Part shown: in pieces, positions 1 to 64,000 of the stretch
How the letters are laid out: each line of letters begins with the position of its first letter
Position numbering within the stretch: the first letter of the stretch is position 1
Assembly: GCA_044892505.1 (NCBI GenBank)
Contig: CM097882.1
Span: 35,774,001-35,838,000, forward strand
Length of the DNA: 64,000 nucleotides
Direction: 5' to 3'
Origin: Schmidtea nova
Taxonomy: Eukaryota
Made by a program: the position numbers and the translations under genes
The notes under the pieces: model-generated
The model's database searches: none
Told to the model about the DNA's origin: nothing
What the model saw: the letters and a program-made list of their open reading frames with translations, nothing else

Positions 1-499
1 GAGAGAATCTAGTGAGTGGGTCAGCTTTGTTACCAAAACTTCTCTTCACTATATTCTCTTGTTTGGTTCTTGCTGCCGATAGAAGGACTTACGCATCTAC
101 TTACTTTACGGTCCTGTCGCATGATTTATTTCTTTTTATTCTATTGCCTTATTCTATCTTAGGTCCACGCTTACTTTCTCTTAAAAATATGCGAATAACC
201 TCTCTAAACCTTGCTTGGGTTCCTTTGCAATTATCTCCTAAACTACTTTTATCCATCACCCAAATGTAATTATCAATAAACTTTAATTTCTTCTCGCCGC
301 GCCCTTGAAACTCCGAAGAATCCTCAACTGGGTGGCTATCACCTCGTGGCATTACACCACGAGGACGCATCTATTTATTTTACAGGTAAAGTTTATTCGG
401 AAATCCCTTAATCAAAACATGTATAATATCACAACTCATATTTCAAATATTTATTAAACTCAATTCAAACTTACAGAAACTTCCAACTACACATTATAA

Positions 500-692
500 T
501 TGTCTGATAATTGTCTGGGCTGGAAGTCATCAAAATACAACTGTCCAACTTACTTAAAAAATTACATTTGCAAACACATTGTAGGCATGGGAATCCGTTT
601 GAAACTGTGTGAACCCCCAGTTCAAGCTAAAAATAATCAAATCAAAATCGTGGACGTCCAACAAAAGCGAAGAAAGCATTGATCATTCAATA
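500..692 (+). mobile_element. MULE/Mutator-type transposase 3' relic with SWIM zinc finger
   Basis: ORF 500-682 contains (Y)NCPTYLKNYICKHIVGM, a degenerate SWIM CxCx(n)CxH motif. After a frameshift it reads RGRPTKAKKALIIQ*, a typical C-terminus of invertebrate MULE-SWIM transposases. Repeated ACTGCC motifs follow at about 740-990. Confidence 0.7.
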
Positions 693-1154
693 AACTTCAT
701 TCATGTTTTTTAATTTATAGTTAAAATAAATTTTCGATGTTTTATTTCTTCAATATTTTATTATTTTACTTCAATATTATATTATTTTACTGCCAATTAA
801 CACATCCTACAATTTCATTTTCAAATCTTTACATCCAGAAAAATTATTATTTTTATGCCAAAAAGTAGTTAATAACTGCCAACCGGAAATTCGTTTACTG
901 TCAGTTTCATTATTCTTTACGATTCATAATTAACTGCCAAATAATTATTTTATTTTACTGCTATTTAATTTTGATTACTGCCATGATAATATCCCATTAA
1001 AATTTATTCTTGTACAACTTGGTTTCAATTTGTTTTATTTAATTTCTAAATATTTATTATTAAATTAGGTATGTTTATTAATTCATTAACTTATTTTCGT
1101 TAATTTCAGCCTATTAAACAAAATTTATTTTTTGATTCCGCCAGTCCAACGCAT

Positions 1155-1317
1155 GAGACTTTTTTAAACAAGGTATAGAAATGTTCCTGCAACGATGGCA
1201 AGAGTGTATTAATGTTGATGGATCGTATTTTGATTAAATAATAAATGTGCAAATATATTTTTACATCTTTTGAATTATAATCCAATTAGCGGGCATTTCA
1301 TTCCGGACAAACTAATA
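1155..1317 (+). mobile_element. mariner transposon 3' end relic
   Basis: Reads FFKQGIEMFLQRWQECINVDGSYFD*, matching the mariner C-terminal pattern GI..L..RW..CI...G.YFD. It is followed by the TIR-like GGGCATTTCATTCCGGACAAACTAATA ending in TA. Confidence 0.75.
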
Positions 1318-1318
1318 A

Positions 1319-1973
1319 TGTGGATTTTATTTTTATTCGGTATTAATTTCTGACTCCTCGTGCTCTTATTTAAAATTAACCAAATCACTAAATAAAATTA
1401 TTTTTATTTTATCTATCACAATAATTTACACTTCAACTCGTTTGTCTGAGATTTCACTGCAACACTCTGATTTCTTATCTTTTCTTAATTCTGAATTTTT
1501 TGAATATCTCTTCGACCAACTGGCGAGGTTCCTAGTTGGTCAACTCCTTTGACTGTGTTTTTCTAATTGGATTTTTTATGAATTAAATTCCATAGTTGGC
1601 AGGCACCTATCGTGGTCATGCAATTCTCTGGATTTCCTATTTTCAGATACTTTATTAAAATTAATTAATTTATTAAAATTTCAAGTTATCTCTACAACTG
1701 AGTTTCACAACTAATTTTTTTGGTGTAATTGAATCAATCTTTTGACAATCCGGATTTCTTACACTGCTCGGGTTTTCCATTAGGTAATTAATTTGTTCTC
1801 TATTGCTATTTACTTATTCAATTTATTTATTTATTTATTATATTATATTTGTATTCATTTTATCCTTTGGCACACGCCCATGCCAGTTTCCCCCTTAAAA
1901 CTTATTTTTAATTTTTGTAAATTTTTAATTAATTTAACCATTTAATTTTTACTTTTATTTTCATTTTTTATCA
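1319..1973 (-). mobile_element. diverged solo LTR of the window's TGTTGGG/CCCCAACA LTR family (boundaries approximate)
   Basis: Shares the motifs CTGACTCCTCGTGCTC, TTCGACCAACTGGC and CTCGGGTTTTCCATTAGGTAATTAATT with the copies at 43.7, 47.9 and 57.0 kb. Confidence 0.55.
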
Positions 1974-2118
1974 GGAAAATATTTTGAATTATTCATTAAT
2001 AGTATTATGTATAATATATATACTAATAATTCGATTATTAACAGATTTAACCCATTTTCGGAAAGGACAGATTTTTTATTGTAATTTTTATAAAGGTTTT
2101 GAAATAGATTACTTTCAG

Positions 2119-2379
2119 TTGCAAAATGTTACAAAGAAAATCTGGTTGGATTTGATCAGTCGTCAATGAGATTAGACAGCAACATTGCTACGATCGGATC
2201 AATCGTCACAATTCACTGTCAGATCGGATATTATAGAATTCAAAGTCTTACTCTTAATAAAAATATTTCACTTTCAAACCAATACCAATGCATCGGAGAC
2301 GGTGACCCGTCCAGGAATCCAAACAATTACAAAGCTAAATGGCGGGGCCTTCAAAATGAGTACCCCGAATCTTGTATCG
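2119..2379 (+). CDS. exon of multi-sushi (CCP) domain gene, module 1 in window
   Basis: Acceptor TTTCAG at 2113-2118 and donor GTAAGT at 2380. The exon is 261 bp, phase 1/1, and open: AKCYKENLVG...IVTIHCQIGY...YQCIGDGD...AKWRGLQNEYPESCI, giving the four-Cys plus Trp sushi pattern. Confidence 0.8.
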
Positions 2380-2554
2380 GTAAGTTATTAATCATTACAT
2401 TTGCAATAAGCTTTGTGTTTGTTTATACTAATCATAATATTCCAATTAAAAAAATATTACATAAATTACTATTTTTATTTTGAAAATTTTATTTCAATAT
2501 TTTATTTCAATATTTTTTCAATATCTTTTTTTTATTTACAAAATGTATTTTATA

Positions 2555-3093
2555 TTTGGTGAATAAAGATTGTAAAGCTATTATGACCTTGAAGACCTTC
2601 ATTGTTCATTGTAATGTCTTGAGGGAGAAGCTTGAATATGTTGATCGTGTTCAAAATTGAATGAAAGGAAAAATGAACAATATACAAGGAAAATATTTTT
2701 CCGACCGAAAGCCTCTCTCAGAAAGAAGGTCTCATAAATATGTTCCAATAATATTATGGGAATGCTAACAAATGGAATCAATGGAATGTAATGGAATGTA
2801 ATGGATATGTTGAATGTATAGTGGCTTAAGGTGAATATCCATCAGTGATGAATATCGTTTTCACCATCTCAGTCCAGTAAGCGAAGACTTACTCAGCAAG
2901 CACAATGTAACTTTGGCAAGAGATAATATAAATACCATTAAATCATTTTACCAGCAATACGGGATGTAATTAAACCCATAGCCAGCAATCGCGCTCTTGA
3001 GAACGTTCGTCTGAGGTGTCTGCTTAGAGGGAAGCAGAACCAGAACAAAAGCTTTAATGATATAGTGTGGACTCTTTTGAACGAAAAAACACT
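2555..3093 (+). mobile_element. degenerate Mutator-like transposase relic
   Basis: Frameshifted remnants in the expected order: DCKAI (GDGDSKA motif), EKLEYVDRVQN*M (KLECVGHVQKRM), SDRKPLS (DGKPL), Q*YYGNA (QNYYG.AI) and LPAIRDVIKPI...CLLRGKQNQNKSFNDIVW (G.TQN.NESFN..IW). It runs into an N gap. Confidence 0.7.
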
Positions 3094-4182
3094 NNNNNNN
3101 NNNNNNNNNNNNNNNNNNNNNNNNNNNNNNNNNNNNNNNNNNNNNNNNNNNNNNNNNNNNNNNNNNNNNNNNNNNNNNNNNNNNNNNNNNNNNNNNNNNN
3201 NNNNNNNNNNNNNNNNNNNNNNNNNNNNNNNNNNNNNNNNNNNNNNNNAATATATCTGGAATATTTGAAAATAATTAAAATATAAAATTAGTATAATCAA
3301 ATTAAAAGTTAACACCATTTAATATCACGGTCATACTAGTAGAGGGAAACTGGTATAACTCTATGGACAATTTATGATTTTATTTTTATTTTGCTTAAAG
3401 ATAATTTTAATATTACATTTGTAATTTAATGTTTAATTTGATTTATGTTTGTTTATAAGACAAAATAAAATTGCTTTTTCAAACTGATTTGTTTAAATTA
3501 AACATTTTAATTTGTTTTCAACATCTTATGTCAATAATATTGTTTTAAATTCACTCTATTTATTAATCATTAACATCTCTTTTTTTATCTTTTTTTTCTA
3601 TTTCAGAAATTTTCAAATTTTTATAGACAAGATCAAAATTATTTTTAATATACACGAATCTTTGGCACACCCGTTTTAAAAAGTGTAAAATAGTTTTAAA
3701 AAAATTTAATCTTTAGTTTTTTTTAAAAAACTCTATTTATTGAAATATTGCATTTTAAAAGAAAAGCAAAAAAATTAGTAACTTTTACATTTAAATTTTA
3801 ATAATTTTTTAATGTTTTTTATTTAACGATAAATTATATTAGATGAAAATAATTTTTTTAAACAGCTGCCAAACCTATTAATTAAAAGAAAATTATTAAA
3901 AAAAATTATTTACAATCTTTTATATTTATTTTTTTCATTTTTTCATTTTTGAAAGTTATTTAATGATTTTGTCTAAAACACAAAAAATAATAAATAAGTA
4001 TTTGCTGCAAAAACAATTTTATTAAGTGAGAAAATTGTTTTTGCAGCAAAGGCTTATTTTGTTACTAATTTATTAATTTATTTAATACTTAATGCTGCTA
4101 CCAATTAATCACCATTTTATACTCACAAACAATAATAATAACAATAAACATATTTATTTATAAAAATGAACACAATCAAATC

Positions 4183-5652
4183 TCATTTCATTTCCATACT
4201 GTTATAATTGTTATTATTTTTCAATTTAACGTAAATGGTCTCAGTTTCACTGTCTTCGGCATTCTGAAAGAGTTGTCGGTTTTTTGTTTCAAAGGGTAGC
4301 AGGCAAATCAAGAAACAACCTATCAAATTCAATACAAAAAACACCATTACACCACCAAAAAAAGAATATTTAGCCATTAGTATGTTGACAATCAAAGATG
4401 AAAGCATTCCGCCAATTCTTGAAGCGCAATTGCAAAGACCAAACGCCGTACTTCTCACAGTCGTTGGAAAGACCTCTGCTGTATATATATAGGCAAGATT
4501 AAATATGCAAAATACTGAACCTCTCAAAATAAACAAAGTAATACTGAAAAATGTGGAAACCATGCAAATTGTCAATGACAATATTGAAATAGACAAGATC
4601 AAAGACAAAATAAAAAAACATAATTTTCGATTAAAAAAAGCGACGAAAATTGTAAAAACGACAAGCATTAGTAATTCTCCACTAATCGAGATGTAGGTAT
4701 CTTTGTACGTATTCCATGACAATATGTCACAGCAAGAGTTGTCAATTGTCGAATTCGATGACAAAGGGAAAACCACAAGTAATTTCAATTTCCAAAAACA
4801 TTTTCGAGGAAACTCATTTATCCTTGAAATAAGTAAAACCACCCCATAATAACTGATTCCGGCGGTAAACCATAGGTAGAATGTTATCAAAGTTGTCGAG
4901 ATATACTTTCGATGAATCAAGTCCTTGAATGAAGAATTCTCGCGGCTTGGTTGGTTGACATTGTCAATTTTCTCTGATTTATTGAACCGAGCCATTTCAT
5001 TTAAAACATTTAAAGCTTCCTCTCGTCTGTTCATGAGTAATAAATATCTGGGAGATTCCGGTATCCAAAAGCTTAAGGGAATTCCAATGGTTAATGGAAT
5101 CGTAGAAAACACTAAGAACCATCTCCATCCAAGATTCGGAATGACAAAATAGGCGAGAGTAGTTGCATAATACGATCCGATAGACCAAAATCCAAAAATT
5201 ACATTTATCAAATTACTTCGATGTTTCATAGTGGAAAATTCCGTTATCAGAGTTATAAACGAAACGGTAGTTCCGCCAAAATTGAATCCAATCAACAACC
5301 TAATGAAAATTATCCATTCGATTCCTGGAGCAGTTGAGCACAGCAAGCCGAAATACAGCACCAAACCGTTGCTTAGGATCAGAATTATTTTCCTTCCAAA
5401 AACATTGCATGCTTCTCCGTAAAGTATTCCACCGAACATCATTCCGACGAATAGCGATGTTGCTAAAAGAGAAACCTGAAAAGCATTGAGTCTCCAATCA
5501 CAGGCCAATGCCGGCCCGAGAAAAGATAGCAGCATTATTTCAGAGGCTTCACATGACTGTAAGATGCAAAATATCGATACAAGGATCACGTTGAACTTTC
5601 CAAATCCAATTTTAGTGAAAATATTCTCCAAATTTTCGGAATTTGGATCCAT
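4183..5652 (-). CDS. intronless SVOP/SV2-like major facilitator superfamily transporter (489 aa)
   Basis: Uninterrupted ORF with about 12 hydrophobic segments and SVOP-family motifs: IGFGKFN, ASEIMLLSFLGP, FGRK, R.LIG...GG, EF, WRW, PESPRYL, YIYTAEVFPTTVRSTAFG and LPFETKNRQL. Confidence 0.92.
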   Translation of the reverse strand: MDPNSENLENIFTKIGFGKFNVILVSIFCILQSCEASEIMLLSFLGPALACDWRLNAFQVSLLATSLFVGMMFGGILYGEACNVFGRKIILILSNGLVLYFGLLCSTAPGIEWIIFIRLLIGFNFGGTTVSFITLITEFSTMKHRSNLINVIFGFWSIGSYYATTLAYFVIPNLGWRWFLVFSTIPLTIGIPLSFWIPESPRYLLLMNRREEALNVLNEMARFNKSEKIDNVNQPSRENSSFKDLIHRKYISTTLITFYLWFTAGISYYGVVLLISRINEFPRKCFWKLKLLVVFPLSSNSTIDNSCCDILSWNTYKDTYISISGELLMLVVFTIFVAFFNRKLCFFILSLILSISILSLTICMVSTFFSITLFILRGSVFCIFNLAYIYTAEVFPTTVRSTAFGLCNCASRIGGMLSSLIVNILMAKYSFFGGVMVFFVLNLIGCFLICLLPFETKNRQLFQNAEDSETETIYVKLKNNNNYNSMEMK

Positions 5653-5986
5653 TATATTTTGTAGAAATATGCCTCAGTGAAAATTAATCGATAATTGCAG
5701 ACATTTTTCAATGAGTGCGTTAATAGATTTTATGAATTCTATTATATCAGCACAAAAATGATTCACCAACAATTCTAACCACACATTTTATCTATATAGT
5801 ATTTTTTGTTTTTATCACTCGGATTTGACTTTTGTTAACAGTGTCGTATGAATAAAATTGAAAAAAATAAGAAAAATTGCCTGAAGGTATTTTTATTAAA
5901 CAGGGGCGTAATGTAGTAGATCAATGAAGTGGCACGCACACGTGAACTTCTGTAAAATAATACTCAGCAGAATTTTTATAATTATG

Positions 5987-5988
<2 letters not shown>

Positions 5989-6070
<82 letters not shown>

Positions 6071-6202
6071 CATAATTATCTTTTTTCACCTTTGATCTTT
6101 TTTTATTATTATTATCAATAATTCTCATAATGATGACTATTGATCAAAAATTTTTTTTATAAACAATAACAATATTTCGGCACAGCCTTTATCAAGTGTG
6201 TA
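5989..6202. repeat. (TA)n microsatellite joined to one arm of the palindromic MITE family
   Basis: (TA)n at 5989-6067 is followed by AATCATAATTATCTTTTTTCACCTTTGATC...CGGCACAGCCTTTATCAAGTGTGTA, identical in design to the arms at 13.5, 22.5 and 30.0 kb. Confidence 0.85.
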
Positions 6203-9200
6203 TATATTGCTGTTCTCGCTTATTTTTTTCAAACATCATGGAAAATTGCCACATACCTTAGAAATGACTGTTCGTTTTCTCTCCATTCGAGTTTCATAGC
6301 ATTGCCAGTTAAAAGAAATGAGTGTGTTTTTAATTAAATTGATGTTTATGAATATGAAAATATTGTTGGGCAAAAACCACAAATTGTTTTAATAAAGCGA
6401 TAACCCCATAAGTAGAGAGCGCGCAAGATTCAGTTTTAACCCAAAAATCCAATAAAAATCCAAGCGATTAAGTGGAAAACACCAAAAGGTGAAGTGGACT
6501 CAAAACACATCAACCAGTAGGGAACGCGCTAGCTGTGAGTCTGAAAGCCCTTACATTGAAACCTCGAGAAAAATCAAATGCCATCAAAAGAAGAACGTTT
6601 AAAAGTTAGAATAGGCGGAAAACCCATTGAAAATACCCATAAAAAACGGAATTGTGTTATAAAACCTTCAGTGCAGGAAAAATTAACAAAATTTTAGCCG
6701 AAAACTGTGATTTTATCAAAATATTTCACATTAACAACAAAAAGAACTAATATTGATCGAAATATCTAAATTAAATTAAATCGAACAAATTTCGATTCAA
6801 AAATAAAAATTTTGGATTAAAATAAATTATTTGTGTTTTATAAAAAATTATTACACAAAAATATGGATTTAATTTTCGGAAAATCATTAGAATTAATTTA
6901 GAAAAATTAAACGGAAAATTCTAGAACAATTTGTTTTATTACACTACTGAAGGTAACGCAAAATCGATGGTATATATACCGCCATCAAAATGGCAGAAAT
7001 CAGAATTTGTGGAAACCTTAATTTTACTTTCAATCTATTTTTAAAAAAATTTCAATTCCCGGAGAAGAAGTTATTTTTCCAAGAAAATCTTCAGAAAAAA
7101 AATTTAGGAGTTGCCAAGAGATTTTCACAGAAAAATTTCCGGAGAGAATCTTTCAAGAGAAACCCTACACCGTTGAGCAGAAGAGCAGTAACCAATTTAT
7201 TATTAACATTCGGAAGACATATTGTTAGGTGAGAGTTTGGCTATTTAATTTTTTTTTGTTGTTAATTACTTGTCGATTTATCGACATGGGAGGCCCTAGA
7301 AGTCATGCCCCTGGGACATCCCATGTCGACATCGCTCTTATTTAATTAAGGTTTTTATATTTTTATTTTTTTTTGTATATTGATAATGGAAATATTATAA
7401 TTATATGATTTTATCTCGTAAATTTTGGTTTATCATTAACATTGTCACAGGTTCTCATAATTATAAATTTCAGTATGATAAATGAAAGTTACCAAATAAA
7501 TATTCTAAAATAAAAGTTATCAAATAAAAAAAAATTTTTTCTTTCTTCCGTACCCCCTGAAGCCTGTGTCTGGCCTTGTGCCGATCGGGTGGAAGTAGCC
7601 TGAGCGGATCGCTAGTTCGATACGTAAATTGATCAGCCCATATTTCCGAGTCCAGATGAATAGCCTAAACATCCATGTTCACTTCATCCCAACTGGGGAA
7701 CAGTGGCTTGACCAAAGACAAGTTGTTATATTAATGATATTTGATTTATAATAAATGTAGTTTATCCGAATTTATAATTTTTGACATATTTACCTTTTAA
7801 CAATTAATACCACATGTGAACGTAAAGACCAATCTCTCCAGCAACGTCTTTTCCATTATGAAAAATAATTGTGCAAGAACATTTTACTCGTCGTCGCCTT
7901 CACTCTCGCAACAACTGTCATCTTATCCGAAAACGCAAGTAAATGGAAGCTAATGTTGGAAAAGAATCATATGAAATAATGCTCAAAACTGATAGAATGA
8001 TCATGAAATGAAATGAATTTAGGACAAGTATTGATTGATCTGAATTAAAACTCATTCATTATATAAATAAATTTTCTCTGGTGAATCTTGTTTTCGGGAG
8101 CCTGAAGTTCCTAAGTGAAGTGTCCCGAAAATTTCGCGCGCACTTTGATTGGGAAATTCATACTCGGACGAAACCGAAATTTACTTTGCCTGATGTTAAA
8201 AACATTCGGTGAGAGATTTACAACTTATTTTATTTTTATTTTTTATTTAGCATATAAAAACTTTTTAGATTAAATGCTTATTTGGATTTCTAAATTTATG
8301 GATAAGAATTTATCATTATGTGGATTTCGTGTTGATCAAAAAATTTACTTTCTATTATATTGGAAAATTTTTGATAAAAAAATTGTGAACCAAAAAATTT
8401 GTTTCCAAAGCATTTGTAAATCGAAAATTATATCGAACCCCTAAAAATTACCAATCTAAGACATTGTTATTATATAGAAGATTTTGTCATTTTGTAAAAT
8501 TCCTAAGAATTTATAAATCAAAACTTGTATTGAAACCCATAAAAATTGTAAATCGAGAATATTATTCTTATATTAAAAATTTTTATCATCTTGTAAAATT
8601 CTAAGTTCGAGATTTTATAGGAAAATTTTATGATTTATATATATATTAAAATATAAAAATTTGAATTCAAAATGCATATTATCAAAATTTAGAAATTTTA
8701 TTATTTTCATGAAATTATAAATTTAAAAATTTATAAAATCGTAATAAAAATATTATTATTATTTTACTTTAAAATTATTTTGTATATATAAATTTATATT
8801 ACTTCATAAAATACCCCACGATATCTCCAAGTCATAATGCAGCCCTATTTGCAAAAATTTACATCCATTTCATTCAATAGTAACACCCATATTTAATACA
8901 ATACAAAATACATTCAGTCACCGACACACACACACACTACCACATTTCGATCAATAGGACCTGCTATATTAAACAATACATTCACTCACCAACATACACG
9001 ACATGATTTCATCTCACAATATCCACTAGCGACATACATCCAGACGATCCCCACAAATATTCATATAATCCCACCCATTGTTTATAGCCTATTACCACAG
9101 TATCATTCTCAACATACAAACACACGCAAATCACATAAGATTATAACAATACGATATGTATTTCAGACCTAAGATAACGTATACATACATGCGAACTTAC

Positions 9201-10991
9201 AAACGCTACATCCACCCTCGAACAAATTATTTCCACTAACCATCAACATTCGGAAAATCGACCCATCTACGTAGGAAACCGAAAAATTCCCTCAGTAAGG
9301 TCCTATAACACTGTTTGTAGACTGTAACATTCTAGCATCTTTTGGTCCTTTTACCTGGGAAACGAGTTTTCCAACAAACCCACAAAATTTGCTATATAAT
9401 AATCTACCACCCCTAAAATAAATCGGAAGAAACAGGATTGATACATTAGTAACTGATCATTTTCAAAAATTATCATAGGGGATTGGACAAGTTCAAAAGG
9501 TAGTGCTTAAATTTCAGTTGAAGATATCTCTAGACGCGGTTAAATTCATTACTTAAAGATTAATAAAAATTTTTTTTTCTCTTAAAAAATTATTGAATCA
9601 TAAAAATCAAAATAAATAAAGTCCAATTTTATATTTCAAGAGAAAAATTGTACACCGAAAATTTACTCACATTTTTATAATACCTGGATACAGTTAGATA
9701 AAAGGCATCATGAAATCCAGAGGCATAATAATTCGATATAAAGTGCACGAAATTGAGCGGGAGGTTGTCGGAGATGATGGAGAAATATGAAAATCCAACT
9801 AACAAAAAATTCATATACAAAATTAAGAAGTTTCGACCATATCAGACGAAAAATGGCTGGAAAATGCTTCCTCATAAATAGGTTAAATTCCATAAATATA
9901 GTTGATAGCGACAACCCGACGCTGATGAAATAAATGATCCAACGAGAGTGATTCGTGAACTGTGAAGAGAATAGGAGAATGTAGTAGCCTCGAAGTGAGA
10001 GTCAAACTGATAGACAGTTCGTAATAGTGCGAATATAAAATCTGTAAAATGTTACATAATTATTGCGTTATTGACAGCAAGAAAGTTACCTCTTTTATAG
10101 CGGATGGGAAAAATCTGATTCCCGTTTTCATCAGTTCTACTCAGAATTTCCATTAGGGATTCTGAATTCGACCTTTGGCTGAAATCAATTAAATATACGG
10201 TAATGACAGAAAATCAATTTACTTAGAACCATCCAGTAGAAAGGGGAATCCATAGATCTAAAAATAAATTAAAATAAATAATTTTATTATGGAAATTAAA
10301 TTTACACATGATGTATTAGCCAATCAGAACTCATGGTATTTTGTTTTCCCTCTATATAGAATTTCCTTAAATCGGGGGAACGCCGAGGGTTTTGAGGGAA
10401 TTGCGGTTGAGATCGGATTTCCTAATTAAAAATTTAGTTTGAAATTGGAATAAGAAATTAAAATTTATGAATAAGAGGATTATCAGTACAATAAAATTAA
10501 CATGAAAATTATAGAATGTATATTATTACCGTTGATAAGGCCTCGGCGAAATTTTGAAAAGTCAAAATGATAAATTTTAATAAAATGCTAAAGATTTATA
10601 ATAAGCAAGATAGACATTAGGTATAAGAGATAAGCGAAGTTTTAGTTAAATTTATCAACACAAAAATATAAAAATCAAAAACATCCAGAAAATAATAATA
10701 GCTTGGTCTAAATAAATAAAAATTAATTACCCCGAAATTTTATGATAGATCAAAGATTTTTTCGATCTCTGAATTAAGTTGGCGATAGTATGCTTGAGGA
10801 TGAACTCGTAATTAATAACGAATGTGTAAAGATCCCTGTGATTTGAGAAATTTTGTGTACAATCGTTGGTTATAAAAAATCGATAAATGTTCATCGATCA
10901 AAATGATTTTATTTTTTTTTGATTTAAAATGAATATTTGAAATTGAATGTTGAGTGACGACTGGAATGGGTTATTATTGTATAATTTTTAG

Positions 10992-11447
10992 ATGTCCGAA
11001 ATGAATATTGAACAGAAATTCGAAGAGATGCACAAACTGATTGTGGAAAATGCCCGCCATAATCGCCGGGTAGACCAGTGTTTCGCCGAGATGGAGAGGG
11101 CGAAAACTTCAAATACGAATGCGTTACAGATCATGACGTCTCGGATGGAGAAGTTCAGAGCGCGATGCCGGGAGATGGAGTCGATGTGGTCGAACAAAGA
11201 GACCGTCGACAAACTCCGCAAACAAATCCAGATGCTGTTGCAGCAGACTGCGGACGACGCAATGAAATTGCGGGCGTGCCGAGTCACAATCAGGGACTTG
11301 GAAACCCAAAATGAACGGCTAAGATTGGACAGTGGCATCATTGCCGCCGTCCTGCCAAAACCACCCTGCCTGTCTCAAGAGTTGTTCCCAGTGAGGGTCG
11401 AGGAACAGATATTGGCACCTCCTGCTCCCGCGAAAACAGCCAGGTAG
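10992..11447 (+). CDS. orphan 151-aa coiled-coil protein, markedly GC-richer than its flanks
   Basis: Open ATG-to-TAG frame with heptad-like helical composition and a Pro-rich tail. AATAAA lies just downstream at about 11454 and about 11682. No family was recognised. Confidence 0.5.
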   Translation: MSEMNIEQKFEEMHKLIVENARHNRRVDQCFAEMERAKTSNTNALQIMTSRMEKFRARCREMESMWSNKETVDKLRKQIQMLLQQTADDAMKLRACRVTIRDLETQNERLRLDSGIIAAVLPKPPCLSQELFPVRVEEQILAPPAPAKTAR

Positions 11448-12227
11448 AAGCCCAATAAAGGGGTGAGAGCTCGAAGAAGACGTCGGCAGGAAGCGAGACT
11501 GCTGGGACAAGTCCGCAAGGAATCTTTGGACATAATAGACATTACCTCCTTGTGATTTTATTGACGAATATTTTATCGTGTATCTATTTTTCTTTGTAGT
11601 TTGTGTTGTTATTTTTTTTTTGTTGTTAACATTAAAGTTTTCCCTTGTTTTTTTTTATTATTGGTTTGAATGATTGAATGGAATAAAGTAATGTATAGAA
11701 TAAATTGAGTAAAATCAACTGAGGTTCAATAGTAAATGAAGTTCATGAAGTTTTTCTGAAGTAAATAATACATAGGAGGGACAAAATGGGCATTAAACCT
11801 TCTATCGGTAGCCCTTGGACCCAGGAGATATTCGGTCGATCATAGTTTCGTATTGACGACGCTCACTGATTGCGAATACCCACCCACTTGTTACAGTACC
11901 AACGTTACATAGTGACGGGTAACAAGATGGTAGTTTAAATGTTTTATGTGTTGAGTTGTTGATGAGAGCCATAGAAACGTCAAGGTCATATTGACGATCA
12001 ACAACCCACCAATATGAAAATTTTAAGTTGGTTTGTAGACAAATTTTTTTAGCAATTTAATTAAAATAACCAATGTGGTTTTTGACGATTCTCATATCTT
12101 TCTTTAGATCTTTATTCTACACTCGGGGCCGACTGGTGGGTTTTTGCCGCCCTAGGCAAAACGCAAATTTGCCGCCCTATAGCCTATATGTCAAGTTCAT
12201 TTTGAATTATTTAAATCACTGTGCGTT

Positions 12228-12440
12228 AGTAGGAGGATGTGTCCCAGTCAGATACAGTACCCCCCTTAAATTTTTTAAAATTACATAACACCGGACACTT
12301 GACCATTGCATCACTCGTACGTGACCAGCTCACTTGTGCAAAAACACACTTATGGCACGTGTTGCCAATGGCAACTACTACTTTTAGAAATATTTTTGCA
12401 TCATTTGCACGTGTACGTCACACTTACTGACCATTGCATA
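12228..12440 (+). repeat. left terminal inverted repeat of Polinton derivative
   Basis: Reverse complement of 19343-19557 with scattered substitutions. Contains repeated CACTT(AT)TGACC-like motifs. Confidence 0.88.
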
Positions 12441-12532
12441 TTCCGCGCGTGTCCGACATGCTTATTGTCCAGCACACTTATGGATAGTAGCCGGTACACT
12501 TATTGACCGACACACCATCAGGTAATCACTAC

Positions 12533-12670
12533 CCGCCAACCGCCAACCACCAACCGCCAACCGCCAACCACCAAGCGCCAACCGCCAACCGCCAACCGCC
12601 AACCGCCAACCACCAACCGCCAACCGCCAATCACCAACCGCCAATCACCAACCACCAACCGCCAACCGCC
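12533..12670 (+). repeat. 7-bp tandem repeat (CCAACCG/CCAACCA)
   Basis: About 20 imperfect units are directly visible. They occur only in the left half of the Polinton derivative. Confidence 0.9.
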
Positions 12671-13203
12671 CGCTGCGCTCAACTGCGATCCATTAAACTA
12701 TCGAAAATCTAGATTAGTATTATAATTATATAGTTTTCAAGTTATATAAATGCAAGATTTCTCATAAGGATTCAGATTCGTAATGCTTTCATGAAGTCCA
12801 TAAAGGATTAAAGATAGAACATATATTTTTATTCTTAATTCATGCCATTATTTAAGAAATATGTAATCAAGTATCTTAATGGTAAAAAAATAATCCGGAA
12901 TGGTTTTTATATAAAAATATACAAATTTATACAATCTGTTTACTAACTACTTTATCAGTAGTATTTGATAATTTTATTTAAAATAATCAAATTTATTTTT
13001 TAATTAATTTATCTTTATTTCAATATTAGTCAATTATGGCCCAATTTTTATCAAAACTTGTATACATATCAAATTCAATATGCTGAATCCGACTTTATTA
13101 CAAAAAATAGAAAAAAAATTAGTCCAAAGTGGGAGTTGAACCTAGGCCTCTCACATATAAACATTTTTAATTATTTTCTCGACTAATACTTGTCAGATTT
13201 GAA

Positions 13204-13401
13204 CCAAAATTTCTATTTATATCAAATTCAATACGCTAAATCCGATTCCTTAATAAAATTTTCATAAGAAACGTCAAAGAAAAAATTATTCAACCTTGAG
13301 AGTTAAAACTGGGGTCACACAATTAGAAATCCAAAGCCTTTCCAACTAAGCTACATTCCACACTTTTAATAGACAAAATTTTAACATATATTTGATTTTT
13401 C
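13204..13401 (+). repeat. outer inverted-repeat segment of the fold-back element
   Basis: Reverse complement of 19143-19341, e.g. GAGAGTTAAAACTGGGGTCACACAATTAGAAATCC versus GGATTTCTAATTGTGTGACCCCAGTTTTAACTCTC. Confidence 0.9.
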
Positions 13402-13422
13402 TAATCTTTACATAGGTTTATT

Positions 13423-13424
<2 letters not shown>

Positions 13425-13511
<87 letters not shown>

Positions 13512-13706
13512 CAATAATTCTCATAATGACTATAGATCAAATTTTTTTTATAAACAATAACACAATATTTCGGCACAGCCTTTATCAAGTGTGTATTTAC
13601 ACACTTGATAAAAGCTGTGCCGAAATATTGTGTTATTGTTTATAAAAAAAATTTGATCTATAGTCATTATGAGAATCATTGATAATAATAATAAAAAAAG
13701 ATCAAA
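13425..13706. repeat. (AAT)n microsatellite plus full palindromic MITE copy
   Basis: (AAT)n runs 13425-13503. A near-perfect palindrome follows at 13503-13706, centred on GTGTGTATTTACACAC, and runs into an N gap. Confidence 0.9.
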
Positions 13707-13920
13707 NNNNNNNNNNNNNNNNNNNNNNNNNNNNNNNNNNNNNNNNNNNNNNNNNNNNNNNNNNNNNNNNNNNNNNNNNNNNNNNNNNNNNNNNNNNNNN
13801 NNNNNNNNNNNNNNNNNNNNNNNNNNNNNNNNNNNNNNNNNNNNNNNNNNNNNNNNNNNNNNNNNNNNNNNNNNNNNNNNNNNNNNNNNNNNNNNNNNNN
13901 NNNNNNNNNNNNNNNNNNNG

Positions 13921-16345
13921 ACACAAAAAAAAGACCTTTTCAAATAACAAAATATATTTCAATAACAATTTTCATTCTGGAAATATCTACATTAAGAACT
14001 TGTCATTTCAGTCGTTTAATGTATTGACTCCTAAATAATGCCCGAATGCAAAACTTTCATTTTTACCCACCCATTGAGGCTTATCATCGTTGTTACTTAA
14101 AGCAATTTTAGAATTCTTAAAAGTATACAACTCATGATTTCGCGTCCCTATCCGAGTTTGAGGAACAGAAAAGATTTGATTATTATTGTAGCAATCAAGA
14201 TAAGAAAGATTTTTTATCTCAGTTCCTTCTAAATATACTCCCTTCGCTTTATTACTTTCAGATTCACCCAAAAGACTGTAGCACTTCGGACTTAAGAAAA
14301 CCCATTCATTGGATCCAAGTCCCTTACTCTCGTATTTAAATTTGCCAATGACTGAGTTAAGGTTTCTTGAATACAATGGATGTTCAGGAATAACCTATAT
14401 AGTTTTAATAATAAAAATAATAATAGAGTTAATAATACTTGAAACCAATCAAAATGAAACTTGACACATAAAAAATACGTATTTATTTTTTAAAAACTTT
14501 GATTTACAAATTTTTTTTTACATTCTTCATCCATACCAGATTTGGTAAAACAATATGATATAAGTACATTATTTTGTGGTGATTAGTTGACAACTAGTTA
14601 AAAAGTTTCAAAATCTATATATATTGAACAAAACACTTATTAGCACATAATTAAAAAGTTTTGAAGCTAAATCATGAAAATCAATCCAAATTAGTCAAGT
14701 TATCAAAATATTTTAAATATTTCTGTTATTATATATTTATTATAGAAAAGACATGTTAGTTGATATCAGTTGATAATAGTTAAAAATTAACTAATAATAC
14801 GTGGTAATCATTATTTTTACAAGTTCTCAGTGAAAGTAGTAAACAATGATTTAATTATAATTGTAAAAATACTAAGAGAAATTCCTAAGAAAAGTGACTC
14901 TCAAAAATAATTTAAATATAATCTTCAAAAATTTATTAACAAAAATTTAGTTTCAAAAATTTAGTTTTAAAAATTTATTCACAGAATTTAGATTCAAAAA
15001 ATTATTCACAAATTTTAGTTTTAAATTTATCCACAGAATTTAGATTAAAATCTATTTTTTACCCAGTTTTTGTTCACTAACCAGTTAGCAACCCATTAAT
15101 TATTGATAAAATATACATATACTTTGATTTATATTTAAAGTTAATTTCGTAATATTTTAAATTAATATATATCATTAGAATACAATTTTTAAAATTACTT
15201 TGACTTAAATTTACTTTTGAATCTTAGAATAAATTTTAGTAAACACATCTAAATTTATTCAATTAAAATTGATTTTTTTCCAAATTGAATTTTGTCGGGA
15301 AAATATAGTTAGTTACACAATCAATTTTATACTAATTAATTAAAACTTATTTAAAATTGATGTCTTGAAGATTGGCTACATTATTGAGTTCCAAAATCAT
15401 TTCACAATGATACCAAGATATTTATGAATTTATTTGCAATTATTTATTTTACTAAAAGCAAAAATTATTATCATTTATTTGAAAATATGCGGATTTTTAA
15501 ATTGAAACTTAAATAAAATTTTAATTGTTGGCTAATTAAAAGTAATTTTTATAGGTTTAAAATTAATCTAAAATTAAAATAATAATCGATTGATCAATGT
15601 ACAAAATTTTATATTACTTAGTCAGCAACTTTAACAATTGATTAATCTTTTAAATAAATTAGCCAACTGAATTTTTAAATAAGACGAAAAGAAAAAGAAT
15701 AATAGAAATTTCTATATGCTTTATTTTCAAAATTGTAATGCTTAATTTTCAAATATTTTGGCTAATAAAGTATTTATTTTGAACCAAAACTAGTAGTTAG
15801 AATACTAAAGTTTACTTTATTATAACATTTAAAATGAAAAACAAATCAATTTACTCATTATCAATTAGTTACGAATTATTAATCAATTCGTTAATAATTT
15901 AATACACGTTAAAAGGAATTTAAATACATCTTTTTAAGAATTTATTTCATTAGATTTCAAAAATTTTTAGAATAAATTTTAAAATATTTTTAATAAAAAA
16001 ACTAAATGCAATATACTCGATTGATTGACAACCATTGACAACAAACTCATTTGTGTAATAAGATGTTTTGTCAGCGTATTTATTATCACTAGGTTTTGAA
16101 ACCATTAATGAATACTGTTTTTATGTATTGATTGAAGAAAACATGTAATAAAAACTAAAATCAACCAATTAAATTATCCAAATTCACTCCAGTGTGTACA
16201 TTATTTGTATAACATGTGGTATTTTTATACTGATATTTTTCTATCGATTTGAATACAATTACTATACATTGCTACAAAAATCACTACATTTTGGTATTAA
16301 ACTGATATAACTAAAATTGAGGTTTCCTTTTAAAATTACTTGCAC
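13921..16345 (+). repeat. left 2.4-kb arm of giant inverted repeat
   Basis: Reverse complement of 16534-18964 throughout. At least about 10 differences are seen by eye, so identity is high but not complete. Confidence 0.95.
14008..14376 (-). pseudogene. C-terminal fragment of Polinton protein-primed DNA polymerase B (copy 1)
   Basis: Reads EHPLYSRNLNSVIGKFKYE...FLSPKCYS...KAKGV...YLDC...HELYT..SKIALSNNDDKP....SFAFGHY. This matches the Polinton pPolB C-terminal pattern HPLYS..NKKVIGKFKDE...L.PK.YS...KAKGV...KIALS..DDKR...LA.GHY. The N-terminal ~85% of the gene is absent. Confidence 0.9.
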
Positions 16346-16533
16346 CTTTTTAATTGATATTCATCATAAAACCTATACAATTATCAATTAAACAGTTAAA
16401 TTGATAATTGTATAGGTTTTATGATGAATATCAATTAAAAAGGTGGAAGTAATTTTTTTTATAATTTGTGAAGAAATTTCTATTATTAATTTAAAAAAAT
16501 TAAAAAATTAAATTAAAAAATTAAAAAATTAAA

Positions 16534-18964
16534 GTGCAAGTAATTTTAAAAGGGAACCTCAATTTGAGTTATATCAGTTTAATACCAAAATTTAGTGATT
16601 TTTGTAGCAATGTATAGTAATTGTATTCAAATCGATAGAAAAATATCAGTATAAAAATACCACATGTTATACAAATAATGTACACACTGGAGTGAATTTG
16701 GATAATTTAATTGGTTGATTTTAGTTTTTATTACATGGTTTCTTCAATCAATACATAAAAACAGTATTCATTAATGGTTTCAAAACCTAGTGATAATAAA
16801 TACGCTGACAAAACATCTTATTACACAAATGAGTTTGTTGTCAATGGTTGTCAATCAATCGAGTATATTGCATTTAGTTTTTTTATTAAAAATATTTTAA
16901 AATTTATTCTAAAAATTTTTGAAATCTAATGAAATAAATTCTTAAAAAGATGTATTTAAATTCCTTTTAACGTGTATTAAATTATTAACGAATTGATTAA
17001 TAATTCGTAACTAATTGATAATGAGTAAATTGATTTGTTTTTCATTTTAAATGTTATAATAAAGTAAACTTTAGTATTCTAACTACTAGTTTTGGTTCAA
17101 AATAAATACTTTATTAGCCAAAATATTTGAAAATTAAGCATTACAATTTTGAAAATAAAGCATATAGAAATTTCTATTATTCTTTTTCTTTTCGTCTTAT
17201 TTAAAAATTCAGTTGGCTAATTTATTTAAAAGATTAATCAATTGTTAAAGTTGCTGACTAAGTAATATAAAATTTTGTACATTGATCAATCGATTATTAT
17301 TTTAATTTTAGATTAATTTTAAACCTATAAAAATTACTTTTAATTAGCCAACAATTAAAATTTTATTTAAGTTTCAATTTAAAAATCCGCATATTTTCAA
17401 ATAAATGATAATAATTTTTGCTTTTAGTAAAATAAATAATTGCAAATAAATTCATAAATATCCTGGTATCATTGTGAAATGATTTTGGAACTCAATAATG
17501 TAGCCAATCTTCAAGACATCAATTTTAAATAAGTTTTAATTAATTAGTATAAAATTGATTGTGTAACTAACTATATTTTCCCGACAAAATTCAATTTGGA
17601 AAAAAATCAATTTTAATTGAATAAATTTAGATGTGTTTACTAAAATTTATTCTAAGATTCAAAAGTAAATTTAAGTCAAAGTAATTTTTAAAATTGTATT
17701 CTAATGATATATATTAATTTAAAATATTACGAAATTAACTTTAAATATAAATCAAAGTATATGTATATTTTATCAATAATTAATGGGTTGCTAACTGGTT
17801 ATTGAACAAAAACTGGGTAAAAAATAGATTTTAATCTAAATTCTGTGGATAAATTTAAAACTAAAATTTGTGAATAATTTTTTGAATCTAAATTCTGTGA
17901 ATAAATTTTTAAAACTAAATTTTTGAAACTAAATTTTTGTTAATAAATTTTTGAAGATTATATTTAAATTATTTTTGAGAGTCACTTTTCTTAGGAATTT
18001 CTCTTAGTATTTTTACAATTATAATTAAATCATTGTTTACTACTTTCACTGAGAACTTGTAAAAATAATGATTACCACGTATTATTAGTTAATTTTTAAC
18101 TATTATCAACTGATATCAACTAACATGTCTTTTCTATAATAAATATATAATAACAGAAATATTTAAAATATTTTGATAACTTGACTAATTTGGATTGATT
18201 TTCATGATTTAGCTTCAAAACTTTTTAATTATGTGCTAATAAGTGTTTTGTTCAATATATATAGATTTTGAAACTTTTTAACTAGTTGTCAACTAATCAC
18301 CACAAAATAATGTACTTATATCATATTGTTTTACCAAATCTGGTATGGATGAAGAATGTAAAAAAAAATTTGTAAATCAAAGTTTTTAAAATATAAATAT
18401 GTATTTTTTATGTGTCAAGTTTCATTTTGATTGGTTTCAAGTATTATTAACTCTATTATTATTTTTATTATTAAAACTATATAGGTTATTCCTGAACATC
18501 CATTGTATTCAAGAAACCTTAACTCAGTCATTGGCAAATTTAAATACGAGAGTAAGGGACTTGGATCCAATGAATGGGTTTTCTTAAGTCCGAAGTGCTA
18601 CAGTCTTTTGGGTGAATCTGAAAGTAATAAAGTGAAGGGAGTATATTTAGAAGGAACTGAGATAAAAAATCTTTCTTATCTTGATTGCTACAATAATAAT
18701 CAAATCTTTTCTGTTCCTCAAACTCGGATAGGGACGCGAAATCATGAGTTGTATACTTTTAAGAATTCTAAAATTGCTTTAAGTAACAACGATGATAAGC
18801 CTCAATGGGTGGGTAAAAATGAAAGTTTTGCATTCGGGCATTATTTAGGAGTCAATACATTGAACGACTGAGATGACAAGTTCTTAATGTAGATATTTCC
18901 AGAATGAAAATTGTTATTGAAATATATTTTGTTATTTGAAAAGGTCTTTTTTTTATTTTGTGTC
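16534..18964 (-). repeat. right 2.4-kb arm of giant inverted repeat
   Basis: Reverse complement of 13921-16345. It ends at an N gap. Confidence 0.95.
18503..18871 (+). pseudogene. C-terminal fragment of Polinton pPolB (copy 2)
   Basis: Same 122-aa peptide as 14008-14376 except KAKGV is KVKGV. Confidence 0.9.
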
Positions 18965-19342
18965 NNNNNNNNNNNNNNNNNNNNNNNNNNNNNNNNNNNN
19001 NNNNNNNNNNNNNNNNNNNNNNNNNNNNNNNNNNNNNNNNNNNNNNNNNNNNNNNNNNNNNNNNNNNNNNNNNNNNNNNNNNNNNNNNNNNNNNNNNNNN
19101 NNNNNNNNNNNNNNNNNNNNNNNNNNNNNNNNNNNNNNNNNNAGAAAAATCAAATATATGTTAAAATTTTGTCTATTAAAAGTGTGGAATGTAGCTTAGT
19201 TGGAAAGGCTATGGATTTCTAATTGTGTGACCCCAGTTTTAACTCTCAAGGTTGAATAATTTTTTCTTTGACGTTTTTTATGAAAATTTTATTAGGGAAT
19301 CGGATTCAGCGTATTGAATTTGATATAAATAGAAATTTTGGT

Positions 19343-19557
19343 GATGCAATGGTCAATAAGTGTGCCGGACACGTGAGGATGATGCAAAAATATTTCTAAA
19401 AGTAGTAGTTGCCATTGGCAACACGTTCTATAAGTGTGTCTTTGCACAAGTGAGCTGATCACGTACGAGTGATGTAATGGTCAAGTGTCCGGTGTTATGT
19501 AACTTTAAAAAATTTAAGAGGGGGGTACTGTATCTGACGGGGACACATCCTACTACT
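19343..19557 (-). repeat. right terminal inverted repeat of Polinton derivative
   Basis: Ends ...GGGACACATCCTACTACT, followed by the TSD TGCGTT. Confidence 0.88.
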
Positions 19558-19721
19558 TGCGTTCATCTTTCATGTTTCTCTTAATATTTATTGTTGTAAT
19601 TATCTTTTCTACTGCCCGTCTACAATGCTATTTATTCTACACCGTCTACTGAAAAAATACATGGTCAGAGAATGTGTGCGATGTAATTGTTGAAATACAG
19701 GCAAACCGTACAGACAATAGT

Positions 19722-21420
19722 TCAATCAAAAAAGAATGGAATGCGCCTTATTTTTATTGAGGCAAATTCCCGAGCAAGTTCACCGATGTCCACCTTGGAA
19801 GCCATTTCTTTCTCAATGGAGAGAATAGCCAAGTCCGATAAACGATCTTCTGCCATTGTAGATCGCAAGTAATTGTTTATTATTTTCAGTTTTGAGAAGC
19901 TGGATTCTCCTGCTGCAACAGATACTGGGAGAGTAAGCATGCTGCACAAAGCCACAGACAAATTTGGTAATACACGGCACAGCTGATTAGCACAGATAAA
20001 TTCAAGCATCTGCTTTGGTGTTTTTCTCTCTTGAATTCGATGTTGTAGGCATTTTATTTCTTCAAAAAGACGGAGGACATCAATGTCTTTGTCACTGTCG
20101 TCAGTCAGAGCTTTTTCTAATGATCGGCATTTTTCAAGAAGGGTGGCGGACTGATAGTCTCCTCCAATACAACTGAGAAACCCAAACAGTGTGTGATGAA
20201 CATTCAAGAGCGTGAAGCGCTCTTTTATAGAGTTTATAGCAGCATCTAACACCACGAAGAAAAACTGACACTTGAACGACTGTCTGGGATCTGATATTTG
20301 ATCATCAGTCACTTCATACTGAAACATTCGTTTTTTCGTACGAGCCCGAACTTGCGTCACAGCAGGAAATGTTGGGTCTATCTACAGATCTTTTGCTAAG
20401 CCTTCTGCCTCTTCAAGAGTTTTGAGAAAGCTGTCGTCAGAGTGATAGTTTACGAGATATTGAATGGTTTTATTCAGCTGAGTGACAGCTTCGGACATGT
20501 CGACAGATTGAAATTGAAGCAGTTTGTTCGCAAAGTTGACCTCGTAAAGGATGTTATACCAAACGACCACACTAACAAAAAATTTGAAGCAACGCAGATG
20601 AAATGCAATTCCTTGAGCATCTGCACGAGTTTGTGCGCCAGTCACTCCAGTTAGGGTCGTATCTTCGATAATGGAAACAAGGGCATCATAGACTTCTCCA
20701 ATTTGATTACGTAAAACATGAACGGCATTTACTCTACTTGACCACCTCGTTTTACTGAGAGGTTTGACAGTTAGACCCGACACATTATTCATGAGAACCT
20801 TCCAGCGATGTGTGGACGCAGAAAAAAACACATACACCGCTTGTACGACTCCAAAATATTTGACAGCTTCTGTGCAGGAATGTGCAGCATCGTTGACGAC
20901 GAGGTTCAGTGAATGAGCAGTGCAAGGGATATAAAATGCTCGAGGATTTAAATCAAGAATTTTCTTCTGCACGCCATTATGCTTTCCTTTCATGTTAGAG
21001 CCGTTGTCGTAACCTTGCCCTCTGAGATTAGTCAAAACTAAGCCCATTTCCTCAATCTTCTTCACAATTAAATTCGTCATTCCAGCTCCAGTTGTATTAG
21101 ATGCGGCCTCATATTGCAGAAAATGTTCGTGAACAGCAACATTCACAACACGTTCTTCTTGAGCTTCGCACAAGGACACAAATCGAATCACAAAAGTTAT
21201 TTGTTCAACACGACTAACGTCAGGTATACAATCAAAGATTATTGAGAAGTATTTTGCATTTTTGGCTTCACTAAGAATTTCGTCTCTCACCTTTTTTGCC
21301 AACAATCCAATGATTTCATTTTGAATATTCTTGCCCGCATAGTGCACATGAATTTCATCACTTTTGATACGCCGGATGTGTTCTTTCATTACAGGATCAA
21401 AGTTTCTTAAGTATTCGCCT
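19722..21420 (-). pseudogene. hAT transposase (ZMYM1-like/DUF4371 type with C-terminal dimerisation domain), N-terminally truncated, one in-frame stop
   Basis: Motifs IQNEII, YFSIIFDCIPDVSRVEQ, RGQGYDNGSNMKG, IPCTAHSLNLVV, LSKTRWSSR and TLPVSVAAGESSFSKLKII..YLRSTM..DRLSDLAILSIE. ORFs 20382-21389 and 19722-20360 are in the same frame, separated by one TAG (AKDL*IDPTFP). Confidence 0.93.
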
Positions 21421-22472
21421 ATAGCTCGAGCCGGCCCCGTCTACACTGATTTATTTTTCATATTATATAAACAAAATGCCACATACTTTGGAGAAGACTG
21501 TCTGTTTTCTCTGTACTCGATTTTTCCTCAGTCCTCCTGCTGTTTATAAATATGAAAATAAGCGTAAAATATTTTTTTAAAGAAAATTTATTTAAATTAT
21601 AAAATATTTTTATATTGTTTTAAATTTATTTGAAATTTTAAAAATAAAACTTAACACCTTATTTTTTAAAAGTTATGGTTAATTTTTCAATCAATTTAAT
21701 TATTAGATTTATATTGGAATGTTTGACTGAAAAAGCATTTGAAAATGAGAATAATGTTCCCGAAATATATTGGGTGGAATATAATAGTATTTAATTTTCA
21801 GATTTAAATATATTTGATAAATATAATAAATTTAAATAAAATTATAAATTAAGATAATAATTTAAATTTAAATATTGAAGTTTTAATTGGCTTGACTGCA
21901 AATATCATATTTAAGAATGAATGAAAACTAAAAATTCAAAATATTTATTGAATATTTGCATATGAATATGCCCTATTAAATTGTTAACTCATGCTTGCTA
22001 AATTATCCACAAATATAAAAAAGAAATCGTTTCAATGATATTGAAATTTGTGTTGTGTTTAAAATTTTAGTCTTCTGATATAATGGATGTTCTTNNNNNN
22101 NNNNNNNNNNNNNNNNNNNNNNNNNNNNNNNNNNNNNNNNNNNNNNNNNNNNNNNNNNNNNNNNNNNNNNNNNNNNNNNNNNNNNNNNNNNNNNNNNNNN
22201 NNNNNNNNNNNNNNNNNNNNNNNNNNNNNNNNNNNNNNNNNNNNNNNNNNNNNNNNNNNNNGCTGTTTTTCTGGTTGATCTATTGTAATAGCAAAACTTT
22301 TATAACTAGAATTGGACAACTGTAAAAATAAAATTAACTTCATTTTCCCATTGACTCCAGATCATTTAGCTGTTGCTTTAAAATGGTTTGACCCAGTATG
22401 ACACACGATCAGTTTTTGTTTAACTAAAGCTAAATTTATCTTTTTCTTTTGGATTTATGATCAAATAATAGT

Positions 22473-22706
22473 TTATTATTATCAATAATTCTCATAATGA
22501 TGACTATAGATCAAAAAATTTTTTTTAAACAATACCACAATATTTCGGCACAGCCTTTATCAAGTGAGTATATACACACTTGATAAAGGCTGTGCCAAAA
22601 TATTGTGTTATTGTTTATAAAAAAAATTTGATCTATAGTCATCATTATGAGAATTATTGATAATAATAATAAAAAAAGATCAAAGGTGAAAAAAGATAAT
22701 TATGAT
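22473..22706. repeat. palindromic MITE copy
   Basis: Arms TTATCAATAATTCTCATAATGATGACTATAGATC...CAGCCTTTATCAAGTG fold around the centre AGTATATACAC. The right arm continues to AAAGATCAAAGGTGAAAAAAGATAATTATGAT. Confidence 0.9.
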
Positions 22707-23229
22707 AAATAATAGTTTGTTTAGTTGTTTCTATTTTTGGTGACTTTTTTATTTATATTTTGCTTAAATCGAATATTTTCCTAACCGCCCATTAACATGA
22801 ATATCTTGATTTGCTTATTACAAATTTTAATTAATAGAAAAAGATATTTGGAAGAATGACATGATGATATAATCTTTGTTTTATTTTTAATTATAAGGTG
22901 GGTACACAAAATGTTATCGAACATCAAAGACTATGTGATTAATTACATATTTCGAGGAGATTTCTAAAGAAATTGTTTCATTTTAAGTATTTTTCTAAAA
23001 ATGCTCCTGTTGAATAAAAAATACAAAAGACAATTTAATTGTTCATAAATAACAGAATTAAGTAAATAAGCAAAGGACGCATTTATACCAATAACTGTTA
23101 CACAACAAAACTTGGACGAAAATCTGCGAAATCTTTTAATTATTAGGCGTAATAGAATGTTTTCTAAAGTTATTGAATAAGGTGAGTTCATATCTAGAAA
23201 TCATTATTAAAACAAATTAATTGTTTTTT

Positions 23230-23929
23230 TACGCTTTGTAAAAATAATGATAAACATTGTATGCTAGTGTGTTGTCGGGATGAAAATCTTTTTTTCTTCG
23301 TCAAATTTGGTCGTTTTGCGTTGCGCTCATTTTGTAAACGATCGGGTAGTGCTGAATAGGACTACCCTTTTGACGATATTCATAAAATCCCATGCATATC
23401 CCAGTAAACAATTTTCATCGTATTTTCAAGGTCATTTGGTAATGAACGCACCACCCGCTTTGCAATCAGTTATTTTCGCACACAGAATGATGTTATAAAC
23501 ACGACCTATTGAAATGTTTGCAATCTTGACTGACACATGGATCTTTACTTTGTGATCGTTTCATCTTTGCGTATTCCTTTATGAGTTCCTGAGTACTTTA
23601 GAACGAAATTTAAAAACATTATACCAATAAATAACACTCGACATTGCTGGTGCAGATTCCTTATAATGTTTATCAAGCCATTCATTTATTTGCGCAGTAT
23701 TAATTTTTCTTTTTTTTAATTTAACTGGTTGTCAATATTTGAGACATCGAACTGAAAATTTAAATTTGGTCATTTCATGACGCGATCTTTTACCGATCTT
23801 TAAGCCGTTGGCAGTCATTTTTTTATATATTTCACTTAAAATGCAGTACAAACTAATTGACATCAATGAAGAGTTGTTATTTGTGCATTTCATGGGTTGA
23901 GCAAATTGTTTATTGGCGCGTAACTAATA
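23230..23929 (-). mobile_element. degenerate mariner element (5' end and core)
   Basis: Minus-strand remnants ISIGRVYNII, MKIVYWDMHGIL (VFWD..GI) and LPDRLQNERNAKRPNLTKKKDFHPDN (KRP.L.KK..FHHDNA). A TIR-like TATTAGTTACGCGCCAATAAAC starts at 23929. Confidence 0.75.
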
Positions 23930-24367
23930 TATTAAATCAAGTAGAAATACGCGATATCTGTGGATGCCGCCATCACTGGATCAACACAGCGTATGTTCTT
24001 GGAGAATTTTAAAATGTCATTTTCTAAACTTATTAAAAAAATATATTTCACTGAAAAGACGACTAGAGTTGTCCTGCTTTATCTTTTGATGTAGAATTGA
24101 AAGAAAGAAACAACTTCTAGCTAAAAGACAATCAAAAACTGCTGGATTTATAAAGATTTTGGTAGGACTTAAACTCTCATTTCGCTCAATGCGTTTCTTT
24201 ATTAATGACACAAGACTCCGCAAATAACAAATTTTGATTTTTACAAACAAATGAATAAATTTTGAGCAAATATGGCAATGGGTTTCAATTAGACTTCAAT
24301 CAAACGATTTCACGCTTTAGATAAATCAAACAAGGCTAAATTATTTTTTGTAGATGATGCTTTAGAT

Positions 24368-24429
24368 CAGGCCTGGCCAACCCAGATGATCTTGTGGACC
24401 CTTTTGGAAATGCATTATAACCACACGTG

Positions 24430-24462
<33 letters not shown>

Positions 24463-24727
24463 CTTAGTGTGAAAATTTGAAATAAAAATAAATCATTTTT
24501 ATTGTTTTTATTATTATTCATAAAATAACAATAAGACAATTAGACATATATACATATATAATTATTATGATAACAATCGATAAAACAAACGATGTTATTT
24601 GTGTAACAATATTTTAAACTCAACACAAAAATAATGCACAAAACAAACATATTTTGAATCTCGCGGGCAACAGAATTATACACAGTGGGCTATAATCAAC
24701 CCATGGGGCGAGGGTTGGCCACCCCGG
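24368..24727. mobile_element. hAT-type MITE (~360 bp)
   Basis: Ends CAGGCCTGGCCAACCC and GGGTTGGCCACCCCGG. Flanking 8-mers CTTTAGAT and CTGTAGAC match 6/8, consistent with a decayed TSD. Confidence 0.65.
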
Positions 24728-27700
24728 CTGTAGACGCTTCTCAAATTTGAAATTTCAACAATCACTGACTGAAACGCATTTTTCTGTTGACCATATCTTG
24801 CAAATATTATTAAACTTTTTTTGCAGTTCCGATGTTAATCATTTCATTTTTTGAGAGGAAAAACAGAAAAATTTCCCGATTTTCGAAAATAATTTTTTTT
24901 TAATAATTTATGTTAATTGTCGTCAAAAAATGTTAAATGACATATTAATTTTTTGGAATTCTCATAAAGTTATTGATTTTGTCTTTATCTTTTTATTTGC
25001 TACCAATGTCTACTTTTTCCTCCAATATTATTTCTTTTTTAATTTTAAAATTTTTAATTAATTTTTGTACATAAATTTTGATTTTTAAATTTTTTGAATT
25101 TAACCAATTTTGAATTTATTTTTTTTGCATTCTTGTAAACAATCATAACAAAATATTTAACTTTTTAAGCTTTTATAATAATTACCTTTTTTCTAAATTA
25201 AAGAAAATTATGAAGCTCAGTTGAAAAGTTAAACGTGAGTAGGTGAAGGTACAGTGCTTACTTTTTTATAAATGTATATATTTAAACAAAATATTAAAAG
25301 GCAAGCGCTTATTAAAATAAATTAAATGAAGGTGTTAGGAGGGACAAATCTTATCGATAAAGGTATGCCAACAATGTTTTTATAATAAATTTCCAATGTT
25401 ATAAAAATATTTTTTTATAAACAAAAATTATTAATACTAAACTTAAGCAGGAAGGGCTTCGCAAAATATTTGGTTTCTGTGGCATATCAAGAAAAGCAAT
25501 TTGAGCCAGACTTTTAAAATAATATTTCAGTCAATTTAATAAAACAAAAAAACTAAATTTCCAATTTATTTAAACAACTATTGATAAACTCAACATTTGA
25601 TGACTAAAACAATTTGTCTGAATTCGGCTTTTTTGTTTTTCTAAATTATTCTAAAGCTTTAATTTAAAAGAAACACTAAATTGAATTATGATAATGAATA
25701 GAAAATGAAATTTCTCGATAGAAATAGTTATTTATAATAAAATAAGAAAAATATATGAAAATGAAATGATAATAATAATATTAAATAATTAACAAATAAC
25801 AGAAAAAGACTTTGCTGCAAAGTATTATTAGGTTAAATTATAAAATAAGTTATAAAATAATTCTCAAGATTGACGAGGATCAATTCTACTACCAAGAAAC
25901 CCGCATTTTTTATTAATAAATTTAAAACGCTTACTTGTTATCTTGTTTAAAAAACATGTGGTTCTACAAAGAAGAAAGTTTAAAAGTAAAAGGAAGATAT
26001 AAAAAAAGAGAAAGAAAAATGAGTGTACAGAGAATCTATGGGCATTTCAAAGAGATATAATTAAATAAAAAAATAAAAAAATAAAATAAAATTCAAATAT
26101 AAAGGGTTGGAAAATTAAAAGTGTAGAATACAGACAATGGAAAAATTTAAGAATTTTCAATTAAAAAAAAAAGATAAATTTTAGAAAACTTTAGAAAATG
26201 TTTTTGAGAATTTTTAGAGTTTTTATTTTATATTTTTAAATTTTTAACAAAAAAACATTTAAAAAACATTTAAAAATTTTAAAAATTTATATTAATCAGA
26301 TTAACATCCAATGATAAGGAAGAGAACTCACGAAAAAAGAAACAACAGAATGAATGAAGATACCAGTTATTTTCCGAATTAGAGATTGACTAAGATTATT
26401 TTATAATTGAAAATTTTCTCACTTAATAAAATTGTTTTTGAGGCAAAGACTTATTTTGTTACTTATTTATTAATTAATTTAATACTTAATTCTGCTATGA
26501 AGGAATCACCATTTTATACTAAGTATATTTAACATTACGCTTTATATATTTCGACAGGATATCAGTATTCCTCATGTAACTAGTGCAATACTCCAAACAT
26601 TGGAGAGATTGTCCGTCATCTCTACTCGAGTAATTGAGTATTACAAACTGAATGAATAGAATATGTTTAAGTAAATGAGTGTTGCATGTTGTTAATTATG
26701 TTTTAAATATAAATATGCAGTTTTTGAGAATTTCTTTCAGTTATTCAAGTTTGTGTTTCTAAAAGTTTTTTTTCACTCTTTTTAAAAAATAAAAATTTTG
26801 TTTTTAAAATATTTCTGTTTAGAAATTAATTTTAAAAGAATCTTAATCTTAAATAATTTATTATAGAGANNNNNNNNNNNNNNNNNNNNNNNNNNNNNNN
26901 NNNNNNNNNNNNNNNNNNNNNNNNNNNNNNNNNNNNNNNNNNNNNNNNNNNNNNNNNNNNNNNNNNNNNNNNNNNNNNNNNNNNNNNNNNNNNNNNNNNN
27001 NNNNNNNNNNNNNNNNNNNNNNNNNNNNNNNNNNNNNNNNNNNNNNNNNNNNNNNNNNNNNNNNNNNNNNNNNNNNNNNNNNNNNNNNNNNNNNNNNNNN
27101 NNNNNNNNNNNNNTTAACTAAACAATATCCAGCATTTATAAATTATTTTTTTATTTTTTTCATTTGAAATATAATTAATATCTTAAGCTATCAACAAACA
27201 AAATAATTTAACATCAATTTAAATAAATTTTACATGTAAGTAAAGCAAAATAATTGAAAATCTAAAAACATTAAAAGACCATGCCAAGTGGAAAATCAAG
27301 TAAACTTGAAAGTAAATTGTGATATTTAGAAGTGAATTCATCTTCTTAATAAAAAATAATTTTATTGTCATTTTAAATTTAAAATTTTTAAAAATATTAT
27401 CAATTCAGATTAATTATTTGCAAAATCGTTTCATTGTTATCATAATTATAAAGATATGATTTTTATAGTTTATTACATTTTACATTTGAAGATTTCCTAA
27501 TCCTATTTTACTCACTAAACGAAATCTTTTGCGGCAGTACTATTATAACTAAGGTGATTTTTTATTCCATAAAATAAAATGTAAATATTTTAAATAATTT
27601 AATTGCATTTTCATTCACAAACTGTTTTCCCTCCAATTCAAAGCATTTTTTCGGCTTTGTTATTTTCATTTAAAAACCTTTTTGATCTTATGTCTAAAAA

Positions 27701-29988
27701 ATATAAAGTAAATGAAATTAAAAACGATCAGAAATGAACAAGATCCGAGATTTCAATAATATATTAAATGATGTATAATTTTATCTATTGTCAAGTAACC
27801 TATTTTCTTTGCTTACCGTTCAATGGCTCCCATACTTGCTAGATTTCATTATAAAACTGACAAAGTGGTATTACAAACCCTGATGATAGGCTTTTTTGTA
27901 TCCATTTTTCGACACATTTTATTGTGATTGAAAACCAACATATCACGGCTAAGAAATCTTATATAACAACGAATAAGCATGTGTAGTTAGGATCAAGATA
28001 AATGACAATCTTTAAAAAAAATTTCTGGCTTCCAAGACTTTAGAGATTTTAAAACTTTAAAGGATTAGGTTATTAAGGTAAGTGTGAAAATTCGTTCCTA
28101 TAGAGTAGCTACTAGTTGCATCTTGTCAACATTATATATTTGTTGGGATTACAAAATTAAAATTATTTTTAAATTTTTTAAATTATTTTTTAAAGATATA
28201 AAAGTATGATCAAGAATCAAATTGGAGTCAAATTCAATGTTCACAGAGGTAAAGAATAATGTATATTGTTATATAAAAGGATTAATGGAAGTCAAAGGCT
28301 GAAAATATTAGTTAACGTGAAAAGCCAAACTTAATCATTAATTATTTGGATCATTTTTGATGAGAGTAAAATGTCAGAACGTCAGTTAAATGTCATTAAT
28401 TGCACTAGTAATGATAATATAAAAACATGCTGAAAATTCAGAAATAAAGATTATCGCTTCGGTTAAGAGTTGACAAAAAAACTTAGAATAAGGTTATAGA
28501 GGATCATTTTAACGAAAAATATTTATTATGTTAAAGAAATATTGCATTTTGCGTTAGAAATTAATACTTATCTTGCAAATGCAAAAAACACTTGAAAAAG
28601 GCAGTGCCGAAAATTTGAGTTGAATAAGAGAAAAAAACGTATTTATTCTTTAAAAAATATTAAATTACATGAAATCGTACGAAATAAATGTTGATGAAGA
28701 TTAAGGATTTAAAATTAAATTATTTATGCAGTTTAATATAGTAAAAATTAAATTAATTTTTTTTATAATATTTAAGTAAAATTTATAGCATAAAACGGAA
28801 ATTAACAATTCCTATTAAAACCCGCTTATAATTAGTAAATTGAATTGATTATAAAATTTACTTTTTCTAATTTTATTAATTGACTAAGATATTCTGTGGT
28901 GTCCAGCGGGTGAAATTTAAAAATAAATAATATTCTCGACAATCACCAGAAAATTCCCCAAGAAAGTCTAAAATTTTTTGAAGTCATTAAATATTTCTAC
29001 TCGTGAGGGGTAGTTTTCTAATATATTGACAAATTTGTTTTGGGATCTAAATTATTATTTAATGTATGATTTTTTAACTTATATATAAATTTAACTTGTT
29101 TGAACTAGCATGAAGTGAGTTGAGATTTTGCTAAGTTGTTTACGGTATTTAGCCAATGGACAAAACTGTTGACCAACTTAAATTTGTTTCTTACCTACTT
29201 TAAGGGGATTTGTGAATCCTAAAACTCAATCGATGACATTTTCCTTCTTCCTCACAAGTGAATTTAAAGTTTGAATGCAAACCATTCATTGAAATCAGAA
29301 AAAGACTCACGTGTAGACGACTTTCTAAAACCAAAAAATATTATCCACATAAGTAGAACAAAAAGATCACACGACACCATCTTTTTTACGTTGTAACTGT
29401 TGCTAACGTAAAAACTTATTATTACTCAATCCTTCTTTTTTTTAGCATAACACACATTGTTACATAATAACTCTAGGTTTTATATAATCTGCATACTATG
29501 ACGTAATTGATGTCAAGGTAACATATATAAAGTATATATAAGGTGATCTATATAAAGTAATTTTATTACATTTTTGTTGTAATACCATATAATTTAATTT
29601 ATTTTTTTTCTTGATTATGAATTTATTGTATTTGTTTGAAATTAATTAAAGTAATTTTTAAACAATTTTATCTTTGACGTAATTACCATAATAGTATATA
29701 ATTTAACTTTAATACATTGAAAAATTTTGTAAGTATTAATTATTTTACAGTATAACCTGTATATATTTCATTAAAACATTTAATAATTTGTTGCAAATTA
29801 TTATGTATTTGTTACAATTTGATGAATTATTATTTGATGTAAATAGACAAATGATAGTATNNNNNNNNNNNNNNNNNNNNNNNNNNNNNNNNNNNNNNNN
29901 NNNNNNNNNNNNNNNNNNNNNNNNNNNNNNNNNNNNNNNNNNNNNNNNNNNNNNNNNNNNNNNNNNNNNNNNNNNNNNNNNNNNNNNN

Positions 29989-30209
29989 CCTTTGATCTTT
30001 TTTTATTATTATTATCAATAATTCTCATAATGACTATAGATCAAAATTTTTTTTATAAACAATAACACAATATTTCGGCACAGCCTTTATCAAGTGTGTA
30101 TTTCTAAATATAAATACACACTTGATAAAGGCTGTGCCGAAATATTGTGTTATTGTTTATAAAAAAAAATTTTGATCTATAGTCATTATGAGAATTATTG
30201 ATAATAATA
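29989..30209. repeat. palindromic MITE copy
   Basis: Same arms as the other copies, centre GTGTGTATTTCTAAATATAAATACACAC. Bordered by an N gap and (TA)n. Confidence 0.9.
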
Positions 30210-31439
30210 TATATATATATACCTGTTTTCGTACATTAAATGTTTCTATTATATAAATTAAAAATAATCAATAGCAAATGAAAACTTACGTTGATGTTAA
30301 ATTTTGATTTTGTATAGTTTAAAAGATTTATTATGTGATAGACAATCTGATAGAAAAATTAAAATATTCACACAAACACAAAACATTATGAAAATACACG
30401 CAAACTTTTAAAGGTACATTTTTACGTGATTAAAAGGCATATAATAAATTTATTTATTTTAAAATATGGTTTTTGGGTATATATTTGGAATATTTCTAAA
30501 GGGAGTTTTCGAGAAAATGGATAGATTACATCGTTAGATTTATTTTAATGAATTTTAAAATAAAGTTTTTTATTTCCAAAAATTATTTTGCAAATTTATC
30601 CATTTTCATTAGGTAAAAAAATAATCCCGTTTAATTATTTGCAAATTATAGACAGTTAAACATATTTACAATGCAATTTAAATCATTTTGAAGTCTGAGA
30701 TAATGCAGGACAGTAAAATTTGGCAATTCTTGAAATTAAAAAATTAAGCTTAATTTAATTATTTCTTGGAAAATCAAAAGAAATATTTCAAAAATAGAAA
30801 ATTGATTTTTTAACTTACGTTTAAATGTAAATAATTCCAAAAACATGGAAGAAAATCATGATTACATAGAAAGTATTTATTTAATTAATAAAATATTGTT
30901 AAAAAAATATTTTTACTTACGTTTAATGTAAAATATTTCAAAACACTTCATAAAAATCATAGTTTTTCTAAAACGCTAAATAATATAATATCAAAGTAAT
31001 ATTGTAGAATATAGATAAACTTTCAAAGCTTCTATAGTGATCTCATATCATTGTAAAATCAAAATAAAAGCTTTAAAAGATATCTTGATAAATAAACTTA
31101 CTTGATAGCCATTTTTAAAAAATAGATAAATGAAAATTTGAATTAATTCAACAAAGTAACTATGAGTAACACGTAGGTGTACACACCTACTTGTATCATA
31201 GTTACCTTATATAATAAGGAATTAAAACTTAAAATATGGTTTGTTTTTAAATGACAATATTGAAATAATTCTATGAACTAGCTGGATACTATTGGAGTTT
31301 TTTAAAAATTTCATTCCGGTGTTTAAGGTTAAAATTCTCTAATTTTTAAAGTTCATTAATAATAATACTGATTTTTTTAAATTACTAATTTATTGTTATA
31401 ACTTTTTAATTATTTGTCAAATGAAAATTTTGTTTACAG

Positions 31440-31670
31440 CTGTGAAATGTTCAGAAATGCCACTGTCATGGCCACATACAGAAAATGTATCCGTTGAAAT
31501 TCAGTTGAATAAAGTCGTATCATTCAATTATACACTGAGGCTGAAATGCGAAAGAGGATATGTATATTTTCAAAACCCAAACTCGACAATATCTGAAGTG
31601 ATCTGTGGTCAATCAGTAAAGAATGTAAGTGAAGGAATTTGGCAGCCCGAAAACAATCAGCCTTGCATTA
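31440..31670 (+). CDS. exon of multi-sushi gene, module 2
   Basis: Acceptor TTACAG and donor GTAAGC at 31671. The exon is 231 bp, phase 1/1: AVKCSEMP...LRLKCERGY...EVICGQ...GIWQPENNQPCI. Confidence 0.85.
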
Positions 31671-33059
31671 GTAAGCGAATTAGAATTATTATTTTTAATA
31701 TTTACATCACTGAAAACCCTTGAGTGAACCGCTTCATTTATTCTCTTCGGAGTTCATGATTATGTTAAATATCACAAAGAAATTGGTTGATAAATACCTG
31801 AAGCGAATAAAGTTTATTCTCTACAAAAGCTTACTTTATTAGAAAACACTTTTGACCGATTTATATTACAGCATTGCAGTCAATTTTGAAGGATAATGAT
31901 AAAATTTCTTCACAAACCTTCAATGAGTGTTAAGATTATTTTATGTTATTTTCAATAATTTATTTATTTATTTGTTATCTAACTAAAAAAAACTTTTTGC
32001 AGTTATTTTGAACAATTAAAATAAATATTATTAATAAATCAGAAAAAGTTCATCTATATTTATAATTTCTTTCAAAATACACACATATATATGAAGCCAT
32101 AACATGTGCGCATCCAATCAAAATCAATTAGACCCCTGTGGCCCCCTTTTTTCGCGAGCCCCTCCATTATATTTTTTTGCATCCCCTCATTTTTTACACA
32201 CACACACACGGTGAGTCATAAAAAATTTATTTTTAATTTTTAAGGTCATTTTAAGGACAAAATATGAGGTCATCTTGATCTCAAAGATCAAGCACATCTC
32301 GAGGTCAAATGTTAAGGTCAAAATTATTAAGGTAAAATTTTTCAAAAATTAATTTTTTTCAAAAAATTTAAGAAAAATTAAAGATTTTCGAAATTTTAAC
32401 GCACGTTCAATTAGACAAGTTTTCAGTTTTCTCTCCGGCTTTTGTCAATCAAATCTAACAATAAAAATATTGTTATATATATGCATAATAATAGTAATAT
32501 AAAAAATAAGAATAATAATAATTTTAACTATAATAATAAAAGTGTTTCCATCATATATTTTCCTAATCTATGTCATAATAGTTATTGATTAATTAATTAT
32601 ATTATTATTAAAAGAATAATAATTGGTCGCGCCCGCTCTTAAAATATTTTAAAATTAATTAAATAATAATTAAAATAATTAATTGGGTGCTTGATCGCTG
32701 TGAGAGATTGTGGGGCGAGCCTGGAAGCCGTTAAACGGACTTATCGAAATCTCTATAAATCTTATATGAACATGATCAATGAGAAAGCACAATATCCAAT
32801 GACATAAATTCCAACGAACCAATGGATATTGATTCAACTCTTCCGGAAATGACAAATTTCTCTTCGCATAATAATAAAATAGATTCACCTTTAACTATTT
32901 TGAATCAAAACAACACCAACGGATGTGGCGTAGTGTCTCCGGGTTTACAAAATTACGATTAATTTTCTAATACTGAAACGTCTACTGCAGAAGGTATAAA
33001 TAAATAAATGGTAGATGACACCGGTGATTTATATGCCGATGATGATGAGGCGAGACCAA

Positions 33060-33429
33060 CTGGGAGCCCGCCAGAGAGAAAAAGCTTCTAAGTGATACGA
33101 TAACAGTTCGATGCTTGCCATGGAAAACTTTAGTAATGTTTCGAGTTCCAAACAATTCTACAAATTTGGATAAAAGCCAGCGATCAATGGGTATTTTCCT
33201 GCAATACAATGTAGAATGTGAATCCACTTCATGGAATTGCAATGCTAAAGCTAAAATAACGTTCGCATCTCAACAGAAGTTAGCCGCCAGTGGGGAATTG
33301 TCCCAGCCAGACGAATCACCGAAACCGACAAATGAAAACGATGAAAATGCTAACTCTCACGATGTCGTTAGGACTATTGAGCACAATTTCTATTCTATTA
33401 GTGACAAGTCTATTGAACTAAATTTGTGA
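33060..33429 (+). pseudogene. USP7: fragment of USP7 N-terminal MATH/TRAF domain
   Basis: Reads LLSDTITVRCLPWKTLVMFR...SMGIFLQYNVECESTSWNCNAKAKI...RTIEHNFY. This compares with the USP7 pattern [20 protein letters not shown]...[25 protein letters not shown]...RRISHLFF. A stop lies upstream and no catalytic domain follows. Confidence 0.8.
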
Positions 33430-33797
33430 TTAATTTAGAATTCTTAAATTTTAAATTAATATTGGAATTATTGAAAATTTTTTATATTTTTGAGTTTTTT
33501 TTTTTATTAAAGGTGGAAAAATTTGGGTTTTGGTTTTTAAATGATTTTTTGGTAAATTGGAAAAATTTTATGATTAAAAGTGAAAGATTATTAATTTAGT
33601 GTTTTAATAATGGTTTTTTGTAAATTTGGAATGGGGTAAAGTTTAAAAAAAATTTTAATTTTTTGCTGAATAATGGATGAACTTTGTAATAGTGGTAATT
33701 TTGCCTAATGAATTTGTGCGATTTAATGAAAATAATAAATCTAATTTAATTTGGACTTTGATGGTTTAATTTTAGAAGATTGGCTTGCTAAATTAAC

Positions 33798-34451
33798 ATG
33801 ATACTAAAAAATGTATTACTTTCTGTTGGTGTTCGAGGTTGCGATAAGACCAATATGATAGGATATGTAAATAATATTGACGATCAATTGGTAACGCAGA
33901 TTTGTGACTTAATGCACACCTGCCCAATGTATGGCGGCCGATGGCCTTATGGAGTTTCTATGCTCTTTATTGGATGGGATAAAGAGATGTTTTATCCTGG
34001 ATTTATGGATCTGAAGAGATCATTAATTAAATCAATTGTTGAGCAATTCGGAAATGATATTGAAGGTGCAGAATTATTAGATACTTTGAATAGGAACAGC
34101 TATGAACGTATGAACGAACTAGCTAGTCATTTTTTTGGTCATATTTCTATCCAGCCTGATAACAAGCAGCAGCTAATTGATGCGTTCTGCCAGGAGGTAA
34201 ATTATGCTGCTGTTGATGAATGTGAAACAGTTCCCATTAATGGGGTAGAGGAGAACATTTGTTTGTCTTCGGATGAGGAGGAAAACATTGGTGGCGATTC
34301 CCATCGGACTTCGTCTGCGTCCTCGTTGGTGTACACGGATGATGATAACGGTGATGGCACTGACAGAATCAGGAAGACGCGGAGCAGTGATAATCGTGGA
34401 TTGCTGAATGAGGATGACAATGATTCCGTCAAGAAAATCAGAAGAACTTGA
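33798..34451 (+). CDS. chimeric 217-aa ORF containing a short proteasome alpha-3 (PSMA4)-like segment plus an acidic low-complexity tail
   Basis: DQLVTQICDLMHTCPMYGGRWPYGVSMLFIGWDK resembles PSMA4 [34 protein letters not shown]. The rest of the ORF is not recognisable as proteasome subunit. Confidence 0.6.
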   Translation: MILKNVLLSVGVRGCDKTNMIGYVNNIDDQLVTQICDLMHTCPMYGGRWPYGVSMLFIGWDKEMFYPGFMDLKRSLIKSIVEQFGNDIEGAELLDTLNRNSYERMNELASHFFGHISIQPDNKQQLIDAFCQEVNYAAVDECETVPINGVEENICLSSDEEENIGGDSHRTSSASSLVYTDDDNGDGTDRIRKTRSSDNRGLLNEDDNDSVKKIRRT

Positions 34452-34999
34452 CCGAAATNNNNNNNNNNNNNNNNNNNNNNNNNNNNNNNNNNNNNNNNNN
34501 NNNNNNNNNNNNNNNNNNNNNNNNNNNNNNNNNNNNNNNNNNNNNNNNNNNNNNNNNNNNNNNNNNNNNNNNNNNNNNNNNNNNNNNNACTCCCCAGCCC
34601 TCTATTATTATAATTATAGAAAATAATAAATAAAATATATCCGTTTATTATCCGAAGAGAAACGCTGATTTTCAGTTTGTATTTGGCCATATTCGTCTTG
34701 TTATCATTGATCTTTTCACCAATTTGATTTGATTTAGAATATCTTCCAATATTGGTAGACTATTTTTAGCAAATTTTTAAAATTTTAATTAGCAATTGTT
34801 GTTTTTAACTGATATTAGTACAAATAAATTTATAGAAATTAGTTTCAAATTTATTTAATAATAATATTAATATATTTTCTTTTAAATTTCCAAGTTTTTA
34901 TATTTAAAATTAACAAAAATAAACAATCTTACGCATTGTTTTTAAAATTAAATTCATGAAGAATAAATTATATATATATAAATATTTGAGACCTAAACA

Positions 35000-35060
<61 letters not shown>

Positions 35061-35063
<3 letters not shown>

Positions 35064-35270
35064 CATAATTTTCTTTTTGTTTCACCTTTGATCTTTTTTT
35101 ATTAATAATATCAATAATTCCCATAATGGATGACTTTAGATTAAAATTGCTTTAAATAAGTACACGTGTACTTATTTAAAGAAATTTTGATCTATAGTCA
35201 TCCATTATGGGAATTATTGATATTATTAATAAAAAAAGATCAAAGGTGAAACAAAAAGAAAATTATGATT
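35061..35270. repeat. palindromic MITE, variant subfamily, flanked by (TA)n
   Basis: A 210-bp near-perfect palindrome centred on AAGTACACGTGTACTT. Outer arms AATCATAATT...CACCTTTGATC are shared with the other copies. (TA)n lies at 35005-35060 and after 35270. Confidence 0.92.
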
Positions 35271-36127
35271 ATATATATATATGTGTGTGTGTGTTGAGGT
35301 CTCAAATATTTGTACTTGAAATCTCAACTGGGGATGGTGGTTCCTATATAAATAATTAAGGCAATAAGTCTTTTTAAAGATTTATTAGATAACAATATAT
35401 ATTTACCTTGCAAAAATTACAATTGATTTCAATTTTTACAATTCACTCTTCAATAATCCAAATTTATTCTATGTCTTTGACCAACTGGTCTAGATTAAAT
35501 GCTCTTCAAGATTTGCACTTGAGAGAGCTATAAGCGCAATTTTTAAAGAGAATTTTATGGCAATTTACTGGTCTATGGCTCGCCTTATATACTATTTTTC
35601 CTTTTGCTAAAAATCATTTTAATCTATTTAATTTATATAATTGCTACAAAATAATAATTACAATGAATTAATACAGCTGAGATAAAATTGGTCCATTAAA
35701 AATAAAATCAATCTATAATAATTACAGTCCATAATTAAAATAATAATCATAATAAAACAAAACTAAAATATCAATTAATAATTACAGTCCATAAAATAAC
35801 ATAAAATAATAATAAAATAAAACTAAGATTTTAAATTAATAATGTCAATATCAAATATTCACAAAATTATGAGCTAGTCTGACTTGTTTATAAGATAACA
35901 AAGGATTTGAATTGGGGATTTAATTTGCGATGTTCTTTGATGTTCATAAGTGTTTGATTGATGATGATAGATGATAAATGATAGATAGTTTAAAATGTTT
36001 ATAGAACGATTGCACACTAGGTGATTAGAGTTAATAATGATCCACAGATGGTAATAGACGGATATAATGTTTATTGAGAGATTATAGATGTTCGCATTTG
36101 AATCGACCGACGCTTATATCAGAGGGG

Positions 36128-36721
36128 TTAATTTCCTTTTTCTAAATATATGTTGACCCGGTATTTATTATCGCCCATTCGATAATATTTATTGACTGTA
36201 AATACCTCAATGGGTCTACCCTCGTCATCCACCATTCCTTCCAAGGCCGTCAAGGTAATGTCCTCATTACCTTTATCAGATTCGACGAGTTCGATTTCCT
36301 TTTCCTTTATTTGAATTATTGCCCTTCTTACTCCTTCTCTAAATGCCAAATTTAGGATGTCTTCTTCCCCGATTTGTTTTCGAAAACAGGTGCAAAGATC
36401 CTTCTCTGTGATTATGACTTTTTCTTTTGTTATGATATAGTTGGGCTCCTCTTGCATTATTTCTATCTCGGGTTCAGGCCCAATGTCCTCCTCTGCCATA
36501 TTGGCTTCTTGATAACTTGTACCTTGCATCATACTCGGGTCCATTTCCACTTCCTCTTCCAACGAGAAATATTCTTCTTCAGGATCTAAATCGCATCCCT
36601 CCATTGGCTCTTGTTGTATTTTGGGTTCCTTTTTCGTCTCCATTATTTCCATATTTAGTGGCCTTGTTTCACTGATGAAAATAAGGTCGTCTTTGCTATC
36701 CATTAATTCTTCCATAAACAT
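36128..36721 (-). CDS. orphan acidic protein (197 aa; frame stays open upstream to about 36830)
   Basis: Long open frame in AT-rich DNA with an E/D/M-rich composition. No family was recognised. Confidence 0.45.
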   Translation of the reverse strand: MFMEELMDSKDDLIFISETRPLNMEIMETKKEPKIQQEPMEGCDLDPEEEYFSLEEEVEMDPSMMQGTSYQEANMAEEDIGPEPEIEIMQEEPNYIITKEKVIITEKDLCTCFRKQIGEEDILNLAFREGVRRAIIQIKEKEIELVESDKGNEDITLTALEGMVDDEGRPIEVFTVNKYYRMGDNKYRVNIYLEKGN

Positions 36722-37628
36722 TTTCCGTTTTTGTAGTATTTCTTTTTCGTCCTCTGATTCGCTTTCTGATCTGCTCTTGTTGTCATTTTGTTGCCCGTTT
36801 TCTATTGTTTTCTGGCTTCTTGGATCATAAAATTAAAGGAATACAAATTTAATTTAATTTGCTCTTTCTGGTTGAAGAAATAAAATATCAAAATGTCATT
36901 GTTTTCAGTGTTAGTAAAAGGTTTAGAGCTTTTTCTTATTACAAATAGTGTTGATAATTTCAAGTGTCAGTGTCAAATCAAATTTTTAAACTAATATTTT
37001 GACACAGTTTTCCAAAAATTCACATTCTATTTATCCAAACTATTCTTGGTAATTGGATTATATAGTATTAACAAAGTGAGTTTGTTATTTTTGTAAATCG
37101 AACTATTGAGTTTTTGGAGCTGCTGTATTGAAAAAATATTATTTGTGGCTGAACTGGTTGTTTAATATTAAGGGTATCTACTCTCAGATTACAATTAATT
37201 TTCTGTTTAAGTTATGTATTAACTCAACACTATATACATTAAAATTTTGGGTTATATTCTTTAGATACAATTTATCATTTTAGGAATAGATAGATATTAT
37301 ACAAATAATTAAATTAACTTAATACGTAATGATGGCAAAATCATATTCTCAAGATTAAAAGTATTTATTATGTTTGATTAATGTGATTGAATGTTGGTAT
37401 GAATGTATGTTCACAATTATTATGTATCAATAACGAGTAAACAAATAAACTCCATTTTTAGATGTTATGCAATAAAGAGAGAGTTGGATATTTGTCTTCA
37501 GAATATATTATTGTTTCTAAGTCTATTTTTAACAACCATGTGTCAAGAAATCTTTTATTATAAAATCAGATTAAGATTAAAAATGTAAATTATTCCAATT
37601 TTTAAAACTTTCTATCTATTTCATTTAG

Positions 37629-37913
37629 GTGTTCGTTGTAATGAAACGGAACTTTCTGGCTTCATTCCCAAAAATGGATACATTGAAAAAGCTATCAATT
37701 ACCAAACCAGAAGTGTTTATCCTTATGAATTTCAATCGTCTTCGTTCAATATATTTGGAAATGTAGTATTTGTCAAGTGCTACGACGGATATTTCTTTCC
37801 CGATAGAACATTAGAAAAAACAATTATATGTGAATTAGAACAAAACTCAACTGTAAAAGGAAAATGGGCTTCTTATGGAAAAACTATTTTTCCAATACCA
37901 AAACAGTGTGTTC
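37629..37913 (+). CDS. exon of multi-sushi gene, module 3 (not in the supplied ORF track)
   Basis: Acceptor TTTAG at 37624-37628 and donor GTAAGT at 37914. The exon is 285 bp, phase 1/1: VRCNETEL...VFVKCYDGYFFPDRTLEKTIICELEQ...GKWASYG...IPKQCV. Confidence 0.87.
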
Positions 37914-38181
37914 GTAAGTGGTTACATTTTAATATTAATTTCAATCCATTATATTGTAAAAATATGAAAGGTTTTAGAAAAATATTAAATTACTTATATT
38001 ACTTTATTTAATCATTATTCTTTCGTCCAAAAAAAGGAAATGACAAAGTTTTGTATTAAATTTAAAAGACTTTTATCTGTAATTGAATCAAAGGAAAATA
38101 AACGAAATTGTAAATAAAAGATCAAAGGTGGAGAATATTAAAGATTTGATGATTATATAGTTATTACTATCTAATAATTTT

Positions 38182-38252
<71 letters not shown>

Positions 38253-39176
38253 ATTCCCTATGTATGTGATTGATTCAGTAACTCTGTATTTACTGTTTTT
38301 CTACTGATTTATTATACATTTTATGAAAATAATTTAATATTATAATAAATAACATGGAATATAAATAAGTTTAAATTTAAAAGTCCAATAAATTTATGTA
38401 ACGCTGGAAAATGAAAAGTAAAAGTACTTTTTGTTTTGACTCTGTGCCTGATATTTATATTGTCACTGGGAGTTGCTTATGTGAATTAGAACAATAAATA
38501 ATTATTGATTTAAAATACATCAGAAAAATGTATTTTAATTGATATTTAAACAAACGTCTGTCATTTTTTAAGTGTTACAGTTATTAATGATAATGAAGAA
38601 GAAGAAGGAGAAAAAGAAAATAAATAAAAAATAAAATAAACTCTATTATTAAATTTATCCATATTGATATTTTGCGCATTTCGTATTAGTATTTTACCAT
38701 TCGATATTCTTTAATTAAAGCGCCTTTCATTTATTTTGTCATTTTTGCTTTTAGGTTGTAATTATTATTATTCTTTTTATTCCTTTTTTTCTTTAATTAA
38801 CACAATATCACCACCCTTAGAACTTCTTCGACTTGATTTCTTTGAACTTAATTAATAAGAATCAATTGTATTTTCTTTGTTGATTCATGGCCCTTAGTAT
38901 ATAATTTTTACCAAAAACTTACCTAACCATACAAGATTAAGAGCAAACAATAAAATGAAAAAGTATAAGAGTTTAGTCATTTTGTTAAAATTAAATCGAA
39001 AGGAGAAAAATAAAATATCGGGAAATATATTTGATGGATTATATATAATAAATAGCGATTTTGAAGGAAAATAGTCTATTACGTGTATTCTTCTATTTTT
39101 AAGAACTTTGTCTTAGTGTAATATTGTTGTTTTTATTGTAAACTAATATCCATAAACTTATTTTTAAATTTACAAT

Positions 39177-39890
39177 AGTAGAGGCTGAGTCCGGTCTGCG
39201 CCAATACCCCTGTGTGTATATCGCATAACCCCTCGATTTTAACATATCATACATGATTACGTACCCATTGCGTAGCTCTTGGGTTTTGTATAGTATACTC
39301 GTTGTTACGTAATATCTATCGGCTTTTTACATAATACACGAGTTATTACATCAAAATTACGTAATCGAGGTTAAGGTCGTTTCGACGCCAAAATCGTTAT
39401 GTAACCGGGTTCAAAGGTCAAGGTCATTTTTTGTTTTAATTTTAAATTTTTGGCGCAATTTACAAAAGTTTTAAAATTTTTAATAATTTTTCCTATTATT
39501 ATTTTTTACTAATAATATTTTATAAGTATTATTTTATTTAATATTATTTTTTATAATCATTTTTATTACAATTATTATTATTATTGATATTAATATTATT
39601 AATTTATATCAAGAAAGAAGAGACAAGATAAAGAACATGTGCTTTAATATTGCCAGTCCTAAAGAGCGGTGATTAAATGCCTGTGCCTAAAAGAAACGCT
39701 GGGCAAGTGATCGTGTCCACAATGGTTGTCGGTGCCTCCCCCAAAGTAGGGTCAAAAGGACCTGGGCATCAATAGTTCACTATCTATAGCGATTATGTCT
39801 CGGATAATCAAGCGTAGCCAGCTACTAAGACATGATTCACAACATAGTGTTTCATACGCCATGAATGTGCCGACAAGATATCATCATAAA
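39177..39890 (+). mobile_element. possible second Polinton-like end followed by a decayed parvoviral/Polinton-type phospholipase A2 motif
   Basis: Begins AGTAGAGG, with AAGGTCAAGGTCA motifs at about 39370-39427. Frameshifted GPG (39758), RHD (39828) and RHECADKI (39857) recall the GPG...HD.AY...RH.AD pattern. No partner end was found. Confidence 0.35.
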
Positions 39891-41719
39891 CACTATGAAC
39901 AATTTAATTAATGTTAAGTCAAAAATAATTAAACATCTCAGAGGCCTCCAATTTGGTTGGATTACGGTCGCCCCCCACAACGACTGGTAAGCTTCAATAA
40001 ATAAAGGGTGAAAACGGAACCCGCCATAATATATTTTAAAATAAAAAACAAATAAATTTTTTATCTTCTTTTTTGTCATCAAGCATCTGGTTTTATTAAA
40101 TTAATTGCTTGCACTGAAATGCGTTTATTTAAAGTTAATAACAAATTTACTAAAATACTATTACTAAATATTATTTAAATTATTAGTTTTAACTGAAATA
40201 GGAAAATTTAAATACCAAAAGGTTCCTAAAATAATCACTTAAAGTTTAATTATTATTGTTTATATTATTTATTTTACTTAAAATGCGAAAATTTAAATTT
40301 TATTATTAAATTTATAGTAATAATAATTTTCTTAAAAATGTAAAAATTTGAAAAATTATACTTAAATTATTAAAATTAATAAAATATTACATAAATAATT
40401 ATAATTTATGTTATTCTTAATTTAATTTCTTTAAAATATTATAAAAATACTTACATAACCGATTTTGACTTCTGTTTTCTCCATATAATAAACATTTCAC
40501 CATACCTAAATAATATAAATTAAAAGTATATTTATAAATTAAAAATAAACTTACATTTATCCAATTTCATTTAAAATAATCATCTAAATAAAAAGTAAAT
40601 TAGTTATTAAAAATTAAAAGATTTCCTACTTTCAATTTCGAGTAATTCTAAAATAAAATAATTAATTTGAAATAATAAAACAAAAAAACTTACTTGATTA
40701 ATTTAAAATTTTATTTTTTAATAACATTTTACCTAAAATTTGGATAAAACTAAATTAAACGTACAAATTAAGGTAAACTATAATATAACTTTGAAAATTT
40801 TATTTAATCTATAATTTGTAATCTAACTTTGAAAATTTTTATTTAATTTATAATTTGCAATCTAACTTATATTAAGATTTAATTTAGAGTTTTTAATAAA
40901 TTTTATTTTACCTTTCGATTTAATTTTCAATTTAGTTGAATTGTCTAATTTTGAAAAGTAGGAGTTTTTCGTTGAAATTTTAATAAAAGTGGTTCTTGAA
41001 TGACTCATTTATATCAGTTAAACATGTCGGAGTATGTAAATCTTGCGTTCAAATTCCAATACTTATGTGTTTTTTATCAAACATTGGGATTTGGGAACCC
41101 CGTGTATCAAAGATGATGGTGACATCTTATTACATAGACTTCGATGGGTCAAAGATGATATCGACATATAAATGGTTGTTGAATTTTAATGGATGAGATC
41201 GTAATTGTACTGTAGTTAACATTTTATATAAAAAGTTTCATTCACATGTGTTTTATCAAAATTTTGAATTTGGGAGACGAGTGAGTCAAAGATTATAAGC
41301 GAATGGCGCCATCTTTTTACATGAGATTCGATGGGTCAAAACTGATAGGCAAATGGCGCTATCTTATTACATGGGATGCGATTGGTCAAAACTAATAGAA
41401 TAATCATTGGGTAGATCACGGTTATAGTATAAAGTTTTGATGGGTGAATTTGTTACTGGCAGGTAATTTATTAAGTAATTTATGTGTAAATAAGAGGGAT
41501 TTCTTAGTGAAAACATACCTGTTCTGGGTTTTTGTGCTTATTTTTTAGTAAACATTTTGTCGTTTTTTAGTGGTGTTTGGCAACATTTGATAGTAAATCG
41601 ATGAGGTTAATGCAAAATAATTGCACACACTCACAAATACTTTGATTCAATCATGAACCCAAGTTGTAACATTTCTCAGATTTTTCTAAAATATTTCCAA
41701 TAATAATAAGGCAAGGTTA

Positions 41720-42200
41720 CAGCTAAGAAGGAGGCATGGTGGGTGTATACGAGCAATGATTGTGACCTGTATGAGACATGTGTGAATTATTAACGATATG
41801 CCTTTGTTGAGTTGAAAACCTATTTGAGCCACTTATACTTACACGTATTGCATGCAAATTGTTTTACAAATATCCTGAAATTTTAAAATTAAACACTGAA
41901 ATATTTTTAATAAAATTATTAATAAAAAGAAACATAAATTGACCGATTTATTAATTATTCACATTACATGTGAAATAATATTTTCTCAACTCCTTTCTCA
42001 AAACGATAAGTCGTCAACAGATCAATGCAGTTTTTAAATTGGTAAGTACGTCGATACAGTACTGCCGGAAGTTCTTCGTCAATTGTCTTTAAATGATTCA
42101 TTAAAATAAATTTTCAGATCGATCCCAGTTGACATCCATATTCGAAATGGTATAATTTCTGGAGTCCAATATATCAAATATTTTAATTGATAAAGCTCTG
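41720..42200 (-). mobile_element. Penelope-like reverse transcriptase relic
   Basis: Minus strand reads FEYGCQLGSI*KFILMNHLKTIDEELPAVLYRRTY then SVDDLSF, matching the G..MGS..S...AN..M...E....Y.RYVDD pattern. A downstream FST...HTG...YTP-like segment follows. Confidence 0.55.
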
Positions 42201-43689
42201 GGATATTTAAATTTTCTAAAAATCAAATTTAAATTAAAATAATGAAAATTTGTCATTTGTAGTTAAATTTGAAATTTTAAAATTAAATGAATGACAAATG
42301 GAATTCTTTTATACATATTTAATAAGTCGATATAATTTGATAAGATATTGAATAAATGTGCCCAAAACAATACAGATGTGTTTTTAATCACCAAAATTCC
42401 GCTACTAGAGTTATGGTACTCATTAACTTTGTTATTCAGGCAAACGAATTACATTTGTTAAAGTAAATCAGAGTAAACATTGTCTTATTTGATATGTGTT
42501 AAAATGATAGTTTACTGGGTAACATGGACTTTTCTATCAATGTAGCATTATCATGGTCATTATCAAATATAGTGAAATTCATGTGATCATACACTGGTTT
42601 TAAAATAGATTTTAAGCTCAAAAACCATCAGAAAATATGTTATGTTACCAAATGTTCGATTATCAAGGTTTATGATATCATTTTATAGTACAAAATTGTC
42701 AATTTTCCTTTAGAAACATTATATTTGTTATTAAAAATATGTTCAAGTGGAAAGTCTCTGGGCTCAAAAACCATCACAAAAAGGGTTGTTACCGAAGATG
42801 CTCCTATCAAGTTTCTGTCACTATGATAAATAAATAACGAAAAGCATCACACGAGACTGGGTAGGTAAATACACATGATAAATTAACATAATATAGAAAT
42901 CATTACACACAAAATATTTTATACACTATAGTAGAAACACACACACACAAAATATACAGATATTTATGATACACACACAAATTATCATCACATTATAGTA
43001 CAAAACACACATAAAATATCATTACATACAAGAAATACACACAATGGATATCATCACATACATACAAAATATAATTACAAAATACATCAAAAATATACAA
43101 AATATCAAAAACACATAGAGAATCAACATAGATACACAAAAAATATCAAGAATAAATAGAAATTCATTACTCACACAAAATATCATCACATATGAAATAT
43201 CATCACAAAATGTCATCATACTTTAATGCACTAGCATTGAAAATACACCAAAAATCATCAAAAGTACACATAAAATATCAGAAATACTTAGAAAATCATA
43301 CAAGTGTACCTAAATAAAAGAGTGTCGTAAATATAAATCACATCAAACCAACCGACGGAGGGTTAACTGACCAAAGGATTCATCACAACCGCAGAACAGA
43401 GAATATCTATAAGGCGCATTTGACCGTTAAGTGTTTAAGTGAAATATTGACAAGTTGAAAGTGTAAAAGTCAAAAGTGGTGAATGACCACGTCACATCCT
43501 GTCAACACACTACAAGAGAGTATTATAACTTTTCAAATATATTTTTTAATTAATATTTATGCAATATATCATTCATGGATGCCATTTTCCAACAAAAGAA
43601 ATCAACTCTGCTTCTGCGTCTGCGTCTTCACATAGTATTTTGTATTATAAACAAATTTTTGAATTTTTTATTCTTTTTTGTTTTTTATT

Positions 43690-44450
43690 TAAGCACTTGA
43701 TCGGTACAACCTCTCACTCCTCGTGTCTTTTTATTTATCAAAATAAATAATACTCAACACAGAATGATTTTATTTGACTGTAACAACAAATTACACTTTG
43801 TTTTTAATTCCAATTTATTGAATTGATACAATTTACAATAATTTGCTCTTTCTTTCATTTATTAATTTGATTCAACATTAAGTCAGATGGCCCAAGGGTT
43901 AATCCCTTTTTCTGGTACGTTTAATTGAGTAAAGTTTTATTTTAATCGCTTCTTTTCTCTCTCTATTAACTTTCCAAAAGTTTTTCAATTTACAATTTTG
44001 ACGTAAATCTTTTCGACCAACTGGCACTTTGTCATTATTCGGCTCTCTTTTTATACTCTTTTGAGTTTGTATTTATTTAATTTTGTGTAAATATTAACTC
44101 AAATATTTTTGGGTTAATAATAACAGATTAATTTGTTTAATTATCCGTGTGGGATTTTCTCAAATCGCCCCTATAATTACCCGCCTTTGATCGCTCGGGT
44201 CTTCCTGCGCTTCGGGCTTTCTTCTTAGCTCGAGTTTCATATTGTTTCCGGCTTTCCATTGGCTTGGGCTTCCCATTGAGCGATTAATTAATTTTTAATT
44301 AATTTGTTATTTTCAAATACATTTTCTAGGAAACTTTTGCTAAGTTTTTATTACTGATTTTAAGTTGGTCTTATCAATTAGCGTTCAAACATTCCCATTT
44401 ACTCCAAACACTTTTTGTTATTTTGATATATAATTTTTGATTTTAACCAT
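43690..44450 (-). mobile_element. diverged solo LTR (same family; boundaries approximate)
   Basis: Contains CACTCCTCGTGTCTTT, TTCGACCAACTGGC, CTTTTTATAC (TATA on the minus strand) and tandem CGGG(C/T)TTCC...CCCATTGAGCGATTAATT. Confidence 0.65.
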
Positions 44451-45751
44451 ATTTATTGTGCTTTGAGTTGTCTTTTATGGTTTTAATACCAAGCCCAAAA
44501 ACTCTATGGATGGAAAGCACAGCAGCAGTTACAGAGCACTGCTTTAAAGGACAGAAATCAGTAAATAATTTTATTATATTAACTTTGGGGAATGTCGATA
44601 TATTTTGCATGGTCTGAAAAGGTTTTGCTTGTTGGTGATATTTATTTTGATTAAGTAGCATTATGGACAAAACAATGAAGTAGCTTTATTAAAAGCCTTG
44701 TTCTCTCTGGAAGATGTCTACTTCTTGACTTATTTATTTGGCTGCAAAAAATTTTTTGAAATATATTTCTAAATCGCGTATAAAGTATTTAAAAGGTAAC
44801 AAACATAGGAAAGACCTACTCAAAGTTAAATCTCAATTCATTTCGACAAAAATATTCTAATTAAACAAATTTCTTTCAAATTGTTATCGTGATCAGCATT
44901 GTAGAATGTTTGATTTTTGAGAAACGGATATGCCAAGCAGAGGCTGACAAAAAGGAAGATATTTTGGTGAGCCTAAGTTAAACATAATTTCCGTATTTAT
45001 TTGACATTCTTTTATGTGTTTTTTAGCAGGAAATGTTATTTATTTGTTATTCGTCCGAACTTTTGGTCAATTCTATAAAATGTTTATCCCTAAGCCAGTC
45101 TCACTGCTTATTTGGCGCACATCATATTATCCAATATAATTTTACATAATTATAGACAGATTGGCTGTAACTCAAAAATCGTTTTTTTGAATTCAATTTA
45201 ATAACAATAAATAATTAAATTTTGTAAAAGTCATTTTCAATTTTCTCTTCATCAAAAATATAATTAATTTCTAGATAGCATCATTGTCATTTGTGTTAAA
45301 AAACTCATTAGACTTAGGGAGCACTGAAATTGATTGGCTCATAAGGGGGGAAAAGATGAAAAGATGGAAATCACGCAATTCAAAAACGAAATCAAAGCTG
45401 GAATTATATTTTTCGTAATTTATAATTAATTCCAACATAAATCAATCATCGGTTTACTTGGAACACTTAATTTTTTATTCATTATATTTATAAATCATTA
45501 TATTTATTATATTCATTATATTTTATTATTATATTTTAATGAACTCTGTTAACGACAAAACAATTTATATTTATAATATCAACTAAGCCAGATTACCAGC
45601 GTTTTCGAAAAAAATATGGAAAAGATTATTAAATTAAATTTAAAATGAGATTTAGCCTTGAGAAATTTATAAAAAGAGAGATTTTATTAAAAAAGTGATT
45701 TTAATTTTATGTATAGAAATGGATTTTTGAAATTTTTTAAATGCTCTAATT

Positions 45752-46057
45752 CAGCGTTTACCAACCCTTTTACGATTATCGCCCATTTCCAATTGCTAAA
45801 ATTTCAAATCGCCCAGGTTCGGAAACATTGGGGTAGAGTAGATTTAACTACATGTAAGGTGATGTGTGTGCATCATATTTTGTTATACTAAAAAGATTGA
45901 AAAATTGAGGGTAGAGGTATATATAGATGTAGGTCATTTATAGGGCTTCTTTGTGTGTGTGTCTGTGCTATAATAAAAGTTTAAGGAAAACAGTGGCAAA
46001 AGGTTTACATGTGCAAAAACAACATGGTAAAAACATCGCCCAGGTTGGGAAACACTG
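45752..46057. mobile_element. hAT-type MITE (306 bp)
   Basis: Ends CAGCGTTTACCAACC and GGTTGGGAAACACTG, with an exact 8-bp TSD CTCTAATT at 45744-45751 and 46058-46065. An internal duplicate of the 3' end lies at about 45805-45830. Confidence 0.85.
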
Positions 46058-47948
46058 CTCTAATTAAATAAAGGAGCATTTTATTAAAGAAAGATTTTGA
46101 TTCTGTATATCATTTTTTTAAATATTTTTAGAAATGCTCTAATTATTAAAAATTAATAAATAAAATTTTAATTTGTCAAATTAATTTTGAAAAATTTTAA
46201 TTTAATCTATCTCGTGAATAAATCTTACTTTGTTTCAATAATTTATATTAAATCATAATTCAGGAGAAAGAATTTATTCAGCATAAAGTAGGAAGTCAAT
46301 TGGAACTAATTTCATTTTGGAGTGATCAGGATCTTTTTAAGATCGAAATATTTTATTAAATAAACATTGTGGAGTAAGGCTTAATACTGTTACCTTATTA
46401 TTATATTTTAATAAACTCTGCCAACAACAAAACAATAAATATTTATATTTCATGTTTATTATTAAGACTTTAAACTAATATTTTGTTTTATATCTAACAC
46501 GAATTTTTGTTAAAGTCTTCTGGAAGATATTTTCATAAAACGAGTGAATGATTATTATTAAAATACTTAAGCTAGGCATTATTCATAATAAATTAAAAAA
46601 TTATTTTTAAAAAAATTTTTAAAAATTTAAATGCTGGATAATGTTTTTTAATTTCTCAAAATATTTATGATTAGAATTCTTTAAACTACAGTCGTTAAAA
46701 ACAATAAAAAAATGTTTTATTGGAAAAGACAATATTAATCAGGTTTTCAGTTAGATTGAAAAGGATTGCTTCATAATCGAAAAATCTCATTAGTACTAGA
46801 ACTACCGAGGAANNNNNNNNNNNNNNNNNNNNNNNNNNNNNNNNNNNNNNNNNNNNNNNNNNNNNNNNNNNNNNNNNNNNNNNNNNNNNNNNNNNNNNNN
46901 NNNNNNNNNNNNNNNNNNNNNNNNNNNNNNNNNNNNNNNNNNNNNNNNNNNNNNNNNNNNNNNNNNNNNNNNNNNNNNNNNNNNNNNNNNNNNNNNNNNN
47001 NNNNNNNNNNNNNNNNNNNNNNNNNNNNNNNNNNNNNNNNNNNNNNNNNNNNNNNNNNNNNNNNNNNNNNNNNNNNNNNNNNNNNNNNNNNNNTAGTTTT
47101 ATTTAAAAATTTTAATTAAGTATCCATTTATTCATTTTAAATTACTTACTTTAATTATAATGAATCCATATAAATTTTTAACTATTCTAAATAACTGATC
47201 TGTTAGTTCTAGTGTTAAATACTTTTTGCAACAAAGTCTCACAAATATTTCTCATTTATATCCTTTACCATATGTTGTTATCATGAAATAATGAATATTT
47301 ATTATAGTTAAAAAAGAAATGAAGAGAAAGGAAATTAAAACAAAAGTAAAAACATAAATCTTTAAGCATATTTCAATTATTTGATTATATCTTTCATTTT
47401 ATAATTTTGAATAAAGAATTAACCAAATTTAACTTGTGCAGATTTTTACAATGTTGATTTTGCGATATCGAGTTACTTTCAATAATCAGCTTTTGCAACA
47501 TAACTCATGAAATTGTTTCCAACTTCTAATTCGGTTATTAAAAAATCTTTTCTCGACAGATTTGTGAATAATAGAAAAATACAGATTGCTATTTGATTAT
47601 TCGTGGATAATTTCTGAATAGAACGAAACAAAATAAATAAATAAGATAATCAATGTTGATAAATCATCATTTTTTTAGACTATCGATCAGCGATGGCAGA
47701 CTCGTGGTGGACAAGGATTCTCAACATATCACGCTCCAAAATTAAGTTATGCGTTTAGATACTTCGAAATTTGTACACATTCGGCATATATATATATACA
47801 GAGGTGGATTTAGGTCAGTTAAGGCCCGGACGCAGAAAGAAATATTGAACTCCCTAATAAAACTCAGACTAGGAAAATAAAAATACGTGTTAATCAATAA
47901 TATTTAAATATAATATATGTGTAACTGATAGTTGAACATATAAAGGTT

Positions 47949-48710
47949 TGTTGGGTTATTATTCTGTTAAGATCGGTTTATTTACCTGACTCCTCGTGCT
48001 CTTTAATGATCGAAATCAATGAACCAAACACAGAACAATTTATTCACGATCAACACAAATTACAATTTTTGTTATGTACACTTCTAATCAATTTACTCTC
48101 TCGGATTTGATTCTTTAGTTAAAGGATAATTTCTCACTTTGTCTTTCTCAAAATCCTCAGGATCCTTCTTTGTTTTTTTTCAACACTTGTTAATATTTTC
48201 GTTTTAACTGTCAACTCGTCGGCCCCGTCCTCTGCTATGCACTGCCTTTTATACCTCTCGCAATTAACAATTAAATTTTATCAATATCTAAAAGTTATCC
48301 AATCTCAGGTGTAATTGTTTTACTAACAAATTATTTTGATTGTCCTCGGGTGGATTTTCCCTAATTGCCCTGCGCAATCTCCCGACTTTGATCTCTCGGG
48401 TCTCTCCGTGCTCGGGCTTTCCTCATCGCTCGGGTTTCCCATTGCCTCGGGTTTCCCATTGCCTCGGGTTTCCCATTGAGCGATTAATTAATTTTAATTA
48501 GTTTGATTTTATTATATAACTTTCTCTGGGGACCCCTTACTAAATTTCTATTATTATTTCTGGCTTCGTCTTTTGATTTGGCATTCAACCATACCCATTT
48601 CCCCCGATGCATATTAATTTTAAATTTTTGATAAATTTTAATTAATTTTTGCACTTTTATTTATTTTGATATTTCTTGTTACTTTCGTGCTTTTTATACT
48701 AACCCCAACA
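47949..48710 (-). mobile_element. solo LTR (762 bp)
   Basis: Termini TGTTGGGTT...AACCCCAACA. On the minus strand the 17-bp repeats precede TATAAAAG (48246-48253), which precedes AATAAA. Flanks GGTT and GGAT match 3/4, a possible decayed 4-bp TSD. Confidence 0.82.
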
Positions 48711-48833
48711 GGATTTTAAAAGTATAATTATAATAAATTTATTAATAGTATCAGAGAAACTATCAGAAATGAGATCGTAAAAATCATAGAATTATATTTA
48801 TATATAATAAATATTTCATAATTATGAAAATGT

Positions 48834-50043
48834 TTAAATAATTTTTTTTCTTGCTTTTCGTTTTGCAAACTTATTAATTATCTCATCACAATCAATAATT
48901 TCGAGTAAATCGTTCTCTATATATAAAATAGCCATATTATTAAGTCTTTCCTCTGACATTGAATTTTTTAGATCATTTTTAACTCTTTTTAAACAAGAAA
49001 ATGTGCGTTCTCCCGATGCATTTGAAATCGGTATGGTTAACAAAATTTTTAAAATAATTTCCACATTTGGAAAATTTGCTTTCATATCTAGTGCCTTTTT
49101 GTATATATTATCAATTGATTGTTTGTCTTCTTCGTCTAAAAATATTGAAAATTGTTCCAACTCATCTTTAAAATTGATTGAATCAATGTCATCTTTGCAC
49201 ATTTCTATCAAATTATTAACGCATTTTTTCTTTTCTTCTACACACAAGTTAAACACGAAAAAAACTTTAAAATTACTTATAACATTTTCATAGATTTGTC
49301 CATGCCTGTTCAGTTCTGCTATTAAATGATCGTATATAACGTAGAATACATTATGTAAGAAAGAATCCTTCAGATTTTCTGTACATCTTTTCTCGCGATC
49401 ATCTTCAAATGATTTATTTGTAAGTTCTTTCACTTCTGATTCTATTTCGATGAAATTATGTCTAATTTTTTCATTCATAAAAGTTTCTAGACTTTAATAA
49501 TCATGCACCTTTAACAATTGTGCAGTCAATAGATTGTAAAAATTTACTTGTTGCATTGATTCGTTGCAAAATTTTATTCCATAGGACTGTCATAATAGCA
49601 GTTTCATAATTGTTCATTTTTAAGTAATGATTTTGCTTCAGTAAAAACAATTATTTTTGCTTTTGGGGAGTTACATATTTCATCTAAAGCCTTTTTAATA
49701 TTTTTTTAACCACATATTAACGCTAAACCTGCATCAGTCCTGGCAGATCATCTTGTATTTGACACTTTCTTTAATGTATAAGACCTTTTATCTAATTTAT
49801 TGCATAACATGTTCCATAGAAAAAAACAAACAAATTTTGCACGAATAAAAAGTATCTGGACACATTACTACAACTCTCTGCAGCTACATTACCAACTAAA
49901 TTAAGTAAATTACTAGAGCACGGAATAAACGTTGCTGATGGAGCATGTTGTCTTATTCTTGTTTGTAGACCATTGTACTTGCCCGACATATTTGCGGCAT
50001 TGTCGTACGACTGTCCACGACAATATTTAATATTTACTGGCAA
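48834..50043 (-). pseudogene. second hAT transposase relic (3' half)
   Basis: Reads CRGQSYDNAANMSGKYNGLQ...FIPCSSNLLNLVG, TLKKVSNTR*SARTDA and LTIPISNASGERTFSCLKRVKNDLKNSMSEERLNNMAILYIE. Confidence 0.88.
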
Positions 50044-50069
50044 ATTTTGCGAGGTAGATAAAACTGTCT

Positions 50070-50633
50070 CTTCGGTTTTCGCAAGTTCTCTCTTTGTTAA
50101 TTTTCAATCAATTTTAATTCTTCCTGGTTTTAGCTCTCAGTTTTTTGGCCCCGTCCTCTACTTTGCGCTGCCTTTTATACCTCTCGCAAATGACAACAAA
50201 ACTTTATCAACAACCTAAAGTTACCCAATCTCGGGCCTAATTAGTCTAACAACAAATTATTGTGATTGCGCTCGGGTAGATTTTCCCTAATTGCCCTGCG
50301 CAATCTCCCGACTTCGATCTCTCGGGTCTCTAATGCGCTCGGGTTTCCCATTGCCTCGGGCTTCCCATTGTTTCGGGTTTCCCATTGAGCGATTAATTAA
50401 TTTTAATTAGTTTGTTTTTACTATATAACTTTTTCTGGGGAACCCTTACTAAATTTTTATTATCAATTTTGGGTTCGTCTTTTGATTTGGCATTCAATCA
50501 TATCCATTTCCTTCGATGAATATTAATTTTAAATTTTTGATAAATTTTAATTAATTTTTGCACTTTTATTTATTTTGATATTTCTTTACTATTCTTTCTT
50601 GTTACTTTTGTGATTTTTATACTAACCCCAACA
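50070..50633 (-). mobile_element. truncated LTR closely related to 47949-48710
   Basis: Shares GGCCCCGTCCTC, CCTTTTATACCTCTCGCAA and the CTCGGGTTTCCCATTG repeats, and ends TACTAACCCCAACA. The left (U5) end is missing. Confidence 0.8.
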
Positions 50634-50890
50634 TTTATCTTATTTCAATAATTATTATTATTATCTATTATCTTTATAATTACAGAGATTGATTGACACA
50701 AATATTTTCCAAAGTTGGTTAAAATGAAAATAAAGGAAATGCATTTTAAAATAATAAATTTGGTTTATAATAATTGTTTTTATAATAATTTATTTTTATA
50801 TTAATTTATTTTATATTTTATAATCATTATAAAATATAAAATAAATAATTAAGGTTAGTATTTAGGATTAAGTTAATATAACGATTGTAA

Positions 50891-50983
50891 TACACACTTG
50901 ATAAAGGCTGTGCCGAAATATTGTGTACTTGTTTAAAGAAATTTTGATCTATAGTCTTACCATTATGGGAATTATTGATATTA
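50891..50983. repeat. single arm of palindromic MITE
   Basis: TACACACTTGATAAAGGCTGTGCCGAAATATTGTGT joined to TTTAAAGAAATTTTGATCTATAGTC...CATTATGGGAATTATTGATA. Confidence 0.8.
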
Positions 50984-52109
50984 ATACTCTTTCAAGTGTT
51001 AAAAATTTGAAGTCAGATTCTAACGAATAGGTAATTAAAAGGCAATGCCAGAATTTCTTATATCTATCAATTGTCATAAAGATGTCGCTGGCGAGAATGT
51101 AATATTTAGACTAAATAATTTAGTCACTTGAAATAAGTAATAAATGACATCATTTTAGAACTCCGACTTTCTACATTAATCATCAAATATACAGGTAAAT
51201 ATTATCAGTAATATTTATTATAATATTAATTATGAGTTTGAACAATTAAATATCATTAATAATTAACTATTTGAAATAAAAATAAAATTACATTCAAATA
51301 TTAAAATTAGCAATTTTAAAAATAATTGAAAATGTTTAATATTATTTTAAAGATGTTTTTAAAAAAGTATACGAATTTTTTATATTTTGAAAAAAGTTAT
51401 ACCGAAAAATCTTTGTTAAAAGAACAATTTATAGTCTTTATGAGAAAATTAAAATTTCTGAAATTGAAAAGAAAAGATCAAAGATGAAAATAAGCGATGT
51501 TAATGATAAATCATTAAATGTTTTTCTATTTTTTTATAACTAGAATTTTAATTTAAAATTATTATTTGTTAGAAATTTTAGAAAATTAAACAATTTTTTA
51601 GTAAATAAAATTTTTTGTCATGTTGTATTTTAAAAATAAAAAACAAGCACGTCTCTGTTTGCTATTTGTTTTCTTTCATGGGGCTTTGCGGAAAAATATA
51701 AATTGACTAATATATAATAAAAATGAAAAATTTTGACTTTTACAGATTGATTGAACATTTAAAATGATATTTATGTCTTCAGATGCTCATTCCACATCTT
51801 TCCCAATAAATTTATATGTTACACTAGCCGACATCAAAATTTTTTATTTGATGAAAACATATTTAAGTAGGGTGTTTTTGTATACTGATACCTAAAATGA
51901 TATCGAAATTTGTCCATCTCGTCCAGTTTTTTAAATGAAAAAATATCCGAAAATTAGCAAAATGTTTATTTTGAATTAAAATCAGTTGAATGTCATCAAG
52001 TTTTTTTTTGAGAATCATAGATAATTAAATTACACAAAACTGTAAATGTTACTTATTGGAAATCGCTAGCATTTGTGAGTATAGTCAAAAATCGTATTTA
52101 AGAGTTTCT

Positions 52110-52700
52110 AGGTAAAAAAAGTAATATTTAGCATCCAAAAGAAGTCATCCATCATCGTTGGATTTGACTGACCTTGGCAACGATTCTCAAGAGACTATTG
52201 TTTGATGAGGTCTTTCACTGTGTTCATAAGAGACCTTTTCTAGGTATTCCGGGAAGAAGTAAAGATGATTTTTGATGAAATGAACTTTGACTAACATGAA
52301 ATAAAACAAAAGAATATAGAAGCATTTCAATGATATAAAACATTGAGTCAAAATACATTCTTATCTGCAAATGCATTCAACAATTTTGCAAGAATCCCAG
52401 GTTCTAAGTTCTGATTGAATAAGTACAATTTGAATGCATCACTTTTCATTATCTTCTTCAGCTGGAGACCTAAAAATACTCCTACTTCGACTTTCCTTCA
52501 GAAAATCAAGAAAATAAATTTCTAACTTTCAGTGTCTAGAGCCTCAATAAATTACTTGAAGATTCCCAATTTTATGTGAAGAAGGGGGGGGTAACAAGAT
52601 TATTATTGTTTGTTTGTCAAAATCCCATTTTCTTTACATTGATACTTCCATTTGTTTGTCAAGGATTTCCATTTAAATAGAGATTATTACCATTAGGAAT
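52110..52700 (-). mobile_element. CMC/Chapaev-like transposase relic
   Basis: Minus strand reads LLPPLLHIKLGIFK*FIEALD...GVFLGLQLKKIMK and FFPEYLEKVSYEHSERPHQTI...RCQGQSNPTMMDDFFWML. This is the family motif LPPLHIKLG...SDEHGERFHQ...RYQG...MLADYCW. The superfamily label is from memory. Confidence 0.6.
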
Positions 52701-53422
52701 TTTGAAAGTCTTTGACAGTTATTCCTTAAGATTTGTTGATACAAGAAAAAATTAATGTTAAATTGCATTTCTATCAAATTATTGGAAAAATAGTCCGACT
52801 GTATTTAATGTCAAAAAAATTATTTTATTAATTTTGCTTTGTGCACAACTTTAAGAGACCCTTGAATATAATTATCCCATTTACCCATCTTACCAACAAT
52901 ATTGCTTTAATTGTTTTAATCTTCTAATGAAAAATACTCAAATAAATGAAATGAAATAAAAAATCAGACGAATTTGATAATAAATTTTAATAAATATTTT
53001 ATTGTTAAATTGTTATTTACAATTATTATTTAGTTTCTAAAATTTTTTTTCATTTTAATTTTAAATCGAATCCCGCTATGTTAAATGTAGTTATATTTAA
53101 ACAAATTTTCTCAAATTTTCCAATAATAATTTTATGCCAATTCCCAATTATCAAAAGTAAAATTAAGACTGATATACGACTCAATAAATGATTCTACAAT
53201 TTTAGAAAATTATTTATTCAGGAATTTGTATATTTATTCTTTGCTAAACTAAATTTAATGACTTAAATTTTTAAAAAAAATTTCGAAATTTATTTTGGCC
53301 AGATTTTCAAAATTTAGATTTATTCACATCAGATTTAGTTGAGTAAAGTTTGGGAAAAATTTATAATTTTTGAATTTTCATTCAATATCAAAGGATTGTG
53401 ACAAGGTAATTAATTATAAATA

Positions 53423-53640
53423 CTAGGCTATATCCCGTGCTAGCACGGGTAATTAGTTTGAATACTTAAAGCCTTGTCACTGTATGTATGTGTCTGTAAC
53501 GCTGATAATAAATCAACTTAATAAATTTATTTTAATAAATTTTAATAAATTTCAATTTTAATCTACTTACTATAGTAAGTAGACTGTCTAATGTGGTCAG
53601 CGTTACAGACACATACAGTGACAAGGCTTTTATATATATG
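53423..53640 (-). mobile_element. non-autonomous mini-Helitron (~220 bp)
   Basis: The minus-strand 3' end has a 16-bp palindrome CCCGTGCTAGCACGGG, a 7-nt spacer and CTAG|T. An internal inverted repeat AAAGCCTTGTCACTGTATG...TCTGTAACGCTGA lies at about 53468 and about 53597. The 5' TC end is not clearly preserved. Confidence 0.65.
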
Positions 53641-54902
53641 TATATCAAAACTTTTCTACTCAAAAACACTTGAGAAAAAATCTTTGGAAAATTCATGTCA
53701 AATATAAAACAAAATATTGATCGAAAGTCTGAAAAAAGAAATGAAGATAATGGAAGTTGAAAAAAATCGATGATGGAGAAAATCAAAGTTCATTTTTCAT
53801 TTTTAATCAAATCATTTGAGTAATAATGAGAAAATTAAAATATCTGAAAAACTTACAAATAAATAGTACATCAAGTGTCACCCACTGCTATCAGTGTGAA
53901 CTAATTAAATCTCCTATTATATAATATAAATTGTAATACAAACTTTTATTATTCTTCACATTTAACGAATTCATTTATTTTCATTTTTTAAGACAATCGA
54001 TCAAAGCAAAAAAAAATTCTTTATCCATTCTACATGAATTTTCGGCACTACTTTTTCAAATTTTATTTGTATTTGAAAAGATATAATGACATTTTAGAAA
54101 GTTGGTATCAAAAATACTGTATAAAATCAATTACGAAAAAGAGAGAAAAAATTTGGATTAATTATCTGAAAAAAAATAATGTTAAACGAATTTAAAATTT
54201 ATTTCAGAAAAAATACAAACTTGAAAATTAGAAATTTATGAAAATATTCCTTGGCATCAGTGAACAAAAAACATCATTAAGTTATAGAAAGTATAAAAAA
54301 ATGTGCTTTTTCAGTATATCGTTTTTAGAATTTTGTAAATAAATTAATTTTACTTTCAATTTCTTCAAACTATAAAATTATTAAATTTTGTGTAATAATA
54401 AATATTCATAGGTAACATTGAATATAAAATTGCTATTAAATATTGAAATTATAAATTCATTATTTTTCCGTGTTTTAATATTAGTAGATGTTGCCAATAT
54501 TTTTGAAAATAATTAACATTGGAAATTGCTATATTAATATTATTATTTTAACTATTATTATTAAAAAATATTACATCATCAATGAATATAATAAATTGAA
54601 AAAATTACATTATGAATTTACTGTTTATTCAATTCGCTTTTATTAATTTATCTTATAAAAATATATAAAAAATAAAGAAAATTAATTTAAGAAAATAGAC
54701 ATTTGAAATACATATAACTAAATTTATATTTTTAAAATAAATTAAATTACATTTATATATTATTTTTGTTAATCCAACAATAAATATTAAAATTAATTAT
54801 TTTAGATTTTATTGTGTTTTTATAATTTTTTAATTTAATTAGAATTAATAGAGTTGTTTTATTTAATTGACTCAATTTTTTATTTTTCTGGTTTATGAGT
54901 GT

Positions 54903-55400
54903 TGTTGGGTTATTAACAAATACTCGAATGATATCTGACTTCTGTGTCCTTTCTTTAATAACAATGAAAAAAGCCCAACACAATAATCTTTATTTTCAAA
55001 TTTTTCAATATACAAAAGTTTAATTACACAAATTTGAATATGCACACTTCAAGCGTTAGGGTAAAAGTCCCTATGGAAAATATCCCTTTCTGGTACCCAA
55101 ATAAATTGAGTTAATTTTATTCAAATTTTGTTTCACTTTAACTTCCTTTATTTACCTTCGGTTACCATTTTATCTTTTGAAATTTTAGCTTTGAATCAAC
55201 TAGTTATTCGATGTGGTTTTTTTTATCGCTTTTACAGTTTTTCTACTTTGTCAAAATTTTGAGAACGTCCTTAACTTGGAATGTGATTTGATTATCAACT
55301 TTTCTTTTTTGGTTTTTGATGATTCCCACTAGTACAATTTGCTAAACTTAGAATTACTTGATTTGAGCCTCTAGAAAATAATTTTTAATTCCTTCAAAGA
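54903..55400 (-). mobile_element. partial LTR (U5 side), related to the 56992 LTR
   Basis: Begins TGTTGGGTTATTAACAAA...TATCTGACTTCTGTGTCC, paralleling 56992-57200. Confidence 0.65.
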
Positions 55401-56991
55401 AATAAAACATTAAGTAATATTTTCAATATTAAAATTAAATTTATATTCAAATTAATTAACTAATATTATAAGAAAAAATTGTAATAACTATAATTAAAAC
55501 TGGAATTGTTTTAATAACTAGTTATAAGCTAAAAGTTAAAATTCAAATAATGTAAATAATTTTCAAAAATTAGTAAACACTAAAAAATTAATTGTAAACA
55601 CAAACATACGTTTGTAAATACCGTAATATAAATTTTTTTTAAATAATAATTATTGAACATATATTTTATTATTATAAAATATATTTGATCATTTACCTTT
55701 AAATATAAATTATTATTAAAAATCAAAAGACACTGTAATAAATATAGAATAATTTTAAAATTAAATTACACCAATCATTAATAAATTATGCTATTTATTA
55801 CAAAATAAAGTAAGAAAATTAAGTATGAATAAAGAAATTTATTTAAAATATCAATAAATTGTAAATAAAAAATTAATCTATTTAATCATTAAGTTAAGAA
55901 TAAAAATTAATCTATTTAATCATTAAGTTAAGAATAAAAATTATATATATATAATGATAAAAGAAATAATTAATTAAAAAAACTAATTCAATTATCAATT
56001 TTGAAGAAACTAAATAAAAATTAAAATCATTCATATGATCCTATAAAAATTATTATTTTATACATATATTTTTATTACATTGTAGAGAATTAAATTTTAC
56101 ATATAAATTGTTACATTTAAAACACAACAAAAGTATCAATCTACAAATAAAATCAATTATTTGCAACAAAAAACGTAACACGAAAAAACAGTAACTTTTA
56201 AATTTTGAATTACTGCATTTTATCGAAAATTAATATTTCACATACAATATTACAATGAAAATTAAATTTATTTTTATATTGTATAGATCAAAGCTCAATA
56301 AAGTTATTTTTAATAGATGAAAAAAGCAAAATTAATTACTAAACACATGTGCAATAAAAACAAAACGACAAACTAAATTTTTAATCAAGCCATTTTATAA
56401 GGAATTAAATTCTACATATACATTGTTAATGTGAAAACTCATTATTATATCATCAAAGAAAATCAATTATTAATCACAGAACACGTGTTCGGGCGCAAAA
56501 CACAACATTTTGAAGTTTTATTTCTGCTATTTTGTAGAGAATAAAATTCTGTCTATACATTGTTACAGCGAGGAAAAAGAAAAATCTCAATTTAAGGCAC
56601 AAGATAAAAGAAACTGTAGGGACAAGTGAATGCTCTGACACAAACCATTTATAACTAAGCTGTATAAATTGCATACTAATTATACAGTGACCCCCATACG
56701 CGATGATGAAGCTGATTATCAATTTGTCGATGATCAATTTACTGACGACATTTATCGAAGAAAGATTTATTTTAAACTTGTGTGTTGTTAATTTTTAACC
56801 ATTCAATTTTGAGTATTTTGGTGTAAAAATTATTGATTTCTGACCATTTTTGAAAGTTTTTGAAAATAATTTGAAAAATTAAATAGAAAATTATAGTATT
56901 GCATCATCAATTATTCAATGTGTGAAGTATTATGTACTATATAAAATACTACGTCATCGATTATATAATACATAAAATGGTACGTAACATA

Positions 56992-59247
56992 TGTTGGGTT
57001 ATTAATGAAAAGTCGGTTGGTATCTGACTCCTGTGTTCTCTTTTTATCACGACAATAAATTACACCCCACAATAATTTTTATTTTCTCCAATTTAATCAC
57101 AAAAATATCAATCAATAAAGTTATAACTGGTATCTGCGCTTTTCTGCGTTAGAGTAGAAGACCCAATGGGAGATATTCCTTTCTGATAGGCAGGAAGATT
57201 GAGTAAATTCGAATTCTACCTAGAGTTTTCTCTTAGAGTTTTCTTCTACCGCTTTCAATAGTTTGCTCAATTTGCAATTTTAAAATTTTTCTTCGATCAC
57301 TCTGGCAAGCTCGGCAAAGTGCGCTCCGTTTATAAAGTGCCTTGTTGCTTGGTCCTGTCACACTTTAATTAAACTGTCAGCTGCTTAATTAAATCGGAAA
57401 TTGCTGCTAAGATGGTTTGCAGCTTCTTTCCCCGGGCACCCTTTAATTAGTCCAAATATTTTAATTAATAGATTATTTGACGACAAGAGTTTTCCACAAC
57501 GCTCGGGTTTCCCATAAGGTAATTAATTATGTAAATTAATTTGTATTTTCTTAATATTTCTTTCTAAAGACTCTTATATAATTTTATATAATCATATTTG
57601 AATTCGTCTCATCATTTGACATCCTCCCATACAAGTTTCCCCTCAAAATCTTTATTTTTGAATTTTATAAATATTATTTTAATATTTGCACTTTAAATTC
57701 TTTTTTCTAATTTCCGTATTTTTATCGATTTGCACATAGTTTTTGTGCTTTTTAACTTTTTATTTCAAGCCTGTTCAGGCAACCCCAACATCCCTCAACC
57801 CTTTAAAGAAATTTCGTCCTTGAAATTGTTTTAATCGATTTACACGATCGTGTTAGCATTTTTTTGTGCTGTTGGAGTTATTTTCAAAGACTTTGTATCA
57901 CATTTTGCTCGCCAATCCTATTGAAATCACTAAAAAATATAAATTGTAATTTTCAAAACATTAATAAATATAATTTCTTTTTGAATTTCAAGAGTTGAAA
58001 CGTTTACAGAATGAAATATTCAAATAATTACTAAGATTTCACTATAATCACTAAAGAAATAATATTACATTGAAACCACTTTCAATTTCCGTAATTGTGT
58101 CTCAAATAATTGAAAATTTTGAAAATTTGAAGGTTTTGACCTTTCGAAACTTTTATCCTACATTTAGGTGATACTAGTTCTTTAGTGAACTTTGTTCCTC
58201 TCATTTTCCTCTACAAAATATCAAAAACTAAAGATTTTACCAAGGTTTTGACACCTTGTGTCTTCGAAACTTGGAAAGATACGATCTTAATTCTATGGAC
58301 AATTTTGATCAACTCATCATTCTCTGCAAAATATCAAAAGTTTGTTGAGATATTTTTTTACCCCTGTATCTTCAAAAAACTTCAAAATCGCTACCATTGG
58401 AAACGCTTGAATTTAAAAGATAATTTGGCGGTTTTTTCGCAATCTGCTTTCTAAGTACATTTGGAGTATTGTATTAAAATTTGCTTCGGACAATTTTTTA
58501 TTTTGATCCTTAAAATGACTAAAACCTTTCTACCTTTGAGAAGTGTGAAGCACCAAAATGTTTATTCACATAAAATATGTTCAACTTTACACTATTGACA
58601 ATAAATTACTGATTTCCCCCATTTAACTTTTTTCTAATAACCATAAATAGTGAAAGACGTCTAATATTTATGTTTTAAAATTATTAAAACCTTGAAAGAA
58701 TTATCTGTAAATACTTTGAAGAATTGATGCTCATATTCAACACTGTCTTAAGCATTTACCTTTTGTTATTAAATATATACATATATACATACATACTCAC
58801 ATTTAACGTTTAATTCTCCATCACATCCAATGTGGTTTCCACAATTCAAATATATAATCGCGATGTAGCAGGTCATCGGAAGAAGAATATAATCTTTAAT
58901 ACGTGTGATTCTTTCCTCTATATCTTTATTTTCATAAAAGCTTAATCATGCCCATATCAATTTTAGAATAATGGTTTCCCATTAAGTTATTAATTATTTT
59001 AATTAATTTGTATTTTCTTAATATTTCTTTCTGTGGACCTTTTTAAAATTTTATATAACCATATTTGAATTTGTCTCATCATTTGGCATCCTCCCATACC
59101 GGTTTTTTTATTTTTGAATTTTATAAATTTTATTTTAATATTTGCACTTTAATTATTATTTTTCCAATTTTCGTATTTTTATCGATTTGTACATAGTTTT
59201 TGTGCTTTTTAACTTTTTATTTCAAGCCTGTTCAGGCAACCCCAACA
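56992..59247 (-). mobile_element. internally deleted LTR retrotransposon (Gypsy-like): 3' LTR 56992-57790, internal remnant, truncated 5' LTR ~58970-59247
   Basis: A 4-bp TSD CATA lies at 56988-56991 and 59248-59251. A purine-rich tract AAAGGGTTGAGGGA abuts the 3' LTR on the minus strand. An integrase-tail-like HDRVNRLKQF precedes it. The two LTR copies share about 270 bp. Confidence 0.8.
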
Positions 59248-59389
59248 CATATAAAGCATTGCGTTATCGATTTCACGACGTATATAGTATTGCCAAAAAA
59301 ATTACTTAATGCTTGTATTATTGCGTAATGGTGTATACGTCACTGTGTAATTATTGCATAATTCATATATTATAAGGATAAATTTCTTG

Positions 59390-59720
59390 TTCCAGGCTTC
59401 TCACTTGTCCCTACAACTCGTCGTAATTTAATTTTCGACTCAGGTTTTCGCCTTATTTGGTCTCTCTACTAGCCAGGGTAACCTTGACTCTGGTTTCCTA
59501 TATAACTAATAAATTATTCATTAATTTTTAATTAATTTTTATTTATTGAATATCTTTTTCTTGGAACCCCTATTGATATTTTATTATCATATTCGTACTC
59601 TTCTATCAATTTTACATCTGTACATATCAATTTCCCCCGCACTATACTAATTTTTAATATTTTCTAATTCTTAATTATTTTTTGGTACTTATTTATTAAT
59701 AGTGAATTTAATGCTTTTCA
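59390..59720 (-). mobile_element. diverged LTR fragment (U3 side)
   Basis: Similar layout to the other copies: CTCAGGTTTTCGCC, CTCTGGTTTCC, ATTAATTTTTAATTAATT, TTGGAACCCCTATT and ATTTCCCCCG. Confidence 0.45.
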
Positions 59721-60030
59721 GCATTTTTTTGATTTTCTCTCAATCCCCGGCGCTCTCTCGTTTCACTTGCACTATTTTTGACGAACTTTAACAGTGTGGA
59801 ATTTTAATAAGATTTAATTTTTTAAATTTTGGAGAATGAAGATTTGTTTTGAAAATATAAATGTGTTCTGGAATCGTTTTTTTTTATTTTAATTTTCTCA
59901 ATTTTCCAGGGATAAATAATAATGTGTTAATTGGTTCTACTTTGATGGCAAGAGAATTTTTTTTTCAAATAATGGAATGAATCAGTATTAAGCAATGAAC
60001 CTGGCATATGCTAAGCCAATATTATTGAGG

Positions 60031-60412
60031 ATTTTTCTCTATGGGCCGTGACCTCATCATCAAGATGTTATATTTGGAATGGGACTGAAAGATAATTATG
60101 CCATCGATAAAGCTCACTTGAAGAGAGATATTCTTATTTTGAAATACCCAATCGAATACGATATCGTTTCCGACTGAGATGATATGGAAAAGATCTGACA
60201 TCTATAAAGAATTGAGAGTAGTTTCCGAAGAACACTCATTCTCATTTATTGAAGTTCTAATCAATGCAAATGCTAACAGAGGAAAAATGACTCTAGTCAT
60301 ATTTGAAACTTTTAATGCTCTAACTATATTTATTTCTTCTGTTCAAACTATGATCACTTTTTATGCTTCTGAAAGTACAACTGGCATTGTTTTAAATTCT
60401 GGAGACGGTGAA
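60031..60412 (+). pseudogene. actin pseudogene fragment
   Basis: Reads [47 protein letters not shown], then after a frameshift YKELRVVSEEH...ANRGKMTLVIFETFN...[16 protein letters not shown]. It is collinear with actin residues about 30-160, has stops, and shows no introns. Confidence 0.9.
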
Positions 60413-60890
60413 TATTTTTTACCTCATACTATTATTAGAATATGATTTAACAGGAGATTTAACTATTTATCTAATGAAAATTATGACGGAGAGGGAACAC
60501 AGTTTTGTGACTACAGCCAAGAGAGAATCTTTAAAAGATATTAAAGAAAATAATCGCGTGTCGCTCTTCATTTAGAATTTGAAATCCAATCAGTTATCTC
60601 TAAATGTTTTTTTACAGAAAGGGTGTGCAGGATCAAAGGTTTTTACAAAACTGAAAGTATTTTATCAAATCTCTAAAGTTTTCAATTTTTTTTAAATTTT
60701 AACAATAAACATACAAAGTTTTAAACCATCATAACAATAAACAATGAATGAAAATGTTGCTAAAAAGTATAACTTAATTTTGAAAATAATTTTACTATTG
60801 TATATAATATGTTAATTTATAATTTATTTTTATGAGTTAAATTTTCTATAGTTTGAGACATTTATTTATAAATATTATTTGCAATTATAG

Positions 60891-61139
60891 CAGTCACGTG
60901 TCTCACTGAAGATATTTTATTCAACCAAACTTGGAATATTGAGGAAACGTTGAAAATAAAGTTACCCAGTTCACTGGCATTAAAATCTGTTTTGACCCAT
61001 TCTGATATGTATTATCCATTGAATACAAATGTTATTTTTATGTGCAAAGCTAACTATGATACACCAAATCAAGTCATGGATCAGAATTTAATATGTTCAA
61101 TATTCGGAATTTGGATACCAAAATTAACCAAATGCATTC
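60891..61139 (+). CDS. exon of multi-sushi gene, module 4
   Basis: Acceptor TTATAG and donor GTTAGA at 61140. The exon is 249 bp, phase 1/1: VTCLTED...NVIFMCKANY...QNLICSIFGIWIPKLTKCI. Confidence 0.82.
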
Positions 61140-63109
61140 GTTAGAATTAATATTTTATTTGGAATTTTAAACGATTTTTATAATTATAATAATTAATAAT
61201 AATAGCAATTAAATAATTACGGTAATGATAAATTTTTAAACACAACTCCACTCAAACATCCGTTTTACGATATATTTTGATTGGTTCTCAGTCAAAACCA
61301 GATAGAAATTAAAATCTATATGGCTATTATAGAATATTCAAAGTTATAAATTTTATTATTTTAAATATTATTTATTACATTACATTGATAAATAAGATCC
61401 CAACCCAATCCAACTGAGATTTGAAATTTATTGATAAATATATTTCCATCTTTTCACAAATTAGAAAATCCTTATTTATTTATTTATTATTTATTATTAT
61501 TTGTTTGATTTCGTAAATTAGTAACATCCATAATTTCTCAAATATATATTTTAAAAACAATACCGATTTCTGATATTATTAAAACAATTTCTTTTTTATC
61601 TTAGGATATTTTAGCAAGCATGAGTCAATAATTGAATAGGGGATATTCATACACAAGCATTCAATAAACTTTTTATATTTTAATTTTCAATCATTCTTAA
61701 ATATGAAATATACAATCAAGCCAATTAATAACTTAAATATTTATATTTGATTTATTATGCTAATTTATAATTTTATTATCTAATTTTATTATATCTATTA
61801 AAAACTGAAAATTAAATACTGTTTCTATTTAATTATTCTCAGTATATTTTCAAACTTCTTACTTGTATTCCTCTTTTTATTTTTATATTCTTCCGATTAC
61901 TGCTATACAAACGTAAATTTTGACCAATCATATTTGCGAGAACAATTACAGTTGCCTATCACATCATTTGACAGGCGTATACTAGTCAAACAATTCAACG
62001 CTTGCATACTATTACATTGGTTTTGGGAATTGTTAATTCGCATATCAACAGTCTCAGATTATCATTAACAAATAATATTTTCAATATCCGTTCCGCATCA
62101 GCAACTCAGCTAAATTATCAACACTTAATATGTGTAAGTAGATGATTAACATGAAATAAGTCATTTTAAATATAAAATTTTTAAATAAAGCAAAATATTT
62201 CTTTTCACAACAATAAAAATTATAACCTTTAATTTCAATATTTTTCTATGAATTATATTGAAAAATTTTCTCTATTTATTCAATGAGAAACATGAATTCC
62301 GTTTAATGTTTTTCTCTTTAAATTCTAGTTAATTAAATCGTCATTATTCATTAAATCATGTAATTATTTTTCCGCTTCACACGCGAATACCTTCTCAGAC
62401 ATGCATGGAATATTTTGATTATTAAAATTTATTTATTTTAATTAATTAATTTTTATATTATTTAATATTAGTTTTTTCCTTTAAACCTACATTCGGTGAT
62501 TGAGGAAGTTTGTATCATTTTAATTAAATAATAATATTAAAATTTTTCATTGTTTTTAAATATTTTTAAAGACCAAAGCTTAATTTTTTCATTGGTGTAA
62601 TTTTTGAGTGTATCATAATAATTAATGAAAAACGCCACTAGTAAAACCTTCACACTACATATATTTTGACAGACTCCTTGTCATTTTCAGGCAATAGACA
62701 TCCAGAAAAAAAATTGTTTTATTCAATTTATTTAAAAAAACTTATAAGATATAATTACATAAATTTTATTTTAATAAAAATACATTTTTAATTTATTTAA
62801 AAATCAATCTAAAAATTATATTTTTTAATTATTTATTTAAAATAGTTTAATTTTAACAAAACTAATTTTATCATTAAATTCAGTTAATACAGCAACACAC
62901 TGGTGCTAACATACAAACTAAAATATTCAAAATGCACGTTTTTAGCACATAAATTTTTGGATTCAAAGCTCTAGAACAGTAATGCGTTCATAATTATTAT
63001 TAACATTTTTCGATAAGATTTTGAAATTAGACACCTATTTTTCTTTTACAATCTTTATTGTGATTATTAATATTGATTACTCCTTTATATCAACAATGTT
63101 CAAAAATTT

Positions 63110-63235
63110 GAGTAGAGATGACGAACATTCTCTAAAATGTCTATGACATCACACTCATTACATGTAAATTGATAAACGAAATCTGAACACAATCGAACCG
63201 GAGTTTGGAAATTATTAATAACATTAATTCCCATA
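63110..63235 (-). mobile_element. Penelope-like GIY-YIG endonuclease relic
   Basis: Minus strand reads TPVRLCSDFVYQFTCNE*CHRHF, resembling the PLE pattern P....S.VVY.FTC..C....RHL. Confidence 0.45.
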
Positions 63236-64000
63236 GCCTTATTTATATTTATTTTTTATGATTTTGTATCTAATTGAATTTTCTATTTTATTAGTATTTT
63301 GTTATTGATAAATATTTTTTCATATTTGTACCTAAAATTGAAAATGTTCAGCTGCAATGGTTAACTATTTTTCTAGATTTTTATTTTGAGCAAAATCATT
63401 TTCATAGGATTCACATTTTACTGATTCATTATAAATAAAATTATTCTTAACATTTTTCATTCGAAATTGACCATTTGATATGAAATTACCTCTACTTCTT
63501 TTAGTTAAAATCTTTCACTTTCTATCTGTTTCTATTTTAACAAATCTTTACTGGTAATGTTCTGGTTTGAGACTTCTAATTGTTTTAATGCTTGGCCATG
63601 TGTACGATCTTCTAGTTTGTTAGTAAGGCATCTCAGCAAATTACCATCGCAATTAATAATTCTTCCTAGAAGACAGCATGTCATGAATTTGATCAAAGCT
63701 TATCACTGATTTTACAGATCATAGCAATTGATTCAGCAGCTTCGTGTTTATCAGTTGGTATGGTGAGGTTTTGATGTTTTGTCACTGTTACATCTTTGAT
63801 GAGTTTCTCTCTCTTGTAATCGTTTACCCGTTAATCGGCAGCATGAAATTTACCCACATTCTGTAAATTAGATTTCACTTTTTCTAGATTTTTCACATCG
63901 AGTTTACTCCGTATCCTCAGTAAAATCAATCTATTTTAATTACTTTGACAGATCCAATTTTGTCATTTGATGTTTGATAATAATAACCACCGTAATTTTT

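What the first reader, a model, noticed from the sequence alone, without database searches (positions are those of the whole stretch)
12228..19557. Integrated fold-back ('snap-back') Polinton: a 7.3-kb palindrome of two Polinton ends, with an intact 6-bp TSD
Seen: AGTAG(G/T)AGG termini, ~210 bp TIRs, an exact TGCGTT duplication on both sides, and mirror symmetry continuing inward (13204-13401 versus 19143-19341, and 13921-16345 versus 16534-18964). Each arm carries only the outward-reading pPolB C-terminus. Established: Polintons have 5'-AG termini built of short repeats, 6-bp TSDs and a protein-primed polymerase, and are normally 15-20 kb with integrase, ATPase and capsid genes; none of those genes is visible here. 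Inference: this may be a defective-interfering, self-complementary genome made by template switching during strand-displacement replication, analogous to snap-back genomes of adenovirus/AAV, then integrated in trans by a helper's integrase. That would be a palindromic class of non-autonomous Polinton. The alternative is an inverted duplication that formed after insertion.
Basis: partly seen in the sequence, partly recalled or inferred. Interest (0 to 1): 0.9.

Follow-up and report, generated by a model that had tools for sequence, protein, structure and literature searches.

The report
Palindromic remnant of a Polinton element
A 7.3-kb dead piece of a virus-like Polinton (Maverick) transposon sits here with intact end repeats and a 6-bp target duplication, and its inside is an almost perfect mirror-image duplication; this is unusual, but one gapped copy cannot show whether the mirror arose before insertion, after it, or in the assembly.

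Summary
An exact TGCGTT duplication flanks 12228-19557. The ends carry the published Maverick end motif and a 212-bp inverted repeat. The interior is a spacer-less palindrome centred near 16394, with arms of 2474 and 2570 nt and 13 mismatches. Each arm carries only the last ~10% of a protein-primed DNA polymerase (pPolB), as an open 128-codon frame reading outward. No other Polinton gene is present in the 64 kb. Calling it Polinton-derived and non-autonomous is therefore well supported.

The snap-back origin is not shown, for three reasons:
- **Uneven arm identity.** The terminal repeats are 92.5% identical, the next block 98% and the inner arms 99.5% (Fisher p = 4e-10). A one-step fold-back before integration predicts uniform identity.
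- **Asymmetries.** The left arm has 759 bp and a nested hairpin repeat (MITE) that the right arm, as far as it is read, lacks. The right arm has 91 extra bp near the centre.
- **A defective template.** About 1.96 kb of AT-rich non-coding DNA follows the polymerase piece, so the folded template was already defective.

I favour in-situ palindrome formation inside an old remnant (~0.4). Integration of a snap-back genome (~0.2) and an assembly artefact (~0.2) remain open. The whole palindrome is one contig between two gaps. No other copy of the family could be found.

The parts
12222..12227 (.). Left copy of the 6-bp target site duplication (TGCGTT)
   Evidence: Read directly; alignment of the two ends.
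12228..12439 (+). Left terminal inverted repeat, starting AGTAGG (one change from the (AGT)2 end motif). It is built of short repeated motifs and is 41% G+C.
   Evidence: blastn self-comparison gives 92.5% to the right end. Alignment A1. Internal direct repeats D3 and D6. End motif as in PMC8097293.
12440..13202 (+). Segment A, present in the left arm only. It begins with repeat-like motifs, holds a (CCGCCAA)n array at 12533-12670, and ends with a 72% direct copy (13044-13118) of the start of block B. It looks native to this end, not a foreign insertion.
   Evidence: No counterpart on the right, where block B' abuts the terminal repeat at 19342/19344.
13203..13402 (+). Block B, left copy of the second mirrored block. 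It contains tRNA-like strings that pass neither ARAGORN nor Rfam.
   Evidence: 98% to 19143-19342. The 4 mismatches lie 35, 47, 65 and 131 nt from the outer edge. No tRNA found.
13403..13706 (.). Left-arm-only stretch: an (AAT)n run at 13425-13504 and a nested palindromic MITE at 13496-13706, running up to the gap.
   Evidence: TRF. The MITE has copies at 6091-6206, 22464-22684, 29991-30218 and 50886-50986.
13707..13919 (.). Assembly gap (213 N) between the left contig and the palindromic contig. Not filled.
13920..16393 (-). Left inner arm of the palindrome (2474 nt, 22% G+C).
   Evidence: Global alignment to the reverse complement of 16395-18964: 13 mismatches, one 5-nt indel and one 91-nt indel.
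14008..14394 (-). pPolB gene remnant, left copy. It holds only the C-terminal ~10% (128 codons plus the stop) and reads outward. One 5' truncation removes the rest of the gene. The remaining frame has 0 stops and 0 frameshifts.
   Evidence: phmmer found 645 hits with E<=1e-3, aligned to the last ~120 residues of 1100-1400-aa proteins. Those proteins hit PF03175 DNA_pol_B_2. Residues 1206-1336 of the 1369-aa P0016 are matched. Profile positions 1052-1174 of 1191 are matched, E 1e-39.
14395..16343 (.). About 1.95 kb of AT-rich non-coding DNA in the left arm, mirrored in the right arm. It shows no polymerase or other protein signal.
   Evidence: No ORF longer than 51 aa. No tblastn or profile hit. 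No other copy in the window.
16332..16456 (.). Centre of the palindrome: axis near 16394, with 62-nt perfect-type hairpin arms and a 1-nt loop.
   Evidence: Inverted pair I5; sequence; arm alignment.
16445..16535 (+). 91-nt extra block (9% G+C, low complexity) found in the right arm only, flanked by an 18-nt direct repeat. Placement is uncertain by 18 nt.
16395..18964 (+). Right inner arm of the palindrome (2570 nt including the extra block).
18485..18871 (+). pPolB gene remnant, right copy. It has the same extent and the same single 5' truncation, with 0 stops and 0 frameshifts. It differs from the left copy by 2 nucleotides and 1 amino acid.
   Evidence: E 1e-38.
18965..19142 (.). Assembly gap (178 N) between the palindromic contig and the right contig. 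Not filled.
19143..19342 (-). Block B', right copy of block B. It directly abuts the right terminal repeat.
19344..19557 (-). Right terminal inverted repeat, ending ...ACTACT-3', which is the (ACT)2 end motif.
   Evidence: motif as in PMC8097293.
19558..19563 (.). Right copy of the 6-bp target site duplication (TGCGTT)

Best explanation
This is an old, integrated, non-autonomous remnant of a Polinton/Maverick. One integration event placed a molecule with two Polinton ends at a TGCGTT site; that step is shown. The copy kept only the polymerase-proximal end region, namely the terminal repeat, subterminal repeats, the last ~10% of pPolB, and non-coding DNA.

Later, inside the chromosome, its interior became a palindrome; this step is inferred. 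The proposed sequence is as follows:
1. A break or stalled fork occurred in the non-coding interior.
2. The strand folded back on a short inverted repeat near 16394 and copied the left arm outward.
3. The copy reconnected to the right-hand chromosome in the repeat the two ends already shared, within or next to block B'.

This model accounts for four observations. The inner arms are young (99.5%) while the tips keep older divergence (92.5%). Identity changes inside or near block B. The palindrome is confined to the element. What was duplicated is a defective template.

The MITE, the 91-nt block and the 759-bp difference are later or junctional changes. The element has no coding capacity and most likely does nothing now. 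Its main effect is structural, as a hairpin- or cruciform-prone site.
For: - Integration signature: an exact 6-bp duplication, 212-bp terminal repeats and an (AGT)2//(ACT)2-type end motif. These match the published Maverick features (PMC8097293; PMC3014272).
- Polymerase identity of the only ORF, and absence of every other part of pPolB and of other Polinton genes from the 64 kb.
- Non-uniform arm identity: 15 differences in 214 columns at the tips, 4 in 200 in block B and 13 in 2425 in the inner arms. Fisher p = 4e-10 for the inner arms against the tips.
- Differences thin out inward: 6 of the 14 terminal-repeat mismatches lie in its innermost ~27 nt, and 3 of the 4 block-B mismatches lie in its outer third.
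- The centre is spacer-less, as expected of fold-back priming.
- A spacer-less 2.5-kb palindrome is unlikely to survive as long as the tips have been diverging (established knowledge of palindrome instability; the abstracts of PMC8053094 and PMC4057610 describe this instability).
- Replication template switching at short inverted repeats is a documented route to inverted duplications in chromosomes (10.1101/2023.07.03.547456, abstract).
Against: - Arm-to-arm gene conversion could keep the long contiguous inner arms alike while the short tips, isolated by the 759-bp heterology, diverge. The identity gradient therefore does not exclude an old palindrome that was integrated as such.
- The right arm lacks segment A. 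Reconnection was thus not a simple homologous crossover unless A arose later.
- The block-B mismatch pattern is not significant on its own (about p = 0.1).
- There is only one copy and no outgroup, so the changes cannot be polarised.
- The palindrome lies in a single contig between two gaps, so its very existence rests on the assembly.
Confidence: 0.4

Rival explanations
1. Snap-back genome integrated as such. During protein-primed strand-displacement copying of a Polinton-derived molecule, the polymerase switched strands near what is now 16394. This made a self-complementary molecule with the same end at both tips. A helper's integrase then inserted it at TGCGTT.
For: - Both tips are valid Polinton ends around a single intact 6-bp duplication.
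- The order of blocks is mirrored from tip to centre: terminal repeat, block B, gap, polymerase 3' end, non-coding DNA.
- The centre has no spacer, which matches the definition of snap-back defective genomes (PMC13506859).
- Snap-back DNA genomes are documented for a parvovirus (PMC8235507, abstract). From my own memory, not verified here, palindromic or hairpin deletion derivatives are also known for other protein-primed replicons.
- The model explains without further assumption why the palindrome is confined to the element.
Against: - Arms made in one step should be equally diverged. The tips are 92.5% identical against 99.5% for the inner arms (p = 4e-10). Later gene conversion must be added to save the model.
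- The arms hold only ~10% of pPolB and then ~1.96 kb of non-coding DNA. The template was therefore already defective and would itself have needed copying in trans.
- A 759-bp asymmetry lies next to one tip.
- No second copy was found, though no host genome could be searched.
Confidence: 0.2
2. Assembly artefact. Only one arm exists. The middle contig folded back through a real short hairpin near 16394 and ran back along the other haplotype, or along reads of another copy. Scaffolding then placed this self-complementary contig between the two end contigs.
For: - The whole palindrome is one 5045-bp contig (13920-18964) bounded by gaps on both sides. It starts and ends at the same base of the two arms.
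- The arm difference of 0.5% plus two indels is of the size expected between haplotypes.
- A spacer-less centre is what a fold-back join produces.
- The end contigs themselves carry only the terminal repeat and block B as inverted repeats.
Against: - The arms are not identical: 13 mismatches, a 5-nt indel and a 91-nt indel. A simple graph fold-back would give identical arms.
- Contiguous sequence crosses the centre.
- The scaffold links the contig on both sides with similar gap estimates.
- No other palindromic contig occurs in the 64 kb although there are 8 gaps.
- The read data cannot be inspected here.
Confidence: 0.2
3. Internal-deletion derivative of a Polinton family with very long, gene-bearing terminal repeats. 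The parent had terminal repeats of several kb that included the polymerase 3' end. Loss of the unique middle left repeat against repeat.
For: - Butterfly polintons with ~2-kb terminal repeats that hold genes in two copies have been described (10.1101/2025.02.07.637071).
- Maverick terminal repeats reach 1447 bp in vertebrates (PMC8097293).
Against: - A deletion of the middle would have to be exactly symmetric to leave a spacer-less centre.
- In replicating long-repeat genomes the outermost parts should be the most alike, and here they are the least alike.
- ~1.96 kb of non-coding DNA inside a terminal repeat is not what compact Polintons show.
- No relative with such repeats was found.
Confidence: 0.08
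4. Not a Polinton at all: another DNA transposon with a 6-bp target duplication that captured a polymerase fragment.
For: No integrase, capsid, ATPase or protease gene is present. Only ~10% of pPolB is present.
Against: - The end motif is the one reported for Mavericks, together with a 6-bp duplication and long terminal repeats.
- The polymerase piece lies next to the end in both arms.
- Its relatives sit in pPolB + rve integrase + A32-like ATPase contexts.
Confidence: 0.03

Closest known systems
Degraded or non-autonomous Polinton/Maverick copies (Kapitonov & Jurka 2006; Barreat & Katzourakis 2021, PMC8097293)
   Same: 6-bp target duplication, terminal inverted repeats within the published size range, an (AGT)2//(ACT)2-type end motif, a pPolB remnant, and loss of coding capacity. 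Most genomic copies are degraded in this way.
   Different: The interior is a near-perfect palindrome holding two copies of the same end region. The element is only 7.3 kb. The polymerase reads outward, whereas in most vertebrate Mavericks that module points to the centre and only the cane toad elements point outward.
Butterfly polintons with ~2-kb gene-bearing terminal repeats (preprint 10.1101/2025.02.07.637071)
   Same: Inverted duplication of coding sequence at the two ends of an integrated element with a target duplication.
   Different: Those elements keep a full unique middle and all core genes. Here nothing lies between the mirrored parts, and the duplicated gene piece is a 10% stump.
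Snap-back defective viral genomes (definition in PMC13506859; parvovirus snapback genomes in PMC8235507)
   Same: Self-complementarity over most of the length, a minimal non-complementary centre, retention of one genome end at both tips, and no coding capacity.
   Different: Those are free replication products seen in virions or infected cells. This one is chromosomal, has unequal arm identity and three arm asymmetries, and derives from an already defective template. Whether it ever replicated is unknown.
Chromosomal inverted duplications made by fold-back or template switching at short inverted repeats (for example the ODIRA model, 10.1101/2023.07.03.547456)
   Same: A spacer-less or short-spacer centre at a small inverted repeat, and young, nearly identical arms.
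   Different: Those events usually span large genomic segments. Here both junctions fall inside one 7.3-kb transposon remnant. I explain this by capture of the copied strand by the element's own terminal repeat, which is an inference.
Foldback (FB) transposons of Drosophila (mentioned in PMC6431247)
   Same: An element made almost entirely of two long inverted arms.
   Different: FB arms are arrays of tandem subrepeats, and FB belongs to another superfamily. These arms are unique sequence with a polymerase fragment.

Membership tests
Polinton/Maverick | Perfect 6-bp target site duplication | tested here: met
   TGCGTT at 12222-12227 and 19558-19563. Criterion from PMC8097293 and PMC3014272.
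Polinton/Maverick | Terminal inverted repeats (46-1447 bp in vertebrate elements) | tested here: met
   212/214 bp at 92.5% identity.
Polinton/Maverick | Conserved end motif, 5'-(AGT)2//(ACT)2-3' or (AG)3//(CT)3 | tested here: met
   The right end is ...ACTACT-3', an exact match. The left end is 5'-AGTAGG, matching 5 of 6 positions (motif).
Polinton/Maverick | [quoted passage not shown] | tested here: not met
   Only profile positions 1052-1174 of 1191 are present, once per arm. The piece is truly pPolB, but the gene is about 90% missing.
Polinton/Maverick | Encodes an RVE-type integrase | tested here: not met
   No ORF of 60 aa or more other than the polymerase stump. tblastn with the rve protein of L002 finds nothing in the window.
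Polinton/Maverick | Encodes a packaging ATPase, protease and capsid proteins; size 12-25 kb | tested here: not met
   7330 bp with no such ORFs. It is a derivative of the family, not an autonomous member.
Snap-back defective genome | Reverse complementarity over nearly the whole length, with a minimal centre | tested here: inconclusive
   The inner 2 x 2.5 kb meet this, with a 1-nt loop. Overall there are asymmetries of 759 bp, at least 300 bp and 91 bp, which could be later changes.
Snap-back defective genome | Both tips copied from the same genome end in one event, so the arms should be uniformly alike | tested here: not met
   Identity is 92.5% at the tips, 98% in block B and 99.5% in the inner arms, p = 4e-10. 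The feature can be rescued only by assuming later conversion.
Snap-back defective genome | Made during replication and propagated with a helper, so a mobile family with several copies should exist | not testable with these tools
   No host genome is available. Exact-protein look-ups, a 90%-cluster search and two metagenome scans found no copy of this family.
Chromosomal fold-back inverted duplication | Young arms, a centre at a short inverted repeat, and an outer junction distinct from the centre | tested here: inconclusive
   Young arms and a spacer-less centre are present. The outer change of identity falls in or near block B, and the B'/terminal-repeat junction shows no clear microhomology. 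No pre-duplication allele is available.
Foldback (FB) transposons | Arms made of tandem subrepeat arrays | tested here: not met
   TRF finds only short low-copy arrays in the arms.

The most novel reading that the evidence does not exclude
The locus is a fossil snap-back (defective, self-complementary) Polinton genome. On this reading it was made by strand switching during protein-primed replication and then inserted by a helper's integrase, and the inner arms were afterwards kept alike by arm-to-arm conversion. It would be the first genomic trace of replication errors of Polintons, and the founder of a palindromic class of non-autonomous Polintons.
Probability: 0.2. Interest if true: 0.8.

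Novelty: new variant of a known kind. Interest (0 to 1): 0.4.

Why it matters
How Polintons/Mavericks replicate has never been observed; protein-primed strand-displacement copying is inferred from their polymerase. A chromosomal copy that is a tip-to-tip palindrome of one end would be indirect sequence evidence for that mode of copying, and for trans-integration of defective genomes.

If the palindrome arose in place instead, it shows how a transposon's own terminal repeats can capture and confine a fold-back repair event, leaving a hairpin-prone site in the host genome. If it is an artefact, it is a warning for repeat annotation in gapped assemblies.

The present data do not decide among these three, and the element itself has no coding capacity.

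Tried and rejected
- **Pfam and PDB sequence searches with the 122-aa ORF** gave nothing. The identity came only from the all-against-library phmmer search and the Pfam hits of the long relatives.
- **Exact-protein look-ups** of both arm ORFs are not on record. The MFS and hAT ORFs are not in the collection either.
- **The search of clusters at 90% identity** found nothing closer than 60-61% identity.
- **Three ENA metagenome contigs with relatives** (L001-L003) share no nucleotide similarity or end motif with the element. They served only to show a Polinton gene context (pPolB + rve + A32-like ATPase in L002) and that the C-terminal block is a separate ORF in the two closest relatives.
- **Metagenome scans** with a terminal-repeat pattern and with the protein both returned nothing.
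- **Empty-site test** against the second hAT copy in the window failed because there is no nucleotide similarity. 'Inserted into a hAT' is therefore unverified. The site lies 164 bp beyond the stop of the hAT transposase ORF.
- **tRNA genes in block B and segment A** were rejected.
- **The microRNA hits** are below threshold and merely reflect hairpins.
- **Templated origin of the 91-nt block**: only a 16-nt AT-rich match to the arms was found, which is not convincing.
- **Hidden polymerase remains in the 1.96 kb**: none by tblastn or by a profile with filters off.
- **Host identification**: the best named relative of the transporter is an SVOPL-like protein of a hemichordate at 34% identity.
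- **The founding Polinton paper and an early paper on adenovirus defective DNA** are not held in the library.

Full report
**What is there**

The window is AT-rich (about 25% G+C) and has eight assembly gaps. At 12228-19557 lies a 7330-bp insertion flanked by an exact 6-bp direct repeat, TGCGTT, at 12222-12227 and 19558-19563. The flanks differ beyond those six bases. The element begins 5'-AGTAGGAGG and ends CCTACTACT-3'.

Self-comparison gives three mirrored blocks:
- the terminal repeat, 12228-12439 against 19344-19557: 14 mismatches plus a 2-nt indel in 214 columns, 92.5%;
- block B, 13203-13402 against 19143-19342: 4 mismatches in 200, 98%;
- the inner arms, 13920-16349 against 16531-18964: 99.5%.

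It is the only long inverted repeat in the 64 kb.

**The gaps, tested first**

Both gaps (13707-13919 and 18965-19142) lie in non-coding DNA between block B and the 3' end of the only gene fragment. The two reading frames sit wholly inside the middle contig, 88 and 93 bp from the gap edges, so no frame depends on a gap.

Continuity across the gaps cannot be tested with these tools. The middle contig (13920-18964) is tied to its neighbours by scaffolding alone, and it begins and ends at the same base of the two arms.

**Anatomy of the palindrome**

With the axis placed at 16394, the arms are 2474 and 2570 nt. They differ by 13 mismatches, a 5-nt indel at the outer edge, and one 91-nt low-complexity block (9% G+C) present only in the right arm. 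That block lies at about 16445-16535 and is flanked by an 18-nt direct repeat. The hairpin 16332-16393/16395-16456 is just the innermost part of the arms. The palindrome therefore has no spacer, and the '182-nt centre' is an arm indel.

Outside the inner arms the symmetry is broken in two places:
- The left arm alone carries segment A (12440-13202). It starts with motifs like those of the terminal repeat, contains a (CCGCCAA)n array, and ends with a 72% direct copy of the start of block B, so it looks native to this end.
- The left arm also carries an (AAT)n run and a palindromic MITE (13496-13706) that has four other copies in the window.

On the right, block B' abuts the terminal repeat directly.

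**The gene fragment**

The only real ORF is 128 codons long (14011-14394 on the minus strand, 18485-18868 on the plus strand) and reads outward in each arm.
- Pfam and PDB sequence searches found nothing.
- A search of 1.84 billion representative proteins gave 645 hits at E<=1e-3. These align to the last ~120 residues of 1100-1400-aa proteins that match PF03175, the organellar/viral type B polymerase family, often with an endonuclease VII insert.
- The alignment to P0016 covers residues 1206-1336 of 1369.
- tblastn with 34 long relatives, and a profile built from them and run with filters off on all six frames, find only profile positions 1052-1174 of 1191, once per arm (E 1e-39 and 1e-38). 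Nothing else turns up in the element or the window.

Each arm thus holds one 5'-truncated pPolB stump with no stops and no frameshifts. The two copies differ by 2 nucleotides and 1 amino acid.

Inward of the stump lie about 1.95 kb of non-coding DNA at 20% G+C, with no ORF above 51 aa. No integrase, ATPase, protease or capsid gene is present.

In the two closest relatives (60-61% identity, ENA metagenome contigs L001 and L003) the same C-terminal block is also a separate ORF. This is consistent with an exon boundary where the stump starts. A third relative (L002) lies in a contig with an rve integrase and an A32-like ATPase, which is a Polinton context.

**Is it a Polinton?**

Published defining features of Mavericks are perfect 6-bp target duplications, terminal repeats of 46-1447 bp and end motifs such as 5'-(AGT)2//(ACT)2-3' (PMC8097293; also PMC3014272). 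The element meets all three: the motif is exact on the right and matches 5 of 6 positions on the left. It also contains a genuine pPolB piece next to each end. It fails every coding criterion. [quoted passage not shown]

The outward orientation of the polymerase differs from most vertebrate Mavericks, but it occurs in cane toad elements.

**How did the palindrome arise?**

A fold-back made before integration predicts arms that were identical from tip to centre, and so are uniformly diverged today. They are not. The tips have 15 differences in 214 columns against 13 in 2425 for the inner arms (Fisher p = 4e-10), and block B is intermediate. Six of the 14 terminal-repeat mismatches lie in its innermost ~27 nt, and three of the four block-B mismatches lie in its outer third. 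The higher G+C of the tips (41% against 22%) cannot account for a 13-fold difference.

The folded template was also already defective, being a 10% polymerase stump plus ~2 kb of non-coding DNA. And a spacer-less 2.5-kb palindrome is unlikely to persist for as long as the tips have been diverging.

The simplest reading is as follows. An old integrated remnant later suffered a break or fork stall in its interior. The strand folded back at a short inverted repeat and copied the left arm outward. The copy was recaptured by the homologous repeat at the right end, in or near block B'. That would confine the palindrome to the element without coincidence. I give this about 0.4.

**Rivals**

- *Snap-back genome integrated as such (~0.2).* It explains the tip-to-centre mirror order and the confinement at once, and such genomes are known elsewhere (PMC13506859; PMC8235507). 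It needs later arm-to-arm conversion restricted to the long contiguous arms, copying of an already defective template in trans, and a later 759-bp change next to one tip.
- *Assembly artefact (~0.2).* The palindrome is one contig between two gaps, with symmetric ends, a spacer-less centre and haplotype-like 0.5% arm divergence. Against this, the arms differ by substitutions and two indels, sequence runs through the centre, both sides are scaffolded, and no other such contig occurs in the window.
- *Deletion derivative of a long-repeat family (~0.08).* Gene-bearing 2-kb terminal repeats exist in butterfly polintons, but a symmetric deletion down to a spacer-less centre is unlikely.
- *A non-Polinton transposon with a captured fragment (~0.03).*

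**What could not be done**

No eukaryotic host genome is searchable here. Exact-protein look-ups, the 90%-cluster search and two metagenome scans found no other member of this family. The key test, other palindromic copies with other target duplications, therefore remains open.

Its transporter gene has only a 34-41% match, and the best named hit is an SVOPL-like protein of a hemichordate.

That step is listed under referred steps.

The three relatives' contigs (L001-L003) were fetched by look-up of proteins returned by the search. They are metagenome contigs of unknown host. I only read their gene tables and compared them as they stand. The profile used was a search model only, and nothing was printed from it.

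I stopped there and used it in no tool call, note or part of this report.

**Verdict**

This is a real and unusual structure in the assembly, and it is securely Polinton-derived. The snap-back reading is possible but not favoured by the internal evidence. Interest is moderate until the locus is confirmed by long reads and the family is counted in the host genome.

Noticed in passing
window 13496-13706; also 6091-6206, 22464-22684, 29991-30218, 50886-50986: A family of ~210-230-bp palindromic MITE-like repeats, 85-92% alike. Several copies lie beside or near assembly gaps. They give sub-threshold hits to microRNA models (mir-31, 48.4 bits against a gathering score of 51) simply because they are hairpins.
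   Followed up: partly
window 12533-12670: A (CCGCCAA)n / 21-nt array of about 20 units inside the left subterminal region of the element. It is G+C-rich in a 25% G+C genome and is absent from the right arm.
   Followed up: partly
window 13120-13150 and 13290-13350 (mirrored at 19195-19255): tRNA-like strings (D-arm-like and T-arm-like) in segment A and block B. Neither ARAGORN nor Rfam calls a tRNA. They may be decayed tRNA-derived repeats carried in the element's subterminal region.
   Followed up: partly
window 19722-21389 (-) and 48834-49478 (-): Two hAT transposase remnants. The first is split into two ORFs (DUF4371 and the hAT dimerisation domain). The Polinton site lies 164 bp beyond its stop codon.
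   Followed up: partly
window 4183-5652 (-): An intact 489-aa single-exon MFS/sugar-transporter (SVOP-like) ORF. Its closest protein in 5.8 billion clusters is only 41% identical, so the host genome seems absent from the collection.
   Followed up: partly
window 21786-22000 versus 61612-61820: A 216-bp inverted repeat pair (82% identity) between the hAT flank and the far end of the window. It is probably another dispersed repeat.
   Followed up: no
window 10988-11447: Two overlapping antisense ORFs (117 and 151 aa) in the most G+C-rich part of the left flank, with only weak coiled-coil-type Pfam hits.
   Followed up: no
L002 13925-14368 (ENA ERZ25039515 contig_33252): The Polinton-like contig that carries a relative of the polymerase also has a gene with a TBP (TATA-binding protein) Pfam hit, next to the integrase and the A32-like ATPase.
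   Followed up: no
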